Shown one piece after another: positions 1 to 53,499 of a stretch of 53,499 bases of DNA. The stretch comes from Prorocentrum cordatum (taxonomy: Eukaryota). The position numbers and the translations under genes are program-made. The stretch spans positions 62,001 through 115,499 of the forward strand of contig CAUYUJ010000310.1 of the NCBI GenBank assembly GCA_963575745.1, in the 5' to 3' direction. The first letter of the stretch is position 1; each line of letters begins with the position of its first letter. The notes below the pieces were generated by a model, which made no database searches, had not been told where the DNA came from, and worked only from the letters and a program-made list of their open reading frames with translations.

Positions 1-1284
1 CGGAGCTTATCAGCTCGACAGGGGCGTCAGTACTCCAGGTTGCCATAAGATCCTGTCCGAGTCCTGACAAGTCGTCGCCGCAATCGTCATTTCCGTCTTC
101 GACGTGCTTTTTAATGCGGCGAGGCTTGATGCCTGCTTCCTTTTCGGCTTTGAGCCTTTCCTTCTGCTTTATACGCGATTCAGTGGGTAAAGCTTGCTCG
201 TTTTGTTCGTCGGTCTGTGTACTCATTGTCGTGGTGGAATGGGTACATGCGTCAATCGCCAGAGTCGGGAGGGGGAGAGAACAGTCATCTATGATGACGC
301 GTCTATGTTTCTGTGGTGATTGAGTAGGCTCGTTTCCGAGCAAGACCGGTTCCTCGGGTTGCCAATACAACCGAGTACTGATGTTGGCAACCCCTGCAGG
401 TAATGGTGCATGCCAATCATACCCTGTTGGTTGATCGGTAACTGAGATATCTTGAATAACCGCGTTGGTATCCAATTGATTGTTACACGTCGGATAACTT
501 CAGACCATTTTGGTCCTCCTTTATGAGTCGTCACGTAATGACGAGTATTATGGTCTGTACGTGTATACGTATTTAAGTATACGGGCACGTTTCCGTGCGT
601 GGTGGTACTCCCCAGGATTTTGTCGTTTAGGTAACGGATGAGTGTAGTACGTGTCTGAGCCCGCCATTCAGCATGTCGTACCGTATGGCCGTACCAGTCC
701 AACACATGTTGTGGTATGGCCTGCTTACAGGTACATGTCCACAGCTTCGAGCTAATCGGTATCGATGATGCTATCTGCATATATGTACCACTTGGTGTAT
801 TGTCTTGCATATTGAACCGAATACCGAAATGACACAAACGCATCCGTATTACTGACAACTTCAGATCTTCCAGAGTATCACGTACTGGAGATAACTTCCA
901 AACGTATCCTGGGGGACCGAATATGATGATTTTCATGCGGAGTTTCTTGGCTTTTATCAACAGGTTCTGGATACGTGACCAGTGTGGGGCCACTCTCTTT
1001 CCTGGAGTTCGTATATACCAGTCACCCGGAGTACTGATCCATATGAGAGTGTAATCTCCACTGATCACCGCACCTAGATAATTTGTGCCCACGCTTGTCA
1101 TAAGTTCGTTGTGGGAAATACGGTCACAAATATAACCTCGTGTGCGGAGGTCGGCACATGCCTCCCTCGTATCTTCAATGACAAAAGCCCTCTTACTAAG
1201 GCAGGTTGCCCCGCTGTCCTTGTTACCCCCCGGCTTTTCAGCCATCAGGCAAGACGACGAGGGGGCGACGTCGCCCTGCCATCT
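1..1284 (-). CDS. 5' part of pol of element 1: degenerate DNMT-like domain and linker, one frameshift near 475, open at the window edge
   Basis: In frame with the polyprotein past the UGA. Contains LIWISTPGDW, IIIFGPPG, MRLCHFG and CTC..H. Restoring one base at about 475 turns RRVTIN-WIP into RRVTINLDTNAVIQD and gives a frame open to position 1 (..LPTESRIKQKERLK..HVEDGNDDCGDDLSGL). Confidence 0.7.
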
Positions 1285-1287
1285 TCA
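1225..1287 (-). promoter_or_regulatory. UGA stop plus H-type pseudoknot: candidate programmed readthrough signal between gag-PR and pol
   Basis: UGA (1285-1287) is in frame with the downstream ORF. Stem 1 is GGCAGGGCGACG (1269-1280) paired with CGUCGUCUUGCC (1248-1259). Loop bases GCCCCCU can pair with GGGGGGU (1225-1231). A GGCU-GAAA-AGCC hairpin (1232-1243) lies between them. Confidence 0.7.
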
Positions 1288-4200
1288 AGATGAAGAAGAT
1301 GTGCCTACAATATCTGCCAACATCTGGGCTTCCCTCAGATGCTGGAGCTCAGCACTGCAGCGCGCCGTGGCCTCAGAGGCGGATTGCTCCGCAAATGCTG
1401 TCAGCATCGATGGATTATCCATCAGCTGTTTCAGCGCGCCTTTGGACCTAGCGTCGCTGACCGTATGCAATTCACGATTAGTGTATCCCATCACTATTTT
1501 ACGGCGGGACTGCACAGCGTCCATGGGTACACTACCACCATGCTTGGCCAGTGTCCTGGCAACAAAACAATCGAACGTCTCGAGATCGTCGATGTTGTCG
1601 CCTCGCATGGTGGCCTTGGCGAGCGTCTCCATCAACCCCTGGGGCAGGTTTCCCTGCAATTGATTGCGCTCCTGCGCTGGGGTCGGCTCGCCTGTCAGCA
1701 CTGTCTGGAAGGACGTGCTGCTTGAGCCCGAGGCGGGTTGCCCCGCAGCTCCAAAACGATCACACCTGATCGACAGATGCCCTGACGGCAACTTCGTCGT
1801 CGGCATGATTTTGGAGCCTTCCGGGAGCTCCATCTTGACCTGCCCCTTACCAGGGAATATCAGCTTTTCCTGGCCTCGTTCAAGCACGATGATCGTGCGT
1901 TTGTCCTGCATACTATCGAGACCTAGGATGGCTGGCAGGTCCTTTCCACAGCCTGACACAATGTTCGTCTTGTATGAATCGTGTTGGGCTGACCCCTGGT
2001 ACTCGCAGGCAATGCTAAATGTGCCTACGGTATCCGCTGGGGCCGACCCCTCTCCCACTCCGTTGATATGCAAACGAGAGCGGGGCTCGAATGTACAAGC
2101 ACGACCATGTGACTCAGCAGCCTGAACGAACTTACGGCTCGTGTTCTCGCCCATGATGTTGATCTTCGAACCGACGTCGATGAGTATGGAATTTCCACCA
2201 TCATCCAAGAACGTCTTACTCGGCTGCTTGATGTGCACAGTTTCTGAAGTGTCGGCTGTGTCGGTAGGCGGGTTTCCCCGCGGCACATTCGTACTCCCTG
2301 GCGGGTTACCCCGCACGACACTGGCATGCGACTCGCTCTCGGCCATGCGTGCCAGGTCAATGTACTGGAAGTACGACACGTGCTGGGCGTGATCACCACG
2401 CTCCTCCCGCCAGTTGGCATACTCATCACGTATGCTCATATACTGCTCGCGGGTAGTGCGCCTTATCAGCGTTAGGTACGAGTGAAGGGCGATGTCTTGC
2501 AGCCCTTCGTTCATGACGTGATCCCGGTACCGCAGCCACTCCTCGAACTCCTCATTCGTCGCTGAGATGTTGACGGCCCTGGCTGCTGCTGCTGACGCCG
2601 CTGAGGATTCTGATAGGTCTAACGACGGACTATCAGTTTCAGGATTATTGGCATCTAGCATAAACGTTGTGTGTGTATTATCCATCTGATTCTGGAAATG
2701 TCGTACACGCAACTCGCGCAGCTGATCAGGGTCCAATGACATCTCAACCTCGCCTCCACTCTGGGGAGACATCTGAGGAGTATCCTGCAGGTTTCCCTGC
2801 TGAGGCGCCGTCATCGGGATAAGCTGATCGAAATATCCCGTTGCCATAGGCGGCCTTACCTCTTCAGGCAGGTGTCCCTGCTGGTGTGACGAAGCTGTCT
2901 GCATAGCTAGCATCCTGGCCGTCATCTCCTCCACCATGCTCCTTAGCTCCCGCAGCTCCCTCATTGACTGCTCGGGAGTCTGACTAAGGGAGCCAGTCCA
3001 TGGGAAGGACGATGTTATAATGCCAGGTGCACGACAGATCGCACATGGTGGCTGCTGTGGATCTCCCTCGCGCTGGTTTGTCACGTGGCCCACCACGTTA
3101 GAATTCCAGCATCCCTCGTGGAATAGGTGATTGCACCTCAGGCGATACACACTATCCCTGGGCTGAAATTCTTCGAGGCATACAGCACAGGTGTCCTCCA
3201 TCCCAGTAAAGACTTCTACGTCTGCTACCCTGGGATATACCCGCCGCTGCCTCTCCAGTACCGTCTCGGAGGGCATGAAGGCTGATGGGGGAGTCCCCGT
3301 TAGGTCCATCACCTCCGGCCCTTCGACATTTGGCATGGAAGTGGTAGGAGTCACGGCGGGCGAGTTTCCTCGCAAAGGTGAGCCCCTATTCCGCACCACA
3401 TCGAGTGCAGCTGCACGTGACTGGTCCCGTACACTTTGCACCGCCTGCCTCCTCATGAAACATGCCTGCTGAGTGTGGTGCGTCTGCCTGATGTAGTCAG
3501 GCACGCCCCTACTGCCAGACGATATTGAATGGGCAGTGGGTTGTACAACCACCTCTGGTGATGTTGGGGAAGGCATGAAGGCCATGTGCGGGTACATGGA
3601 GTGGTCACTGCAGCGCACATTGGTGAGGTGATGCATCTGATCCGCCAATTCCCGAACAAATTTGTTCGGGACCCTTGTACCGTCAGGGTATAATGGCGGA
3701 TTCATCTGCGTGGGTGGTGGCCTCTGGCCCTGAGACATGCTCGGATGGGCGTTGAACGCCAGGATAAAGGCTCTCTGCCGAGCGGGGTCCCGTGGGTTGG
3801 GACCCTCCGGTTCCCAGGACCAGGCTGGCCTCCACCTCTGCCCACTTGGGTGAGGCAGATTATGGTTCTGCACCTGCTGTACCGCGGCCGCCACTCTTGA
3901 GCGATAGTCGTCGGGTATACCCGCCCTGTGGTGGCTTGGTGTACCAGGCAGGTTTCCCTGCTGACTCGTTGGCGTGCCGGGCGGCATCATGTTGAGGAGG
4001 GCTGTGCTGTGATCAGCCCTAGCCGCAGCTAGCCTCTCCATGAGTGTGCCGTTTACTGCAGGGCGAACAGGTGTCCCAAATGGGGATTGTGCTGGCGGAG
4101 TGCCCGCTGGAGTCATGCCCCTTGGAGTGTGCATGCTCTGTGTGGGGCTTGCGTGCATTGGCTCGAACCGAGCAGGTCCGCTTGTAGGCAGGTTTCCCTG

Positions 4201-7200
4201 CATGGCTTGACGATTTCTCGTGGCCATAGCGGACATTGCTCCCTGGCCTGCGGCCCAGGGATCCTGCTGGTACAGCCTGTCCGCCAGCTGTTCTACCTGG
4301 TCAGGGTTCAGCGCAGCTGCAATCTGATCCAGGTCTGAAGTACTTATGGCCTGCCAAGACACGGCGCTCGGCCCTTGGCTTGGGGCACGGCTTGGAGCCG
4401 CGCTCCCGGCCTCACTCTCGGTGATCATAAAGATCCGAAAGATCTCAGGCTGGTTTCCCAGCTGGGTGGGGCTGTAGTGGTCCCCAACGTCCCTGTGGAG
4501 GTAGACCATGGCTGGATCAACGCCCTCTTGGTCTCGGGACCACTTGTACTTAACGCTGGAATCACCAACATCAGCCCACCTATCTGGGGCAGTCATCATA
4601 CTGACAGAGACTCGCGCACGGCGGATCCCCAAATATTCTGGGTTGCGCCATTGCCTTCCAGTGGTCAGGTCCTCTACATGGGAAATGTAATACGGTTCAA
4701 TGATACCGTTATCTCCCTCGGACAAGAGGACTCCGTTATCGGACCAACAGAACTTTATACCATCTTGTATGGCCTTGCGCCAATCTACAAAGATGATGAG
4801 GTCTGATTCTGGGTCCCACCCACTGTTCACGGCACGGCGGCGCAATGTCGGCACGAAGTGGATGTGTGAACGGCCTGTCCCCGTTTTCTTCGTGTTGTGC
4901 TCAGGTCTACAGGACAGGCCGTGCCACATAATGCCTTCGAAAGCGTGCCATCGAGTGCCATGCATGGCGACTTCAGGGTATTTGGCCGGTCTCCCGGCGG
5001 GTTCGTCGCACAGTACAATGTAGCTGTACAGCGACCATGGAGCTTTCAATTTCCATGAATGCCCCTGAGAGGCGCGGACGAAGATAGCAGGCTCGCCAGA
5101 GTCCCGCATTAGCACCTTGAATTGAAGGCGCTGTTTTTCTTCTCCGTCTGGTTCACGAACATGAACAACTTCCATCATGATGGCTGCGAGTTGGTCAACC
5201 GAGCGACCATACAACTGCTCGCTAATAACTTTGGCCTCTTCATAAGCGTGCCTCGAGTGACTTGTGTTCCAAGAAAAGTTCTCCACGAGGTCCACGAGGT
5301 TGATCCAACCATCATGATCATCAAAAGATTTCAGGCGCCACACAGGATTATGTGGCTTATCTGGCGCATGTCTACATATCCTGCTGATAGCTTTGCTTAA
5401 CCTTTTAAGAGTATCATTGGATCTGGGAAGAATTCCGGCCTTCCTGCATTCCTTCATGAATGGCTCATCCACCGAACGTATCGGTGGGAGCTTCCGAAGT
5501 GCCAGTCTATCCCTGATCAGATCTGGAGTCCCACTAGTGAAGGATGTGTCTCCTGGGTGGTGCAGCTGAACTGCTGGCGGGTTTCCCCGCATCGGAGCCT
5601 CTGTTGCTGAAGAGGCTGCGGCTCCTGAAGAGGAGGAAGCTGCGGCAGCAGCGCCTGGCGGGTTTCCCCGCGGAGATGCGCGACTGGCGCTGCCCCTGAT
5701 CTTCGGCACCCAGTTACCCCTCGACATAGCACCTTCATCGGACCTCCTGGAACGAGCCGCCACAGGCGAAGCTGGCGCAGGTGCATACTCACTGCGCTCG
5801 AAAGCTGCCGCCCGTTCCGCAATGGACTTGCTGCGGCTAAGCGAACGTCTTCGTTCCTCAGTGGGGTCCTGGGGTTGCTGCTTGGGCACAGATGCTGGTA
5901 GGAGCTGCTGTTTCGGCGGCGCCGGAGGCGGCTTAGGTGTCGGGGGTTCACTCTTGGCCTTCGAAGTTAGTGGGAGTGGGGGCTTTCTAGCCCCCTTCAT
6001 GTAGAGCTTGCTGGAATCCTCCAGCATCTTGCGAGTTGCCTCGCGTGTGCGTTCATCTACTGTCTGAATACGCTCCTCATCTTCCGCCACACGTTGAGCC
6101 TTTGTCTCGTCCTTGATGATCGGCTCTGGTTGTTGGGACTGGCTAGATACGCCAGGCGAGTTTCCTCGCATACCAGGAAGACTAAAGAGCGCGTCTTTCT
6201 CTTCCTGGGTCATGGCTACCATTCCCCTTGGAGCCGGAGTAGGTTTCTCTTCTTCTTTCGGATCCAAGTGGCCCAAGATCCCGAGACGACTATTCACTGC
6301 TGCGATCTCTTCCGGTGTCATCGGGTCAAGTGGCGGATGGCCCTCCTTAGGAGGGGTTTTGCCCCTGTTGGGGCTCAGGCCTTCGTTGTTTCCAACGGGG
6401 CATCCTGGCCTGTGATTCTGGAACGGCTGGGAACAAGGACCACATGCAGCGTGAGGCCTATACTGCTTGCGAGCCGCGATAATATCTCGCAACTGGGTCC
6501 GCGCTTCTTGAATTTCAGGGCGGCGGATGTTTGTTGCAAGCTGATAGCCTCCACGGATGGGTCTGCCATCGCCGTCCCTATAGGCAGGATTGCCCTGGCC
6601 GAAGGCCGAGTGTTCCCCTTTTCGGCGTCGTGGGTCGTTGTGTGGAAGTAGCTGGCCACCTCTTCTGGCAGCGTGTTCCTTTGGGCCAGCCTGTCTCCAA
6701 TCACGAGGGAGTCGAGCCTGAGGATGTGGCTCTCCTCTGACGCGCGTATGGGAACGAGATCTTCTGGTGTTCTCATCAGAAGAGGCTGCTGATGCAGCAG
6801 GAGCGGCACCCGTTGGAGGTGCTTGAGGAGGCTCCTCTGCGATCCCGGGTGGATCGCTCGATGGAGGCAGGTCTCCCTGCTGGGTGGAGCTCGGCGCAAG
6901 TGGCTCTTGTGCCGATGGTGATGATGGTTCAGACTCATCAGGGTCGAAATCGACCTCTTCCTCACCAGTCACGTCCATCATGAGGATGGTGACGTCATCC
7001 TCATCTAACCCACAACCATCGCCTTCTACTTCTTCTGATGTCGAACTACCAATTATGATGGCCATTGGCGCATCTGGTAAAGGCAGGTTTCCCTGCATGG
7101 CCGGCGTCTGGCCGTCACTCGGCTGTCCTGGAGTAGGAGGCACAGTCGTCGGCTCAGGGTCATCGACGAGCATAGGCTGCCTAGCAATGTTACGCATGGC

Positions 7201-9972
7201 CGTATGGTTTGGCCTCATCCCCAGCTCCTGGAGATTCCATCCTGGCGGGGGAAGATCATGACCACGCATAGCCATTGCCATTTCCAGGGCACGACGCCAT
7301 CTACCATGGGAGTATACTAAGTGTCGTTGCACTTCCTGAGGATTTATACGGTCAATGAGAGACAAAGCTGCCAAGAGTAGCTCTGAGCTACCGCAAGCAT
7401 CATTATCATTATCTGTCATAATACCAGCTTCAATTTGTTCTTGACTCTCAGGATCTGCAATTGCAAGTATCTCATGCGTCCACATGAGGGTCTGCAAAAG
7501 TGTACGCGGTCCATATTCGCCTGGAGCAAGCGAAACAGGAGGTATGAACGGAGAACCTGGTTCACCTGCAATGAAGGCCTGAACAAATGCTTGAGACTCC
7601 ATTTCAATTAAGTCTTCAATAGTATGGGGATATTCTCCCAGCAGAAAAGGCCTGTGTCCAGGCGGGATTTCGGGCGGAGGTTCGAGGTTCTGTTGAACCT
7701 CGGAAGGCGAAGCCTCTATAGTGGTGTCCTCTCCGTCGTTCTCGTAGGCCATGATGTTGCCTGGGTTCCCGAACATCCAGTCGAAGAAGGAAAGAGGCTC
7801 GTTTCCGAGCGTACCGTGTTCCACGGGAGTGAGTTCATTACTGCCCGTGACGAACCGGCGGACGTACTCGAGGTAATACGCGTATAATCCATGACCATAC
7901 CCCTCGAGCTCGTCAATGTTGTCCATGCCAACGACCCATGTGAAAAATATCTGTTCCATAGCCTCAAAGTCCTGGAGGCTCAGATACTCAATGGATGGTG
8001 TGCTTGAGCCGAAATGGACTTCGGACGACATGCCCTTTCCATTTCCCTTCGCTGGACAATCTCGCACAAGATGATCGGTACTACCACACTCATGACATTT
8101 GAGAACCTGGCCGTCTCTACCTCGCGGGTTTCCCCGCCTACCTTTGCCTTTTCCTGAGGTCTCTCTACGGCCTTTACCGCGGCCTTTTCCCCCAAAGAAT
8201 ATCTCATCATGTTGTTCATCTGAGAGCCTCTGGAGAAATGCCGCGATACCTCGCCCGTTCAACCTCCGACGACCACGCTTGCCTTTACCCTTTCCTTTAA
8301 AACTTCTGCGTATCCTCCTTCTAACACGACGCACTGGTTTTCGTGTGAACCTCCTCCACCTTCGCTTAGCCTGTTGTAACAGCCAGAATAAATGCTCAGC
8401 ACGCTGATTGTCGTTATCCATATTCATGATATCTGACCAATCTAGAGCTTCAACACCATCTGATGATATAGTGTCTGTATCGGTGCCGGAGTCGAAATCT
8501 TCGTCTCCTAAATAGGTGGATACACCGTCGGTTAGGGGATTTGATTCCCCCCATAACGAGCGGTGTGGTTGTGGTTCTCTAGAAGGAGGGCTGGTTGCCC
8601 AGCTTGGTTGTGATCGATCCCCTGCTAATAAAGCAGTGGATTCTCCTGGGTCATCGGCCCATATGTTTGAGGGCCCGTTTCCAGGCTGGACTTCAGTAGT
8701 CAAGGTAGTGTAGAAATTTCCACTACCAGATCCCCTTCCTCTTCCAAACACGGATCCTATGTTGCCAGGGGATCGTTCGGATAGGTGACCTACCGAACGC
8801 ATCGTTTCCAGCAACTCATCATATTGTTGTTGTGTTCGAGGCATTTGGTGGTTGAGTGGCTGCAAGAGTTGCGTGGCTTTCTGGTTGCCGACGCCTAAGG
8901 CGCGGAATAGGATAGTAGTTAGCAGTTGGAAGTTAAGAAGGTCGAATCCCACCGACTGTGCCTCAAGTCGGGCCATTTCGAATCGGGTAAGAGTGACATC
9001 GATTCGTTCCCCGTGAGCCGCATGGAAGTCGATGAGTTGTGTGCCGGAAGTGAGCTGTCGCTCATCTTCCAGGCGTTCGAACTTCATGCTGAGGAGGAAC
9101 ATGATGTAAGTTACTGGGTCCGTGTGGACCCCATCAATGTCAGCACCATAGTTTATAATGTCAGGCGGTACCCTCATGGCGAGTGTCCTCGCTAGGCCTC
9201 CCAGGCCGCGTTGTATTGCGGCCGCTTGGGCCTGTGGCGTCATACGTCCGCTTGTAACGTTGAGCCACGCGTTGACCTCGTAAATGTACTCACGAAAAGG
9301 TACATTACCCTGAGGGTCCCAGTATGGGCCATGTGTTTGCCCATCGGTGCTGTTATCTCCCCGACGCATGTGTGCGATTGCTGCCCCCAGCGCGAACCAT
9401 ATGATAGCGAAAACGATTAGCCCGAGAATGTGTAACGAAGAATGGTTATGATGAGCGGTGTCACGCTGGGGTAGCGCCTTGTCGAGTCTTCGAGGCGCTC
9501 TGTCTGGCGGGTTTCCCCGCCCTTGCTTCAGGTATTGCGTTATTGGCTCGTTGCCGAGCGGTTGATAGTAACGCAATGATGAAGCGTATATGGTACCAAT
9601 CTGGTCGTCTAGACGTCGTACCTCTCGTGTAGCTTCTTGCTCTTGAATAGATCCTCGTAAATGTACTGGGAGTGGTGGCGCAGGGTAGTAGGTGGTCACG
9701 AAGATCGCGCCGAAGAGTGTGAGGCTGAGAAGAGCAAGAGCTGACCACGCGAGAGGGCGGCCAGCTCCGCTACCAAGTCGAAAGTGAGCTTGGTAACTCA
9801 AATAGGGCATATAGCCTGTCATATAGCATCCGATTCCAAGGCGCTGACCGTGGACATCGGATGGCAAATAGCGTCCATCGCTCTGCTGTAGCTGTGAAGG
9901 TACAGTATGAGGGGTGGGCGGATAAGATAGGATAAGATCGATGTAATGATCTTTCCAGCACATAGCGAACAC
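1285..9972 (-). CDS. Gag-protease polyprotein with Tpt1/KptA and RING-H2 cargo (2895-aa ORF; first AUG after the PBS is at 9369)
   Basis: Uninterrupted 8.7-kb ORF with gag (about 8780-9369), CHECGSTDHLVRDC knuckle, Tpt1, RING-H2 and a retropepsin-like domain. The first ~65 codons lie in the putative LTR. Confidence 0.9.
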   Translation of the reverse strand: MFAMCWKDHYIDLILSYPPTPHTVPSQLQQSDGRYLPSDVHGQRLGIGCYMTGYMPYLSYQAHFRLGSGAGRPLAWSALALLSLTLFGAIFVTTYYPAPPLPVHLRGSIQEQEATREVRRLDDQIGTIYASSLRYYQPLGNEPITQYLKQGRGNPPDRAPRRLDKALPQRDTAHHNHSSLHILGLIVFAIIWFALGAAIAHMRRGDNSTDGQTHGPYWDPQGNVPFREYIYEVNAWLNVTSGRMTPQAQAAAIQRGLGGLARTLAMRVPPDIINYGADIDGVHTDPVTYIMFLLSMKFERLEDERQLTSGTQLIDFHAAHGERIDVTLTRFEMARLEAQSVGFDLLNFQLLTTILFRALGVGNQKATQLLQPLNHQMPRTQQQYDELLETMRSVGHLSERSPGNIGSVFGRGRGSGSGNFYTTLTTEVQPGNGPSNIWADDPGESTALLAGDRSQPSWATSPPSREPQPHRSLWGESNPLTDGVSTYLGDEDFDSGTDTDTISSDGVEALDWSDIMNMDNDNQRAEHLFWLLQQAKRRWRRFTRKPVRRVRRRIRRSFKGKGKGKRGRRRLNGRGIAAFLQRLSDEQHDEIFFGGKGRGKGRRETSGKGKGRRGNPRGRDGQVLKCHECGSTDHLVRDCPAKGNGKGMSSEVHFGSSTPSIEYLSLQDFEAMEQIFFTWVVGMDNIDELEGYGHGLYAYYLEYVRRFVTGSNELTPVEHGTLGNEPLSFFDWMFGNPGNIMAYENDGEDTTIEASPSEVQQNLEPPPEIPPGHRPFLLGEYPHTIEDLIEMESQAFVQAFIAGEPGSPFIPPVSLAPGEYGPRTLLQTLMWTHEILAIADPESQEQIEAGIMTDNDNDACGSSELLLAALSLIDRINPQEVQRHLVYSHGRWRRALEMAMAMRGHDLPPPGWNLQELGMRPNHTAMRNIARQPMLVDDPEPTTVPPTPGQPSDGQTPAMQGNLPLPDAPMAIIIGSSTSEEVEGDGCGLDEDDVTILMMDVTGEEEVDFDPDESEPSSPSAQEPLAPSSTQQGDLPPSSDPPGIAEEPPQAPPTGAAPAASAASSDENTRRSRSHTRVRGEPHPQARLPRDWRQAGPKEHAARRGGQLLPHNDPRRRKGEHSAFGQGNPAYRDGDGRPIRGGYQLATNIRRPEIQEARTQLRDIIAARKQYRPHAACGPCSQPFQNHRPGCPVGNNEGLSPNRGKTPPKEGHPPLDPMTPEEIAAVNSRLGILGHLDPKEEEKPTPAPRGMVAMTQEEKDALFSLPGMRGNSPGVSSQSQQPEPIIKDETKAQRVAEDEERIQTVDERTREATRKMLEDSSKLYMKGARKPPLPLTSKAKSEPPTPKPPPAPPKQQLLPASVPKQQPQDPTEERRRSLSRSKSIAERAAAFERSEYAPAPASPVAARSRRSDEGAMSRGNWVPKIRGSASRASPRGNPPGAAAAASSSSGAAASSATEAPMRGNPPAVQLHHPGDTSFTSGTPDLIRDRLALRKLPPIRSVDEPFMKECRKAGILPRSNDTLKRLSKAISRICRHAPDKPHNPVWRLKSFDDHDGWINLVDLVENFSWNTSHSRHAYEEAKVISEQLYGRSVDQLAAIMMEVVHVREPDGEEKQRLQFKVLMRDSGEPAIFVRASQGHSWKLKAPWSLYSYIVLCDEPAGRPAKYPEVAMHGTRWHAFEGIMWHGLSCRPEHNTKKTGTGRSHIHFVPTLRRRAVNSGWDPESDLIIFVDWRKAIQDGIKFCWSDNGVLLSEGDNGIIEPYYISHVEDLTTGRQWRNPEYLGIRRARVSVSMMTAPDRWADVGDSSVKYKWSRDQEGVDPAMVYLHRDVGDHYSPTQLGNQPEIFRIFMITESEAGSAAPSRAPSQGPSAVSWQAISTSDLDQIAAALNPDQVEQLADRLYQQDPWAAGQGAMSAMATRNRQAMQGNLPTSGPARFEPMHASPTQSMHTPRGMTPAGTPPAQSPFGTPVRPAVNGTLMERLAAARADHSTALLNMMPPGTPTSQQGNLPGTPSHHRAGIPDDYRSRVAAAVQQVQNHNLPHPSGQRWRPAWSWEPEGPNPRDPARQRAFILAFNAHPSMSQGQRPPPTQMNPPLYPDGTRVPNKFVRELADQMHHLTNVRCSDHSMYPHMAFMPSPTSPEVVVQPTAHSISSGSRGVPDYIRQTHHTQQACFMRRQAVQSVRDQSRAAALDVVRNRGSPLRGNSPAVTPTTSMPNVEGPEVMDLTGTPPSAFMPSETVLERQRRVYPRVADVEVFTGMEDTCAVCLEEFQPRDSVYRLRCNHLFHEGCWNSNVVGHVTNQREGDPQQPPCAICRAPGIITSSFPWTGSLSQTPEQSMRELRELRSMVEEMTARMLAMQTASSHQQGHLPEEVRPPMATGYFDQLIPMTAPQQGNLQDTPQMSPQSGGEVEMSLDPDQLRELRVRHFQNQMDNTHTTFMLDANNPETDSPSLDLSESSAASAAAARAVNISATNEEFEEWLRYRDHVMNEGLQDIALHSYLTLIRRTTREQYMSIRDEYANWREERGDHAQHVSYFQYIDLARMAESESHASVVRGNPPGSTNVPRGNPPTDTADTSETVHIKQPSKTFLDDGGNSILIDVGSKINIMGENTSRKFVQAAESHGRACTFEPRSRLHINGVGEGSAPADTVGTFSIACEYQGSAQHDSYKTNIVSGCGKDLPAILGLDSMQDKRTIIVLERGQEKLIFPGKGQVKMELPEGSKIMPTTKLPSGHLSIRCDRFGAAGQPASGSSSTSFQTVLTGEPTPAQERNQLQGNLPQGLMETLAKATMRGDNIDDLETFDCFVARTLAKHGGSVPMDAVQSRRKIVMGYTNRELHTVSDARSKGALKQLMDNPSMLTAFAEQSASEATARCSAELQHLREAQMLADIVGTSSSS
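1760..2200 (-). other. Retropepsin-like aspartic protease domain of element 1
   Basis: ILIDVGSKINIMG (D-x-G active-site strand), flap-like INGVGEG, LPAILGLDSM and KLPSGHL. Confidence 0.75.
3034..3189 (-). other. RING-H2 (C3H2C3) zinc finger inside the polyprotein
   Basis: CAVC-x14-CNHLFHEGC-x21-CAIC, with all eight ligands present. Confidence 0.9.
4670..5410 (-). other. TPT1: Tpt1/KptA RNA 2'-phosphotransferase domain inside the polyprotein
   Basis: Family motifs in the correct order: LSKAISRICRH, DHDGWINLVDL, KQRL, FVRASQGHS, HGT, GLS, GRSHIHF, SGW, IIFVDWRKAIQDGIKFCWSDNGVLLSEG-DNGIIEP. Confidence 0.9.
8056..8097 (-). other. CCHC zinc knuckle (nucleocapsid) of element 1
   Basis: CHECGSTDHLVRDC = C-x2-C-x4-H-x4-C, preceded by basic KGKGKG/RR tracts. 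Confidence 0.92.
9764..9775 (-). promoter_or_regulatory. Primer-binding site of element 1 (tRNA-iMet type)
   Basis: TGGTAGCGGAGC, identical to the PBS next to the LTR of element 3. Confidence 0.85.
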
Positions 9973-10053
9973 TCGCGGTGTCCGGGCAAATAGGGCGCGC
10001 GTGCCTTGAGCCCAAGGCAGCGGCGCGCGAGCTATGCTCCCGATACTGTAACA
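9778..10053 (-). repeat. Putative 5' LTR of element 1
   Basis: Starts TGTTAC on the minus strand, ends just before the PBS and contains an SL-like motif. The partner LTR is outside the window and the 3' end is not a clean CA. Confidence 0.55.
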
Positions 10054-10071
10054 TCTCCCAAAGAGCTACCC

Positions 10072-11020
10072 TTAAAGTAGCTGCACGCCCGGGTAGATGT
10101 CTGTTAACCACTTGGCGTCCAGCTTGTTCTTGTGGCCCCTGTTCCTGTCCGCCGGCAGGTAGTGCACCGTCTCAGCGAACAGCGGGAGCTCCTTGCGGTA
10201 CCTCTTCCCGCGGATCCTCTCGTACGCCGTGCGTCCGTCCGCCCCGACGTCGAACGGGCTGATCACCGCGCCTGCGTAGTTGATGAGCCACGGCACGATT
10301 GCATGGTCGTGGCCGATCTTGATCCCATACTGGCGCTCCACCGCCAGCTTCAGGGTCCGCACGATGCCGCTCACGGACTGCACCGCCCGCTCGATCGTGC
10401 CGTTAGCCTGGTGCTCCTCCACCGGGCTCTCCTCCTTCACGATCTTGAAGGTTTCACCCAGCGCCTCGATGACCTTGCTCTTCAGGTCCAGGATCGAGGG
10501 CTCCTGGTCACTCTTGAAGATGAAGTGCTTCACCCCCGTGTACTCGATGGCCTCCGCCACCCACTTGATAATCCAGGCATCTTTCGTGCCCTTACTCGTC
10601 GCGGCGATCGACGCCGTCCATCGCCCCTTGTGCTCACGCATCACCAGCGTGGGCTCTGCTCGCTCGTCGTCTCCACCGAAGAACGTGTAGTCAATGGAGA
10701 TCGTGTTGACTAGATGCTCTCGCTCAGCGTCCAGTCGTCGGTGGTCAGCATTGCGGCCGCGTCCTCCCACGCAGTCTCAGCACCATGCCCTGAACTGCAC
10801 GTGCCCTGCCGCCTCGTGCATCTCCCGCTCGACCGTCGTCGGCTCGAACGGCCGCGGCGCCACCGTGACCGGTGGGTCGCCCATGTCGTCGTCCTCCTCG
10901 TCCTCCAGCGTGGGCTCCACGGGTTCCGCCGCCGCCGGCGCTGCCGCTGAGCTTCCGCCTTCTCGCCGAGGAGGGTCCCCGGTGTTCGGTCTTGCGGCTG
11001 AGCCCGCCGACTGTCCCCCG
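10072..11020 (-). pseudogene. Integrase of element 2 (nonsense codon at 10777-10779, 3'-truncated)
   Basis: HHCC zinc domain HEAAGHVQFRAWC*DC, then DDE core ISIDYTF, KSDQEPSI, QANGTIERAV, followed by DGRTAYER and KLDAKW. Confidence 0.88.
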
Positions 11021-12752
11021 ACATCGCGCTGATGTCTGGGGCGTTCCTCTCCTGGCCACTGACCCTCTTCAGCTTGAGGGTGTGGACTCCACGTCTGAGG
11101 TGGATCGGCAGCCTCCTGCCGGTCGCGAGGTGCTTCAGGTAGCACTCCTTCGGCCCAGAGTAAATCTCGTGGCCCTTCTCCACCAGCTTCGACACCGCCA
11201 GCAGCATGCGGTGCACTCCTGTCGACGTGCACCTGAGTCGCCTTGTGCTGCCGTCCTCCGCCATGACCTCGATGACCTTCTCGCCTTCGTCCCGCGCCAA
11301 CTGTCCGTTGGCCGCTCGGTAACTCGTGCCCATCTCGCTGGACACTGTCGGCCTCGCCCGCACGTCCGTGAACCAGGTGTTCGGGGCAACGCTCTCCGCC
11401 GCCCCGGAATCCACTGCTGCGTAGAAGTATTCTTCCGTCGCATCGTCCACCGCATTCAGCTCTAGGGTGCACAGGTCCAGCCCGCCGAGGTTGCCAGGCT
11501 GCTCGGTCTCGTGTTCCTGCTTGTCGTTCGCCTCCAGGCTGTTGGCACCACGTTGTCCTGTTTGCTGTCCACGATTCGTGGGGCAGTCCTGCCGCTTGTG
11601 TCCCCAGCCCCAGCGCTGTGAGCAGTAGCCTTGGAATCCTTGCTGTTGTTGCTGGTGCTGGCCTTGCTGTCCACCTGGTCGCTGCCGAGGCGGGTTGGGC
11701 GAAGACGGCTTGCCCTTGGTCTTCTCCTTGCCTTTGCTCTTGCCCTTGCCGCCCTTGCTGTCGCCCTTGCCCTTGCCCTTCGGGCTCTGGGTGCCCTTGT
11801 GTGCGCCTCCGCCTGGCATCCAGCAGTCGACCTTCTTGTGGCCCTTTTTGCCGCAGTTGTTGCAGGTGATGTCCTTCTGGTCGAGGCTGCCGACGTCCAT
11901 GGGGGTCGCGTGGTCGTTCACCTTCGACTCCAAGTAGCTCTGGATCTCCTCGCGCACACTCACGTACGTCTTGAGCTTGTTCGCGTTGAGCACCAGGTGG
12001 TCCTTGAGAACGCCCTTTGTCATGCTCACGAACACCTGCGCTTTGATGTCCTCCTGCATCGCATGGCCGGCCCGCCTCTCGTAGACGCGGACCCGCTCTT
12101 CCCACTTGGCTATGTGGCTGTTCAGCTGCGGGGCGTCGACCGCTCCCGGTTGAATTAGCGAACCCAGGATGTTGCGCTTCCTGCCAGCTCCTTGTGGGTC
12201 GAACCTCCTCGCTATCACACGCCAAGCTTCGAACCCGTCGTTGTCCTTCGTCGCCTGCACTAGATCCAGAGCTTCGCCATCGCAGAGCTGAGCCAACACC
12301 GTGCACAGCTGCCGGCCGATGGTCTTGATGTCCGTGTCCTCGTGCTCTAAGGTGAAGATCTCCCCGATCTCGTCTAAGTTCTCTCTCGTGAGCGGCTCTT
12401 CCTGATCTTGGACGTAATTCAGGGCCTTCTTGATGCCCGTCGTCACACTCTCCAGGAAATTGGTCAAGTTGAAAGCCCAGCCGCCCCACGCCTTCATGTC
12501 GCTGTTGAAGACCGTCGGCTTGCCAATACCCTTGACGTCTACCAACTGCACCTTCCTCTTGGTCGTTTCCTTCTCCAGGATGATCGTCTGCTGCAGCTTG
12601 GTCATTGCCTCGAGGTCCTGCACTCGTTGGGCCTGGACCGTGTTCATCAGGTCCCTCTGCCTCGTCAACTCTGTCATGAGTTCTCGCACTTGTGCTGTCA
12701 ACTCTTGCAGCTGCTCTTCTGTCGTGCTCATTGTCTCGACGGTGTAAAACAC
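10710..12752 (-). CDS. Gag-protease of element 2 (probable start 12731; meaningful part ends near 11020)
   Basis: DVKGIGKPTVF, GFEAWRVIARRFDP, TPMDVGSL, CNNCGKKGHKKVDC, a second decayed knuckle, and protease AAVDSGAAESV..YRAANG..LLAVSKL. Confidence 0.88.
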   Translation of the reverse strand: MFYTVETMSTTEEQLQELTAQVRELMTELTRQRDLMNTVQAQRVQDLEAMTKLQQTIILEKETTKRKVQLVDVKGIGKPTVFNSDMKAWGGWAFNLTNFLESVTTGIKKALNYVQDQEEPLTRENLDEIGEIFTLEHEDTDIKTIGRQLCTVLAQLCDGEALDLVQATKDNDGFEAWRVIARRFDPQGAGRKRNILGSLIQPGAVDAPQLNSHIAKWEERVRVYERRAGHAMQEDIKAQVFVSMTKGVLKDHLVLNANKLKTYVSVREEIQSYLESKVNDHATPMDVGSLDQKDITCNNCGKKGHKKVDCWMPGGGAHKGTQSPKGKGKGDSKGGKGKSKGKEKTKGKPSSPNPPRQRPGGQQGQHQQQQQGFQGYCSQRWGWGHKRQDCPTNRGQQTGQRGANSLEANDKQEHETEQPGNLGGLDLCTLELNAVDDATEEYFYAAVDSGAAESVAPNTWFTDVRARPTVSSEMGTSYRAANGQLARDEGEKVIEVMAEDGSTRRLRCTSTGVHRMLLAVSKLVEKGHEIYSGPKECYLKHLATGRRLPIHLRRGVHTLKLKRVSGQERNAPDISAMSGDSRRAQPQDRTPGTLLGEKAEAQRQRRRRRNPWSPRWRTRRTTTWATHRSRWRRGRSSRRRSSGRCTRRQGTCSSGHGAETAWEDAAAMLTTDDWTLSESI

Positions 12753-13004
12753 AATCGAAGCCTCTCACGCAGCTCCTTGGCACATACTCTCTGAAGTAGT
12801 TGCCCAACGTGGCCCCAGTAGCGCTGAAACCGTCTGATTCTCCAGAGCTGCTCGCAAACTCTCCACCACTGTTCGTGCGCAGACCAGTCACGCCTGCTGC
12901 GCCGAACCACACGCCAATCAGTTTTCTCAGAAAGCTCGTCGTCGCTATCGGGGCGCCCCGCGCCCGAGGATGTGGAAAGGTTGCCGCTGGATCGCAATGA
13001 ACCA

Positions 13005-13017
13005 GCTCCCGCTACCA
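13005..13017 (-). promoter_or_regulatory. Primer-binding site of element 2
   Basis: TGGTAGCGGGAGC directly after ..AGTCA (LTR end), with one extra G relative to the other two sites. Confidence 0.8.
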
Positions 13018-13225
13018 TGACTAGATGGTTTTGAGCCAACACGACTGCGGAGCGAACCCGCCCCTCACAATCTCTCTCAGTTCCTTACCAAGGGTTATGT
13101 AGAATGCACTGCTACAATTATTATTTGGCAGAGCTTATAGCAAATTGGTGCTGGCCGTTCCTACTCACTGCTGTCTGCAAGCCTTTGCAGTCCCGCGTAC
13201 GCCGGCAAATAGCTCACACACCACA
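13018..13225 (-). repeat. Putative 5' LTR of element 2
   Basis: Ends in CA abutting the PBS and contains an SL relic. The outer boundary is a guess from a TG start just before low-complexity DNA. Confidence 0.55.
13030..13051 (-). other. Dinoflagellate spliced-leader (DinoSL) relic in the LTR of element 2
   Basis: TCCGCAGTCGTGTTGGCTCAAA vs DinoSL TCCGTAGCCATTTTGGCTCAAG: 17/22 identical without gaps. Confidence 0.7.
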
Positions 13226-13281
13226 TATCTGCCCGTCCCCGGAGGGAGAAAGGAGCAGAGAGATGAGACAGAAAGGAACAT

Positions 13282-13285
<4 letters not shown>

Positions 13286-13320
<35 letters not shown>

Positions 13321-13441
13321 TGACGGAGAGAGGAGAGAGGAGAGAGGATGGAGGAGGAGGAAGAGGAGGAGGAGGAGGAGTAGTAGGAGTAGGAGTAGGA
13401 GTAGGAGTAGGAGTAGGAGTAGGAGTAGGAGGGGGAGGAGG
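13286..13441. repeat. Compound microsatellite (GA)n, (GGA)n, (GTAGGA)n
   Basis: Directly visible. Confidence 0.95.
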
Positions 13442-13990
13442 TGAAAGAAAAGAGGATGATGTCATCATCCTCATCCCGAAGGCGTCCAGGACGGAGGGAA
13501 ATCCGTCCAGAATGGCCCGAGGCGGATCCAGAACGGAGGTCGAAAACTTGGCCTCGGATGTTTTGCCTCTGCCTCGGAAGCGTTGGGGGCCTCCAGGGCT
13601 CCCTCGTTCCCGCCCAAGCAAAATCAGCCAGCATCGAATCCGGACATCAGATCGAACCGTAATTTGCGTCTGATCGGGCTGCACCGGCGCGGAATCCACA
13701 CGAAATCGGGTCGGCGGCGCCAACATGCACAATAGCGACATGCGAACCTCGGGCCGCGTCGGATCGTCGGCAAATCGGGAACGAGTCGGATCGGGCCGGC
13801 CAGGCTCGATATGGAATCGGATCGGTCGGACCAGCATGGGCCCTGCAAAGTCTCCCCCGGTTTATTCCCGCGCCAGCGCAGGAATCGCCCCCGCACGATC
13901 GCGCCCGAGCAGGAGAGACGAGGAGGGGATTGGGAAGGAGGCGAAAGACGGGCATCTCGCCCGCGCGAAGCTCTTGCAAATCTTAAAGAC

Positions 13991-14122
13991 GAATGTGCGC
14001 GGCGGTCAGGCGAGAGCCACGTTTTGAAAACCACCCGCCCTCAATCCGCAAACTCTTAAACATGGTTAAACTGAATGTGCGCGGGGCTAAGGCGAGAGCC
14101 ACATTTTGAAAACCACCCGCCC
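13991..14122. repeat. Direct duplication of about 50 bp
   Basis: GAATGTGCGCGG..AGGCGAGAGCCAC.TTTTGAAAACCACCCGCCC at about 13991 and 14073. Confidence 0.85.
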
Positions 14123-14887
14123 CCATCTGTGAAACAGTTGCCATCTTTCAAACTTCAGGGTCATAAATGCTAAGGCAGCCTCAGGCGAAACGCCTAGCCC
14201 GCCCTTCCGACTGGCCTCGGGGTGCGACAGGGAAGAGTTGCTTATAAGGCAAAGCAATGGTGGATGAGGAGGAGGAGGAGGAGGAGGAGGAGGAGGGATG
14301 AGGCGAGAGGAAGGGCGGGAGGCACGAAGAAGTCCTCTGCGCGCCGCCTCCCCTGTACGACCGTCCCCGCCAGTGGTCCAGCGCCAGCGCTCCCGAGGAG
14401 CGAGAAGACCGCTTCGATTCAAACAGTTTGAAATAATCAGTCTAACACCTGGGAGCCCACAGAGAGTACAACCCGTGCACCCAGACCTCGGGGCGTCGCG
14501 AGAGAACACCACCACTGGCGCTTTCTACAATCACATTTGCCAGAAGACGGTGTGCTTCTTGCCAGCATCGGGCTCACCTTTCGTCCCTTGTGGGACTCCT
14601 TTGAGCCAAGCTGGCTGCTGAGGGTGCACATGCTAAACGGTGTGGGAGCATTGCCTCAAGACGAGCGCACCTGCGCTTTCGCGATCTCGGTCTGGGCCCC
14701 GTCCCCAAGGCCAACGAAACAACAATCCGCGACGAAAACACATCCTGATAATTATGTAGAGAATTGTGGGGCCCGCACCGCGGAAAGGAGTGGGAACCCT
14801 ACGCCCACCCGCAATCTCGGATAAGAAAAGTTGGGCCATCGTGCCGTAAGCACGGAGGGAGCAGGGAGAGAGGAACCATAATAAGAG

Positions 14888-14930
<43 letters not shown>

Positions 14931-16169
14931 AGGAGAAAGAAAGAGAGAGGATAATGGCTGACTGTTTTTTGCCGACATGTCCATGCCTACCCGCGGAAAT
15001 CCATCCTCCCCAATACAGTGGAGCAGCGATCAGGTATTCGAGCCGCGCCTAGCCGAGGCTGCGAGGGTGCGCCCCGAGGCCCAAGAGATGACAAGACTCA
15101 TCCGATGTTGCGGCGCCGCTGCCGCGCCGAGGCGGCGCGAACCTGCCGCGGGTGTACCTCTTTGCGCTCCCGAGATTCAAATGAGTGGGCGAGCAGCAGC
15201 GGTAAATCCGCCGTCCTCCGCGGCCCACGTGGGCGGGGGTGCAAACAGGCGGTCCGAGACGCCTTGGCGGGCGTTGCAAGGCCAAGAGGGAGCGGGCAGG
15301 AAATGGCTGAAGGCAGCAGCACGGAGCGCCCCCCTCCATCTCTCTCGTCCTTTCTCCTTCCCCGAATTCTGCCTCCCACCTCCTTCCCCCCTCCCTTCTC
15401 CCTCCTTCCCTCCCTCCCCCCTCCTCCCTTACCCCATGCCCCCCCTTCTCTATGTCCTCCTCCTTCTGCACCTCCTCCGAAGCGGAGGAAAAGGAGAAGG
15501 AGGAAACAGAGGACGACGACGAGGGCGCCGACGTTTCACTTGCACCCGCCCGAAGCGTCAGCGTCGTCAGGAAGAACATGAGGACGATGACAACGACGAG
15601 CGAAGAACTTTTGGAAAGTCTTCTGCCTTGTCTGGTCTTTTCGGGCCTCGCTCTGCCTGCTCGAAAAACGCACGCACAATCAAAATCCAATCGGTCCCTA
15701 TGGCCCTGCCACGGCTAAGAACTTAGAATCCCATTGCCCTGCCGCACGTTCGTAACGTGGGCAAGCTGAACTGGTGAGAATCCCACAGCCCTGCCACGCG
15801 CTCGTGATTGCGGAAGCTGGTGTGGTGAGACCACCATGGCCATGCTCAGCGTTTTTGATGCTGTTGCTAGTCAACATGAGATGATAGCAGCTTCGACTCG
15901 CAACTTTCCCCGTGGATGAGAAAGTTCGGCCTCCGCGTCCCCCTCCACAATTGAATCCTGCTGGACGGGGATCTAAAACATAAGAGGGGTGAAGGGGGGG
16001 TATACTTTATTTAATCGCTTCGCTCATTCCGCCGGCCCTGGAGCGCTATTTGGGGCCTCTTGGGGCCGTCTTGGGGGCCTCTTGGGGGCTTCTTGGGAGC
16101 GTCTTGGGGCTCCTTGGCGGCGTCGTGAAGGGGGGGGGGAGTATACTTTACTATGGCCCGCACGCGGTT

Positions 16170-16472
16170 CCTACCGAAGATCCAAGATCGAGGGAGGGGC
16201 GAGGACCGAGGACCGAGAGTCGAGTAGCGAGGATCGAGGACCGAACTTCGAAGTCCGTGGGTCGAGGGCCGAGATCATCCGAGGACCGAGGGTCCAGGAT
16301 CGAGGTTGGAGGATCGAGGACTGAGGGCCGAGGGAAGTGGGCCGAGGACCGAAGATCGAGAGCCGAAGACCGAGCATCGAGGACCACGGATCGAGGTTCG
16401 AAGATCGAGGTGCGAGGACCAAAGATGGAGGATCGAGAATCGAGGGTCCAGGCGCGAGAGTGGAAGGTCGAT
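16170..16472. repeat. Degenerate 7-bp tandem repeat (GAGGATC/GAGGACC)
   Basis: Visible periodic CGAGGA(T/C) units. Confidence 0.85.
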
Positions 16473-17989
16473 GACTGACGGAGTGAGACCCCCCCCGCCA
16501 AACGCGTTCGGTGCAGGTCACGCGAGAATGCCCGCGATGAGGCCAGAACGGACGCGGCCGGAAACAGGCGCGGTGCAACGGGCGTCGCCAGAACACGCGT
16601 GGCCCCCCCCCTTTCGCAGACGAGTTCGGGACAGGTCTAGCGGGGATCCGTGGGGCGAGTTCGGAACGGACGCGGCTGGAACCGACGGCCAGGACAGGCC
16701 CTCTTGGGGCTCCGGGAATCCGACAAGCCGTCGAGGGGACCCCAATAAGGCTTGTAGACATGGCATCTGGGGCGTTGGGAACCAGGCAAAGACAACCACC
16801 CCATGTGCCAAACCTATGGGCCCTCTTGAGAGGTGCAGTCTTGTTTTTTTTTGGACTTCCAGAGGGCCCCGGGAATGCGTCCAGGTGGCCCAAAGGGGCC
16901 CCAGGGGGAGATAGAACTCGGGGCCTTGAGTTATATTCGCCTCTGAGGTCCAGCTGGGGTCCTCTAGGGGTCCTCTTGGAGACCTCTTGGAGCTCCCCTG
17001 GGCCCTGCTTGGAGCTCTTTCTCGCTCTCTGTCTCTCTCTCTCTCTCTCTCTCGCCCGTCGCTCCTGCCGTTCCCTATTGTAACCTGTCTGTAATTGTTT
17101 GGGCTCTGGCTCGCTAGTGTCGCCCAATTACTCAAATCATTTAGCGAGGGCCTCGTTGCAGAGCCGTGTGGCGTATAATTTTCTAGCATCTTAGCCGAGA
17201 AAGGAATCCTCAGCCTCCTCCTCCTCCGCCTTCTCCCTCCCCCCCCGCGGCATGGGTTGCGGGCGGGTCGCGGGGCTTGGCCCCGGCGGGCCGCAGGGTG
17301 GGCCGCGGCATCCGATCAAAATTTGCGGTCGGGACATCGTCGAACAAAATGCTTGATTGCCGAGCGTTGTTCTTGATCGTCGACCAAAAAATTGTCGCAA
17401 TCACGAGGAGCGATCGCGATCGCGGCTCAGTGATCGGCGGATTCTCGGGGAAAGCGATGCCAGACATCATCTTCAGACTCCTAGGCTGGGCAACGTAGGC
17501 GATGTTGAAACCATTTCCACAAGTATAATTTTGATGAAGACGCCGCTCATTGCCGCGCTCACCCAATCCTGGCTCCGATCCTCGTTTCCGGCCCCGGCCC
17601 CGGCCCCGACCGCAGGTGGGCCCAACCCCGGCCCCGGCCCCAGTCCAGCCGCAGCCCCGGTTCCGGCGCCAGCCTCGGCTCTGGCTGGGCCCCGGCCCTG
17701 GTCCAACTTCTGGCCCCCGGCCCTGGCTCCGGCTCCGGTCCCGGTTCCAGCCCCGGCCCCAGCGCGCGGCCCTGGCCCTGGGCGGGCTCGCCTTGAGACT
17801 CCAAGATCGATCTATAGTTCGGAAGCTATCTAAAGTGCGTTTAACGTAATTTTCCTCGGAGCGATCTTTCTCGTGGGCAGGCGAAAAACAGTTCGATCCG
17901 AGGTTTTCCCATAAAAATGGCTTGGCGCCCAAACTGGGAGGGGTCACGTCCTTTGCCGACAGCGACGAATGGCAATGATGACGCCGCAG

Positions 17990-20160
17990 CGTTCCTCTGA
18001 AGGCATGCGCGCGATCGGCTAGCAGGAGAACTTGGCGATGCATGCCGATGAGAAAACCTCCGCTGGTCTCTTTTGGCCCCTCCTTTGGCGAAATGCAGCT
18101 GCAGATCCAGCGAAATCCTCGCCCCTGTAATTCCATTTTTTCGCCGGCGCGCCGCCTTCCATGCAGAGCTCCAGAAACGTGTGCATTTCAGGCTTGAGTC
18201 TGAAGTGCGCGGGGGGCACGTCTTCCGAAGGGGCCATCTGCGCGGCGCGCTTTATTGCGTGCTCGCGAAGAATATCCACGAACGGGTGGTTGTCAGACAG
18301 CGCGGCGCAACGCCGACTTGAGCATTTCATCCCAGCGTGAAAGGGCGATTCTACAGCGGCCCGCTGGTCGGCGCCATCCCGGTGATCAAGGAATGCGCCC
18401 GCAATCTCCACCACCCATTGGGCCATGTGCCTGAGCATCCCCGCGCCGCACCTCATCTTAGCCGTCTTCGCCTCCTGCCGTTTCGCGACGCCCCGCGTCA
18501 GTTTCGGTGAGCGGCTGGTCTTCTCACCTGGCGGCTGCCTGTCGAAGAGCGCCATCAAATGGCGATGCGGCGTTAGCACGCAGGCTTTCTGGTTGGCTCC
18601 AGCGACCTTTCTGTGCATTGCGAGGTACCAGACCAAACCGCCGATGAAGTCAGCCGCCGCCCCGTGGTCAACGACGCGCAGCCGCGCTAACTGCCGCGAC
18701 TTCTCGTTTGCATTCCGCGCTTGAAACAGAGGGCGCGCAGTCTCGCCTGAAGCGGTGATCTTTCCAATGGTTTCTGGCCGTGTGCGGCGGTGCGTTCTCC
18801 GCGGCGCGTCTCTCCCAGTCTGCGATTTCACCTGGGGGGGGGCTTCTGAAAACGATGGGGCGCCTCTTCCTCCTCCTCCTCTCCCGCCTCCGCCCCCCCC
18901 TCCTCCTCCTCCGCCTCCGCCTCCTCCTCCTCCTCCTCCTCCTCCCCTCCCTCCCTCCCTCCCTCCCTCCCTCCCTCCCTCCCCTCCTCCTCCTCCTCCT
19001 CCTCCTCCTCCTCCTCCTCCTCCTCCTCCTCCTCCTCTTCTCCTCCGCTCCTGCCTCCTGCCTCCCGCCTCCTTCTCCTCCTCCTCTTCGCCCCCCCCCC
19101 CCCCCCCCCCCCCCCCTTCCCGCCTTCCTCCTCCTCATGACCTCTCGCCCTATGCCTTCCTCCCCTTTCCCCTCTCCTCCTTCTCCCGCCCGTCGCCCTG
19201 CGGCGGGGGCCGCGATCGATGATCCCCCTCCGAGAAGGGGGCGCTGCGTTCCAGAGGGGATTTTCACCGGTAAATTTCCATGATGGTTTGGGCGCCGCGG
19301 CCTCGAACTCCTCAATGTTGCGCAGTCGGCGCGCCTCGTCGCCCTGCCGGCCAGGTAGCTTGAGCGCCTCCTTCATCGTCTTCCAGCCCCTTTTGATCTG
19401 GCGAAGCGCTCAGCCGATCGGTTCAGCTGCCGGTTGGCGCTTCCCCCGGGCGTCTGTCGCGCCGAAAGGGGAGGCGTCGTGCCGCGCCGTTGGCCAGCGC
19501 GTCGCAGCCACTTGAATGGAGCTCCACTGCGTCACGGCAAAGATGCCATCAAAAATGTGGGGGCCAACGTGCTCTTTGAGGAACGCAGTGAGTGGTGCCC
19601 GCGTGTTTTCCAGCCTCCTGCAGCCCCGGGCAGCATGGCGCCGATGATTTCGGCGCTCGTGGATCGGCCCCCAGAAGCGAAGGGCTCCGTCTGCCGCGCG
19701 CCCAGGGCCACCAAGTCGTCGCAAACCGCTCTCAGTGACTCAGCTCTCGCTTTCTGCGCGTGGCGCAAAGACGCGCCGTCGAGACTCGACGTCTCCGGAA
19801 GCGCGCTCCGATCACCAGAATGATGAAGCTCACGAAGGATCTCGCGTGGAAGCATCATCGCTAGATCCATCGGCTGTTATGTTTCGTACTTGGGGCCCCA
19901 GCCCCTTGCCTGGCAGCGATGAAGCGGGGGCCGCCCCTCCTGGAGGAATTGGCGCCAGAACTTCCTGGCGGCGTTTTTTCATGCTCGACGTGGTTTCAGA
20001 GGTCTGCAGGTCGGCAACGCCCGTCGCAGACGCGGAGACGGCGTCATTGATCAACTGAGCACCGCGCTGCCCGCTGACCGCGTTGCTGCTGATCAGGTCC
20101 TCCACGTTCGCTCTCAGCCGCGTCTGCGGTGGCAATTGAAGCCTGTCATGGCCTGTCATA
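17990..20160 (-). pseudogene. Decayed DNA-transposase-like gene (tentatively Plavaka/CACTA-like), split by a low-complexity tract
   Basis: Protein-like fragments in shifting frames: RLRANVEDLISSNAVSGQR, FDGIFAVTQWS..RWPTARHDASPF, VVDHGAAADFIGG, FRLKPEMHTFLELC..WNYRGEDFAG. The family is assigned from recalled motifs only. Confidence 0.45.
18864..19135. repeat. (CCT)n/(CCCT)n/poly-C low-complexity tract
   Basis: Directly visible. Confidence 0.95.
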
Positions 20161-20690
20161 TGGCAACGTGCGCATGGGAAGCATGCCGATGGCGCCCCCT
20201 CCCCGCGGGGGACGGGCGCGAGCGCGGATGCCTCGAGCCAGCGCTATGGAAACGAACGACTGAGGCATGACAGCATTTCTCTCAGCCGCGCCCCTCCTGG
20301 AGGGGATCCTTCAATCCCATGGTTCGCCCCAGCCCTTCCGCCTCCCCCTGCCCCTCCAATCCCCCCCCGCCTGTCCAGAGCCCGCCCCCCTGTCCTGCAG
20401 TATCCTCCGTCACTCTAACTTTGGCCAATGATATCCGAGCCTCATGCCCCCCGCGGCGAGTTTTCCAATGTTTTCCTCTCGCGCGTCTGCGCGTGTAAAT
20501 TGGGGGGGGGGGGGGTGGGTGCGCGTGGCCCCTCGCGGAGGGGACCTCTTTCCAGAAGAACTGGTGCGCTGCCTTATCTGCGTGGCGACGTCACCTAGGC
20601 TGCGCTGCGCTCTCGTTGTCGGACGAGGTAGTACTTCCCACCCTACTGTAGATATGTATGTATATATGAATATGCACTGAGGTCCACAGC

Positions 20691-21902
20691 TCAGTTGAGG
20701 AACTTCTTGAAGCGCTTGAGCGACATCTGAGTGCCCTCGTGCGCGTGCTCCATCGTGCTGCGGGCGGCAACGACCTCGACCTTCAGCTTCGCGTGCATCT
20801 CCGTATCCTTGCCGACAGAAGCTGTGATATCAATTTTGGCCATGGGGATCTCCATTTTCGTCTCGTGCTGGTCCGCGTTCTCCGCGCAGTTTCTGCGTTC
20901 GTTCGCCCAGTTATCGAAGCTCTGCTTGTCCTTCTGCTCCTCGTCCGCGGCCTTCGCGAGCACCTGATTCTTCGTGTATTTCAAATCCTTGAGCTGCTTC
21001 TGGTACTTGGCGAGCGTTGACCTCGGCAGGGGGCGTAGGCGCGAAATCCGCATTTGCAAACAAAAAACAACGCAGCGGGCGATCCCCTCCAGGAGGCGCA
21101 TCAGCCGAGGCGACGGAGATGGCCCCCCTTGTCTGTGGGGGGTCTCGCGGAACAGAAGCGGCGGAAGCGCGGGGGGGGCGGCTGCCGTCGCCCGCGATCT
21201 CTGGCCAGCGCGGGTTCTCGACCTTCACCTCGCCAGCCGCTGCCCCAGAGGAGCTGGGCCGGGCCATCGTGGCGCCCGCGGGTTCGAGCTGCTTCGTGCT
21301 CTCCAGTATGGATGTTCCCTTGGAGGTGCGCGAATCCTTCGTCTCGAGCTTGTCATCGTCCATGTGGCGCACCACGAAGTACCATTGTTTCCAAAGGGGC
21401 CGATTATCTTCATCTTCGTATGCGGGATATTTCTCTGCGACCCCATGATCTCCGCTGTTCTCCTCCCGCCAGTCCTGCGCGAGCGCCGTGGCTCGATGTC
21501 GCCGAAGTCTTTGATGGCGAGGCAGTTCAGGGCCACTGCCTGCGATGCGTTCTGGCGCCCCCTCTTGCCGGGGCGGACGTGCACATCCTCCTCGTTCGTG
21601 GCGAGGGTGGCCAGCCAGTCCAGCGTCGCGTCCTTCTCAATCGCGATGGTCTGCAATAAGCGCTTCCGATCGTCTGGGTATTTCATCCCGTTCCACATGG
21701 CCTGGGCTGCTCTGGCTGACTCTGCTGTGGGCGTAGCTCTGCCGTGGGCGCCCCTCCCCTCGGACTGGTGGCGGAGCCGCGCCCTCATTTTGTCGGCCTC
21801 CTGCTTGTCGAGCCCCTGGCCCGTCGGAGCTGCCTTCGACTTTTTCGCCGCTGCGGAGCCTGGCTGGTCATCGGACTTCTTCTTCGGGGCCGTGCCGCGC
21901 AA
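20691..21902 (-). pseudogene. Decayed charged/coiled-coil ORF upstream of the transposase relic (possible accessory gene)
   Basis: Fragments DKQEADKMRARLRHQ..RKRLLQTIAIEKDATLDWLATL and LAKYQKQLKDLKYTKNQVLAK, on the same strand as the transposase relic. Confidence 0.35.
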
Positions 21903-23957
21903 CTACGCGAGGACGCTGCTCATCAGGGGCATAGGAGCGACGCTTGCAGCGCCGCCCACGGCTGCCGCGGAAGCGAACCCTGCACATGCAACTCGGATGC
22001 CCTGACGCCGCAACAGCTGCGAATGAATGGTAAGTCGATCGTCGCGGTCGTCGGCGTAGTCGCGGCCTCCCCTTCATTAAGGGTTCGCTTCTTTCCCTTC
22101 CGAAGGGTTCGGCGCCCTCGCCGTCGCCCCCCCCCCCCCCCCCCTCCTAGAGGGGTTCGCTTCCTCGCTGGCGGAGGCGGGCCCCCTCATTGAAGGGCAG
22201 CGTGCTCCCTCGACGGCCCCCCCCCCCTCGCCCCCCCCTCGGAGGGGGTGCCCCCCCTCGGCGAGGAGCCCGTCGTGGCCGCCTCATGCATGTCCTCTTT
22301 CATAGAGGTGCACCTCGCCCCTCAGCAAGGGCCCCGGGCCCCGCTGCGAGCGCATCATATGAGTGAGATTCTCCTAAGAGAGCTCTCTTCAAATAATTCT
22401 CTTATGTAAATCGTTGGTTTCGCCTGAGACATCCCCGCAATTCTCCTGAGAGAACTCTCCCAGGAAAGTTCTTTTAAGAAAATCTCTCCTGAAGCGAAGC
22501 GCTGCTGTGCGCGGGCGTCGGCGCCGTCGCCGACGCGGTTGCCCCGCGGTCCGGGGCTCGCCGTCCAGGGGCGGATGGGGAAGCAGGTGGTGGAGATCGA
22601 ACGCCCCCACCCTGGGTTGCAAGTGCGTGGTCAGTAAACCTCCAGGGAGCTCCCGCAGGCCAGAGAGCCGCCTGGGCGCCGCGCAGCACGCGCGACGCGC
22701 AAGGTTTACGGTGTCCGCCCACAGGGGGCTCAGCACAAGGCGCCTAAATCAGGGTAGGGGCGTTGTTTAAACGCCTTTGAAGAGACGCAATGGGGAGGGG
22801 CAACAGCAGGAATACTTGCGATGGAGGAGTTGGCGACGAGCAGGGGCAGGGGGATGGGGCGACGAGGAGGATGGGGGTGACCGGTCCTCGCCCCTCTTCT
22901 GTCCCTTTTTCTGTCGCTTCGCTCCCGAGCCCTTGTCATTGTCTTTGTCCTTGTCACCCCTGCGCGCGTTGTTGGGTCTGGTTATCTCATCTTTTTTTTT
23001 TTTTGTGCGGCTGTCGTTGTTTATACATATATACTATATGTTACGTATTCTGAATCCCTTCTGTTTCTTCATGTCGTTCTCTGTGGGCTCCGCCTCTGCA
23101 GCGCCCGCCCCTGCTTTTCGTTTTCTCTCCTCCTCTGTCGCTTCTTTCCTCCGCTGCTCTTCCTCAGCTGCTCGTTCCTCCGCTTGTTGCTGCTGCTGCG
23201 TCGGCCGCCTGCAGCCCCCTCCTCTGCTGCGCCTCGGCGGCCTCGGTCGCCCTCCCCTGCTCCGCCAGGCGGGCCTCAGCCTCCTGTCACAGCGTGGCGT
23301 CGCGTTGTTGTTGGGCCCGCCTCTCGCGAGCTATCACTTCCTGTGCCCTGCGCTCCTGGATCTGCCGGAAGCATGCCTCATGGTCCTGGGGCCGTTTTGC
23401 TGCGGCCTCCGCGGCATTTAATCGGTGATGCAGCTTGCGTCTGTGTCTGTCTAGCTCTTCTGTCAGCCTTTGCGTCTCGTTCATGCGCTCCTCTTCCGTG
23501 TCCGCGCCCCCTTCCATCGCTGCCCCCCCCCCTTCGAGGGGTTCGTCTTCCTCAGTGTCGGAGGAGCCGACGTGTTCGACCGTCTCTCCCTGTGCTGCTT
23601 CTGGTGCGTCTGCTGCTGCTGCTGCTGCTGCTGCGGGTGGTTCCGCTGCCGCGGGTCGCCGTGCTGCGGGCGGCGCGGCTGCGCCTGCAGCTGCGTCGGC
23701 TGCTCTTGCCGCCGGTGCGGCGGGTGGAGGGCCTGGCGGTGGCCTTGGCCGCCTTGGCGGCGGAGGCTGCGTTTCTCCTGCGGCGGCGCCTCCTATCCCC
23801 ACGGGGGTCGCGCGAAGTTCCCCCCGCGAGAGGGGCGTCTCGTTGCGTTTGCCCCACCGCCCCACCCCTCCACGAGAGGGGCTTCGTCCGCGCGTTTGTC
23901 CCCTATATTATTATTATTATTTGTGTTTCTCTTCTTCTTCTTCTTTTTTTTTTCTCT

Positions 23958-24970
23958 CCCCCAAAACCATCCTGTGGTGATGGGTCCTCGTTTCGAAGAG
24001 ACGGTGGCCCGCGTCTCCTCTCCCCCTCCTGCTCTCCTCCTCCTCCTCCTCCTCCTCCTCCTCCTCCTCCTCTCCTCTCCCCGCCCCCCCCTCCTCCTCC
24101 CACTCCTCCCTCCTCCCCCTCTTCCTTGCGTTTCACCAGGCCAGTGCAGCGTTTCGTAGCCCCATCGGGAGCTCCACCGACGGCGCCAGCGGCAGGGTTC
24201 GCATGGCGGCCCTGGGCCATTTCGGCACACCCCTCACGAGGATCGTTGCCCCATGGGGAGCTCCACCGAAGGCCCCAGTGGCAGCGTTCGCATGGCGGCC
24301 TCGGGGCATTTCGGCACACCCCTTACGAGTTTCGTGGCGCCATAGATGAGCTCCACCGAAGGCGCCAGTGGCAGCGTTCGCATGGCGGCCTCGGGCATTT
24401 CGGCACACCCTCACGAGGATCGTGGCCCCATAGGGAGCTCCACCGAAGGCGCCAGTGGCAGCGTTCGCATGGCGGCCTCGGGCCATTTCGGCACACCCCT
24501 CACGAGGATCGTGGCCCCATAGGGAGCTCCACCGAAGGCGCCAGTGGCAGCGTTCGCATGGCGGCCTCGGGCCATTTCGGCACACCCCTCACGAGGATCG
24601 TGGCCCCATGGGGCGCTCCACCGAAGGCCCCAGTGGCAGCGTTCGCATGGCGGCCTCGGGGCATTTCGGCACACCCCTCACGAGGATCGTGGCCCCATAG
24701 GGAGCTCCACCGAAGGCCCCAGTGGCAGCGTTCGCATGGCGGCCTCGGGCCATTTCGGCACACCCCTTACGAGGATCGTGGCGCCTATAGGACAGGGGCT
24801 TCGCCGAGGGCGCCAGTGGCAGGGTTCGCATGGCGGCCTCGGGCCATGTCGGCACACCCCTCACGAGGATCGTGGCCCCATAGGAGCTCCAGCGAAGGCG
24901 CCAGTGGCAAGGTTCGCACGGCGGCCTCGGGCCATTGCGGCACACCCCTCGCGAGGATCGCGGCCCCATA
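23958..24970 (+). repeat. Composite repeat A: conserved head, (CCT)n, then about nine 89-bp tandem units
   Basis: Unit CGTGGCCCCATAGGGAGCTCCACCGAAGGCGCCAGTGGCAGCGTTCGCATGGCGGCCTCGGGCCATTTCGGCACACCCCTCACGAGGAT (89 bp). The head is shared with 30730-30784. Confidence 0.92.
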
Positions 24971-25199
24971 GATGCGTTGCCTCAACAGCCGCGCCCTGGC
25001 GTCGTACTCCGCCGTGCCGAAATGCAACGCCACCTCCTCCCTCATGGCTCTCAAAGCCCTCTTCTGCTTATTTGCTCCTCGGTCAGAGGGGCGCCGTCCG
25101 TGTCGTCGTCGGCGCCCGCGAAGACGGCCGCGAACGTGTTCCTGAGCATGTCGGGCTCCGGCGTGAAGCTGTGGCTGCATAGGGGGCGCGGGCAAAGAT

Positions 25200-25253
25200 G
25201 GTATTCACAATTGCGGTATTCGCAACTGCATATGGTTGGGCCCTTCGCCGGGC

Positions 25254-25291
<38 letters not shown>
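25200..25291 (+). repeat. Short dispersed repeat followed by poly-T (second copy at 33001-33062)
   Basis: TCACAATTGCGG(T/C)ATTC(G/A)CAACTGCATATGGTTGGG(C/T)C(C/T)TTCGCC then a T-run and a G-run in both copies. Confidence 0.85.
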
Positions 25292-25292
<1 letters not shown>

Positions 25293-26194
25293 TGGGGGGG
25301 TGGCGGCGCCTTCTCGTCCGCGGGGGGGGGGGGGGCGGTCCGTCGGCACCTCCGGCAGCGCGCCCTCTCCGCGATCGCATCTGCGCTGCTGGTGCCTTCC
25401 AGGCGCAGGAAATTGACCGAGACAAAACCGGGGGGCATCGAAGCATCACATCAACAAAAAAACAGCCCCCTATGCTGAAGGGGTCATCTAACCCCCCCAT
25501 TCTTGGGGTAACTTTCACTCGTGCGTTGCCTCGCTCGGTCCACCTCGCTTCTGCCTCCTCGCCATCTCCGGCCGTTCCTGTCCTCGTTGCCACGCCCGTG
25601 GAACCATTCGGTGGCGGGGTGCTCTTGGCAGCTGCGAGACGCGCGTGCTTGGAAGTGTGATCGTTGCCCGAGCTGCCAGCGCTGGCGGCGGCTATTCTTC
25701 CTCAGCCGCAGCCTGTGAGCGCTCGGCTTGCATTTCCGCCGCCGCACTTTCGCGTCCTTTTCGAACTCCCCCTTCTCAGAATCGGCGCCGTCAAAATCAA
25801 GCGAGTGGCCGTCCTCCTGGGATGTGGGCATCGAAGCATCAGATGCAAAGGCGCCGATGAAACCGCCCCTCTGGCAGGGGTCTGCGCATGGATCCCCATC
25901 GCGAAAAGGCGCCTCAGACAGCTCGCCTCCCCCCGCTTACTCCTTGCCCGTGTCCTCGCGCGGCCGCTCGCCGCCGCCGCCTCCGCCGTCGTCTGGGGGC
26001 TGTCCGCCGGGCGCCGCCGCGTGCGTGGCCGCAGCCTGGGAGTCGAGAGTAATTGCGGCTCCGAATGAGCCTTGCCCCCTTTCCTGCCTCTGTTCATGCC
26101 GCCCCCCCCTCTGCCCTTCCTCGTCCGGTCTCAACTGCCCCTCCGCCGGCCGCGACTTCGGCCCCCAGTCCCGGCTCTCGGCCCCAGTCCGGGC

Positions 26195-26675
26195 CTCCCC
26201 CTTCCCCTCCTCCTCCTCTTCCTCCTTCTTCGTCCTCCTCCTGGGCTTCCTCCTCCCCCTCCTCCTCCCCCTCCTCCTCCTCCTCCTGCTCCTCCTCCTC
26301 CTCTGATTATCATTCTTCTTTCTCCTCCTCCTATTCTCCTCCCCCTCCGCCTCCTCTTGCTCCTCCTCCTCCTCTTCTTCCTCGTCCTCCTCCCCCCCCC
26401 CTCCTCCCCCCTCCTCCCCTTCCCCCTCCTCCTCCCCCCACCTCCTTCTCAACCTCCTTCCTTCTCCTCCTCCTCCTTCCACCTCCTCCTCCTCCGCCTC
26501 CTCTTCCTCCCCCCCCCCCCCCTCCTCTTCCCCCCCTCCTCCTCCTCCTCTTCCTCCTCCTCCTCCCTCCGCCTCTCTCCTCCTTCTCCTATTCCTCCCC
26601 CTCCTCCTTCTCCTCCTCCTCCTCCCCCCCCGCCCCCCCCCCCCCCCTCCGCCCCCCCCCGCCCCCCCCTCCTCC
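26195..26675. repeat. (CCT)n / poly-C low-complexity tract
   Basis: Directly visible. Confidence 0.95.
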
Positions 26676-29339
26676 GGCCTTCGACTCGGCTGGCGCCGGG
26701 CTGTTCGACGCAGTGGGAAGCGCGGGGAGGAGTGGGCGCGATCTCAGACGTCGGCCGCGATCGCGACCCCCCTTCACATGCACGACATCCCCTCCAACTC
26801 CCCCCCGGGCCCTCTGCGAGATTCACTCGGGCCGGGTGGCCCGGCCGCGCCCGGCCGCGGCGACATGGGGGGCTCTCCATGATCAGGCGGCCTCCAACTT
26901 CCACCCTCGAGGTCCCCTCCCGCGAGGGCGACGGCGTGGCCCTCGCGCCATGTCCCCTCTCGCCCCCCGCCCTCGCGGCGGGAGACTGGCCGCCCCGCCC
27001 GGCGGGGATGGGGGGCGCGCTGCCGGAGAAGGGGGAAGACGCAGGGGGGCGAGGGGGGCGCGGGGCGGGCGGGCAGAAAGAGATGGGGAGGGCGGGGGGA
27101 GGGGAAGCAAGAGAGACGGCGTGGGGAAGCCGCAGCGCGCTGGCTACCTACGAAACCAATTTCGAAAACAGCTCTGAATCGGTTCCTGCGCTCCTTCCAC
27201 GGGCCCTCACGAGGCTCCCGTGCGGCTCCCGGGAGCTCCCCGAGAAGCCCCCGAACTACCCCCAGGAGGCCCCCGAGAACTGCGTCGTTGCGGTCGCGGT
27301 TGTCGCCGCCATGCGAGTCGGCGGCGCCGGCCGTAATGCCTTCGCAATCAATGTTGCTTTCTGGACATGCAGCGATCGCTCGCGACCTTGGGGCCGCTGA
27401 CCAACGGCGACGGATTTAACGAGCGGCCCCGCAATCCCCTTGCGTTCCCTGGAACTGGCCCTCGACCCCCTCGAGCGGGTTCTGCCCTGCAGCCGCGTCG
27501 GCCCCAGACGTTCCCCGCGGGGAATGCGCGCGAGCCCTGCGGCGCTGCTGGGTCGTGCCCTGGATCATCCGCCCCTGACTTTGCGCGGGGCTTGATCGAT
27601 GTGCCCGATGAGACAGTGGGTTGCGGTGCGTGCGAAACAATTGGGGTGACGGATTGCGCGCGGTGGGATGCGCTCGTCGGGGTGCTTCCGTTGCTCCTTC
27701 TCGTGGCTAACTCATCCCCGTCGATGCGAGTGAAGCAGTCGCAAGAAACTGCGGCTATGATAGAAACAACCAAAAGCAAACGCGATGGAGCTTGATGCCG
27801 AGAACGTTGCCCCCCTCTGCACAGTAGAACAATCGATCGTTACTGCGCTGTGCCATCGCAGGATGGGGCTCGGTGCCGCGACGAAACCAGCGAGGCTCAA
27901 GCAGTGTACTTGGGAAAATGGCTTGATATTTCCCGAGAGGTAGAAGATGCTGGCGGTGGGCCAAGTCGACAGATCCCGCCCGAAAAAACCCCGCGCGTTG
28001 AGCCGTGGCGCTGCTTTGCGTCGATATCGCTCATTGGGGCCGTCGGATTTCGGCAGAATTTCTGGCCGCGAAGAGCTCGCTATTTCTATGGGCATCGTGG
28101 GGTGTAGTTCAAGAGTGGATGGCGGTTCGAGCGATGGGGCGAATGCGTCGGGGGCCGCGGCTGCGAGGTCAAACCGCGGCGCCATCGTCATCGAGGCAGC
28201 GGCGGCGGCGGGAATCCCGAAGCCCCCCGATCGAGGTGCATTGGGACAAATGGTTACGATGCAAAAAAGGCCCGCAGGCAACGCGCGTCCGACCATTGAG
28301 GCGGTATCATTTGATTCGATTGGGCTACGCGTCGCAGAAGATGGATCTTGCGCGGCGAAGCGCGGCGGCGGGAAGTGTGCCCTTCTGAAAACAAAGCTGG
28401 CCGCGCAGCGACGGTGCTTGAGCTGCGGGGATTTGCTGGGGAATTTACTCTCGCGAAAGACCGGCCGATGAAGGCAGGGAAGAGCCCGCCTTCGCGAGGT
28501 CGAGCAGGGTCGATGCCCGAAAGACAAGCCCAGGAATAAAACAAACGTTGGCGGGGGTGGAGGTGGCGGCGACTGCGGCGTAGCTCCGAGCAGCGGTTGC
28601 TCTTGCGTTTGCGCCTTGCGGCTGGCCGTGTAAAGCCTTATGATGACTGGGAAACGTCGCGATGCAGCGTCGGCGCGCGCATGTCCGGGCCGATTCAGCG
28701 CAGTGTGCGTGATGTGATGCAGAGCGGCGGGGAGAGATCACTCCAGCGAGCGCCCCTGGAAATATTTAAGTTCGCGGGGCGGTTGGCGGGGGCGCGCCCC
28801 GCGATCGAGGGGCGGGTGGGGCGCGCGATTGGGGTTCCCAGGCGCCGCGAACATGGGGGGCACTTCGGGTGCAGATTGTCGAGAATGTCTCGCGCGAGAC
28901 TGCCATTGCGGCGTTTCGGGCTAATTGTGATCGAAGTCGCTGGCCGTCCGTCGCGACGGGCGTGGCGGCGCCGGCCGCGACGGGCGTCGCGCGCCTAGAT
29001 TGCCGAGGGCGTCTCGCTCGAAACTGCGGGACGAAAAAACGGCGCAGCTCAATGGTCGTCATGGGGCCCTCCTAAGCCCGTGCCGTGTCGTCTCCGGGCA
29101 GTGTCGGGCTGTCTTGGAGGCTGCAGTCCGAGAAGGAATGTCTTGACGTGGATTTCGCGCTCGCGTGGGTGCCGCGTTCTTCGCGGTGTTGTTATTCGTG
29201 TTGCAGTGGTGCTGAATGCCTTGCGCGAAAGCGCGACGTGCAGATTTAGTCCAATGCGCGCGGCCGTTTCGGCTCCATTGCTGTGCGCGTCCTTGCGTTG
29301 CATCGCGCGTGGTCGCACTGCAGTGCGTCGCTTTGTTTA

Positions 29340-29650
29340 CGCAGCGCGCGAATGCGTTCGGCTCGGACGGTTTCGTGGCAGTGTGAGGCCACGTGGGTCT
29401 CGCGGACGTGCTCGGCGCCGACGGTTTCGGTTTCGACGCCTTTGAAACGCGCGAATGCGTTCGGCGCTGAATGTTTCGTGGCACTGTGAGGCCACGCGAG
29501 TCGCGCGGATGTGCTCGGCGCCAAAGGCTTCCGGCCATTGTGGGGCCTTTTGAAACGCGCGAATGCGTTCGGCGCCGAGGGTTTCGTGGCGCTGTGAGAC
29601 CGCTTGAGACTCGCGGATGTGCTCGGCGCCGATGGTTTCGGGCCGCTTTG
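29340..29650. repeat. Degenerate tandem repeat (period about 105 bp)
   Basis: CGCGCGAATGCGTTCGGC..GTTTCGTGGC.CTGTGAG..CGCGGATGTGCTCGGCGCC recurs three times. Confidence 0.75.
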
Positions 29651-30046
29651 AAACCTTTTGAGACTGTTTTAGACCGCTTTGGGACCGCCATCGGACGCGT
29701 CCAGTGTGTGAATTTATAGCATGTCGAACAGATTTTGAAACTTATCCGGTTCTTAGTTCTTATAATGCTAAATCGAATTAGGAGTCGGGCAGTCCCGAGG
29801 CGGTTCGAGCGCTGGCGCGGCCGCCGCCGAGCGGACGGGGCCTGTATATTGGGCAATCTTGGCCGTCTCGGTCCCGGGGCATTTCTTCGGCGCGAACGAA
29901 CGCCTCCTTCTCCGTTGCTGAATGTTTTAAGGCGAGAGCCTGCCTGCTCCTCTGGCTGTTCGCGCTGATGTGCTGCGCCTCGATGGCGCGTCGCGCCGGC
30001 AGGGGGGCCGTCGCCCCTGGTCGGCGGCGGCGATGCGCGTCGCGAG

Positions 30047-30628
30047 ATGCCCGCAGCTGCTCCGACGCGCGCCGCTGAAGAGTCTGCCGCGGAGGGCGGT
30101 GTCGAGGGCCCCGGAGCCGACGGGGCCGAGACCGACGAGCCCGCGAAACCGGCGGCGGCGGCGACTTCCAGGACAACATCGCAAGCTACCGGGGGCGCTG
30201 CCGAGGCGGGGCTCGACGAGGTGACCGAGTTCTTCAAGGGGCACCTCAGAGCGTGGCCCGAGAAGCAGCGGCGCAACCCAGGCGCGAGCCACTTGAAAGG
30301 GCATCTCAACCCGTCGCATATGTCTGCGTTGTGGGAACGGCTGAAGCAGCGCCGGAAGAAATCAACCATGGCAGTGAAGCAAGCGCGGGGCGCGCTCGGG
30401 GAGCTCGAGACGGGGGCCCTGGAGGAGAGGCGGGACACCTTCGTGCAGTTCGTCGCTGGGTCGAACTTGTCCTCGCGCTGGCCGGAGGCTGCGATGACTT
30501 TGTCAAAGCAGGGAGAATTTGAGAAATCGCAGACCCCGCTCTACAGGGGGGAGCTGCGCCAACGGTTCGGGCACGCGGCCGCCGAATGGCGGATCGCTGA
30601 CGGGAAGTTCGACGAGGTGGAGGACTAA
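30047..30628 (+). pseudogene. Isolated protein-like fragment of unknown function
   Basis: Non-repetitive segment SHMSALWERLKQRR..LYRGELRQRFGHAAAEWRIADGKFDEVED with GC3-rich codons; no family recognised. Confidence 0.3.
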
Positions 30629-30723
30629 GATGAAGAGCCGCACCTTCAAGCGGACTGGCTGCATGGGGGGCGGCGTGCTGCTGCCTTGGGCGCAATTGCA
30701 AGATCGGCCTCTCGTGAGCAGTT

Positions 30724-31678
30724 TTTCCCAACCATCCTGTGGTGTTGGGTCCTCGTTTTGAAGAGACGGTGCCCCGCGTCTCCTTCCTCTCCTCCTCCGC
30801 CTCCTCTCCCCTCCTATCATCGTCATCATCATCATCATCATCACCATCGTCATGCGTCAAGCACACCCATTTTGGCACATCCCTCACACGTTTCGTGGCC
30901 CCATAGGGAACTCCACCTAAGGTCCAAGTGGCGCAGCTCGCATGGCGCCACCGCTCTATTTTGGCACACCCCTCACACGTTTCGTGGCCCCATAGGGAGC
31001 TCCATTTACGGTCCAAGTGGCGCAGCTCGCATGGCGCCACCGCCCCATTTTGGCACACCCCTCACGCGTTTCGTGGCCCCATAGGGAACTCCATCTACGG
31101 TCCAAGTGGCGCAGCTCGCATGGCGCCACCGCCCCATTTTGGCACACCCCTCACAGATTTCGTGGCCCCTCAGGGAGCTCCTTTTGGCACACCCCTCACA
31201 CGTTTCGTGGCCCCATAGGGAGCTCCACCTAAGGTCCACGTGGCGCAGCTCGCATGGCGCCACCGCCCCTTTTTGGCACACCCCTCACACGTTTCGTGGC
31301 CCCATAGGGAGCTCCATTTACGGTCCAAGTGGCGCAGCTCGCATGGCGCCACCGCCCCATTTTGGCACACCCCTCGCAGATTTCGTGGCCCCTCAGGGAG
31401 CTCCACCTGAGGTCCAAGTGGCGCAGCTCGCATGGCGCCACCGCCCCATTTGGGCACACCCCTCACACGCTTCGTGGCCCCATAGGGAGCTCCACCTAAG
31501 GTCCACGTGGCGCAGCTCGCATGGCGCCACCGCCCCTTTTTGGCACACCCCTCACACGTTTCGTGGCCCCATAGGGAGCTCCATTTACGGTCCAAGTGGC
31601 GCAGCTCGCATGGCGCCACCGCCCCATTTTGGCACACCCCTCTCACTTTTCGTGGCCCCTCAGGGAGCTGCACCTAAG
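30724..31678 (+). repeat. Composite repeat B: same head, pyrimidine/(CAT)n tract, then about nine 89-bp tandem units of a related variant
   Basis: Unit CGTGGCCCCATAGGGAGCTCCATTTACGGTCCAAGTGGCGCAGCTCGCATGGCGCCACCGCCCCATTTTGGCACACCCCTCACACGTTT, period 89. Confidence 0.92.
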
Positions 31679-31679
31679 G

Positions 31680-32268
31680 TTCCTGAGGGAAAAGCCTCAC
31701 GGGGGACCTCGCGGGCCCGCTGGTGTTCATCGAGCCCCGCGCGTCGGAGCCGTTCACCTTCCGCACCTCCAAGGTCACGCGGACGGGCTTCCCGTTCTCG
31801 CACGGCAGGGTCATCACCGCGGTGGCGTGCCAGGGGCGCGCCATGCGCGAAGGCGACGGGGCGGGGGAACGGCGCTCCGGGGACGGCCAGACCTCCGGGG
31901 CGCGAGCAGTCCGCGGCCAGACCTCGGTCCTGTGGACTCTCGCCCTGGGCCGTCGGCTGCCCGGCGCACTGCTCCCTCGGCCGAGTCGCCCAGGTGTGAT
32001 CCTGGACTGCGGCCGCCACGAGGTCGGGAACGGCAAGAAGGAGGACGACGACTGGTGGCTGGAGCTCTATGTGCTGCTCTCGCGCGCCACGCGCCGCGAG
32101 GACCTCCTGCTCATGCGGGCGCCGCGCATCGAGTTCTTCCTGGCAGGACCGCCGGAGGGCCTGCGAAAGCAGCTGGAGCAGTTTGCAGCGCGCGCGAAGC
32201 GGTGCAGGAGGGAGGCGACGGCCCTCGCCAGGGAGCTCGGCTTCACCGAGTTTATCCGCGAGGCCTGA
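31680..32268 (+). pseudogene. C-terminal Pif1-family (Helitron-type) helicase fragment, two exons
   Basis: VTRTGFPFSHGRVITAVACQGRAM (motif V-like), VILD and LYVLLSRATRREDLLL (motif VI-like). Confidence 0.7.
31853..31993 (+). other. Putative 141-nt GC-AG intron with terminal inverted repeats
   Basis: Junctions AG|GC..CAG|G. Removal joins QGRAMRE-G-VILDCGR. GGCGAC and GTCGCC lie at the two ends. Confidence 0.65.
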
Positions 32269-35200
32269 CCTGAGCAGCGCCCCCCCCGAGCCGCGCCTGC
32301 TCTCGACTGCCCGCATAATTGTTCGGCCTCGCGCCGCGGACGACCCGCGCGCGTCGCTGGGGCCCTCTCGGGGCGACCAGCGCGCGTCGCGGGGATTCCG
32401 CGCGGCGCTCTGCTCAGCGCCTCGCTCGCCCGTCGTCGCTCTGCCCAGCGGCCGGAGCCTTGCCCGCAATCAGCCGGCCGGCTAGCTCTCTGTGCTCCGC
32501 GCAGCGGACGACCTGCGCGCGTCGCTGGGACCCCTCCGCGGCGACCTGCGCGCGTCGCGGGGACTCCGCGCTGCTCTGCGCCCGCAGCTTTGGATTTTTG
32601 GAGCGCGCAGGCAAAGAGGGGGGAAAAGAAGGGGCGGAAGCGGGTGCGATCCCCGTGAGGGGCGTGCCGACATGGGCGTCGCGGCGCGCGGGCGCTGCCG
32701 TCGGGGTTCCCGCGGAAGCTGCCTGCGGCGGCCACGCCCAGTGTCACAAGTGTTCGGACAGGCATGCTCGAGCCATTCACATTCATATACATTTACACTA
32801 GGCGTAGCCAAGATCGCATTCATGCAAATATACTCACTCCCACGCAGACCCATTCACACTCAGACTCTCTCGCGCTCTGGCTCACCCGCGTTCATTCTTT
32901 CGTAATCTGACCTATCGTATTCCTTTGCGTTGTGTACCCCGCCATATTTCGGCATGCCCCTCATGCGGTTCGTGGCCCCATAGGGAGCGCCACCGAAGAA
33001 GGTGCTCACAATTGCGGCATTCACAACTGCATATGGTTGGGTCTTTCGCCAGGATATTTTTTGGGGTTTGGGGGGGGGGGGGGGCGGCCCTGGCCGTCGC
33101 GACGGCGAGTCGCCCTGGGCCCGCGTCTGCTCTCGGTCATGCCGACCGTCAGCGGGGTGGCGCCCTGTTCCCTCCTATCTCCTCCCCGACCTCTCATCCT
33201 CCAGTGCACCTGACCAGTGCGAAGGATAGTCGCCCCGATCCCGTGCCTGTTCCCGGTCGCGCCGACAGCGCAGCCTGGTGCGACGCGCCGCTAGCGCCGC
33301 GCTGGTTGCCACGCCTTCGAATCGCAAACGATGCGCAGCGTGCTGGGACCGCGACGCCGCCGAGGTCCACGCTCGCACCGTGTCGCCGCCCTGTCCACAA
33401 CCACCCCTGGGAATACCGCCGCGTCCACTGGCCGAGGCGCCCAGGCGAGACGGCGACCGCCCGCCTGAAGAAGGCTGAAGGTCGAGGGGGGCTACCACTT
33501 CACCGCAGCCTGGCGCTCCTGGCGCAGGCGCGTGGGCCAGGAAAAAGGCAAGACCAGGAACCAAATCAAGTTCGACCCGTCCTGCTGGCAGCCCGACATG
33601 ATCGACCGCTTCCTGGGCGAAATGGCACGCTGCCACCGCGACGTCGGCACCTGGCCCCGAAACGCGGGCGTCTGCGTCGACTGGGGCCGCGAAAACACCC
33701 TGTATCAGGGGTTCCAGAGGAAGCGGAAGGGGCGGGGAATTGGAACGGGAAAAGGTCCTCTACCAGGAGTTCCAAGAGAAAAGGGAGGTAACCAAAGGTG
33801 AAGGGCGCGGAGAGGGCCGGGCGCGCAGCTGCGGGTCCGCTGGCAACCGGGCCGACAAGCCCCCCAGACGTGACTAGCTCGGGGCCCGCCCCCCCCTGCC
33901 GGCGCGCAGGGTGTCGCGCCCAGCTCGTTCCGTTCCCTGCAGACTGCGGCAGCGCTCTGTGTGCAAACAACGCGCCGCTGGCCACGCGCGCCACCTGGCC
34001 CCCTTCCCCCCTCCCCCTTCGCCCCTGGGCCTGGGGCCCGTGTCCTCCTGATCCCCCACTTGTTCCGACAGCGGCAGAGGCTGCAGCGGCGGCTGCAAGG
34101 GCCTGGCAGCCCATCGGCACTCCCGTCTTAGGTGGGCGCACGGGACGGGCAAGTGCGATGTGGGGGGCGTTGCCGCGGGGGGCAGTGTCCACGGCTTCGG
34201 CGACCTGCTCCCCTCCCCCCTCTTCGGTGACCTGCCCCCCAACTCCACCTGGTCCCCGTCTGCGTTACCTGCTCCCTGCCCCCCCCGCCGCCACCTGTGC
34301 CCCCTTCCCCCTCCCTCTTCATCTGGCGTGGGCCCGTGTGTCCCCCTTTCCCCCCTGCCTGCGCCACCGCAGCACTCGAGACGAGCGCGGCCCGCGCGCG
34401 GCGACGACGTGCTGGTCCACCTGGTCTCCGACGCCCCCCCCCCCCCCCCCCCCCCTCACCTCTCTTACGTGTTCCGGGGCCGTGCGTCCTACCTGTGCCC
34501 ATCGGGGCCCCAGTCCCCCCGCGTGAGCACCTACGGTGAGGGCTGGCGCGACGGCGGCTGGCGTGGCGCGCCGGCCTTTCTCCTCCCTGTTCGCCCCCCC
34601 CCCCCCCCCCCCGCTCGCTTCCCCCCCTTCCGTGGCGGCGGCGCCCGGCGCTGCGCGGCTCCGGCCCGGTGCCGGGCGCTGCACCTTGCCGCCTCGGCGG
34701 CCCCGCTCGCCATGGCGCTGCGCGGCTCAGGCCCGGCCCTCGGCAATGCGGATGTCAGCGCATCGTGTGTGGCTGCTGCCTGTCTTCGCGCGCTGACGGT
34801 GCAGGGCAAGTTTTCTCCCTGCACTCCACCGACATCCTGTCGGTCATGAACGGCCCCCTCGTCCGTGGCCGCACCTCGAGCAGGCTAACCTGGTCGTGGA
34901 TTGGACTACCGCCCCGGGCCTCATCCGCACCACCCGGTGGCGCAATGTTGCGCATCGCCTTCGTGGTGCTCCTCTTCTTCCTGGGCCTCCCCCGCATCAT
35001 CCGGTGGCGCAACGTTGCTCATCGCCTTCGTGGTGCTCTTCTCTCTCCTGGGCGTCGACGTGGTCAAGTGGCGCGTCCTCCTCTCCAGTGCTTGAGGCTG
35101 GTGTTCGCGATGTGCCGTTGACGGCAGCGCCGCATCCCTCGCTCCCCGGGTCTTCGCCCCTGGTCCCTGTCCGCGGTGCACCTTTTCCTGTGCGAGCTCT

Positions 35201-35859
35201 TCGGCGCCGCCTGCACCCCGGGCTCCGCCCGCTCCGGCCGCCTGAGGCCCCGCCTTCTTGTGCCCGTCTCCCTAAGTAAAGCTGTGCGTGGCCCGCCTAG
35301 CTTTTAGCGGAAGAGGATCGCTCTCGCCCCGCATACCATGTTTTTTTGTTGTTTTCGGCTGGCGGTTGTTAGCAGCAGCTACCGTGGAATTGGTGGCCGA
35401 ATCAGCCCTTCAAGATGGCGCTTGCCATCCTGGAAATGTCAGAGTGTCGACGCTTTGGCTCCAGGCGCAGGTGCAGGAATTTTTCGGCAGGGACCTCCCG
35501 TGGAGGTTCTGCAACAAGCTGCCGACGTCACGGCGCGCGCGAGCATGGATCACAACGCATTCGAACAAAGAGACTGTTCACCCCCGCCACCCGCTTACAT
35601 CGACGCGACGAACAGGTTGCCCAGTCTGTCCATGACAATTTCGACGCGTGTTCGACGCGGTGTGCGGGTCAGCCAGGCAGTTGAGGTAATGTCGATTAAT
35701 CATGCGCCCTGAGGGCCCCGAGCGAAACCATCCAGTGGAAATGGTCGGGCCAAGTTTCTCGTGGTGCGATCGCGTTGTGTCGCGCAAATTGCATGGCGAC
35801 GGTGCCGGGCACGGTGCGAACTTCTCTGATAAAAACCGACGGCCTATACTGACAAGTCC

Positions 35860-36124
35860 AAATCAAACAACGTTGACAAATGAATCCTCGAATCTGTCAT
35901 GTATTATGTTGTGGGCAAATGTGATGTCTTCCGCTGCGCCATCTGATAGCCTTGACAACGATGCGCACAGCTTGTTCATGGAATATGCAATGCGCTTCCT
36001 GGACGGTTGTTTCGACGGTGTACATCCCGAGAAAGATCCCTGGGTGCAACCATGGCCGCGCAAATCCTGTGATGAAGAGGCTGCAGGGAAGCGGTGTTTT
36101 TGGGGATTCATTTTTGCATGCTGA
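35860..36124 (+). pseudogene. Second decayed transposase-like fragment of the same broad type as 17990-20160
   Basis: FLDGCFDGVHPEKDPWVQPWPRKSCDEEAAGKR resembles the G-x-[HW]P-x2-[DH] segment of the first relic. Confidence 0.3.
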
Positions 36125-37029
36125 GCGATCGCATGAATTCGGCATATTTCTCAAACGATTTAGGTTATCCCCTGTTTTCCTCGAGCAATTTGTGCTGGTT
36201 AAGTTTGGCTTCGCGCGATCTTGGCACGGCGGCCCCCCGGTGGCCGAGGCCGGGGAACGCTCAGCCTGGGCTCCGCCTCTCACCCAAGGAAAGGAGACAC
36301 GTCAAGGCCAGGACATATCAAATTGAGAGGTGGAGCGCCATGATCGGCTGCGTGTTCCGCCCTGGGTGTCCTCCTCGTCGTCCTCCTCCTCTTGAGGGGG
36401 TCCCGCCCCTGAAGGGGGGGGCGGGCCCTCCGCCCATTCGCCAAAACATGCAACCTGCCCGAGCCAGAAAACTGCGAGGCTGGAGGACAAGGGCGAAGAG
36501 GACAGGCGACTGGCGAGCCGGGGGGTCCAACTGTTACCGGGTAGGCCTTAACATAACCATTCTCGCATGAGCGCCGCGCGCATTCGTGTGAACACTTTGC
36601 GCGCGTGTCAAGGATGGAAGGCGGGGTGTTTTGAAAACGCGACTGTCGCCCCAGCGCCGCGCACATCCGTCTTAAAGTTTCCGAACAGTTCTGAAGATGG
36701 AAGGCGGCTAATTTCCAAATGTTGCTCTCGTTTTAACGCCGCGCGCAGTCGTCTCAAAAGCTCACGGCATTTTCAAAGCTTCCTAAGGTTGCAACTCAAG
36801 AGTGCTGTTCTGGCACGGCCTAGGCTTGTCAGGACGCAGCAGTCACGTTGATTCGCGGGGTTCAAGTCCCAAGAACGGTGTTTTTGCACGATCCAGGAGT
36901 GTCACGGCGCGATAATCACGTTGATTCGCGTCGCTGAAATCCCAAGAACGGTGTTTGGGCACGATTGAGATTCTGAAGCAGTCGCTTTCCCATGGGGCAC
37001 TTCCCGCAATGACAATTATCCCAGTGCGA

Positions 37030-37562
37030 CCCTACCTAGGAGGTGGTCCCCCTAGGAAAGCAGCATTAGTAGTAACAGTAAAGCTAAGCTAAAGCTAAGC
37101 TAAAGCTAAGCTAAAGCTACGCTGCAGCTAAGAAGAAGCTAAGCTAAAGCTAAGCTGCAGCTAAGCTAAAGCTAAGCTAAAGCTAAGCTGAAGCTATGTT
37201 ACAGCTAAGCTGAAGCTAAGCTAAAGCTAAGCTAAAGCTAAGCTAAAGCTACGGCAAAGCTAAGGTACAGCTAAGGTAAAACTAAGCTAAGGCTAAGCTT
37301 AAAGCTAAGCTAAAGCTAAGCTAAATCTAAGCTAAAGCTAAGCTAAAGCTAAGCTTAAGCTAAGCTGAAGCTAAGCTAAAGCTAAGCTGAAGCTAAGCTA
37401 AAGCTAAGCTAAAGCTAAGCTAAAGCTAACACTAAAGCTAAAACTCCCAAGTGCCTGGGGGAAGTGCTCCCAAGGATCGGGGGAACCGCCCCGGGCGATT
37501 TGCACTGCCGGGCCCTTTAAGCGAAGACAGTAAAAACCCTTCTAGCCAGAGCCTAGGTAGGG
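37030..37562. mobile_element. Non-autonomous element with 11-bp inverted repeats and an internal (GCTAAAGCTAA)n array; Helentron/DINE-like or MITE-like
   Basis: CCCTACCTAGG (37030-37040) and CCTAGGTAGGG (37552-37562), with possible stem-loops at both ends. Confidence 0.6.
37081..37440. repeat. 11-bp minisatellite GCTAAAGCTAA (about 32 units)
   Basis: Directly visible. Confidence 0.95.
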
Positions 37563-38931
37563 AACAACATCTTGTAGGAACCCATGACCCAGGAACTTGG
37601 AGGGAGGGTTTATTACAACATCGTTAACGCGTATTGGGTTTACTCTTGTCCTCCTACTCCTCCTCCTCTTCCTCTTCCTCCTCTCGGCGGCCTGCAAAGG
37701 GACACCGCCACCAAGATCGGGGCCACATGCATCGAGGAAGGCTGGCACATGATGTTGGTGCGAATGGCAATCCTTCGGTGCCTTTGGTGACGTGCATCTT
37801 ATCACCACCACCACCAGCAAGATCGTGGGTCAGCCCCATCTCCGATGGACGGGAGCCCCGATCTCGGTGGCGGTGCCAGGGCGTGTTGGCATCCGGACCT
37901 CCTCCTCCTTCTTATCATCCTCGTCCTTTGACTGGATTCCCAGGAGGTATTAGGCAGAGTGTGCTGGACGCACGGGCCCCTCGGGCGGCGGAAACACTGG
38001 AAGCCGCCCAGATAGGGTCGGAGTAGATGGAGTCTGTGGATCTCGCCGCGTCGGCGATGCATCATCGGCGATGTGTCGACGAAAAGTGGAAGAAAGCAGT
38101 CGGGTTCCGAATCGAGCCGCACCGCCGATGCCTCGGCGATGCGGCGCGATCCTCTGACCCTCCGACCCCATCCACAGTCATGTGCTGCCATGAGAAGCGC
38201 CAAGAAAGGAACCACTGCAGGAACAACCATGGAAAATCCCCCCCAAGAGCAGCGAGCCTCCCCCGAACCGGAATTTTGCAAATCTCAGCGTCTTGAGTGC
38301 GCTTCAGCCCCATCTGGGCGGCCTGGAAACACGGGCCAACTGCAAGACAGCACTCGGCCGGAGGACCAATCCTGACCAGCCACGTCAGGATGGGCGCGGA
38401 AGCGCCTCCCGCGCCGGCGGGGGGGGTCACTTCCTGGCGTTGTACGAGTCGTCCTTCCACTCCTCCGGCGGCGGTGGGCGGTGGGCCCGCCAGGCAAGAG
38501 CCGGATCGAATCGCGAAACTGGGTCGGATCGGAAACGGATCGGATCGCCAACGAATCGTCTCGAACCGGATCGAAATCGGATCGCCGTGCTTGTTCCGGC
38601 TGGCCCTGGCCGATGTCGGTGAATCGAACAAAAACGGAATCTCGGCCCCTAGGTCGAATCGAATCACATCGGATCGGATTGTTGGCTGCCGTGCCCGCCG
38701 TCCTTGCTTTCAGGTCCGGGCGACGCCAGCAAACCATGATGGACGGTGCTTCGCCGCTTCCAGCAATCCCAGGCACAACGTGGTGGCCCAGACGATTCTC
38801 TGCTCAGGGAGGGCGTCGTGTGTGCAACCCCAGGACCGCCGAAACAAAACTCGGGATGAAACGGTCGAAGCCCCGCGGGGCGGATGTCACCCCAAAAAGA
38901 TAATGTCGGAGGAGAGGGTCCATCTCATCTT

Positions 38932-39025
38932 CGTCCTCCTCCTCCCCCTCCCCCTCCTCCTCCTCCTCCTTTTCCCCTCCTCCTCCTCCTCCTCCTCCTC
39001 CTCCTCCTCCTCCTCCTCCTCCTCT
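38932..39025. repeat. (CCT)n microsatellite
   Basis: Directly visible. Confidence 0.95.
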
Positions 39026-42000
39026 TTTGGTGCTGAGGGGTCACAAGCGAATCAGTGCTCGTGGCCGCAAGACTCGCACTGGCGGGGGGGGTGTGCCAGC
39101 GCGTCGGAGAGTCCTTCGCCGGAGGAACAAGATTCCTGGCGAAGGTGGGATGAAATTGCTCATAATGGGTCTACCAGATGGGCTCTTCAGGCATGAACAA
39201 TCCGTTGAGCTGATATAGAGGAGTGAGGGAGCAAGGAAGAGGGAACGACGACGACGCGGCGACCCATGCTCCGCTTTCCCTCTTGCGGCTCGGTCCTCCA
39301 ACCGATCTCTAACAGAGATCTCCAACAGCTGCGGGCAGTGGCGGTGGCGGCGGCAAGCGCGGGGAGCGAACGGGGAGAGAGCAATGACAACTCCCCCCGC
39401 GGCGGGCCGCGAAGGCCGCGGTACCCAGCCTAGGGGGTGCCGCGGTTTCCTGGCCCCCCCCAGTGCGCATTGGCCCCTCTGGCGCCAACCCCCAAAAACC
39501 TGCGCAGCGATTGGGGCACGGGTGCCGATAATCCCGCTGGACCTCCCATAGGTAAGGTCGGAGCAGACCGACGAACTCCGTATATAAGCGCCCATGCGCA
39601 AAAGAGAACGTTGGATTTCTCGTGCAGGTACTTTGCCCTGCTCGTCTTCTGCAACTAGTGCCGTGGCGGCTGCGCCTCCGTCATCATTTTGTCCCTTCAC
39701 CTTGAAGAGCGCGAAATGAAATTACCGTTGTTGTCGTAAGCGGTGAAGTTAATGTCTCACGACAACCGATCCCGCTTCTGTTTGGCGCCATTACGCGCCC
39801 ATTTTCCACAATTTTCGTGATCATCGTAATGGTGGCCGCGATTCCAAGTGTCCTGATAGTGGCCGCCCTGGTATTTGATCTGCGTCGTGTAACTGCTCGA
39901 AACCTGACGCTCGTTCTTGGCGACGCCGAGGCGGATGCGCTGTAGAAATAATCGTGGCCGCAGCCGGCCTTGAGGTAGCATCGCGGTTCCTGCGCCTCGG
40001 CCCCGGCGACGTCGGCGTCGGGTTCCGCCGGGGCAGCCCGCGCGCGCCATTGCGGAGAGAACGCCCAGAGGCGGCGGCCATCGGGCCCCCTCCCGCCGGC
40101 GGCGCAGGGGGAGGAGGAAGACGAGATGCAGCGGGCGCAGGGGCAGCGACCGAATCGGCGTCCTCGGCGTCCTTGGTCTCAACTTCCATGGGTTCTGGCA
40201 ACCGGCGCAGGAACCCCTCCGACCGGGTCGGTGGCGGGCCCCTCGGCGCGCTCCTCCGTCGGGCGCGGAGCGACAGCTAGATTGGGCGATTCTCCGACTG
40301 CCGTATCGGTCGTCGCAGTGTTCTGCGGTGGGCGGCTCGCGGGTATCCCATCGCCAGCTGTGAGCCGATATCAGAGAATCCGTCGTCAGCAAATGAGCGC
40401 AGGATGCCGACTGTGACTGTAGCGCTTTGCTGTCCGTTTTTGGCAACCAAGCAAGTCCACGTATCAAGATATTCACCTTGTGATGGCTCGTTCCACTTGG
40501 TCTGGTTGGGGGGCCCGGCCATCGCAATTTGGATTGGCCAGGGATTCGCGCGTATCGCGGTCTTGAGGCTAAGCCCCAATCCCGAGATCGCTGTTTCCAA
40601 CAGGTCCGAACGCCTGATGGTATTATCTTATTGTCGAGTTCGTATGGACCTCTCCGCGTCCGTTGCGGGCAATGATCAACTCTTTCCTCGGCGTAGTATT
40701 TCCACCGATGCTCTTTGTCATTCAGGGGGGGGGGGGGGGGGGGCGTATCTCCGCGGGGCACGCGGCGTAGCGCTCGCGTGAGACATGATCCATTATGCGA
40801 TCTCTCACTAAGTTCATCGCGCGTAGAGGCATGTGATCGCGTTGTGCAAGCTTGATGTTGCCCCCGCAGAATTCGCCGTGGAGTTTAGTGGCCCTTGCCG
40901 CGACGACTCCCTGATCAACATTTTCGTCGAGCGTTCGATCGACCGTCATATATCAATGCGTGAACATGGTTGCGGTCGCGATCAACGAATGCCGTCGAGT
41001 TTTGACCGACATTGCCAGCCTGGGCCCCCCCGACAAATAACCGGCTCTTTTGGCACGTGTCTGGTCGAAAAGGCGCCCCGCAGGATGTCGGACGCGCGTG
41101 TTCGAAGAACTTCTCATGCAATCCGCAGTCATTTCTGTTTTCTAGACCTCGAATTCCAAATCGGCGCTCGGCGTCTCTTCAGAGACAAGGAACAAGGGCC
41201 CCCTCCTATCTAGCTAATGTCAATTTTTCCGAGCATTCGCGATCAACGGTGCAATGGATGGGGCGGCAAGGGCCATGGTTCATCAACTCTCCATGTCCCT
41301 GTCTGGCGAAGTTCCAGGAGGCGCTTGGCGGCAGATCCCTCGGGCCCTTCGCGTTCGCGATGGGGTGCTCGATGCGAAAGTAAGGGCCGCCGCTAATGTA
41401 GGGCGAAATATTGCCCATCTTGGCTGCGTAATCGCTCGCCGGCCAAGTTGCCGCGGGGAGATCCGTTCCGTCCGCGGTGAGGTTCCCCCCCAAATCTGCC
41501 ATCCATCTCTCGGCGCGATTGCGATGCCCCCCGCATTTGGCCACGTGGGCGCGCGGAGAGGATGGCGTTTCATATGTGCCCCGTTGGATTCAAATGCCAT
41601 CGGATGGTAGGCCGCCGGTCGGCCACCTTGGTATTGTCAGTCCAGACGTTGTATGCCATGAGCCTCTGTCTGGGTGTTTCAAATCGAAAATCTGGCGAAT
41701 GTGTGTAAGGCGGAAGGCTGGTGGCATTCTTTGCCTTCCACGAGGGAAGCGTGCGCATTTGTCTGGCAAGACAAGGCGTGCTTGCATTTGACTTTGCCAT
41801 CCTCAAGCTGTCCTTCAACCATTGCTTTTAATCCTGTTTGCGGTGTGCCACATTCACCGGTGCGCGTTCGTTCCAAGCGGACGCGAAGGTCCTGGCTGGT
41901 GCAACCACCTTCATGAAGGGGAAGTCCTGGCCGTGGCGCTTCGCCCGTAGGATGGGGGCCCGTGGAGCCACCGGTCCAGCCGCGCCCGTTCCCTATCGAT

Positions 42001-42481
42001 CTCGGCCACCAGATGGTTGGGTGCTCGGGGTGGGTGGTCTCCTCGGGCCCAGATCGCATCCCGATTGAAGTCGCTGTCAACGAGCCGCCCGCATGGTCTC
42101 CGCCAGTCCGGCCCCATCAGGAATAGCCGTTCATTTTCCACCGCCTGGATCCATATCCGGAGGCGCGAATTCCTCCGAGCCCGCCCGTGGAGGTAGCAGA
42201 TCTGCGCGGGCGCAGAATCTATCCATCGATGAGGTGCCCCCCCAAGGCGTCGAGCAGGGCGAGGGCTTCGGACGCGAAGAACTGGGCCGTGAGCTTTTTG
42301 GCCGACGTCCAGGAAGTCCCGAAGGTCAGGTGCGCCAACCAGTCTGGCAGGGTCAGGGCCTTCAGAAACGTCCAAAACCCCAGCCCACATGGGAAGTCTC
42401 CCGCGCCTCGAGAACGCCCCCCCGACGCCTCCGGGCACTGCGAGCCACCCCCCGCCAGGATTCCCCCTCCGGGTGGGGCGC

Positions 42482-42632
42482 TGGATTGTTCAGTGCGCAA
42501 GCCCCTGAGCCCTAGTATGATTACGTCGGGTCTTCATCACTGCTGCTGCTGCGCTGCTGTGCATCATTCAACCTCTGAACTGATACTGCACTTGGTCTTA
42601 GTCAAACCCTAGAGTACATCTGAGTTCTCACT
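42482..42632 (-). repeat. 3' LTR of element 3 (alignable part; may extend to about 42937 across a (TA)n tract)
   Basis: 151 bp ungapped match to 52423-52573 with 16 mismatches by manual count; ends in CA on the minus strand. Confidence 0.9.
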
Positions 42633-42877
42633 ATCATTCTAGTCTCTAAGATCTAGCTATCCAGATCTTCCAAACCGAAACGAACAAAAAAGACAAAGCA
42701 CGAGCAGGCCGGAGTAGCGGCCTCATACACTACATTGATGCTGAACTCGACCCAGTCGCGGTCGAGGGTGCTGAATTCGGTCCAGTCGTGGCCGATGGAG
42801 AGGAATATTCCCATCTCCAGATATCAGCACACACATACATGTATATATATATGTAAGTATACACATATATATATATT

Positions 42878-42916
<39 letters not shown>

Positions 42917-43052
42917 CACAACCAATCACTGCTGACAATGTCGCTCATGCTCACTCGCCGAATGCTACATTCGTCTCACCAAACAGTATCAACAACGTTC
43001 TATGTTCTCGAGGTCGCTCTCTGTGAAATTCCCAGGTCGATATGCGATTCGC

Positions 43053-43700
43053 TCACATGTGATCACTTTCTTGTTCGCTGTGAACCTGGCCACCCGTCGT
43101 CAGCATTAACATTAACTGAGGAAAGACACCAGGCTTGGTCAGCGCGTCGGCGATCATCACATCCGTGGGAATATGCATACTGTAGCGCATTCTGCGTGGC
43201 ATCCTCTCCTCTCTGAGTGCCATGGCTGCCAATCGTTGCTGTTTGTCCTGAGGCACTCCTTTAAGGTCAGTCACCAGTTCGACCATGTCCTTGCAGTCCG
43301 TTAAATGGTCGATCGGTGCAATATACTGTCCATTCAAGCTCATGTCGATCAAGACTGCTATCTTTTGACGTGTCGTACCCTTCAGTGCAACTACCATTTC
43401 TGTCATCAGTATTGCCGCCGTCTGAGCTCCATTCACCACTGCCAACCCGCAATTCGCCTTGCCCATCGAGGTCGTGTGTGCCACCTTCTTCGCCTTGCTG
43501 CTGATGGCCGTCAGTATATGACACTTGCCTGACATCGCGGCCGCGCTCGCAGGAGTCAGAATATGTTCGTCGCTTATCATCAAAACCCTGTCTTCCATGA
43601 GAAGCGCGAGCTGGCCTTCTTAAGGATATACTGAGGTCTTCGTCGTATGATTGGCGTCACCAATCGCTCTCAAGCAGAAGGGTGGTGTCATCCTCGGATC
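43053..43700 (-). pseudogene. RNase H of element 3
   Basis: AIGDANH, HLTDCKDM and HIPTDVMIADALTK (copia ADALTK motif). Confidence 0.88.
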
Positions 43701-44830
43701 GTGCAGTCCAACCAGTGAGGTCCCTTGTCGTGCTCGCTTCAGTCGTGCATTCGCTGGCTTGAGATGGACAGTATTCGGCTCATTGTTGAAACCTTGCAGT
43801 TGCGTCACCTCTGTCATGATATGAATGTTGCACTGGCGCAAGAACAGCATTGATGTGATAATACTCCTGAAGACATGTGCATACTGTCCAATTACCATCT
43901 TCTCGTCGTGTCCTTCAGGGTTCTCGCAGAATGCTATCTTTTGCGGATGGTCGACCTGTTGCAGTATAGCCGTTCTATTGGCCAATATCTTGTACTGCGC
44001 GCCGTTGTGTGTGAACGGTAGCTGCTGCCTCTTCACTGCTCCGAACTTACCCTCCAGAAGCTTGATGACATCGCTCTGCGTCCTGGCTCGAGCTGCTGCC
44101 AGCAAGTCGTCCACGTGTATCGCAACTCCATCTGTCGCCTTCTCCTCCTCGTGTGCGTCACGTTCTCGGTCGGGTAGGTCATCGTGGGTCCGGTAGACGA
44201 AGTTCTCATCCCATCGACTCACTCGCGCTCGAAGAACGTCCACTAAAGATGCGGTGCGTCGACTAGCCCATACATAGGCTTGAGAAGCTCCGAGATGAAC
44301 ATCTGGATGTCCCGGCTCTTCGCGTGGATCTCGCTGCCGGGTAGCACATCCAGCAGTCTCCATGTAATGCTCGGTGGAAGCAGATCGACCTTCCGCACCG
44401 TCTCACAGTCGATCTTGAGCTCCTTGGAGCGACGATGGATCTCGTCAAAGCTCAGGCCCTGTAGGAAGGCCGTGCTGATGTTCCAGCTTTCGAGTGCTGC
44501 TGTGCCGTCGAGACAATCAACTTCTGGCTCAACCTGCTGGCAGTACTCGAGTGTCGCTGTACCTCGTGCTTCTGCTTGTCAAGGAAGCCTCGCCCGCGCA
44601 ATCTGCTATTCACGTTCCACTCCTTGGATTTGGCAGCGTCCTTCCACTTCCTGACCCACGCAGCGTCGATAGCGTTCGTGCTTGAAAGGGATCGCCTGGC
44701 TCGACAGGCAACGACCTTGTGGTCAACGAAGGCCGCCAGTTCCTTCGAGTCTGCCTCCTCGGCCTTCGTCCAGCGAGTCAGGATGTCTTCTTCTGTCAGT
44801 GCATCCGGCTCCTTGGCCCCGATGTGACAC
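43701..44830 (-). pseudogene. Reverse transcriptase of element 3
   Basis: EADSKELAAF, WVRKWK, SRLRGRGFLDKQ, STASRLSQKL and VAIHVDDLL; frameshifted. Confidence 0.88.
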
Positions 44831-46691
44831 TGCACTTCAGCTGTCCGAAGACAAAAAAGAAAGCAACTGTTCCGTCGCCGAGGGCCTCTGAACGTCCAGA
44901 GAGCTTCAGTCGCATTCCATGGCAGATCGCCTTCTCGTAGGCCTGAGATATAAGCGTCTGCTCGATTGCGCTCCTCAACCATCGTCGCGACAGGGTCGTC
45001 GAGATATGCTTCCTTGGTGTCGTTTATCATGTGCATGTCGTTGTCGTCATGCTCGATCGCACTGTGCAGCACATTGTGCCTGGGGAAGAAATCTTCATCT
45101 TCAACTGGATGCGGATCCTTCTGCTGTTGAGATGATTCATCCAATATTCGTTCGAGATCGCCCGTCAGATCAATGGCCGGATCCGCTGGTTCCAGAACTG
45201 CAGGTGGGCCATGTGGTTCTGGTTGGGTCTCGTCACGTCAGCGTCTTGAGGAGGAGGTTGTCCGCCTTCTGCCTGTGGTCCTGCCTCATGCGGGGGTGCG
45301 TGGCCGTGATCATCTCGGTTCTGCCAGATCCGCTCCTCGCTGTCATCAAGACGTCGACGCTGAGTCCCTGGCAGGAGGCTCGTATAAACATGATCTCCAA
45401 GCTCAGTGTTGCTGCGCTTCTCTCTTCCCACAATCGGTTGCTCCAGAATCTCGCTCAGCGGCTTTTGTGCATTCATTTTTTCGTCAATAAGCTTGCTGAG
45501 GTCTTTCGTGAGATCCAGAATTGCGTCGGTCGGCTCCAGGACAATAAGTCGTCCATGTGGTTCTGGTCGATCCTGTGCTGTTGATGTTGTCAGAGCTTCC
45601 GTCGCTGGTGTCGAATCTAGTCGTGTTGGTTCCGTCGCTGTCGGTGCTGCAGCAGTAGGTGTCCTTGTGTTCTTGCGCTCCGGCTCGCTCCAGAACGCGA
45701 TCGGGTTCTCGTGTGAGGTCCATTGTGTCGTCCATGGTATGATCTGATGTTGGCACACTCCTGATGTCCTCATTGACCCGCACTGTTCCTGGTTCATGTC
45801 GCGGAGGCTGAGGAAACTGAGGCACTTGTTGTACAGGAGGTGCCTGTCGTGGTGTCTGTCCGTGTACTGGTAGCGCACGTGGCGTCGACGGTATCAGCTG
45901 TGCTCGCGGCGGTTCCCGAAAACTCTGCGTCGGTACAAGTGCAGTCGCCGGTTGAGCTGCCGCTGGAGGTGCCAAGGGAGCTCCAGCTCTTGATCACCAA
46001 GCCTCAGAGGAGGTAGTACATGCTGTGGCCGATGTCCAGGATCCCACGGTCTCGTGCGAGGGTCTGCCGTCTGTGGTCCAGGAACCACTGCCTGAGCGTC
46101 GCAAGAGATGGGCCTGTCGACCTCCGCCGGATGCTGTATTACCTGCGTCTGGTCCAGCATCGTCTTGTCGTGATTCACTGTCTTGTTGTGCATCGCAGCC
46201 GCCAGATCAGACATCCAATCGTCCATGTCGGGAATCAGACTGATCATTTCTGCCGCGTCGCGGTCGACATCGCTGACCGACTCTGGGGCAGAATCGATGT
46301 GATATAGGTCATCAGTGTTCGGCTGCGAGTGTTCGTCCAGAAAAGGGTCCGTCTGAGTCGATAGTGAATAGAAAACAAGGAAGGATGCGTTCTCCCACTT
46401 AATCTCGCTCAGGTTGTTGATCGCGACGCCTTTACTAGGACCTATCTCATAGGCCACATGCTTGGAAGGGTCGCTGCGCTCCCAGAGTACTATGAGGCCA
46501 TGTCGAACTTCATGTAGTGCCGGTGCTCGCCGCAGAAAGGTGCCGCACAAGACTCCGTACAAGTTCTTGAGCTGAAATAGCCGCTGGCAGGTGAGCATGC
46601 GTAGCTTCCAAGGCTGGATGGCGATCAGAGTCTTGACATCTGGTGAGCACCCAACTTTCCATTCTGATCCACTGTCTTGCCCGGTCGTGTG

Positions 46692-47960
46692 CTATCCGTA
46701 TGTGCTACCATCGACGATGTCCATGAGCTTCCTGAAGGTGTTGATTCGCATCGCCCCTAGTAGCGTGGTATCGCCAACCTGATATACCATGAAATTGGCC
46801 ACATGCCTCCTCGAATATCGAACCGGTGCAATGTAGGGAATTTCGTTCCAAACCTCAATCGCCGTACCTTCCGTGACCTTGACCAACTCTGCTGGGCCGC
46901 GCCAGCCAGACTGGTCCTTCCGCTCGGGAATTCGGTAGATGTCCACGCTGTCTCCAGGTTTCATCTTCTGCTCGGGTCCATGCTGCTGTACTCGAGTGCG
47001 GTTCGCTCTGGCGATCCTGTCCTCCACGATCGCCCTGGCCATCTCCGACTTGGCGAGAAGTCGAAGGCGCACTGCCGCCTCGAACGGATCAGGGCAGCTC
47101 GTGGTCGCACTCTGTACCGAGTCCAACCTGGTCGCCTCCAAGTCGTAGTAGTCGCTGGGAATGAAGCCCAGAACGACCTGTGATTCAGTCTGGCCCGCGT
47201 AGCTGACCATGCTGTTGGACACCATGGCGGCCTCCTGCACTAGGTCGATCTCGGAGACCTCAAAGCCCTGCAGCGTGCATGTCCTCCTGAGCGTCATGGC
47301 ACACAGACGAACTAGCTGGTTCCATCTCTCCACGAGCCCAGTCATAATGTGATCGTCGGTGCCAGCATAGCGTCTCTTGATATTCAGCTTGTCGCGGGTC
47401 CTCGACGGCAGCTCTGAGACTGGGCCTCCTTCTCGATCAAGGATCATAATCTGCATTGGCCCAGAGTAGCAGATCCAGATACGCATGATGGTCGTCAACA
47501 ACTCCTTCGGTGTTCTGTCTGCCGCAACGTCCGCCACTTCATATCTCGAGATTTCGTCGATTCTTAGGATCCACGTCTTGTCCCACATGAAAAAAACAAG
47601 TCAAGCTGAACTCGGTGATTGAATCGTAGGGGTATCGTAATTCCTGCCTGTGGTTTCGTCATCGGTCTCGCGTGGTCTCTGCATATGGAGCATGCCTGCG
47701 TAACCCAAGCAATCACCGCGCTGATGGTCTTCGTCCAACACTCCGCGCTTTTAAGAAACACGATCATGTCCGGCCCGGGAGCGTGCCAGAATCGGATGTG
47801 GAAGCCCAACAGGAGGTGCATGAGCTCCTTCTTGTCGGTGGTCTCCTTTAACCTGGTGACATTTTTGCTGGGATCGAAATTCGGCTTCACATCGTGCCAT
47901 TTCTCCATGGCGATCTCGGGTTCCTTCTTGATGTCCCACCTCTCCTTCTTAGGAGGAGCT
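46692..47960 (-). pseudogene. Integrase of element 3
   Basis: FHIRFWHAP..CSIC (HHCC), RFNHRVQLDLFF, a frameshift near 47590, then IDEISRY, ILDREGG, TGLVER and SGWRGPA. Confidence 0.88.
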
Positions 47961-48399
47961 ACAGCATGAGGTGCAAGCGCTGGAGGTGGTGCAACCTCTG
48001 CGCCCAGTACCTCCGGAAAAGCTCGAGATGCCTGCTGTTCATCGCCGTGAGGTAGAGACTCCAGTGATATAATGGCCGGCTCGTCCTCACCGCGCTCTAC
48101 CTTGACAGCAGGTAGGTCCTCATCTTCCTCCTTCTTCATCGCTGGCTCGTTCTCGTCACTCTTGCTCTCTTGTTCGACTTGGGCTGGTGCCGGTGGAGCC
48201 GCTGCCTCTGGTACTGCTGGATCGTCATCATATTGTTGCTCTTCTGATGGTGCTGCTGCGGGTGCCTTCTTCTTCTCCTCTGCTCTCTGTGCTGCCAGCG
48301 GTGGTGCAAGTTTGCAGTTGCCTGGCTTCCTGGTGTGTTCTTTGTCGGTCTTCGTGCCAAGTCTGCAACGTTCGCATCCCCAGTAGACGCGCGCGCGGA

Positions 48400-49137
48400 C
48401 CAGGCGGAATGTCCTTCATGATGCCATCGCAGAAGTTCCTGGGATACACCGCTGCCTTGGCTGTCCGCTTGATGCCGTCTACCGCTCATTCGAGGCGCCG
48501 AAGGCGCACTGATCCGTCGTGTAAGTCTTCATGACACCGCTGTCGACTGTCAGTGAGAAATCCGACTTGTCCCAGAAATCGCTGTTGTTAAGCTTCTCAA
48601 TTGCATGTCGCTAATCGTCGCTCTTGGAATCGCTGATATCCTTGTTCGTAATCTGATCGTCGGTGTCTGGTGACTTCGCTCCGTCTGGAGAGCCTTTGTA
48701 TCCTTATGTCTGCTGGCGATCGACCATGGCATGCACGTCGGTGACCAGAAGGTGACTGATATCTTGCAAACTCGTTGAAGATGCTGAAGGTGGTTCTGAT
48801 TGTGTGAATTCGCCATGTTCCAGCCATATCGGTAATCTACGGGAAAGCCTACTAGAATACCTTGAGTATATGCACGATGACTGAGACGACCGCTGCCTGA
48901 CATTCGTGCTTGCATGTCAACATGCGAGATGCCCATGAGCTTCAACCACCTCGTGTAATTCTCGGGCGTCACCACTGGCAGCTGGGTTTCGAAGTAGAAC
49001 TCCTCAGGCATAACTCGGTCGATTCCTTCCATGTATTTCTTCGTGCCATCGTCGAAATCATGCGGCCAGAGATTCGTGCCGTTCCACTTCGTCGTCTCAA
49101 AAGATCTCCATGGCTGGTTGTAGGCCTTGCCGGTCAT
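48400..49137 (-). pseudogene. Cytosine-5 DNA methyltransferase-like domain of element 3
   Basis: Motif I-like MSGSGRLS, GFPVDYRYGWNM, motif IV-like FWSPTCMPWS, and motif X-like AAVYPRNFCDGI in another frame; lies between PR and IN. Confidence 0.7.
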
Positions 49138-49589
49138 ATGCTCGCCGTAGTGTCGTTCACTTTCGCTTCTGGTGTGTCGAATCTCACTCTCATTCCACTC
49201 TCTGAGGTCTGAGCTTCTGAGTCGTCGTTCACACCAGTCGTCAGTGTCACGCCAGAAGCAGCTGGAGTCACCATCTCCATCTTCCCGTTGGGTTTCACAC
49301 TATGCGAGTCAGGTACATGGGTGCTCAAACGCCGCCGCTGGCTCGGCTCGCCAACAGCAGCTGGAGTCACCGTCTCCATCTTCCCGCTGCGCGTTCCGCC
49401 ATGCGAGTCAGGTGCATCGGTTCTCAACCGCTGCTGCTGGTTCGGTTCGTCATTCTGAAAGGAAAGAGAAGCTTCCGTGCTTGATGCTCCGATGCCTTCG
49501 CCGTCCATTATCCTATCCATGTATGATCTCGCTGCTCGTCGGAGTCGGTCTCGTTCCTTCCATGTTCCAGCACTCGGGTCATCAATCGG

Positions 49590-50040
49590 TAGGATGTATT
49601 GTCCAAATTCCGTGTAACGAGCTCGCATGAATGTTGTCGGTCGCAGCTCATTGCCGAGGCCGTCCAGGCTGTTGATGATGAGTACTCCATCCTTGTTCGG
49701 CAAGATGCCCGTCAGGAGGCCCATCGTGTTGTTGATCATGCTTTCCAGCGGCATTAGTAATGGGCATCTGCTGCCGGTGCCGCCTAGCATGTCCATAGTG
49801 AAGCTGCTGTTCGGCAGAGCCTCCAAGTTCAGGGGTAGCTTCCCAAGTCCAAGATGGATTGGCCACTCCGTCGATTCCAGAAAGCTTCGCTGCCGAGCTC
49901 GTCATTTCCAACTGCTGACCTTTGGGCCAGAGCAGCACTTCACAAACTTCACGAAGAGTCTCTGTGCCTCCTAGACCCTTGGCGGCGCACGGGTCAATGA
50001 TGGGGCCCAGCCGCCCTTCTCCTCGAACCGTATGGTATGA
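49590..50040 (-). pseudogene. Aspartic protease of element 3
   Basis: IIDPCAAKGLGGTETL (decayed D-P-G type), LSGIDG and CPLLMPL. Confidence 0.6.
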
Positions 50041-50907
50041 AAATGCCTTGCCGGCACCGCTGTTGTCATCGTCATCTCCAAGGGAGACGTGCCTACTCAG
50101 CAGTGAGGTGTGCAGCGAGTCCGAGCATATCCTTTCTGCGGTGAGCCAGGTGTTCGTGCCGATAATGTAGCCTCTGGAGATCTGGCTCGTATCCGTTGTT
50201 GCTGGTCCGGGTCGTCGTCGCCCTCTGTGATCGTCGTCTGCTGCACAGGTCTCGAAGGAAAGTCAATCTTAGAAGGCTGATATCCGAACTTCGTGTAGAT
50301 GTCTGCGTCGATGTCGTGGTCGTGCGGTCCGAGCCGCTGCCGAAGGGGTTGAGGGGTTGTTATTCGTCTACTCCTTTTTGTACCTCTGGAATAGAGTCCA
50401 GGAGAGATGTCTTGACTGTCATTGGTCTTTTGCCTGGATGATCTCCATGTTGCTGTCCTTTCTTGAAGCCTTTCTTGGTTCCTGTCCAGTAGAGCTGCGA
50501 TGGGTATTCATATCCCTGATCGTCCTCATGCTGACATGCTTTGTGATAGACATCTGCCGCTCGCTCACTGAGGAATGACTCGCATTCGTAATGATCGTAC
50601 TCGTCCATTCTGTAGGTTGGGCAGTCGAAGTACTGCGTCTCATCTGTGCGTCTGGAACCTCTTCGCGCATGGGATGTGGAGAACGGTCAGCAGGCGTCTG
50701 AGGCATGCCCCAAGGGCCTGCACTCGATGATGCTGAGGATGGTGGCGCCTCCTTCCGCGGCAGTTCCTCGTGGGCGTGCAGGTTGAGTTTGATATCATCT
50801 TGAGTGCCATCTGCGTGCGAACCAACCGCCGATGCGAATCCATGCTCACCTTGTTTTTGTTCGCTGCCACGTCCTTGTCCTTGTGGAGGTTGTCCTTCGT
50901 TCGCCGG

Positions 50908-50949
50908 GCAGTCCGCGTTCTTGTGCCACTTGGAACCACCGGCGCTGCA
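50908..50949 (-). other. Decayed CCHC knuckle of element 3
   Basis: CSAGGSKWHKNADC, with the second Cys replaced by Gly. Confidence 0.7.
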
Positions 50950-51399
50950 TCCATTGCTGCCGCTGTCGCCGCCGCCTGACTTTCGGCACTTGGTGCTCAT
51001 CTAGCCGCTGCTTTTTCCGCCCCAGTGTGCTTGATGATCGTCCTCGTACTGGCTACTGCTCCATCGTCCTTTACCTCGTCCTTTTCCTCCAGATCCGCGT
51101 CCTTTTGATCGTCCTCGTCGATTGCCTCTGCTTTTACTCTTGCCTTTGCCTTTTCAAGGATAATTGCCGCCAAATCTGTATCGAGGTCGAAAACCTCACA
51201 TCTGGTATGCTTGGTCCAGCTCCGCGTCGTCAACCCATGCCTCTATGTCTTCTGCCTCATACCAAATGCCGTCGTCGTCGTATGCCCCGTAACTTCCATC
51301 ACCGTTCTCTGTCCAATACTCTCTGCAGTGCAGACCGCTTTCCTCGTCATAGGTCCAATATATCAGCTCGCCGTCTTCGTGTCCAACACGTGCTCGGTC

Positions 51400-52092
51400 T
51401 CATTCTGTTCCTCCATCTAGTGAGTGCCTGAGCTGCCTGTGTTCATCTCCGACTTGGCGATTACGTGTGAGCATTGAGTGCACTGTCTGGAACTGATCCA
51501 AGTCTCCATCTATATGCAACTTGATGTCGGCGATGCACCTCGTCGGTAATCCACTCCATGTGAACAGCATGTGTGTCAATCCGACGTTGCTGATCGTCAA
51601 ATTCGCCTTGTCGTTCGCATCTGTGTATCGCTCTCTGAAGTTCAGCAAGTACTCCTGCAGGGTCTGATTGCCACGTCGAGTGTCTAGAAGTCTGTCCAAG
51701 AAATCACACTGCTTATCTTGATCGTCTGCTTCGAATGCTTCCGTCAGCCTCTGCATCAAGTGCCCTGCTCCTGATATGTCTGCTTCGACTATGATATTGC
51801 CTGCTGCATCTCGCTCTTCGTCAACTCTAGGCCATGCGAGGGCTGCGTCTTCTTTGTACTTCTGGTCACCTCTCGTCACCTCCAGACTCATCGCAATAGT
51901 GAGTGCTCGATCCAGAAGTCTGGACGCCATGCTTGGTCCAGCCTCTCGCTCATCCAGCGGCGTCAGCCGCCACCAGAGATGCAACCTCTGCATATAGGCC
52001 TTGAAGGGGCATGAATCGTCGAAAGGTGTCCATCCTGGGGGAACATATCGGGTGAACTCCTGCAATCGATCTGGATGTTTGTAATCAGCCAT
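51400..52092 (-). pseudogene. Gag of element 3
   Basis: VPPGWTP..PFKAYMQRLHLWWRLT..SRLLDRALTIAM and RRGNQTLQEYLLNF; frameshifts downstream. Confidence 0.8.
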
Positions 52093-52407
52093 TGTCTCTT
52101 GTCGCAGTCGTGCTCGAGAATAAGTCCAACGCACGCGCGCAGCCTGATTGGCTGCTGTCGGGGGGCGAAGAAGATATCCGCGAAAACCTTGTCCTGTCTA
52201 TCTCTGCGGAGATGCCGTTCTTCTTGCAGATGCTCTCGTGCTTCTCCTCGAAGGCGCTGGCCTTCGCGAGGTAGTGGCTGACCTCCGCTGGGAAGGTCCA
52301 CGCGGAGCGCTGCGTTGGCAACGCGTGGCCGAGGATCTGCTCCTCGAGGTAGCGCCTGGCGGCGCCGGGTGCGCGCGATGGGGCCGCGCGCGTGGTATGG
52401 AGCCGTA

Positions 52408-52419
52408 GCTCCGCTACCA
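52408..52419 (-). promoter_or_regulatory. Primer-binding site of element 3
   Basis: TGGTAGCGGAGC, 3 nt after the LTR-terminal CA. Confidence 0.88.
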
Positions 52420-52422
52420 AAC

Positions 52423-52573
52423 TGGATTGTTTAGTGCGCAAATCCCTGAGCCCAAATATGATTACGTCGGGTCTTCATCACTGCTGCTGCCGCACTGCTG
52501 TGCATCACTCAACCTCTGAACTGATACTACACTTGATCTTAGTCAAGCCCTAGAATGCATCAGAAATCTCACT
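52423..52573 (-). repeat. 5' LTR of element 3 (apparently truncated on its outer side)
   Basis: Matches 42482-42632; similarity stops abruptly at GC-rich unrelated DNA. Confidence 0.88.
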
Positions 52574-53499
52574 GGGGCCCCTCCTGGGCCTAGCTCTCCC
52601 CGCCGTGTGGCGATTCCAGACCGATGGCGGCGCTCGCGCACTTCCAGCTTGCCCCCGCGACCAACCCCCCCAGGTTTCATTCGGCCTGGGCGTCCGAAGG
52701 GGCCGCGCGCCCCGCGGGGGCGCCAGGGCCAGCGAGGCGCCCCCCCAACTCAAGGAGGCCACCCCGCCCACCTTCCCCGCCCCTCCAGTGCAGGGTGGCG
52801 CCCTTCGGTCCTGGCCGCGGGTGGGCGGGCGCTTTGGGTCGAACCCCGGCGCCCGCCTGCCCGCCCCCCTTGCCGCCTCCCGGGCCGTGCGGGGGCTCGT
52901 CGGGGGCTCCTTCCCCGCCCCTGCTGGCGGCGCCCCCTTTCCTCTCCGCGGCGCGGGGCTGGGCAGGGGGAGGGGCCCGGTCTGGGGTTCACCCCTCGCT
53001 TCGGTGAGGCGCGGACCCCGCTCCCCTTCCGGGCCCGACGTTCCTCGCGGAGGTGGGCCAGGGCCTGCTCGAGAATGTCCCGGTGCCGCGGGCTCCCCTT
53101 TGCCCCTGGCTGGGATGGCCCCTCCGCCGCGCGCCTGCCTGGGGGCAGGAAGTTCTCCCGGCGGCGGGGCCTGGGTGCAAAAAGTTTCCCCGGCGGCGGG
53201 GGGCGGGCGACCCCCGGCGCGGGGCGTCTCCCCCCCCGCCCTCCTGTCGGGCTGAGGCGGGTTCAAGGGGGGGGTCCTGCGTGCCTCCGTCATCCTCGCC
53301 CCCCGCGAGGTGCATTGGCGCGGGGTGCCTCGCCCCCCTGGGCCCCGACCGGGATTCGCAAGAAGCGGCTCCCCGTGGCGGGCCCCCTCGCCGCTCCCGC
53401 CCATGGATGGGCCGAGGGCCTGGCCTCCCGGGCCGCGCCCGCTGGCGTGGCGAGACCAGCCCGGGCGGCGAACGCCGCGGCCAGTGGAACGGCGAAGAA

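Follow-up and report, generated by a model that had tools for sequence, protein, structure and literature searches.

A 53,499-nt stretch of dinoflagellate DNA (hereafter the window) carries 29 copies of a short hairpin of strict format on the coding strand of a retroelement, and it is very probable, in our judgement, that these form an array selected on the sense strand. On the explanation that we favor, the 29 hairpins would be structural units that selection maintains in the sense-strand RNA of a Ty1/copia-like lineage of dinoflagellate retrotransposons. In each predicted unit a GNRA-type tetraloop caps a stem of 5 bp, in which the outer G-C and C-G pairs and the closing G-C pair are fixed and the two inner pairs covary freely. 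Such units would recur about every 330 nt along the whole transcript, mainly in poorly conserved linkers of the polyprotein, and the peptides they encode (xGNxP, AGQPA and others) would be a tolerated by-product.

The element and its proteins

The array lies in a very high-copy dinoflagellate retroelement that encodes a Gag-knuckle-Tpt1-RING-protease-like polyprotein (Table 1). At the 5' end of the element the summed contig depth falls from 6647/9175 in the bin 9717-10063 to 176/389 in the bin 10064-10400, with about 100 nt between this drop and the first Met, and the GC content is 52-57% in the element versus 58-70% in the flanks. In the sequencing runs that contain it, the element ranks with the repeats of highest copy number; none of the runs listed was an RNA run.

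The large ORF (P0001) combines a Gag-like core, an arginine-rich stretch, a CCHC knuckle, a Tpt1 domain, a RING finger and a protease-like end. A profile search with the Gag core returned 1513 cluster representatives. The arginine-rich stretch of Gag, which contains a tryptophan, is a putative RNA-binding segment. Although the knuckle scored slightly below the Pfam cut-off, the C-X2-C-X4-H-X4-C spacing of a Gag knuckle was read in the sequence and is preserved in relatives. Of 39 other family proteins scanned, 30 likewise have a RING finger. Some family members (P0019, P0033, P0017, P0065 and P0154) carry repeated peptides of a different kind. The protease-like end gave no Pfam match even at E-values up to 5, and neither did the downstream ORF P0002, which has weak collinear similarity (E-value 0.02) to the family member P0081. 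P0081 was found by the Gag profile and carries a copia-type reverse transcriptase (RVT_2 at 3058-3288), placing this enzyme in the wider family; an integrase in P0081 was recognized by reading of the sequence alone. The integrase and reverse transcriptase part is missing from the window, whose left edge cuts the element short.

On self-comparison the window showed the element in a single copy, and its sole 21-22-nt repeats were two identical hairpins with their flanks, plus one palindrome; rows from a tblastx self-comparison were set aside as low-complexity noise. Another 26 ORFs of the window had 0 Pfam matches, and no proteins close in length to those of the element were found. Searches of the whole window with Rfam (gathering thresholds) returned 0 matches, as did a tRNA search.

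Table 1. Positions of the element, its coding parts and its hairpins in the window ("additional" marks hairpins beyond the 24 listed earlier).
Feature	Position	Strand	Remark
Retroelement part	1..10065	-	5' end about 10065-10078; 3' part beyond left edge of window
Polyprotein ORF P0001, 2895 aa	1285..9972	-	26 hairpins inside
Downstream ORF P0002, 318 aa	289..1245	-	hairpins 328, 585, 1201
Conserved Gag-like core, residues 215-383	8824..9330	-	63-65% identical to P0003, P0004, L001, L002
Arginine-rich stretch of Gag, residues 535-558	8299..8370	-	conserved family-wide
CCHC zinc knuckle	8056..8097	-	Pfam zf-CCHC 19.6 bits, cut-off 20.8
Tpt1/KptA RNA 2'-phosphotransferase domain	4714..5406	-	Pfam PF01885, E 6.1e-23
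RING finger	3031..3195	-	Pfam zf-RING_11, zf-RING_2
Aspartic-protease-like region	1909..2187	-	D-V-G-S and I-L-G-L-D motifs common to family proteins, by reading
Hairpin GCUCG-GAAA-CGAGC	328..341	-	in P0002
Hairpin GCACG-GAAA-CGUGC	585..598	-	in P0002
Hairpin GCGGG-GCAA-CCUGC	1201..1214	-	G.U; in P0002
Hairpin GCCAG-GACA-CUGGC	1547..1560	-	additional
Hairpin GCAGG-GAAA-CCUGC	1644..1657	-	
Hairpin GCGGG-GCAA-CCCGC	1733..1746	-	phase 0 (AGQPA)
Hairpin GCGGG-GAAA-CCCGC	2268..2281	-	
Hairpin GCGGG-GUAA-CCCGC	2301..2314	-	
Hairpin GCAGG-GAAA-CCUGC	2787..2800	-	
Hairpin GCAGG-GACA-CCUGC	2868..2881	-	L002 hairpin at most 2 alignment columns off, other codon phase
Hairpin GCGAG-GAAA-CUCGC	3360..3373	-	L002 hairpin in identical alignment column, other stem and loop
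Hairpin GCAGG-GAAA-CCUGC	3948..3961	-	
Hairpin GCAGG-GAAA-CCUGC	4188..4201	-	L002 hairpin 5 alignment columns off, other codon phase
Hairpin GCUGG-GAAA-CCAGC	4449..4462	-	
Hairpin GCCGG-GAGA-CCGGC	4985..4998	-	within Tpt1 domain
Hairpin GCGGG-GAAA-CCCGC	5577..5590	-	
Hairpin GCGGG-GAAA-CCCGC	5658..5671	-	
Hairpin GCGAG-GCAA-CUCGC	6031..6044	-	additional; identical 14-mer in L001, same alignment column
Hairpin GCGAG-GAAA-CUCGC	6156..6169	-	
Hairpin GCAGG-GAGA-CCUGC	6867..6880	-	
Hairpin GCAGG-GAAA-CCUGC	7083..7096	-	
Hairpin GCCUG-GACA-CAGGC	7650..7663	-	additional; GAAA in most other element copies
Hairpin GCUCG-GAAA-CGAGC	7797..7810	-	L001 and L002 hairpins 1 alignment column off, other codon phase
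Hairpin GCGGG-GAAA-CCCGC	8124..8137	-	L002 keeps GNP peptide, without hairpin
Hairpin GCUGG-GCAA-CCAGC	8590..8603	-	additional
Hairpin GCCUG-GAAA-CGGGC	8673..8686	-	U.G; L001 and L002 hairpins 3 alignment columns off, other phase
Hairpin GCGAG-GACA-CUCGC	9179..9192	-	additional; in conserved Gag core; L001/L002 peptide almost unchanged, hairpin absent
Hairpin GCGGG-GAAA-CCCGC	9507..9520	-	
Hairpin GCUCG-GCAA-CGAGC	9546..9559	-	

A dispersed hairpin array on the coding strand

A pattern scan of the 53,499-nt window for GC-NN-G-GNNA-C-N'N'-GC found 29 copies on the minus (coding) strand between 328 and 9559, spaced 33-711 nt apart across 9.2 kb, i.e., many stem-loops with a common loop motif dispersed along the sense strand of the element RNA. 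There were 0 copies on the plus strand of the element and 0 on either strand of the remaining 43 kb. The motif was present at all 24 minus-strand starts listed in an earlier note on this DNA, and five copies were additional to that list (1547, 7650 and 9179, with GACA loops, and 6031 and 8590, with GCAA loops). Two finer points of the earlier note were also confirmed, namely that a C follows 22 of its 24 copies (we count 26 of all 29; binomial P 4e-12) and that two copies, at 1201 and 8673, use G.U pairs. The base 5' of the stem is G in 2 of the 29 (P 0.007). The loops are GAAA (17), GCAA (5), GACA (4), GAGA (2) and GUAA (1), making 25 of 29 GNRA tetraloops at the sequence level (Watson-Crick-closed G-N-R-A), the other 4 being GACA. 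The copy at 7650 has GACA here, and most contigs of four sequencing runs have G>T at 7656, which gives GAAA; among the 40 differences listed, out of some 1,700, this was the sole one inside a hairpin, and it restores GAAA.

Nine different stems occur in the window element, every one of them pairing, and the two commonest are each represented by 7 letter-identical copies. Of the 26 copies in the main ORF, 19 share the xGNxP phase and the other two phases account for 4 and 3, respectively; 3 further copies lie in P0002. The 14-nt hairpin with its 3' C makes a 15-nt unit, so the reading frame is never broken.

Hairpins in a sister lineage

Two metagenome contigs, L001 and L002 (84.8% nucleotide identity to each other), belong to a sister lineage with at most 45% protein identity to the window element, and the DNA comparison spans these two lineages. 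L002 has 17 sense copies over 8.8 kb and 2 antisense copies, and L001 has 7 sense copies and 1 antisense copy; in their ORFs the hairpins number 15 versus 0.61 (L002) and 7 versus 0.29 (L001) in synonymous shuffles. L002 hairpins were also found within its upstream 819 nt, where the ORF had no Pfam match at E-values up to 5. In this lineage the loops are mostly GCAA, the stems are rich in G.U and the peptide is mostly AGQPA, in a different codon phase from the xGNxP of the window, with 10 of the 15 L002 ORF hairpins in one phase. A metagenome locus search with the whole of P0001 returned no loci, and alignment-based locus searches of genome contigs and of viral contigs likewise returned none.

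For 5 of the 15 hairpins in the L002 ORF, a window hairpin is found no more than 5 alignment columns away (null means 1.29 and 1.51; P 0.005 and 0.014), a coincidence that could reflect common permissive linkers or peptide-attracted alignment. The codon phase of 4 of these 5 differs from that in the window, indicating that hairpins at common positions were replaced and not inherited base by base. Loop and 3' base are uniform in each lineage and differ between the lineages, even at common positions. Where one lineage has no hairpin there is mostly no 5-codon gap. Between L001 and L002, 5 of 7 hairpins are intact, compared with a neutral survival of 0.164 (P 0.002). The earlier note had counted homologs that keep the peptide and lose the pairing as evidence against a constraint on the nucleic acid; we saw this pattern at 8124 (GNP) and at 9179 (Gag core), so some copies may partly reflect protein constraint or chance.

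Some of these features would also be expected if the array were the product of a copying process, such as gene conversion, template switching by reverse transcriptase or insertion of a 14-15-nt mini-palindrome, in which case it would be a self-propagating by-product of little function. The letter-identical copies (7 and 7 in the window, 8 in L002), the strong codon-phase bias in each lineage, the 15-nt unit and the replacement of hairpins at common positions all fit copying, as do, weakly, some contigs that join sequence beside identical hairpins. However, a set of nine stems that all pair is not a product of simple copying, which also leaves unexplained the absence of copies from the other 43 kb, the mostly missing 5-codon gaps, the near lack of decayed copies (29 perfect versus 1 with one defect) and the retention between L001 and L002 above neutral expectation; we consider this origin improbable. 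The contig joints 2258>5574 and 2258>9500 (two extra letters) beside letter-identical hairpins were set aside as possible mapping artefacts; the joint with a listed side had 21 letters on its shorter side. Identity with a mobile in-frame palindrome (RPE-like) was rejected as well, since the 43 kb of the window beyond the element have 0 copies on either strand.

Chance controls, covariation and strand

The earlier note had named codon shuffles, the opposite strand and non-element DNA as places where an equal density would speak against selection. The empty opposite strand and 43 kb agree with its proposal, and in the ORF at 1285-9972 we found 26 copies versus a mean of 1.36 and a maximum of 5 in 500 synonymous-codon shuffles (means of 0.034 in codon-order shuffles and 0.043 in base shuffles). 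When the fixed frame GC..GG..AC..GC was scanned without any pairing requirement, it matched 29 times in the element, with both variable pairs complementary in 29/29, and 4 times elsewhere on the minus strand, with 0/4 paired; the matches in the sister contigs all pair (17/17 in L002 and 7/7 in L001).

The covariation claimed for the stems was likewise upheld. In 48 hairpins 240 of 240 pair cells are paired, with 40 cells showing two-sided changes versus 6.6 +/- 3.4 in shuffles (0/500 reach 40), and when partners were slid 27-48% of cells paired. Three of the five stem pairs are invariant in these hairpins. The predicted energy of an isolated hairpin is -7 to -9 kcal/mol; predicted in local context, the window hairpins have a mean pair probability of 0.86 (25/29 in the local minimum-energy fold); those of L002 reach a mean of only 0.58 (10/17), a point against the favored explanation. 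The third pair is G.U in 9 of 17 L002 hairpins, and since G.U pairs are A.C mismatches on the opposite strand, these pairs work on the sense strand only. Covariation, the G.U pairs and a sister lineage in which peptide and codon phase change and the hairpin is kept together support the earlier view that the nucleic acid is what is constrained, in its RNA-sense strand.

Two other sources of constraint have to be weighed against selection on RNA. If the peptide xGNxP were a protease cleavage site or short linear motif, the hairpin would be incidental, and this would suit the 19 of 26 ORF copies that read x-G-N/D/H-x-P/L in one phase and the three Gag GN peptides (DPxGNVPF, PGNIG and GNP) kept in the sister lineage without a hairpin. 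The idea is nonetheless largely refuted and we give it almost no weight: the two flanking residues vary only as pairs whose nucleotides are complementary (Q-L, R-P, L-E, R-S, L-Q and H-V), the motif is lost in synonymous shuffles, 7 ORF copies are in other phases and 3 copies in another ORF, and the sister lineage has AGQPA at the same places. The second possibility is a role in same-sense single-stranded DNA (plus-strand cDNA or the non-template strand), where the hairpins might be sites of pausing, priming or recombination. Sense RNA and sense single-stranded DNA are alike in sequence data, G.T wobble is tolerated in DNA and small GNRA-like loops stabilize DNA mini-hairpins; but the single strand that naturally persists in a retroelement is its RNA, minus-strand cDNA would have A.C mismatches at the G.U sites (9/17 in L002), and to our knowledge no retroelement step involves some 30 dispersed DNA hairpins, making a role in DNA very unlikely.

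What the array may bind

Returning to selection on sense-strand RNA, the array would provide many equivalent sites for an RNA-binding protein encoded by the element, the candidate reader being the arginine-rich stretch of Gag together with the CCHC knuckle. It would let the genomic RNA be recognized, and captured or packaged, among cellular RNAs, and the loop and its 3' neighbor would co-evolve with the reader in each lineage (here GAAA followed by C; in the sister lineage GCAA on G.U stems). We infer a trans-acting reader from the lineage-uniform loop and 3' base, from three invariant pairs that stability alone does not require, from the arginine-rich stretch and knuckle that the element itself encodes and from the copia-type reverse transcriptase of the wider family. 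Retroviral and retrotransposon packaging signals are usually confined to a region close to the 5' end, and NC proteins with zinc knuckles favor exposed G over compact GNRA loops, both of which count against Gag sites. The one-phase bias in each lineage (19/26 in the window, 10/15 in L002) fits tolerance of the peptide and fits a copy-and-paste origin as well. We offer the putative Gag-binding or packaging function tentatively, as plausible and somewhat short of probable, and the explanation as a whole (selected array plus Gag-site role) is held no more firmly than that.

The hairpins might instead serve as RNA structure independent of Gag, protecting against decay or processing, aiding nuclear export or compacting the RNA via tetraloop contacts. 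Stable covarying sense-strand hairpins over the whole RNA would suit such a role, and GNRA loops are classic tertiary-contact motifs. It appears unlikely, however, in that neither the three invariant pairs (by stability alone) nor the lineage-uniform loop and 3' base would be explained, the closing pair is G-C, whereas GNRA loops usually favor C-G, and the half-motifs that we attribute to the 11-nt GAAA receptor do not stand out (CCTAAG, 2 copies in the window element and 0 in L002).

The Tpt1 domain (2'-phosphotransferase / NAD-dependent ADP-ribosyl-transferase) suggests another possibility, that array and enzyme form one module in which some 30 loops are cut and re-ligated, or marked with 2'-phosphate or ADP-ribose, and Tpt1 resolves or writes the marks. 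Among the proteins examined Tpt1 co-occurs with the array, being present in the window and L002 and in 0/39 other family proteins; what we take to be the catalytic motifs of Tpt1 are present; and hairpin-compatible peptides are enriched only in the array lineage and one short protein (72 versus 58.4 expected in 91 other family proteins, i.e., no enrichment by a proxy that is blind to other hairpin types). Yet this co-occurrence amounts to a single evolutionary branch, and known Tpt1 substrates are 2'-phosphorylated splice junctions and not GNRA loops; both the module and the cutting or marking scheme seem to us long shots. The earlier suggestion that captured cargo is tagged, drawn from the hairpin inside Tpt1, did not hold up, as Tpt1 is an old collinear part of the polyprotein that also occurs in L002 (27% identity) and each lineage has one hairpin inside it but at a different place.

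Relation to known systems

The alphavirus packaging signal consists of repeated stem-loops in a coding region. Dispersed packaging signals along the genome are described for ssRNA viruses (PMC6281560), and the element resembles them in having short stem-loops with one loop motif and variable stems scattered in coding genomic RNA. Those signals are read multivalently by coat protein, whereas the array of the element is known here from its sequence. The host also differs, being a nuclear LTR-type retrotransposon of a dinoflagellate, and it holds its hairpins to a much tighter format (a stem of exactly 5 bp with three pairs that never vary, and a tetraloop), with nearly all copies perfect. Retroviruses and Ty elements have a localized packaging signal, Psi, that is bound by Gag/NC. 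The likeness extends to cis-acting RNA hairpins, purine-rich tetraloops and a retroelement Gag with a zinc knuckle, recognition by Gag being putative here; but Psi is one compact 5' region, and the element has about 30 equivalent hairpins over at least 9 kb, mostly in ORFs.

The boxB hairpin of lambda and P22 has a 5-bp stem and a loop of GNRA-type fold that is read by the arginine-rich N peptide, and the element shares with it the 5-bp stem, a GNRA-type loop and, in its Gag, a conserved arginine-rich stretch with tryptophan. In boxB, unlike the array, the loop is a pentaloop and a transcript has one or two copies; its role is in antitermination, and homology is not implied. Rickettsia palindromic elements and mitochondrial GC clusters are in-frame palindromic insertions, similar in that a hairpin-forming sequence is tolerated and translated in protein genes; they are longer, however, and invade many unrelated genes, whereas the units of the array measure 14-15 nt and keep to one element lineage, with 0 copies in the other 43 kb of the window.

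According to PMC5890265, copia is the most abundant superfamily in Symbiodinium; the terms "hairpin", "Gag", "RING" and "phosphotransferase" are absent from the text of that paper. The element is like dinoflagellate Ty1/copia in its Gag with a knuckle, its protease-like region and the copia-type reverse transcriptase of P0081, but the window lineage adds Tpt1, a spacer of about 1500 aa and the hairpin array. We found no printed description of such an array within the full-text collection searched.

Significance

If true, the array would show, more cleanly than natural examples usually do, how an RNA code can be overprinted on a protein code, with some 30 hairpins of the same format kept perfect in a 2895-codon ORF while the peptide varies freely. 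The idea of dispersed packaging signals, taken from small RNA viruses, would then reach an LTR-type retrotransposon as well, and the pair formed by protein and RNA would seemingly have co-evolved in each of two lineages (GAAA plus a following C in one, GCAA plus G.U stems in the other). Because the element has a very high copy number, a simple motif scan could mark its active lineages in the genomes of dinoflagellates, whose annotation is difficult. The hairpins also make the co-occurrence of a retroelement-borne Tpt1 approachable as a second question; a Tpt1 module, if true, would be a retroelement-encoded system of RNA repair or marking that separates "self" RNA from host RNA.

Identity of the element and its polyprotein

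The 2895-residue polyprotein of the element (P0001) had Pfam matches to a Tpt1/KptA RNA 2'-phosphotransferase domain (E-value 6e-23) and a RING finger; its CCHC knuckle scored just below the Pfam cut-off. By our own reading it also appears to have a Gag-like core and an arginine-rich stretch, and to finish in a protease-like region that has no Pfam match. The nearest named protein (95% identity over a short stretch) was from the dinoflagellate Prorocentrum cordatum, and parts of the stretch were present in at least 20 sequencing runs from 14 studies, mostly marine metagenomes. When contigs from four runs were mapped on the stretch, thousands stacked at 80-100% identity and stopped at ~10064-10078, indicating a very high-copy repeat with its 5' end there and its 3' part off the window. 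The leader is predicted to form a long GC-rich hairpin (-44.5 kcal/mol) and leaves very little space for an LTR. The open frame adjoining the 5' end, which has no Pfam family, is possibly an older mobile element that received the insertion. The window also holds two arrays of similar-looking 89-nt tandem units (90% matches) and long CCT/CTC microsatellites, which makes this repeat-rich host DNA.

A profile search with the Gag region identified 1513 cluster representatives at E-values up to 0.001, and one family member, P0081 (3301 residues), has a C-terminal copia-type reverse transcriptase (RVT_2). RING is family-wide in these dinoflagellate copia-like elements: of 39 other members scanned, 30 have it, and none has Tpt1. 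Motifs that we take to be catalytic are present in the element's Tpt1 domain.

Positions of features in the window and in the sister loci (window coordinates unless a locus is named)
Feature	Position	Strand	Remark
Element	1-10065	minus	
Hairpin array	328-9559	minus	29 copies
Hairpins beyond the earlier list	1547, 7650, 9179	minus	GACA loop
Hairpins beyond the earlier list	6031, 8590	minus	GCAA loop
Downstream ORF (P0002)	289-1245	minus	318 residues
Polyprotein ORF (P0001)	1285-9972	minus	8688 nt
RING	3031-3195	minus	between Gag and protease-like region
Tpt1/KptA	4714-5406	minus	L002 ORF residues 1387-1620
Leader	9964-10078	minus	~115 nt, 5' end to first Met
Open frame	10072-10770	minus	
89-nt array	24154-24969		9.1 copies
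89-nt array	30866-31680		about 5.6-9 copies
Fixed-letter sites outside element	19188, 23651, 25946, 33301	minus	
L002 upstream region	L002 1-886		ORF ends at 691, ~195 nt before Gag start; hairpins at 52 and 599
Hairpin with GUUA loop	L001 610, L002 1324	antisense	homologous site

A hairpin array on the coding strand

A pattern scan for GC-NN-G-(GNNA loop)-C-N'N'-GC recovered all 24 sites listed by the earlier note and five more. That note was also right that C directly follows 22 of its 24 copies, that two copies have G.U pairs and that two minority codon phases are used. No copy was found on the plus strand of the window or on either strand of its other 43 kb. An invasive palindromic element was rejected, there being 0 copies outside the element within the window. 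Overall, C directly follows 26 of the 29 hairpins (P 4e-12) and G directly precedes just two stems (P 0.007), so that the stem is extendable in only one copy (9507). There was just one one-defect hairpin relative to the 29 perfect ones, about the background rate of the remaining window.

The polyprotein ORF carries 26 hairpins. Over 500 synonymous-codon shuffles that left the protein intact, the count averaged 1.36 and never exceeded 5; codon-order and base shuffles gave 0.034 and 0.043. To avoid picking sites by pairing, we also searched by the fixed letters GC..GG..AC..GC alone. Both free pairs were complementary at 29 of 29 sites in the element and at none of the four minus-strand sites elsewhere, and the window's plus strand had no site.

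The array in a sister lineage

Two related DNA loci, the metagenome contigs L001 (3.7 kb) and L002 (8.8 kb), were compared; other scans for related DNA loci found none beyond these. The L002 ORF is collinear with that of the window (45% identity in Gag, 27% in the Tpt1-to-RING part) and has its own Tpt1 and RING matches. A Tpt1/KptA domain within a retrotransposon polyprotein is conserved across both lineages. The earlier suggestion that captured cargo is tagged has no support, Tpt1 being a long-established, collinear part of the polyprotein in this lineage. Upstream of the L002 Gag, an ORF end without Pfam support resembles by eye the C-terminal end of Pol; if it is one, copies of the element may stand in tandem, its LTR may be very short, or the assembly may wrap round it.

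The same frame occurs at 17 sense and 2 antisense sites in L002 and at 7 and 1 in L001, with pairing in 17/17 and 7/7 of the matches; the ORFs hold 15 and 7 hairpins relative to 0.61 and 0.29 in synonymous shuffles. Further hairpins precede the L002 Gag, within its 819 upstream nt, and others are in the window's P0002 ORF. An identical antisense hairpin occurs in both loci, with 4 (L001) and 8 (L002) one-defect antisense matches. The loop is GCAA in 13/17 L002 and 7/7 L001 hairpins, the 3' neighbour is not C, unlike in most window copies, and most are in another codon phase (AGQPA, relative to xGNxP in the window).

The hairpin alignment had 48 members: the 29 window copies, the 17 L002 copies and the two L001 copies that L002 does not share; five L001 copies that repeat L002 positions were left out. 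Standard pairs filled 240/240 pair cells, relative to 27-48% with slid partners, and two-sided changes numbered 40 cells against 6.6 +/- 3.4 shuffled (0/500 as high). Three of the five stem pairs are invariant, and each of the two inner pairs shows five pair types.

In the protein alignment, five of the 15 L002 ORF hairpins have a window hairpin no more than 5 columns away. Random placement gave 1.29 such coincidences (P 0.005), or 1.51 when only weakly conserved regions were allowed (P 0.014). The coincidence may be partly due to shared permissive linkers or alignment attraction. A further L001 hairpin coincides with window 6031, with identical 14 letters. The codon phase differs at four of the five shared positions, so the peptide differs where the hairpin is present. 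Contrary cases are window 8124, where the sister lineage retains the GNP peptide without a hairpin, and 9179 in the conserved Gag core, where it has a nearly identical peptide without one. That the repeated unit is a peptide motif is hardly credible and is largely refuted by residue pairs that are only complementary, by the shuffle results and by the phase changes.

Between L001 and L002 (84.8% nucleotide identity), 5/7 L001 hairpins keep their full form at the matching position of L002, relative to a simulated neutral survival of 0.164 (P 0.002), and columns are identical at 91/99 hairpin and 2972/3514 outside positions (Fisher P 0.046). As a further contrary result, the phase bias within each lineage, together with the phase switch at shared positions, means that hairpins were replaced rather than inherited base for base. 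A self-copying mini-palindrome with little function we consider improbable. Some contigs (runs X1, X2 and X3) join window 2258 to 9500 and to 5574, beside the letter-identical hairpins 2268, 5577 and 9507; these are either deletion derivatives from hairpin-to-hairpin switching or mapping artefacts, the one listed side being 21 letters.

Spread was judged from peptides able to encode the motif. These are enriched in P0001 (27 vs 1.9 expected), P0002, the L001/L002-lineage proteins P0003 (6 vs 0.86) and P0004 (3 vs 0.38) and the short protein P0154 (4 vs 0.22), and number 72 vs 58.4 expected in the other 91 family proteins of at least 300 residues. The hairpin is therefore a lineage trait; a tie to the element's Tpt1 domain, found in both hairpin-bearing lineages, is very doubtful. 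Dispersed short repeat peptides in P0019, P0033, P0017, P0065 and P0154 (QLAEA x5-6, TVSTV x4, SVPAE x3, GIGTQ x3-4, QESRGDTRTL x3) may mark analogous lineage-specific nucleic-acid motifs.

Folding and putative function

Isolated hairpins have predicted energies of -7 to -9 kcal/mol. In 164 nt of local context, the mean probability over the five stem pairs is 0.86 in the window (25/29 in the local minimum-energy fold), 0.58 in L002 (10/17) and 0.82 in L001 (5/7); a stability, export or compaction role independent of Gag is rather unlikely. The commonest L002 stem has G.U (the third pair in 9/17), which becomes an A.C mismatch if read on the opposite strand, and a G.U-bearing hairpin is predicted at just -1.6 kcal/mol on the antisense strand. 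Hairpins in sense-strand DNA would give the same strand bias, and we regard them as very unlikely.

The array is a real, highly non-random feature backed by an independent lineage. It is strand-specific, covarying and strictly formatted, and both lineages maintain it within the coding sequence that it overprints. Its hairpin belongs to no Rfam family in a search of the window, and a full-text literature search of a limited collection turned up no account of an array like this in retrotransposons. Phage N/boxB pairs an arginine-rich peptide with a GNRA-like hairpin, and each unit of the array would be similar in form. In the way it works, the whole would come closest to small RNA viruses with their dispersed packaging signals, a concept found in PMC6281560. 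By its sequence, the array would belong among cis-acting RNA hairpin arrays, already known as a kind, with a putative function.

Three invariant pairs with a lineage-uniform loop and 3' base suggest that whatever reads the array senses something beyond stability and changes with lineage. The obvious candidate is the element's own Gag, which would use its arginine-rich stretch and its knuckle for this. The earlier proposal of a Gag-read array is one we hold tentatively, as quite possible; the hairpins would then be many equivalent capture or packaging sites.

Follow-up and report, generated by a model that had tools for sequence, protein, structure and literature searches.

The minus strand of a 53,499-nucleotide stretch of Prorocentrum cordatum DNA (hereafter, the window) probably carries a signal for programmed stop-codon readthrough, which belongs to a giant LTR retroelement of Ty1/copia-like type. 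Comparison of this copy with diverged relatives reveals a single conserved stop between two long open reading frames (ORFs), a conserved frame across it, an open linker that often contains no start codon, and a covarying RNA stem (stem 1) a few nucleotides behind the stop. The programmed readthrough put forward in the original prediction is thus well supported by four features that can be compared among relatives: the stop, the frame, the open linker, and the covariation of stem 1.

Architecture of the element

The window contains the 5′ two-thirds of the element and ends before the reverse transcriptase (RT) region. The coding features are as follows.

1285-9972, minus strand: upstream ORF, listed from GTG with 2895 codons and ending in a single UGA after the tail ...GTSSSS
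about 8053-8100, minus strand: weak CCHC knuckle of the gag-like region, within the upstream ORF
about 4714-5406, minus strand: Tpt1/KptA domain, within the upstream ORF
about 3031-3195, minus strand: RING finger, within the upstream ORF
1732-2190, minus strand: protease domain of retropepsin fold, its D-x-G-S motif invariant
289-1245, minus strand: ORF2 as listed, with a predicted C5-cytosine-methyltransferase-like fold in the conserved part (about 590-1188)
2-475, minus strand: continuation of ORF2 in another frame (in relatives, ...PTEARIRQKERLK...DDCGDD is in one frame with ORF2)

The upstream ORF closes with the protease, followed by a helical tail. D42, G44, and S45 of the protease are invariant in 25 sequences (alignment A4), its AlphaFold2 model has a mean pLDDT of 85.1, and the best Foldseek matches of that model are the FIV, EIAV, XMRV, RSV, and HIV proteases (probability 1.00, E from 2e-4). 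By both its active-site motif and its predicted fold, the domain is a retropepsin, and its location upstream of the stop bears out the earlier placement of the stop after the protease.

The region behind the stop had been designated pol. This holds for the integrase-like and RT sequence found farther on in relatives, but the domain that comes first is predicted to be cytosine-methyltransferase-like: its AlphaFold2 model (mean pLDDT 80.8) is matched by Foldseek to DNMT2, DNMT3A, DNMT3B, and DNMT3L (probability 1.00, E 2e-5 to 1e-3, TM-score 0.3-0.5). For a second ORF2 domain, the ESM Atlas returned unnamed clusters at 0.89 and, as a lead only, DNA_methylase as the nearest named one at 0.79. Pfam searches with the protease, ORF2, the second ORF2 domain, and the integrase region gave no match even at E up to 5.

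In relatives, ORF2 runs on into integrase-like and putative copia-type RT sequence. The window copy lacks one G near 474/475 that is present in most copies, a 1-nt deletion that constitutes a downstream defect. RVT_2 was matched in relative L009 only (E 7.5e-7), at 29.4 bits and below the 31.6-bit cut-off. An HHCC-like motif precedes the RT in L009 and L002 as judged by eye, and no integrase match came from Pfam or from a PDB sequence search with ORF3 of L009 (0 matches). The close copies of the element carry a Pyramimonas label in one source; literature searches on the element (Pyramimonas retrotransposons; copia, DNMT, and Tpt1; GNRA packaging signals in retrotransposons) found nothing relevant.

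A conserved stop, frame, and linker

The upstream ORF of the window copy reads ...UCU UCU UCA UCU UGA on the minus strand up to the junction stop, around which the following elements are arranged.

1287-1285, minus strand: UGA stop, the proposed readthrough codon, in the context UCU UGA AGA; position kept in relatives
1281-1284, minus strand: spacer AGAU between the stop and stem 1
1269-1280, minus strand: stem 1, 5′ arm GGCAGGGCGACG
1260-1268, minus strand: stem 1 loop UCGCCCCCU, in which GCCCCCU (1266-1260) is the proposed 5′ strand of stem 2
1248-1259, minus strand: stem 1, 3′ arm CGUCGUCUUGCC
1232-1247, minus strand: connecting loop, UGAU plus the hairpin GGCU-GAAA-AGCC (1243-1232), including the ATG at 1245-1243
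1225-1231, minus strand: GGGGGGU, the proposed 3′ strand of stem 2 (putative pseudoknot)
1189-1284, minus strand: open linker of 32 codons from the stop to the conserved ORF2 domain
1201-1214, minus strand: GNRA-capped hairpin GCGGGGCAACCUGC, one of a dispersed set, in the linker and 3′ of the signal

Several elementary observations of the original prediction hold in this copy: a single UGA closes the 2895-codon polyprotein, the same frame stays open for 13 codons up to the ATG of the ORF at 289-1245, and the 60 nt upstream of the stop contain 0 slippery heptamers of the XXXYYYZ type. The UGA-A context of this copy is not known as a classic leaky one. The window holds no other copy of the 33-nt stem sequence with up to 3 mismatches allowed, and the repeat families found in it are unrelated.

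Thirteen diverged relatives, with 41-65% identity in ORF2, were retrieved by ORF2 peptide patterns alone, for which the smaller alignment A2 was used because A1 (21 sequences) is too diverse for a pattern search; viral contigs scanned with P0001 and with A2 yielded no relatives. One in-frame UAG or UGA stands at the junction in all 11 loci that have upstream sequence (TGA in three, TAG in eight, and TAA in none), and the sequence of L005 starts precisely at a junction-type TAG. L004 has an in-frame TAA at the start of its sequence, 26 codons before the domain and with no stem 1 behind it; this TAA may or may not be its junction stop. No other stop is conserved, and in L006 and L002 ORF2 proceeds into the integrase-like region with no stop. 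Among close copies with 78-88% protein identity, all four that reach the position end exactly there (P0153, P0154, P0155, and P0157), and the more distant homologues P0002 and P0003 (46-49% identity), P0147, and P0113 terminate in ...SSS[SND]. A sense codon in place of the stop in sister copies, named beforehand as evidence against the prediction, was found in none of the four close copies and none of the 11 diverged loci; variants among the copies were read from the best-supported 40 of 346, and a minority sense codon at 1285-1287 is possible.

It is hardly credible, then, that the stop is a private nonsense mutation in a decaying copy with a structure behind it by chance. The window copy does have at least one private defect, the deletion near 474/475, and private nonsense codons occur elsewhere in relatives (L002 at 7322, L009 at 2458, and L003 at nt 2), but the retention of this stop in close copies, distant homologues, and diverged loci, together with the covariation in stem 1, already contradicts such an origin.

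The stop might alternatively be spliced out, removed by programmed deletion, or recoded through a changed code, a suppressor tRNA, or selenocysteine, which we consider very improbable. P0121 lacks 16 codons including the stop, with the two ORFs fused in frame, but as judged by eye its deletion is bounded by short repeats and lacks GT-AG ends. One X7 contig skips 84 nt across the region, yet it is a single contig with a depth of 9 among thousands. A 33-nt GT...AG stretch, likewise identified by eye, spans the stop, although an intron would need neither an open frame nor a covarying stem inside it. Apart from the junction, in-frame UAG and UGA are absent from ORFs of 1360-2895 codons, so the hosts treat both as stops, and selenocysteine is dismissed because both UAG and UGA serve at the junction.

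The end of the protease and ORF2 are in the same frame in all nine loci where both are detectable. The linker between them, 32-82 codons in length, has 0 in-frame stops in 13/13 sequences; across seven lineage representatives (414 codons), frames 0, +1, and +2 contain 0, 4, and 20 stops, respectively. An in-frame AUG is absent from 7 of 13 linkers, and the only AUG of the window linker, the ATG at 1245-1243, represents the minor allele, most copies having TTG (read depth 2207/2804 in X1, 14/14 in X6, 1816/2151 in X7, and 45/65 in X2). Codon-position bias as a sign of translation was not seen in the linker: the 27 differences between L007 and L009 are distributed 8, 10, and 9 by codon position, with no sign of amino-acid constraint. 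The RNA runs identified for the sequence contained at most 8% of the words sampled from it.

These properties bear on the rival reading in which the stop is a true terminator, pol being produced from an internal promoter or a subgenomic RNA, by reinitiation, through an IRES, or from a non-AUG start, and the stem serving packaging, dimerisation, or pausing. Such mechanisms require neither a shared frame nor a stop-free linker, yet both are present throughout, and the linkers devoid of AUG, the absence of UAA as junction stop, and the exact stem-to-stop spacing described below argue further against them. Termination is favored by the unconstrained linker peptide, by the many other small hairpins across the element, and by the junction of the Candida albicans element Tca2, where the available text of PMC2194720 describes a minor promoter and no readthrough in Saccharomyces cerevisiae. 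On balance, we regard true termination as improbable, and readthrough as the preferred account of the junction.

Stem 1 is conserved by covariation

Stem 1 is established through comparison among related sequences, not through single-sequence folding. As originally described, it consists of 12 bp including two G-U pairs in the window copy, with a stability of -21.3 kcal/mol as a hairpin. When the window copy is folded alone, RNAfold does not choose stem 1, preferring another nested minimum-energy fold in which its pair probability is ~0; single-sequence 110-nt folds recover it in 10 of the 12 sequences that share it, missing it in the window and L003. As a local fold, it is the minimum-energy structure in 12/12 sequences, at -10.7 to -21.3 kcal/mol.

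The 40 nt that follow the stop align ungapped and with identical spacing in 13 sequences (alignment A3), and stem 1 begins 5-6 nt past the stop in 12 of these. Its positions are paired in 88.2% of cells, compared to 46-51% with slid partners. Compensatory changes in relatives, proposed beforehand as a check, are indeed found, with both sides altered in 8 of 11 pairs; the covariation score of 0.564, against 0.249±0.042, was reached by 0 of 500 shuffles. RNAalifold gives the identical helix, with compensatory changes in 7 of 10 pairs. The exception is L006, where a different long, interrupted hairpin lies ~15 nt after the UGA. Hairpins of at least 9 contiguous bp are rare: the 9972-nt element has 6, and element sequence totalling 56.4 kb has 29. 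One nevertheless starts 5-8 nt past the junction stop in 8 of the 13 related sequences.

The 4-nt spacer that had been noted is real in the window copy but is not a general feature. The conserved spacer is 5-6 nt, because the stem common to the relatives starts at post-stop position 6-7; the window copy is peculiar owing to 1-2 extra bp at the bottom of its stem.

A candidate pseudoknot

A second helix (stem 2), formed between the loop of stem 1 and a downstream G-rich stretch, is moderately supported. In the window copy, the reported complementarity of GCCCCCU and GGGGGGU is confirmed over 7 bp (duplex -12.7 to -13.8 kcal/mol). Mononucleotide-shuffle controls are weak for stem 2 (p 0.04-0.42) and were for this reason replaced by real 30-nt windows of the same elements; the loop is complemented better by the next 30 nt than by these. 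The empirical p values are 0.006 for the window, 0.008 for L005, 0.006 for L008, 0.023 for L003, 0.024 for L012, 0.036 for L007, 0.046 for L002, 0.13 for L001, and 0.19 for L013, that is, 0.006-0.05 in seven of nine tests; Fisher's combined p of ~1e-5 over six lineages is optimistic because the lineages are not independent. The partners vary by lineage (GCCCCCU/GGGGGGU, UGCCCUC/GAGGGCA, UGGCCC/GGGCCA, GCCC/GGGC, and CGGC(U)/(A)GCCG). The originally predicted pseudoknot is therefore upheld as loop complementarity in the window, but it finds only moderate support across lineages.

In some RNA viruses, readthrough is known to be stimulated by extended 3′ stem-loops that form no pseudoknot. The extended stem-loop alone, in conjunction with the stop context, could drive readthrough here, the stem 2 complementarity being fortuitous or having another role. 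The strong support for stem 1 favors this reading, as do those viral stimulators, the modest size of stem 2 in the L002 and L007 lineages, where it has just 4 bp, and the unremarkable result of the shuffle controls for stem 2. Furthermore, by duplex energy 8 of 10 loops (the window and L005 excepted) pair at least as well with the downstream sequence of another lineage as with their own, and for the loop of L002 up to 7 of 9 other downstream sequences match or beat its own. Set against this, the loop core GCCC is fixed at positions 20-23 and GGGC recurs 8-21 nt past stem 1 in four lineages, although GGGC is rare in the elements (~0.003 per nt); the pairing lengthens to 6-7 bp in a lineage-specific manner in the window, L005, and L003/L008/L012; and the real-window controls give the low empirical p values cited above. 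We consider a stem-loop acting without stem 2 possible but unlikely, and retain the pseudoknot as the candidate structure.

The GAAA-capped hairpin that had been seen to fill the connecting loop is present in the window copy but is not conserved in other lineages; it is one of a class of GNRA hairpins dispersed through the element. The element is also rich in other small hairpins.

Proposed mechanism

We infer readthrough as the means of bypassing the stop from conservation alone, and we treat in the same conditional manner how efficient it is and what part stem 2 plays. The majority of ribosomes would stop at the UGA, giving rise to a gag-like/Tpt1/RING/protease polyprotein. A small fraction would insert a near-cognate tRNA at the UGA, stay in frame, and cross the unconserved 32-codon linker to produce a pol-type polyprotein, in which methyltransferase-like domains would come first, followed in relatives by integrase-like, RT, and RNase H-like sequence. 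When the stop occupies the A site, the stable stem 5-6 nt beyond it would be located at the mRNA entrance of the ribosome and could thereby stimulate readthrough. The loop of the stem probably pairs with the G-rich stretch 8-21 nt farther on to form an H-type pseudoknot akin to that of murine leukemia virus (MuLV).

Significance

Few readthrough signals of retrotransposons are known, and their validation is poor. In Tca2, the best-studied copia case, the predicted pseudoknot failed in a heterologous assay (PMC2194720). The stop, frame, spacing, and stem described here are all backed by natural covariation across diverged lineages, and the junction provides a clean model for testing readthrough promoted by 3′ structure in algae and plants. 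For annotation, the two ORFs of these very abundant elements should be treated as one gene. The locus also reveals a retroelement of unusual make-up, in which Tpt1, RING, and methyltransferase-like domains are combined with arrays of GNRA hairpins, and which deserves its own study.

More tentatively, we propose that a cosmopolitan clade of giant copia-like elements of marine and freshwater protists, characterized by Tpt1, RING, and DNMT-like domains, evolved a post-protease H-type readthrough pseudoknot independently of gammaretroviruses and conserved it across lineages with 41-65% ORF2 identity. This signal may cooperate with another layer of RNA structure: the coding sequence contains dozens of GNRA-capped hairpins, in frame and with covarying stems, which could be dispersed packaging or protein-binding signals.

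Comparison with known systems

The retrotransposons known to have captured DNA methyltransferases, SymbioLINE-Dnmt, SymbioDIRS-Dnmt3, and KnitGypsy-Dnmt3, are LINE, DIRS, and Gypsy elements, and Symbiodinium Copia elements are stated to be devoid of a DNMT domain in the available portion of PMC5890265. Because its readthrough product would start with a predicted DNMT-fold domain, the present element resembles these in bearing a methyltransferase-like module within a retroelement polyprotein. It differs in being copia-like and in that the module has a predicted fold only, with no Pfam DNA_methylase match. Identity with the dinoflagellate DNMT retrotransposons was considered and rejected, because those are LINE and DIRS elements.

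As a probable readthrough signal, the junction is of the MuLV/Tca2 kind and is new. No Rfam family matches it: a search of window positions 1100-1400 gave no relevant match at E≤10, and six loci gave none at E≤1. The curated Rfam families include one for the gammaretroviral gag/pol readthrough pseudoknot.

The protease precedes the stop in the Dictyostelium element Skipper. Skipper and the fission yeast Ty3/gypsy elements Tj1, Tcry1, and Tosmo1-3 have an in-frame stop between Gag and Pol, which in Tj1 is essential for transposition (10.1101/2022.12.06.519325; PMC5911963). As in the present element, a conserved in-frame stop has been taken as programmed readthrough; unlike it, these are gypsy-type elements with a conserved short context, GAA TGA CT, and the available text of those sources describes no structure (10.1101/2022.12.06.519325; PMC5911963).

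In MuLV, an in-frame stop, a spacer, and a pseudoknot give about 5% readthrough, and the present junction shares with the Moloney virus a single in-frame stop between structural and enzymatic ORFs, a short spacer, and a stable stem whose loop is able to pair downstream in an H-type topology, as far as the available text of PMC2194720 describes it. The Moloney stop is UAG with a purine-rich spacer, and most relatives here use UAG-G. The spacer is 5-6 nt here versus about 8 in MuLV, stem 1 is longer at 9-12 bp, and the stop follows the protease, whereas that of MuLV precedes it. Moreover, the present signal sits in a copia-like element of an algal host, its stem 2 is putative, and there is no sequence or Rfam similarity between the two.

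The closest copia-type case is Tca2, a Ty1/copia element with a gag-UGA-pol arrangement, an 8-nt spacer, and a predicted pseudoknot (PMC2194720). Like Tca2, whose pol has to come from the gag-pol RNA, the window copy has a UGA in frame and a pseudoknot predicted 3′ of it (PMC2194720). The Tca2 stop follows gag, in contrast to the post-protease stop described here, and whereas the available portion of PMC2194720 reports no covariation for Tca2, the present signal has covariation support across diverged lineages.

Architecture of the junction

All parts of the original prediction, a candidate gammaretrovirus-style readthrough pseudoknot between gag-PR and pol, are found in the window at the coordinates given, namely the UGA, the shared frame, the stem, its loop, the GAAA hairpin, and the G-run.

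Features of the junction in the window
1285..9972, minus strand: upstream ORF of 2895 codons, closed by a single UGA (1287-1285)
after the UGA, minus strand: open frame of 13 codons up to the ATG of the ORF at 289..1245
directly after the UGA, minus strand: spacer AGAU
1280-1269, minus strand: stem 1, 5′ arm, GGCAGGGCGACG
between the stem 1 arms, minus strand: loop, UCGCCCCCU
1259-1248, minus strand: stem 1, 3′ arm, CGUCGUCUUGCC
1243-1232, minus strand: hairpin GGCU-GAAA-AGCC, preceded by UGAU
1231-1225, minus strand: G-run GGGGGGU, partner of the loop

Stem 1, the helix directly 3′ of the stop, comprises 12 bp including two G-U pairs and scores −21.3 kcal/mol as a hairpin, and the duplex of loop and G-run contributes 7 bp (−12.7 to −13.8 kcal/mol). 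No XXXYYYZ heptamer was found in the 60 nt upstream of the UGA, in agreement with the original observation that no slippery site precedes it. Folded alone (96 nt), the window copy takes up another nested fold in RNAfold (−41.0 kcal/mol, z = −2.8), in which the 12-bp stem has a probability of ~0; because this different fold is preferred, single-sequence folding neither proves nor disproves stem 1.

Conservation of the stop

Judged by its relatives, the junction stop is not private to the window copy. Translated through the stop as X, the junction had 1072 matches among 1.84 billion representative proteins; these form two groups, one covering the protease and tail and the other ORF2. In the former, the diverged proteins P0002, P0003, P0147, and P0113 terminate where the window ORF does, in ...SSS[SND]. 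Among closer relatives, a 16-codon deletion in P0121 takes out the stop and leaves the two ORFs fused in frame, and P0115 is a frameshifted variant. The best 40 of 346 variant rows from contigs of sequencing runs contain no variant at 1285-1287. One variant contig of run X7 skips 84 nt (1232-1315; depth 9), and one C of the loop C-run (1261) is missing in 10 contigs of run X1 (426/6131 depth).

A metagenome scan by ORF2 peptide patterns only yielded 13 diverged loci (L001-L013) at 41-65% identity. The protease end and ORF2 could both be located in nine loci and share a frame in every one; within the protease, L010 and L011 carry an additional frameshift. Conservation of the stop in other copies had been named as a check on the original prediction, and a single in-frame stop occupies the same place in the four close proteins that reach it (P0153, P0154, P0155, and P0157) and in all 11 loci with upstream sequence, as TGA in L001, L006, and L013, as TAG in the remaining eight, and never as UAA. 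The sequence of L005 starts precisely at a junction-type TAG; L004, a locus without upstream sequence and outside the 11 counted, starts with an in-frame TAA with no stem behind it. Private in-frame stops occur elsewhere in relatives (L002 at 7322-7324, L009 at 2458-2460, and L003 at 2-4, its very first codon), and the metagenome copies are therefore partly decayed. Against this background the universal junction stop stands out.

A covarying stem at fixed spacing

The first 40 nt past the stop align without gaps in 13 of 13 sequences, and CAGG or CGGG starts exactly 6 nt past the stop in 11 of them, with GAGG in L002 and a different sequence in L006. When helix columns 9-19 of this alignment are paired with columns 29-39, 88.2% of the cells form pairs, against 46-51% when the 3′ partners are displaced by 1-3 columns. 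Compensatory changes, a further proposed check, are present: eight of the 11 pairs are altered on both sides, and the covariation score of 0.564 (shuffled, 0.249 ± 0.042) is reached by none of 500 shuffles. RNAalifold independently recovers the same helix with 10 pairs, seven of them with compensatory changes, and stem 1 is the local minimum-energy fold in 12/12 sequences (−10.7 to −21.3 kcal/mol). Hairpins with 9 or more contiguous bp are rare (29 in 56.4 kb), yet in 8/13 sequences one starts 5-8 nt past the stop. The L007 group has an interrupted form of the stem; the exception is L006, with a longer interrupted hairpin, a GAGA loop, and a start ~15 nt past its UGA. The predicted 4-nt spacer holds for the window copy, where one or two additional base pairs at the bottom of stem 1 shorten it, and not as a shared feature, since the lineage-shared stem begins at post-stop position 6-7. 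Comparative sequence support is strong both for conservation of the stop and for stem 1.

The linker and downstream frame

The linker, the open in-frame stretch between the junction stop and the conserved ORF2 domain, measures 32-82 codons across relatives. None of the 13 sequences has a linker stop in the reading frame, and in seven lineage representatives (414 codons) stops in frames 0/+1/+2 number 0/4/20. Seven of 13 linkers have no in-frame AUG, and the sole AUG of the window linker (1245-1243) is TTG in most copies (depth 2207/2804 in X1, 14/14 in X6, 1816/2151 in X7, and 45/65 in X2). No third-position bias was seen in the linker, whose peptide evolves freely. ORF2 might otherwise be expressed by separate initiation, an internal promoter, reinitiation, or splicing, but none of these needs a single stop, a shared frame, an open linker, and a fixed-spacing stem. 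Together, a single UAG or UGA, the shared frame, an open linker often without a start codon, and the covarying stem are what programmed readthrough would lead one to expect, and they support this predicted reading.

No second conserved stop lies beyond the junction: in L006 and L002 the frame is open all the way from ORF2 to the integrase-like region, and the stop of L009 in that stretch is private. Most copies carry a G at 474/475 (15.7/15.7 depth in X6, 530/530 in X7) that puts ORF2 in frame with the ORF at 2..475. Its loss splits ORF2 from this continuation, and the window copy is therefore defective downstream of the signal.

A predicted pseudoknot

GCCC occupies fixed loop positions 20-23 in most lineages (CGGC in L001 and L013), and a complement to the loop strand is located 8-21 nt past stem 1.

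Loop strand and downstream strand of stem 2
Window: GCCCCCU / GGGGGGU
L005: UGCCCUC / GAGGGCA
L003, L012: UGGCCC / GGGCCA
L008: CUGGCCC / GGGCCGG
L002, L007 group: GCCC / GGGC
L001, L013: CGGC(U) / (A)GCCG

Seven tests placed the actual downstream sequence among the top 0.6-4.6% of real 30-nt stretches from these elements, and two placed it among the top 13-19%; Fisher's combined p over six lineages is ~1e-5, an optimistic value given their common ancestry. Mononucleotide shuffles gave p of only 0.04-0.42, and loops often paired as well with the downstream strands of other lineages as with their own. The predicted stem 2 pseudoknot is probable, and this part of the readthrough interpretation has moderate support, in contrast to the stop and stem 1. 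The window's GAAA hairpin, which sits in the connecting loop, is not conserved and belongs to a dispersed hairpin class.

Identity of the host element

In Pfam, the upstream ORF matches only Tpt1/KptA (E 6e-23), a RING finger, and a weak CCHC knuckle, and ORF2 has no match. The domain adjoining the C-terminal tail of the upstream ORF has an invariant D-x-G-S motif; its model (mean pLDDT 85) finds FIV, EIAV, XMRV, RSV, and HIV proteases as best Foldseek matches (probability 1.00, E from 2e-4) and, as modelled, is a retropepsin. The Tpt1/KptA (RNA 2′-phosphotransferase) domain at 4714-5406 (minus strand) and the RING finger at 3031-3195 (minus strand), the latter also found in L002, both lie within the gag-protease polyprotein and are unusual retroelement cargo. 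In L009, downstream of an ORF2 of 736 codons (L009 250-2457), a 1360-codon ORF in the same frame contains, in order, an HHCC-like motif, a weak RVT_2 match (E 7.5e-7, 29.4 bits, under the Pfam cut-off), and RNase H-like sequence, a gene order that is copia-like by sequence. The element is a high-copy repeat, with short contigs from four runs and summed depths up to thousands, and copies are present in three labelled organisms as well as in metagenomes of marine, estuarine, and freshwater origin; proteins 69-91% identical carry the source label Pyramimonas sp. The signal resides in an unusual, very abundant algal retroelement.

The first ORF2 domain (590-1188, minus strand; model mean pLDDT 81) matches DNMT2 and DNMT3A/3B/3L in Foldseek (probability 1.00, E 2e-5 to 1e-3, modest TM-scores of 0.3-0.5), and its modelled fold resembles a C5-cytosine methyltransferase. 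By eye, it seemingly lacks a glycine-rich SAM motif. The second ORF2 domain of relatives contains ELCGGxGR and LQPNC, which we take to be reminiscent of C5 methyltransferase motifs I and IV, with an Atlas lead at 0.79 as sole backing. According to one source, the DNMT-bearing retrotransposons described belong to the LINE, DIRS, and Gypsy types and not to Copia (PMC5890265). A weak tblastn match to the second domain of L009 at 48733-48924 (minus strand; 28% identity, E 2e-7) could be what is left of another element, or a host gene that shares the domain.

Dispersed GNRA hairpins and other window features

Short hairpins built as GC-NN-G / GNAA / C-N′N′-GC occur throughout the element (1201-9520, minus strand; e.g., 1644-1657, 2268-2281, and 4449-4462). 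The motif GCNGGGAAACCNGC occurs 18 times, always on the minus strand (0.73 expected), and 14 of these copies have a common codon phase. Five-bp GNRA hairpins number 28 sense and 0 antisense in the element (1.2 in shuffles), and 58 sense and 7 antisense across all related elements (5.8 in shuffles). Their stems covary (GCAGG/CCTGC, GCGGG/CCCGC, GCTGG/CCAGC, and others), and the encoded peptides therefore differ (QGNLP, RGNPP, LGNQP). The pattern points to an RNA-level signal embedded in coding sequence, possibly sites for packaging or protein binding dispersed along the RNA; no literature on such hairpins in retrotransposons was found. Elsewhere, an 89-nt tandem repeat forms two arrays (24038-24971 and 30777-31833; units 72-100% identical), and the remaining window is GC-rich (60-68%) and rich in CCT/GGA and poly-C simple repeats.

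Comparison with known recoding systems

Since frameshift pseudoknots sit 5-9 nt past the A-site codon, a 5-6 nt spacer would place stem 1 at the ribosomal mRNA entrance. The main caution for the readthrough reading comes from Tca2, a copia-type element whose predicted layout is the same; its junction is reported to drive no readthrough in S. cerevisiae and to hold a minor promoter (PMC2194720). In-frame-stop retrotransposons have been described with the conserved context GAA-TGA-CT (Tj1, Tcry1, and Tosmo1-3), and Skipper is cited beside them (10.1101/2022.12.06.519325; PMC5911963). An Rfam search of the junction gave no relevant match in the window (1100-1400, E up to 10) or in six loci (E up to 1), and the signal is therefore analogous, not homologous, to the gammaretroviral one. 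The model for its layout of stop, spacer, and pseudoknot (stem 2 being predicted here) is MuLV, where this arrangement is reported to give ~5% readthrough (PMC2194720), and the junction is a putative signal of this known recoding kind, stop-codon readthrough.

Follow-up and report, generated by a model that had tools for sequence, protein, structure and literature searches.

What kind of genetic unit would place a zinc knuckle, an RNA 2'-phosphotransferase, a RING-H2 finger and a retropepsin-like protease in one unbroken reading frame? The question is raised by one end of a 53,499-nt stretch of Prorocentrum cordatum DNA (hereafter the window), in which a single minus-strand frame runs for 2926 codons without a stop. 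A reading made from the letters alone had described this frame, correctly, as free of stops over 8.7 kb, and had taken it for part of a cargo-loaded, virus-like retroelement. We consider it likely that the locus, element 1, holds the 5' ~10 kb, or the front two-thirds, of a giant LTR retrotransposon of Ty1/copia type that is present in high copy number, that it sits in another repeat, and that it belongs to a large clade with a fixed gene plan; the clade is seen mainly in marine metagenomes and is apparently undescribed as such.

Extent and copy number of the element

Element 1 occupies positions 1..10078 on the minus strand, the left end of the window falling inside its Pol region. Its 5' end was mapped to about 10078, and not to 10053 as the sequence-only reading had it: summed contig depth fell from 4823 (X1) and 6233 (X2) in the bin 9910-10276 to 0 and 105, respectively, in the bin 10277-10643. 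In sequencing run X3, one family contig departed from the window sequence after 10078 and a flank contig began at 10079. GC content was 0.48-0.59 within the element as compared to 0.63-0.64 in the adjoining 10-12 kb bins. Short contigs matching element 1 numbered 13,990 in X1 and 3,857 in X2; thousands of diverged short contigs in four sequencing runs cover the element, and a second insertion has a different flank. Two contig joints, 2258->5574 and 2258->9500, were rejected as repeat artefacts, their sides being only ~21 nt long and lying at hairpin flanks that resemble one another.

Between the mapped 5' end and a weak, TGG-initial candidate PBS (TGGAATCGGATGC; 9826..9838, minus strand) lies a putative 5' LTR or leader (9839..10078, minus strand), of which no second copy was found elsewhere in the window. 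In other copies the letters of the PBS candidate are preceded by a different upstream sequence ending in CA (loose end at 9805, X1); the window holds no tRNA gene for comparison. Both the 240-nt LTR and the PBS of element 1 are guesses. Indel joints at 9818-9891, with sides of 20-27 nt and below the reliability mark of the method, hint that the leader may reach ~9823. Contig depth was higher in the terminal bin; such depth cannot rank parts of the element and hence was not counted as LTR evidence. No LTR pair, PPT, TSD, integrase or RT of element 1 was found within the window, which ends inside Pol. Of the differences from other copies, the 38 with the best support comprise 11 synonymous and 17 non-synonymous changes in ORF1, and 8 and 2, respectively, in Pol; constraint on ORF1 is at best weak in this small, biased sample.

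The neighbours of the element are decayed, as had been claimed. None of 48 ORFs in the rest of the window matched a Pfam family at E <= 0.001, and a relative at 42.48-52.57 kb is broken into many short ORFs. This relative has 152-nt direct repeats, 89% identical and 9941 nt apart, and pieces of its ORFs match the Pol profile (integrase region, E = 9e-25). A tblastn search with ORF1 and ORF2 returned nothing in the rest of the window; recognizing the relative, at 43-49 kb, needed a profile search. The one weak Pfam match among the 48 ORFs fell on element 1's own Pol tail (2-499). The flank at 10079-10776, read by eye as an HHCC + DDE integrase, found no support from Pfam, PDB, or hhalign against the clade integrase, and that reading was abandoned.

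Domains of the ORF1 polyprotein

The ORF1 frame spans 1288..10065 (stop to stop, 1285..10065) and, like every feature within it, lies on the minus strand. Its start codon is uncertain, being Met35, Met82 (9820-9822) or a later one. Other listed frames between 1 and 10 kb reach at most 226 aa, save the in-frame continuation at 289..1284 (331 aa), and GC1 exceeds GC2 along the entire ORF1 frame. Two hydrophobic, membrane-span-like segments (aa 104-127 and 208-234; 9364..9756), with Kyte-Doolittle 19-residue means of 1.7-2.7, stand ahead of a Gag-like region (aa 255-440; 8746..9303) that is assigned only by its position upstream of the knuckle and that matched no Pfam family at E <= 10. Sequence composition marks an arginine-rich segment at aa 566-600 (8266..8370). 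The CCHC zinc knuckle (aa 656-671; 8053..8100) matched zf-CCHC just below the cut-off (E = 1e-3; 19.6 bits against 20.8), and its block shares 40% identity over 85 aa with the ORF1 of the relative L002 (E = 3e-19).

From Cys670 of the knuckle to the catalytic Asp2630 of the protease is 1,960 aa, in agreement with the ~1,950 aa estimated beforehand. The description of this interval as mostly Pro/Gln/Ser linkers holding Tpt1 and RING-H2 was sound but incomplete. The linkers are long and rich in Pro, Gln, Ser and Ala (e.g. aa 1041-1520 and 1881-2280); the interval also holds a hydrophobic-richer module of ~275 aa (aa 685-960; 7186..8013; hydrophobic fraction 0.28-0.42) that has no assigned fold and matched no Pfam family at E <= 10.

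The Tpt1/KptA RNA 2'-phosphotransferase domain (aa 1554-1784; 4714..5406) matched PF01885 over profile positions 4-177 of 177 (E = 6.2e-23; 82.2 bits against a cut-off of 26), and a PDB sequence search returned tRNA 2'-phosphotransferase 1 chains (E = 1.3e-10). It lies in a conserved module of about aa 1495-1870 (4456-5583), with the QGHS and HGT motifs conserved. The catalytic tetrad Arg-His-Arg-Arg, as defined in PMC10622864, is intact: R1565-H1566, R1646 and R1732 line up with their counterparts in two cellular Tpt1 proteins. Substitutions occur in some other copies. All but two of the 44 Tpt1 matches were fragments of 60-190 aa (42/44), 55-94% identical and all source-labelled Pyramimonas sp.; up to ~14 of them overlap one position, and many broken ones start at an internal Met. 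No report of Tpt1 in a retrotransposon was found in open-access full text.

The RING-H2 finger (aa 2291-2345; 3031..3195) matched zf-RING_11 at aa 2293-2319 (E = 1.7e-8; 34.4 bits against a cut-off of 27), and its ligands read from the sequence as C3H2C3 (C-x2-C ... C-x-H-x2-H-x2-C ... C-x2-C). Among the 12 of 17 open-access papers listed, judged by title and the start of the abstract, no related report of a RING in a copia polyprotein was recognised. The RING is common among relatives, standing upstream of the protease in 12 of the 15 protease-type relatives scanned and at four loci (L002, L005, L007 and L009). Among the accessory domains only Tpt1 looks family-specific, a probable capture seen in Pyramimonas-labelled fragments. 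The RING-protease arrangement and the DNMT-like head of Pol described below, by contrast, are clade-wide features and no special cargo of this element.

A conserved segment ahead of the protease (aa 2440-2575; 2341..2748) aligns with the relatives P0002 and P0003 and gave only a sub-threshold match to VPg (E = 1.1e-3; 19.3 bits against 27). The protease itself (aa 2610-2770; 1756..2238; Asp2630 in LIDVGS, ILGLDS at 2713) was recognized by its predicted fold, with no match from Pfam or from a PDB sequence search with the protease profile. The AF2 model (aa 2586-2812) had a mean pLDDT of 81. Retropepsins, mostly retroviral proteases and Ddi1 domains, led the Foldseek list (best E = 1.9e-3), and in VIA all 50 of the 50 matches listed were retropepsins, the best score (Z = 9.3) being for the RVP domain of DDI1, with 111 aligned residues at an rmsd of 3.2. 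The Asp of the L-I-D-V-G-S loop was invariant in 24 sequences. From a model with moderate structural scores, then, the domain appears to have a retropepsin fold. Modeled as a homodimer, it scored 0.83 against 0.00 for the best control, with runs agreeing in at least 96% of contacts at a pLDDT of at least 88; among solved structures, 21 of 30 same-chain pairs and 0 of 23 single chains came up to that mark, and the pass may stem from the model's memory of solved retropepsin dimers. ORF1 ends in a conserved C-terminal domain (aa 2806-2926; 1288..1650), aligned in P0002 and P0003, that has no assigned function and matched no Pfam family at E <= 10.

The stop between ORF1 and Pol

An in-frame TGA (1285-1287) separates ORF1 from Pol, and in the folded RNA a stem-loop begins at the stop (1215..1287, minus strand); the 331 codons that follow stay in the ORF1 frame. 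Tpt1 and the RING had been placed before the stop, and both do lie upstream of it, together with the protease. An in-frame stop was kept at all ten of the related junctions having upstream sequence (the window and nine loci; a tenth locus begins at the stop), and both TGA and TAG serve in the clade. A stem-loop within 10 nt 3' of the stop was present in each of the seven junctions folded, with three compensatory pairs in L005-L008. In the window itself, the post-stop structure did not clearly outdo shuffled sequences (z = -1.38 over 131 nt, -1.86 over 76 nt). Frameshifting by -1 at G-GGA-AAC was considered and dropped; the hairpin itself contains the heptamer, and the -1 frame beyond it is not open.

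Most ribosomes would stop at the TGA to give the ORF1 polyprotein, and a minority would bypass it to give ORF1-Pol, most simply by readthrough aided by the 3' hairpin. Pol may also be initiated separately, since the Pol predictions of many relatives start with a Met near the stop. For the copia-type element Tca2, PMC2194720 reports that the surroundings of the UGA failed to promote readthrough in Saccharomyces cerevisiae reporters; stop bypass may therefore work some other way.

A DNMT-like domain at the head of Pol

The N-terminal domain of Pol (ORF2 aa 30-230; 595..1197, minus strand) is predicted to have a C5-DNA-methyltransferase fold. Its AF2 model had a pLDDT mostly above 90 for aa 31-220, and Foldseek returned DNMT2, DNMT3L and DNMT3A/B at E = 2e-5 to 1e-3. 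In VIA the domain matched M.HhaI (Z = 10.4; rmsd 4.5; 180 residues aligned) and DNMT3A, 3B, 3L and DNMT2 (Z = 9-10), and among the 50 matches listed every one was a C5-MTase or DNMT3L. Sequence searches returned no Pfam family, DNA_methylase included, and no PDB match with either ORF2 or the whole Pol profile. C5-MTases are recognized by a SAM-binding glycine loop (motif I) and a catalytic Pro-Cys (motif IV). In the ORF2 domain, the first strand is followed by E-D-x-R-E-A, which is not Gly-rich, and the closest look-alike of motif IV is F-G-P-P-G. Because the SAM loop and the catalytic Cys are absent, the domain of the window copy is a pseudo-enzyme with a predicted C5-DNMT fold; of the DNMT-like domain expected after the stop, the fold was borne out, without the residues for catalysis.

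A one-base deficit at 474..475 (minus strand) shifts the Pol frame. The similarity to the Pol of relatives is read in frame -1 over 1215-607 but in frame -3 over 307-2, and contigs with an extra G at 474..475 were found in X2 (459.8/459.8), X8 (9.54/9.54), X3 (45.8/45.8) and X1 (30.2/158.6). Because Pol is frameshifted near 475, the window copy is not fully intact and may be dead. At the very edge of the window is a conserved linker (RIKQKERLK ... DDCGDDLSGLG; 2..307, minus strand; A5 profile, E = 1.6e-22), which in relatives precedes a second MTase-like domain, integrase, RT and RNase H. The description of a virus-like retroelement was thus upheld as to kind, with the ORF2 domain opening a ~2000-aa, RVT_2-bearing Pol in relatives, but not as to intactness.

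Relatives in marine metagenomes

Protein clusters matching the protease block or the ORF2 domain numbered 1062 at E <= 1e-3, 382 at E <= 1e-10 and 60 at E <= 1e-30. Fifteen Pol proteins of 794-2037 aa open with the ORF2 domain, and eight of these carry a precomputed PF07727. RVT_2 was found in all six of the relatives' Pol proteins that were rescanned, above the cut-off in three and at no more than 40 bits; one relative, P0166, had a weak rve match (21 bits) ahead of RVT_2. The plan of ORF1 across the clade is: (two membrane-span-like segments), Gag-like region, arginine-rich segment with CCHC knuckle, variable interval, RING-H2, conserved segment, retropepsin and C-terminal domain. That of ORF2 is: dead DNMT-fold domain, linker, second MTase-like domain, integrase, copia-type RT and RNase H. 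The RING and the DNMT-like head are conserved across the clade at 30-50% identity.

The second MTase-like domain of the relatives (ELCGG.., NLDL, QPNC, REQP) is read as a DNMT by eye from these motifs only and found nothing credible in Pfam at E <= 10. Its proposed likeness to the dead-DNMT domain was rejected (hhalign Prob 0.1; one apparent match was a self-overlap). A whole-length protein search at similar lengths yielded none of 7381 candidates, and viral contig scans with the Gag region and the ORF2 alignment yielded no relatives. The group is barely visible to standard domain searches, with the protease, the DNMT-like domains, Gag and much of Pol escaping Pfam; its gene plan is unusual, and at least one RNA-repair enzyme has been captured.

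GNRA hairpins along the sense strand

Between 328 and 9559, the sense (minus) strand of element 1 carries 29 GNRA-tetraloop hairpins, typically GCNNG-GNRA-CNNGC, as compared to a single one on the antisense strand; the other 43.4 kb of the window have 10 and 8 per strand. With this asymmetry and with covarying stems (score 0.649 against 0.132 in shuffles), the RNA hairpins noticed earlier are real. ORF1 contains 15 GAAA hairpins, whereas 500 codon shuffles gave 0.03 on average and never more than 1, and sense GGAAAC sites have stems of at least 5 bp in 18 of 19 cases inside the element and in 1 of 7 outside. The middle stem pair is GC in 11 hairpins, AU in 7, UA in 6, CG and GU in 2 each, and UG in 1. 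In relatives, 27 sense and 6 antisense hairpins were counted in 34 kb. The hairpins sit mainly in linkers, where the in-frame reading is a recurrent x-G-N-x-P peptide; 21 of the 29 read Gly-Asn/Asp in the coding frame and 8 lie in the other two frames. The stem accounts for every conserved residue of x-G-N-x-P. These ~30 sense-strand hairpins would be RNA signals, and we would guess first that they serve as packaging sites, scattered along the RNA, for the arginine-rich/knuckle part of Gag. Open-access full text yielded no account of GNRA hairpin arrays in a retrotransposon. The hairpins offer a clean case of one sequence under joint RNA and coding constraint, and their built-in covariation makes hypotheses of packaging and processing directly testable.

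A proposed cycle and its alternatives

In the cycle that we propose, the retropepsin would dimerize and cut the polyprotein in its linkers, leaving the RING, and Tpt1 in the Tpt1-bearing family, in Gag amounts. Tpt1 would be a later capture, most likely acting on phosphate-marked ends or junctions of Gag-packaged RNA. The RING and the DNMT-like head probably serve the element's own cycle, the former in particle traffic or turnover and the latter in chromatin- or methylation-linked targeting or anti-silencing, because distant relatives, presumably living in different hosts, have retained both.

The repeated linker peptide allows another reading of the hairpins, possible though doubtful, in which the x-G-N-x-P sites are primarily protease cleavage sites and the hairpins are secondary, e.g. 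from repeated duplication of one linker cassette. All 18 of the GCNNG-GAAA-CNNGC hairpins share the Gly-Asn/Asp frame that 21 of the 29 overall use, and the sites bracket modules: the protease at aa 2586/2597 and 2805, Tpt1 at 1494 and 1870, and the RING at 2233 and 2424. G-N or G-D sites also flank the protease in the relatives P0002, P0003, P0071 and P0124, and one such site precedes the knuckle in L002. However, the residues around G-N covary as base pairs demand (R-P/S, Q-L, L-Q/E, H-V), outside the stem there is no conserved residue, and a constraint on the peptide alone would permit any Gly or Asn codons; like-shaped hairpins outside the Gly-Asn/Asp frame and the strand asymmetry of 29 to 1 likewise argue for RNA signals as the primary role. 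A more ambitious synthesis, speculative and in our judgment unlikely, has the hairpins organize the whole marine-protist, copia-like clade. Each hairpin would be at once a signal for packaging or condensation, recognized by the arginine-rich/knuckle part of Gag, a protease-cut x-G-N/D-x-P linker, and a pause or template-switch point that splices in hairpin-bounded cassettes such as Tpt1; Tpt1 would heal phosphate-blocked RNA ends (e.g. of a cleaved primer or genomic RNA) in the particle, and the dead-DNMT and MTase-like pair would steer or shield integration.

The accessory domains might instead be weapons against the host, with Tpt1 altering host tRNA or other RNA, the RING marking host restriction factors for degradation and the DNMT-like domain blocking or redirecting de novo methylation. 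DNMT3L is among the best-sized structural matches of the ORF2 domain, domains borne on ORF1 would be made in large amounts, and DNMT domains taken up by other retrotransposons act on host genomes according to PMC5890265. A core function explains better than a host-specific one why the RING and the DNMT-like head are conserved through the 1062 clusters of the clade, and we regard the anti-host reading as somewhat improbable. That the locus is not mobile at all, being a host gene or a domesticated retroelement gene for a multi-domain Tpt1/RING protein, is suggested by the very long intact frame and by the absence of RT and integrase from the window. This is highly improbable in view of the thousands of diverged contigs in four runs, the abrupt edge at 10078/10079 and the second insertion with another flank; moreover, many broken Tpt1 fragments start at an internal Met, and the sequence runs on into a Pol head, which in relatives is followed by integrase and RT. 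A mobile element of the Ty1/copia kind, with accessory domains in its own service, remains our preferred reading.

Comparison with known systems

The Tpt1 of element 1 resembles cellular Tpt1/KptA in its whole-profile Pfam match, its tetrad and its QGHS and HGT motifs. It differs in being embedded in a polyprotein, in having insertions in both lobes and in a conserved C-terminal extension of ~70 aa; identity to the nearest cellular Tpt1 found is 36%. The hairpins invite comparison with RNA viruses, which have dispersed stem-loop packaging signals, and with arginine-rich peptides, which bind GNRA-like loops. Many short hairpins of one loop type along genomic RNA, on the sense strand only, are shared with the viral signals, and the arginine-rich segment adjoining the knuckle may be likened to such peptides; the hairpins of the element, however, lie inside coding sequence and mostly in one frame, and the likeness is one of analogy only.

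With Ty1/copia elements (Pseudoviridae) the clade shares an RVT_2-type RT and the order protease, integrase, RT and RNase H, both read in relatives, along with a probable zinc knuckle in element 1 and short LTRs in the neighbouring relative. In Tca2 of Candida albicans, gag and pol share one frame with a UGA between them and a possible 3' structure, as described in PMC2194720, and element 1 likewise has an in-frame UGA before Pol. Unlike Ty1/copia, ORF1 is ~2,850-2,930 aa long instead of a few hundred and holds the protease before the stop; it has N-terminal hydrophobic segments, and RING-H2 and Tpt1 between NC and PR. GNRA hairpins occur by the dozen, the integrase is preceded by a DNMT-fold domain and a second MTase-like domain, and the Pfam scores of RT and integrase are weak. 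Gammaretroviruses read through a stop codon between gag and pol with an RNA structure a few nucleotides downstream. The in-frame stop between structural and Pol parts and the downstream RNA structure are alike here, but the element's protease is upstream of the stop and its clade uses both TGA and TAG.

DNMT3L is a catalytically inactive partner of DNMT3A/B, and such partners modulate DNMT3 enzymes. Like it, the ORF2 domain appears to be a compact C5-MTase fold without a target-recognition domain or catalytic residues (Z = 9.3-10.1; 163-173 residues aligned); it differs in its place at the N-terminus of a retroelement Pol and in being only 10-15% identical. Retrotransposons that carry DNMTs have been described in PMC5890265, which names SymbioLINE-Dnmt, SymbioDIRS-Dnmt3 and KnitGypsy-Dnmt3, i.e. 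LINE, DIRS and Gypsy elements, whose Pfam-detectable DNMTs keep their key residues; Symbiodinium Copia elements are there said to lack a DNMT domain. Element 1 shares with these DNMT-carrying elements a cytosine-methyltransferase-type domain within a retrotransposon Pol, but it is copia-type, its domain is invisible to Pfam and the catalytic motifs are absent. With the predicted dead-DNMT head of Pol, retrotransposons and cytosine methylation are linked independently for a fourth time.

ORF1 domains and protease

A single stop-to-stop frame of 2926 codons, ORF1, spans 1285..10065 on the minus strand (amino acid numbers refer to ORF1 unless ORF2, the Pol frame after the stop, is named). The other frames listed in the first 10 kb reach at most 226 aa, apart from the in-frame continuation at 289..1284 (331 aa), and GC content at codon position 1 exceeded that at position 2 throughout the frame. 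Pfam placed three domains, all on the minus strand: Tpt1/KptA spans aa 1554-1784 (E 6.2e-23; 82 bits, cut-off 26), a RING finger (zf-RING_11, E 1.7e-8, over the cut-off) spans aa 2291-2345, and a CCHC knuckle occupies aa 656-671 with 19.6 bits (E 1e-3), slightly below its cut-off of 20.8. The knuckle block is kept in L002, a distantly related metagenome locus (40% identity over 85 aa, E 3e-19). The knuckle and the protease's catalytic Asp are 1,960 aa apart, and the intervening sequence is mostly rich in Pro/Gln/Ser/Ala; a module of about 275 aa without a Pfam family lies in this interval (aa 685-960, minus strand). The sequence-only reading of a long uninterrupted frame, with knuckle, Tpt1, RING and protease set in low-complexity linkers, was thus borne out by frame length, domains and spacing.

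Pfam and a profile search against PDB sequences showed no protease in ORF1. With 23 homologues, AlphaFold modelled aa 2586-2812 at a mean pLDDT of 81, and retropepsins headed the model's Foldseek list, most of them retroviral proteases or Ddi1 domains (FIV, XMRV, EIAV, DDI1; best E 1.9e-3). VIA alignment returned retropepsins in 50 of 50 rows, including the DDI1 retroviral-protease-like domain (Z 9.3, rmsd 3.2, 111 residues). The Asp of the motif L-I-D-V-G-S was invariant across 24 sequences. A two-copy model scored 0.83 against 0.00 for the best control; its runs shared 96% or more of their contacts, and pLDDT was 88 or higher. Among solved structures, this mark was reached by 21 of 30 same-chain pairs and by none of 23 single chains, but the pass may reflect likeness only, because retropepsin dimers have already been solved.

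Two further segments of ORF1 were observed. Ahead of the Gag-like region lie two strongly hydrophobic stretches (aa 104-127 and 208-234; window 9364-9756), with two hairpin sites between them; these stretches may anchor the polyprotein in a membrane. Just ahead of the protease, a conserved acidic segment (aa 2440-2575; window 2341-2748) matched VPg PF20915 below the cut-off of 27 (E 1.1e-3, 19.3 bits), as did one relative (E 0.024); the match is probably compositional.

Pol and its relatives

ORF1 ends at a TGA (1285-1287), beyond which the same frame continues. No Pfam family was found in the roughly 230 residues after it; a domain was nonetheless predicted there with high confidence (ORF2 aa 31-220, pLDDT mostly >90). 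Both Foldseek and VIA matched the model to C5 cytosine methyltransferases and DNMT3L and to no other class (Foldseek: DNMT2 E 2e-5, DNMT3L E 2.9e-4; VIA: M.HhaI Z 10.4, DNMT3A/3B/3L about 10). C5 methyltransferases carry a Gly-rich SAM loop and a Pro-Cys catalytic motif (motif IV). The ORF2 domain has neither: E-D-x-R-E-A comes directly after its first strand, and the closest look-alike of motif IV is F-G-P-P-G. The model points to a C5-DNMT fold, which without these motifs would be dead as an enzyme; in size it is most similar to DNMT3L. The 'DNMT-like' domain earlier proposed after the stop therefore stands as a fold and not as an enzyme, and is better called a pseudo-enzyme.

At thresholds of E<=1e-3, <=1e-10 and <=1e-30, an exhaustive search with aa 2423-2926 plus ORF2, the TGA read through, returned 1062, 382 and 60 clusters; the matches form two blocks, one in the protease region and one in the ORF2 domain. 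A search for longer proteins with one ORF2-type match gave fifteen (794-2037 aa) that open with the ORF2 domain, and 8 of them carry a precomputed PF07727. RVT_2 was found in all six Pol relatives rescanned (three over the cut-off), in one of them behind a weak rve match. Read by eye, the order in relatives is dead-DNMT, linker, second MTase-like domain, zinc-binding/integrase, RT (H-V-D-D) and RNase H, the linker being R-I-K-Q-K..G-I-K-P-K-K..D-D-C-G-D-D-x-S-G-L-G. The final 300 nt of the window match this linker, in a frame other than that of the ORF2 start. Given the linker match and the RT of relatives, Pol-head homology marks Element 1 as a probable copia-type LTR retroelement, unusual in its plan, whose Pol would extend leftward past the window. 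At place 475, every contig counted in three of the sequencing runs (X2, X8 and X3) has one extra G, as does a minority of contigs in X1; by frame arithmetic this base joins both Pol frames. Since other copies carry the base that restores the frame, Pol of the copy in the window lacks one base, a deficit private to that copy. The proposed retroelement with DNMT-like domain, IN and RT past the stop was accordingly right in outline, through the Pol-head homology and the IN and RT of relatives, but this copy is not intact.

The second domain of relatives (e.g. L005:2535-3467) is invisible to Pfam and has near-invariant E-L-C-G-G, G-G-N-L-D-L, Q-P-N-C and R-E-Q-P motifs; by these it could be an active methyltransferase.

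Cargo

RING, Tpt1 and the DNMT-like domain had all been viewed as accessory enzymes. Of the 24 proteins scanned, 15 were protease-type relatives, and in 12 of these a RING precedes the protease; the same order holds in loci L002, L005, L007 and L009. L002 has a knuckle-protease spacing of about 890 aa, with RING present and Tpt1 absent. Because relatives share them, even one without Tpt1, RING and the DNMT-like Pol head are old, clade-wide parts and not special cargo; Tpt1 differs. A search with aa 1500-1960 gave 44 matches, 42 of them fragments of 60-190 aa, 55-94% identical, with the source label Pyramimonas sp.; the remaining two were cellular-type Tpt1 proteins (36% and 27% identity). Up to about 14 fragments overlap at one position and many begin at an internal Met, a pattern as would be expected of broken copies.

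Tpt1 enzymes reportedly cap 5'-phosphate ends with ADP-ribose, and some are said to strip terminal phosphates (PMC6182162, PMC6573784); because their activities vary, a putative particle-borne Tpt1 would have several possible uses. In the proposed scheme, the protease would release the modules, their dosage would be at Gag level, and they may act on the host. Searches of open-access full text turned up no retrotransposon described as carrying Tpt1, a RING or GNRA hairpin arrays.

RNA hairpins

The peptide [RQLH]-G-N-x-P is greatly over-represented (12 [RQ]GN.P against 0.1 expected) and corresponds at the nucleotide level to a 14-nt stem-loop, GCNNG-GAAA-CNNGC. The minus strand carries 17 perfect hairpins with a GAAA loop between 328 and 9521; none were found elsewhere in the window, nor any with a GAAA loop on the plus strand. 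With G-U pairs and any GNRA loop allowed, the element has 29 sense and 1 antisense, as against 10 on one strand and 8 on the opposite strand in the remaining 43.4 kb. ORF1 contains 15 GAAA hairpins, whereas 500 codon shuffles averaged 0.03 and never exceeded 1. GGAAAC sense sites, unselected for pairing, had stems of at least 5 bp in 18 of 19 cases inside the element and 1 of 7 outside. The middle pair varies (GC 11, AU 7, UA 6, CG 2, GU 2, UG 1), and stem covariation scored 0.649 against 0.132 in shuffles, in a set preselected as paired, so that pair variety alone counts as evidence. The hairpins noticed earlier were thus confirmed in strand bias, against shuffles and in covariation.

The RNA element appears to be primary, because stem covariation explains the peptide pairs R-P/S, Q-L, L-Q/E and H-V and because 8 of the 29 hairpins lie in other frames; the preference for the Gly-Asn/Asp frame (21/29) would be a second constraint. 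Hairpin/G-N sites bracket the ORF1 modules, and in several relatives the protease lies between G-N or G-D sites. Sense-strand hairpins also occur in relatives, though less densely (27 sense vs 6 antisense in 34 kb). Since an arginine-rich segment (aa 566-600) adjoins the knuckle, we infer that the hairpins may be dispersed Gag-binding signals. In two related proteins, P0163 and P0003, repeated D-P-G-D-R-I or R-G-D-T-P stands in place of x-G-N-x-P and would back-translate to GAGA-loop hairpins.

Copies, ends and neighbouring repeats

Near-identical words of Element 1 occurred in 20 runs from 14 studies, among them metagenomes of marine, freshwater and urban origin, so that the host alga or else the element must be widespread. 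Contigs in four runs numbered in the thousands (13,990 in X1; 3,857 in X2), short and 90-100% alike. The 5' end lies at about 10078, because summed contig depth (X1/X2) drops there from 4823/6233 to 0/105 and because, in X3, 10078 is the last position at which a family contig follows the window, with a contig of the flank beginning at 10079. Between this end and the first plausible start (Met82, 9822) the leader measures about 255 nt; a TGG-initial PBS candidate at 9826-9838 (minus strand) is weak, and no second LTR of Element 1 was found in the window. The best-supported differences from other copies (n=38), a small and biased sample, were 8 synonymous and 2 non-synonymous in Pol and 11 and 17 in ORF1, a pattern consistent with Pol being strongly constrained and the linker-rich ORF1 weakly so.

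Another element of the superfamily, in decayed form, occupies 42481-52573 (minus strand), recognized by repeats and by broken ORFs matching the clade Pol profile (46695-47600, IN E 9e-25). Its 152-nt direct repeats (42481-42632 and 52422-52573) are 89% identical, and the upstream one is followed, at a distance of 3 nt, by the PBS-like TGGTAGCGGAGC. Only about 3 kb is left for its ORF1; this relative demonstrates that LTRs occur in the group and that ORF1 can be far shorter.

The insertion flank at 10079-10776 (minus strand) holds an ORF fragment with 64% GC and is a low-copy repeat in the runs examined; read by eye as a zinc-binding and D,D,E integrase, it gave nothing by Pfam, PDB or profile comparison with the clade integrase. 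An 89-nt tandem repeat forms arrays at 24038-24971 and 30777-31833, in two variants that have diverged (units are 72-79% alike from one array to the other and 92-99% inside the first), with a lone extra unit near 32939. An 11-nt unit is repeated about 40 times at 37024-37484, and C/CT-rich low-complexity tracts, with runs of >20 C, lie at 18827-19182 and 26159-26683.

The in-frame stop

Ten metagenome loci were retrieved with an ORF2 alignment. ORF1 and ORF2 share one frame split by a single stop in nine, the tenth starting at the stop; the codon is TGA in the window and L001 and TAG in the other loci. Across these loci, the in-frame stop is a feature of the clade. A stem-loop starts within about 10 nt 3' of the stop in all seven junctions folded, and the stem of L005-L008 has compensatory changes at 3 of 13 pairs. 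The leaky stop proposed between cargo and Pol thus gains a conserved position and 3' stem-loops, but the window's own structure barely beats shuffles (z -1.38 and -1.86). In the copia-type Tca2, of gag-UGA-pol layout, flanking sequence reportedly failed to explain the bypass (PMC2194720), so that readthrough, although preferred, is only a candidate way past the stop. Element 1 has the same gag-stop-pol layout as Tca2.

Follow-up and report, generated by a model that had tools for sequence, protein, structure and literature searches.

Retrotransposons pick up accessory enzymes, and Ty1/copia elements carrying accessory chromodomains are known. In gammaretroviruses, gag-pol is expressed by stop-codon read-through, with the stop placed before the protease and a pseudoknot downstream. 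A DnaQ-like exonuclease (PMC6338049) and DNA methyltransferases (PMC5890265) have been described as accessory domains of LTR retrotransposons, and the KptA domains present in the polyproteins of a few RNA viruses are read in PMC9503650 as serving RNA-end processing. Our literature search found no report of Tpt1, the NAD+-dependent RNA 2'-phosphotransferase with which cells complete RNA repair, as the cargo of a retrotransposon. The stretch of DNA analysed here (hereafter the window, 53,499 nucleotides from Prorocentrum cordatum) was previously described, in a sequence-only reading, as carrying such a domain fused into a retrotransposon Gag polyprotein. The features that we recognise in the window are the following:

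1..10065, minus strand: the portion of the retroelement visible here, which aligns colinearly with 32 metagenome loci; its IN-RT 3' part lies beyond the window start
1285..10065, minus strand: Gag-Pro polyprotein ORF (P0001), 2926 codons from stop to stop, with a TGA at 1285-1287
7954..9417, minus strand: Gag-like conserved region (aa 217-704), with hydrophobic segments ahead, matching 7 of the 32 loci
8053..8100, minus strand: CCHC zinc knuckle (aa 656-671; Pfam zf-CCHC, E 9.8e-4, 19.6 bits for a cut-off of 20.8)
4714..5406, minus strand: Tpt1/KptA RNA 2'-phosphotransferase domain (aa 1554-1784), from Pfam PF01885 and a model/fold match
3031..3195, minus strand: RING finger (aa 2291-2345; Pfam zf-RING_11, E 1.7e-8, and zf-RING_2, E 1e-5)
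1756..2286, minus strand: retropepsin-fold aspartic protease (aa 2594-2770), with D2630-V-G-S, NGVGEGS and AILGLDSM
1250..1287, minus strand: proposed read-through signal, with the in-frame TGA at 1285-1287, a 6-nt spacer, a 10-bp stem (1269-1278/1250-1259) and a C-rich loop (1260-1268)
292..1284, minus strand: conserved domain "down1", in frame right after the stop, matching 22 of the 32 loci at 21-52% identity
2..499, minus strand: Pol-side segment "down2", matching 12 loci, in a frame that differs from that of down1 in this copy
336..9554, minus (sense) strand: 27 hairpins of the form GCNNG-GNRA-CNNGC, all within the element

The window domain is a real and complete Tpt1 with an intact catalytic tetrad. 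Searched against the 2926-aa ORF, PF01885 (PTS_2-RNA) matched at E 6.2e-23 and 82.2 bits (cut-off 26) over profile positions 4-177 of 177, at coordinates falling within the 4670..5410 initially proposed; homology with a far relative, P0160, is wider and spans aa 1506-1815 (window positions 4621-5550). A search of PDB sequences with the domain returned human and mouse TRPT1 (E 1e-12). The AlphaFold2 model, built from a 76-row input alignment (mean pLDDT 82.4, pTM 0.77), matched the two-lobed fold formed by a winged-helix N-lobe and an ADP-ribosyltransferase-type NAD+ lobe, as the sequence-only reading had anticipated. All 22 PDB fold matches at E <= 1e-3 were Tpt1/KptA structures, headed by human TRPT1 7yw3 (E 6e-14, TM 0.75 on target) and mouse 7yw2 (TM 0.78). 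Most full-length matches gave a TM of 0.64-0.78 on target, with lower values for 9ld4_A (0.44), 9ldi (0.40) and 7kw8 (0.39). In a quick tree, the window-type Tpt1 forms a long and separate branch with a support of 99.

The motifs announced from the sequence are all present, namely ICRH (1563-1566), EKQR (1643-1646), VRASQGHS (1663-1670), HGT (1702-1704), GRSHIHF (1731-1737), SGWD in place of SGxR (1748-1751) and SDNGVLL (1775-1781). The Arg-His-Arg-Arg tetrad, whose definition is given in PMC12678800, was correctly called intact, but the arginine of "KQR" had been wrongly counted as a member: by alignment to canonical Tpt1, the tetrad consists of R1565 and H1566 (ICRH), R1664 (VRASQGHS) and R1732 (GRSHIHF). 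The SGxR arginine is absent, D1751 occupying its column. Since this arginine lies outside the classical defining tetrad, the membership of the domain among Tpt1 stands and its chemistry may differ; the change to SGWD may be the most informative functional clue in the domain.

The surrounding polyprotein is poorly recognised by existing profiles. The Gag region had no Pfam match at E <= 5, its profile matched PDB sequences at the knuckle alone and insignificantly (E ~2), and the ESM Atlas gave Retrotrans_gag clusters at 0.89, outranked by potyvirus coat at 0.90, which is a lead only. The CCHC knuckle is kept in one of the related loci (L018). Position, knuckle and this weak Atlas lead hint at a Gag identity. 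The RING finger occurs in 8 of the 27 scanned ORFs of relatives, upstream of the protease in every case. The protease, initially guessed from a D-x-G motif, had no Pfam match at E <= 5; it has 27 homologues in which D-x-G is invariant and accompanied by NGVG flap-like and ILGxD-like motifs, and its model (pLDDT 82) retrieved with Foldseek the proteases of FIV, EIAV, XMRV, HIV and RSV together with the Ddi1 RVP domain (probability 1.00, TM 0.46-0.56 on target), establishing a retropepsin fold. Nothing meaningful was found in Pfam at E <= 5 for two linker parts of the polyprotein, nor for down2. The down1 domain had no Pfam match at this threshold and no ESM Atlas family, the nearest named one being DNA_methylase at 0.76, probably by chance. 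Both downstream parts belong to a single ORF in locus L004, and the frame break between them in the window suggests that this copy may be inactive.

The related loci were found by a scan with the protein alignment A4, used instead of a larger alignment (A3) that was too diverse for this purpose, and indicate a common family layout: Gag-CCHC-RING-PR, one in-frame stop with a covarying RNA stem, the conserved domain down1, then IN-RT. Three relative ORFs (L006, L024 and L028) matched RVT_2 at 30.2, 29.4 and 28.7 bits (cut-off 31.6, E 4e-7 to 1e-6) and a fourth at E 5e-4, downstream of the protease in all four; the RVT_2 and rve matches in these relatives fall just below the Pfam gathering scores. 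A further protein of 3651 aa, P0202, combines rve, RVT_2 and Tpt1, and its Pol shares 30% identity over 1568 aa with that of L006. The family is thus predicted to be a highly diverged Ty1/copia-like LTR retroelement, and the window to hold most of one such element, a call resting on the RVT_2 and rve that relatives carry downstream of the same protease. The initial retrotransposon call is upheld by these relatives, the window itself giving no proof of it: neither RT nor IN is visible within the window, which ends ahead of them, and neither an LTR pair nor a second copy of the element was found in it, the 3' end lying beyond. The polyprotein is probably of Gag type, as first described, and more exactly a Gag-Pro polyprotein to which a RING finger has to be added. 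Part of the sampled words of the ORF occurs in 20 sequencing runs from 14 studies, no RNA run being among those listed (best share 0.67, which may come from the source sample, and nine more at 0.21-0.47), an observation that was not counted as evidence.

The passage to Pol also follows a family-wide pattern. A stop-spacer-stem layout is found after the protease in 28 loci, where the stem positions are paired in 83% of cases compared with 47-57% in slid controls, and 7 of the 10 pairs show changes on both sides, with a score reached by none of 500 shuffles. By comparison of these sequences, the Pol of the family is predicted to be reached through a single in-frame stop and a conserved RNA stem. 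A candidate second stem forming a pseudoknot is suggestive across the family (mean longest match 5.3, for 3.75 in shuffles) and is not significant in the window itself.

Tpt1 lies in frame through all junctions of the 2926-codon ORF, between the knuckle (aa 656-671) and the protease (aa ~2594-2770), as initially stated. The fusion is real, multi-copy and conserved in diverged independent copies. The outcomes that the sequence-only reading had named as refuting were not encountered, since profile and fold both match and several copies exist. P0160, a protein of 1379 aa on a metagenome contig of 4295 nt, aligns colinearly with aa 1406-2636 (34% identity) and displays the same order of Tpt1, middle region, RING and protease start, with the tetrad kept. 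In P0084 and P0019, the Tpt1 C-lobe is joined to the downstream polyprotein flank. The EukProt set of Pyramimonas sp. CCMP1952 contains 8 protein clusters matching the Tpt1 part at 52-79% identity, three of which differ from each other over the same stretch and represent at least three distinct copies; an ENA fragment (P0027) shows 48% identity. Seven further metagenome proteins form a sister group sharing the family-specific insert SCRxEHN, and the Tpt1 of P0202 branches separately and is placed at the C-end of the Pol polyprotein. Conversely, Tpt1 is absent from the DNA available for all 32 related loci, in which aa 705-2076 have no match, and PF01885 was found in 0 of the 27 scanned ORFs; L025, L028 and L029 have knuckle and RING in one ORF each with no Tpt1 between. 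The domain is therefore accessory and not required by this type of element. It appears, from the proteins compared, to be fixed in one sub-lineage, to which P0160, the window and no fewer than three distinct copies of the Pyramimonas set belong. No relative of the Tpt1 part was found among proteins of 1609-5121 aa, and a scan of metagenome and viral contigs with the Tpt1-RING alignment (A1) gave no loci.

The explanation that we consider somewhat probable is that a sub-lineage of a diverged copia-like element captured and kept a eukaryote-type Tpt1/TRPT1, which likely mends 2'-phosphates on the RNA of the element. As Tpt1 is encoded before the stop, its production would equal that of Gag; it would enter the particle within the polyprotein and be cut free by the protease of the element. 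Inside the particle, it would attack, with NAD+, phosphates of the RNA or cDNA of the element itself. Its most likely task would be the removal of internal 2'-phosphates, which host tRNA-ligase-type resealing of cleaved RNA would leave and which would obstruct the reverse transcriptase, so that the RNA template would be kept copyable. According to PMC5824351, an internal 2'-phosphate does inhibit reverse transcriptase at low dNTP. The replacement of the SGxR arginine in the window sub-lineage implies that the reaction may stop at the ADP-ribosylated intermediate. As reported in PMC12678800, the corresponding Arg136 of TkoTpt1 contacts the target phosphate and the ADP-ribose, and its R136A mutant forms intermediates and no final product, so that plain 2'-phosphate removal may be impaired in this sub-lineage.

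A possible, though rather unlikely, explanation takes this change at face value: in the same element, the same domain would act as a nucleic-acid ADP-ribosyltransferase that stalls after step 1 for want of the SGxR arginine. In step 1, a 2'- or 5'-phosphate would receive ADP-ribose, and the capped RNA or cDNA ends would be shielded from exonucleases or sensors; alternatively, host RNA would be marked. The window and P0003 share SGWD and P0160 has SGF-V, whereas SGxR is found at this position in P0202, the sister clade and the canonical enzymes, and the lost residue was mapped to TkoTpt1 Arg136 through an alignment with PhoTpt1 (TGMRH), that is, to the very residue whose mutation halts the archaeal enzyme at intermediates. 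Moreover, the nearest solved relatives are the mammalian TRPT1, and the mammalian enzyme yields 5'-end ADP-ribosylation as described in PMC12678800. However, the mutant data in that source concern one archaeal enzyme acting on 5'-phosphate DNA, and K63A, another such mutant, is said there to leave the yeast and mammalian enzymes unharmed. The tetrad, on which both steps depend, is retained, and the Asp or Val in the SGxR column could be compensated elsewhere.

The element also harbours the 27 GNRA hairpins, whose loops have their first bases at 9554, 9515, 8598, 8132, 7805, 7091, 6875, 6392, 6164, 6039, 5666, 5585, 4993, 4457, 4217, 4196, 3956, 3368, 2795, 2309, 2276, 1741, 1652, 1387, 1239, 593 and 336. 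They are strand-specific, mostly in one reading phase, covarying and located inside coding sequence. Shuffles of synonymous codons with the protein kept produced 3.0 hairpins (maximum 8) for 24 observed, and Rfam gave no match at E <= 0.1 on positions 1-13000. Two simple accounts were rejected. The common GGGAAAC version as a -1 frameshift site ending translation at the linkers has no support, the -1 frame running a median of 29 codons after the sites, compared with 13 in the background, and an x-G-N-x-P protease cleavage motif as their sole cause is contradicted by flanking codons that are reverse complements of each other. A broader and quite doubtful proposal joins these hairpins to the capping of nucleic acid: within an algal copia-like clade, a captured TRPT1 would have become an ADP-ribosyltransferase carried in the particle and, deprived of the step-2 arginine, would cap phosphates on the RNA or cDNA of the element, with the ~27 GNRA hairpins as recognition or packaging marks uniting genome, Gag and enzyme. 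If true, a retroelement would chemically mark its own genome using NAD+. Both the hairpin set and the read-through signal deserve attention in the study of RNA packaging and of translation.

It is very improbable that Tpt1 is a mere passenger, a piece of host TRPT1 coding sequence that landed accidentally in a linker able to accommodate it and now drifts without a role. The region from knuckle to RING, where the domain sits, is indeed hypervariable, spanning ~300-500 aa in L025 and L028 for ~1620 aa in the window; most relatives lack the domain, and damage is apparent in some Pyramimonas fragments (ICRY in P0015, a lost frame in P0012). Yet copies with just 34-40% identity agree in the tetrad, HGT and SDNGVLL, and the identity to P0160 reaches 40% for Tpt1, near the 49% of the RING and above the 22-30% of several linkers. 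A diversified clade of 12 rows bears the same insert signature, and a second retroelement lineage (P0202) has Tpt1 at another position. Finally, an assembly chimera between a host Tpt1 gene and a transposon, or a non-mobile host multidomain gene, for which the missing second copy and LTR in the window could be invoked, is hardly credible, as one 2926-codon ORF spans all junctions, the same order is found on the independent contig of P0160 with flanks common to further fragments, hairpins of the element occur upstream (5666, 5585), inside (4993) and downstream (4457) of Tpt1, and the protease, RING and down1 recur in 22-31 related loci in which RT is present too.

The repair of its own RNA by a retroelement, which we favour, would bring the world of RNA repair and ADP-ribose, familiar from the conflicts of phages with their hosts and of RNA viruses, into the biology of retroelements, and the fusion suggests that the RNA of such elements is mended or marked by the elements themselves. 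The two placements in related elements, within Gag-Pro and at the Pol end in P0202, argue against an accident and for an activity that benefits reverse-transcribing elements. The fusion raises the testable idea that reverse transcription in vivo is limited by 2'-phosphates or by RNA ends, and the loss of the second-step arginine offers a natural experiment on the mechanism of Tpt1.

Compared with Ty1/copia (Pseudoviridae), the relatives of the window element appear to follow an identical order of genes, Gag-knuckle-PR-IN-RT, their RT being of the RVT_2 type, and both groups combine many copies with host enzymes captured as extra polyprotein domains. The window family differs by a divergence such that Pfam misses its Gag, PR and IN, by a RING ahead of the protease, by an access to Pol via an in-frame stop and stem after the protease, and by an extra conserved domain between PR and IN. 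This access resembles that of gammaretroviruses in its single in-frame TAG or TGA, short spacer, conserved stem and C-rich loop with a G-rich partner downstream, whereas its stop comes after the protease.

With the cellular Tpt1/TRPT1/KptA enzymes (7yw3, 7yw2, yeast 7yw4 and archaeal TkoKptA 9ld4), the window domain shares the two-lobed fold, the tetrad, HGT, RxHIH and SDNGV, the animal enzymes being the nearest in both sequence and fold. The cellular enzymes are free proteins of ~200-250 aa, whereas the window Tpt1 is part of a 2926-aa retroelement polyprotein, with an insert of ~10 aa (SCRPEHNTKKTG) ahead of the fourth arginine, a longer N-lobe and an Asp in place of the SGxR Arg. Among the 8 viral fold matches at E <= 1e-3, none came from a reverse-transcribing virus, and the replicase of the Botrylloides leachii nidovirus ranked third (E 7e-11). 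In this virus and in the Beihai picorna-like virus, as presented in PMC9503650, KptA is located inside a viral polyprotein, like the window Tpt1, and is presumably freed by the virus's own protease and acts on its own RNA, as proposed here for the retroelement. However, these are animal viruses in which the domain belongs to an RdRp replicase, whereas the window Tpt1 is found in the structural Gag-Pro of a reverse-transcribing element whose family context is PR, IN and RVT_2.

The Gag-Pro frame of the window element is stop-free over 2926 codons (window 1285-10065, minus strand) and intact in this copy. It encodes a Tpt1/KptA domain among the features listed below, where residue numbers (aa) refer to this frame.

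Features of the retroelement (window positions unless stated)
aa 656-671, minus: CCHC knuckle, Pfam E 9.8e-4, just below its cut-off
4714-5406, minus: Tpt1/KptA (PTS_2-RNA) domain, aa 1554-1784, Pfam E 6.2e-23
3031-3195, minus: RING finger, aa 2291-2345, Pfam E 1.7e-8
1285-1287, minus: in-frame TGA stop after the protease
1250-1287, minus: the stop with a spacer and a 10-bp stem with C-rich loop, also found after the protease ORF of related metagenome loci L002-L031
292-1284, minus: conserved post-stop domain of about 200 aa between protease and integrase, in 22 of 32 loci
336-9554, minus (sense of the element): 27 hairpins GCNNG-GNRA-CNNGC dispersed within coding sequence

The Tpt1 domain covers profile positions 4-177 of 177 and scores 82.2 bits (cut-off 26); a search of PDB sequences limited to E <= 0.01 retrieved human TRPT1 (E 1.2e-12) and mouse TRPT1 (E 7.6e-11) and nothing else. 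The predicted model, derived from 76 aligned sequences (mean pLDDT 82.4, pTM 0.77), matched 22 PDB structures by fold at E <= 1e-3, every one a Tpt1/KptA enzyme, headed by human 7yw3 (E 6e-14, TM 0.75 on target) and then mouse 7yw2. This full-length Pfam match and TRPT1-like predicted fold bear out the identification proposed by the sequence-only reading. Alignment with canonical enzymes, following the Arg-His-Arg-Arg tetrad as defined in PMC12678800, assigns the tetrad to R1565-H1566 in ICRH, R1664 in VRASQGHS and R1732 in GRSHIHF. The motifs named in that reading were all correct, including SGWD, which replaces SGxR, but KQR, which it had counted in the tetrad, is the conserved EKQR motif and lies outside it. 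The window Tpt1 is catalytically plausible.

No Pfam match to Gag, protease, RT or integrase was obtained in the polyprotein, even with sub-pieces at E <= 5. A large protein collection contains 27 relatives of the C-terminal piece (window 1288-2328), and their alignment displays an invariant D-x-G together with NGVG and LPAILGxDSM motifs. The model of this piece (pLDDT 82, core > 90) matches the proteases of FIV, EIAV, XMRV, HIV-1 and RSV as well as Ddi1 RVP domains, with a probability of 1.00 and TM of 0.46-0.56 on target, and identifies this piece as a retropepsin. Seven related loci keep the N-terminal region aa 217-704, which is named Gag from its position; its sole outside support is a lead in the Atlas, at 0.89, to clusters of Retrotrans_gag. 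Ahead of it lie two hydrophobic, membrane-helix-like segments (window 9380-9760, minus, aa ~105-230); the loci L016 and L028 start with a similar segment. The RING finger is located just upstream of the protease and also occurs across the family, in 8 of 27 scanned ORFs of relatives. A RING of the ubiquitin-ligase type seems an odd item for the structural polyprotein of a retroelement.

A metagenome scan with the protease alignment gave 32 loci, of which the window protease matches 31 and the RING region many. In the nine long loci that can be judged, the protease ORF closes at a single stop followed by a long ORF in the same frame; among 28 loci this stop is TAG in 22 and TGA in 6. The stem begins 6-7 nt past the stop and its inner pairs vary among loci. 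Over 20 aligned sequences, 83% of cells are paired, a share that falls to 47-57% with a slid partner; 7 of 10 pairs have changes on both sides, and the covariation score was reached by none of 500 shuffles. The stop and its covarying stem look like a programmed read-through signal. The C-rich loop has a G-rich partner 8-26 nt downstream (mean longest match 5.3 versus 3.75 in shuffles), clear in eight loci but not in the window, which is only suggestive of a pseudoknot. The post-stop domain has no Pfam and no Atlas family. Beyond it, the ORFs of L006, L024, L028 and L002 match RVT_2 (E 4.2e-7, 7.5e-7, 1.2e-6 and 5e-4, respectively), all just under the gathering score. The predicted succession of protease, integrase and RVT_2-type RT is that of Ty1/copia elements. 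The window copy ends before integrase and RT, which are inferred for it from these relatives at scores just below Pfam cut-offs. Within the window, no LTR pair was found. Around window 336-593 (minus) the frame changes between two conserved Pol-side segments that share one frame in relatives; the window copy may have been recently disabled, or a sequencing indel may be involved.

The GNRA hairpins are strand-specific in the element, with 27 in sense and 0 in antisense orientation; the remaining 43.4 kb has 7 on both strands. In the ORF alone, 24 were observed against 1.3 in codon shuffles and 3.0 (maximum 8) in synonymous shuffles keeping the protein. They flank the folded domains, and their stems covary (CAG/CTG, CGG/CCG, CGA/TCG, CTC/GAG, CAC/GTG). 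A single phase holds 21 of the 27, which there encode x-G-N/D-x-P (binomial P 3e-6); this explains why G-N-x-P peptides number 16 where 0.7 would be expected. Of 19 in-phase sites, 11 read GGGAAAC. The motif also occurs in some relatives, each with stems of its own (L006 GCACG, L018 GCGCG, L017 TCACG), it is absent from more distant ones, and P0160, a metagenome protein related to the window Tpt1 part, has R-G-D-A-P at positions aligned with it. An Rfam search of window 1-13000 (E <= 0.1) gave no match. As a guess, the hairpins might be dispersed packaging or Gag-binding signals.

Directly upstream of the element lies a separate copia-like fragment (window 10072-12764, minus). Besides a CCHC knuckle, which gives its only and weak Pfam match, it contains a Gag-like part, the protease motif DSGA and an integrase-like core of the D-D-E type. 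GNRA hairpins are absent from it, and its last ORF shares the frame of the large ORF with two stops between. Elsewhere, an 89-nt tandem repeat forms two arrays 6 kb apart (window 24038-24971 and 30777-31833) and an 11-nt tandem array occupies window 37024-37484. Two 152-nt direct repeats, 89% identical and 9.9 kb apart (window 42481-42632 and 52422-52573), bracket minus-strand ORFs without Pfam matches and may be part of another element.

A Pfam scan of 27 ORFs, taken from the 12 longest loci, found PF01885 in none of them, and aa 705-2076 of the window protein have no match in any of the 32 loci at E <= 1e-5. In L025, L028 and L029, knuckle and RING stand within one ORF 300-500 aa apart, against about 1620 aa in the window. 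Tpt1 is thus inserted in a variable linker and restricted to one sub-lineage. This sub-lineage is well populated. P0160 (1379 aa) fills a 4295-nt metagenome contig and shares 34% identity, in colinear order, with aa 1406-2636 of the window protein; the match starts ahead of Tpt1, spans the RING and reaches the first protease motif. P0010 and P0084 are additional variants of P0160. In EukProt, eight protein clusters from the set for Pyramimonas sp. CCMP1952 match various parts of the Tpt1 domain and its flanks, three of them (P0003, P0011, P0012) being distinct sequences across one stretch; the named relatives all come from one EukProt set. Identity between window and P0160 reaches 40% in the Tpt1 Pfam span and 49% in the RING, versus 22-30% in several linkers, and the tetrad, HGT and SDNGVLL are conserved, a pattern suggestive of purifying selection.

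Domain sequences, 146 in all once 18 matches < 150 aa and three near-duplicates had been left out, were placed in a quick maximum-likelihood tree, where the window type forms a clade (support 94) with seven unnamed metagenome proteins as sister. Both share the insert SCRxEHN ahead of the fourth Arg, and their 12 rows are set apart from all others by a branch with support 99. A second architecture is found in P0202 (P0105 cluster; 3651 aa, on a metagenome contig of 15,896 nt), with rve at aa 650-734, RVT_2 at 1320-1535 and, at the very C-end, Tpt1 at 3418-3609 (E 2e-29), about 1600 aa without domain assignment separating RT from Tpt1. Its Pol is 30% identical to that of L006 across 1568 aa, and its Tpt1 29% identical to the window Tpt1. 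Since the P0202 Tpt1 branches apart from the window type, in a 42-row clade (support 98), two captures seem more likely than one, on long branches of a quick tree.

Lying ahead of the read-through stop, Tpt1 would be made in equal amount to Gag and protease. It would enter the particle as part of the polyprotein and then be freed by the retropepsin, and its chemistry would be an NAD+-dependent attack by nucleic-acid phosphate. The task we favour would be the removal of internal 2'-phosphates left where a tRNA-ligase-type pathway reseals cleaved RNA; an internal 2'-phosphate inhibits reverse transcriptase at low dNTP, according to PMC5824351. The main rival is that in the window sub-lineage the enzyme may have changed so as to leave RNA or DNA phosphates stably ADP-ribosylated. 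The arginine missing in SGWD, retained in the sister clade and P0202, is equivalent to TkoTpt1 Arg136, as mapped via the PhoTpt1 alignment. In PMC12678800, Arg136 touches the target phosphate and ADP-ribose, and its mutation to Ala yields intermediates without final product.

The fusion put forward in the sequence-only reading stands, and an assembly chimera is unlikely, because one ORF spans all junctions, the same domain order recurs on independent contigs and element-specific hairpins lie upstream, inside and downstream of the Tpt1 domain. A full-text search of the openly accessible literature for Tpt1/KptA in a retroelement or LTR polyprotein brought up no such fusion among the papers listed; PMC4053983 and PMC3549820 mention both subjects once or twice. 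KptA is described as rare in eukaryotic viruses in PMC9503650, whose passages on it leave retroelements unmentioned. Our viral fold search with Tpt1 agrees with that paper: its eight matches at E <= 1e-3 come from giant viruses, a baculovirus, RNA-virus polyproteins and a phage, with no reverse-transcribing virus among them. A parallel in PMC9503650 is offered by a picorna-like virus and a nidovirus, which also have KptA embedded in their polyproteins, like the window element.
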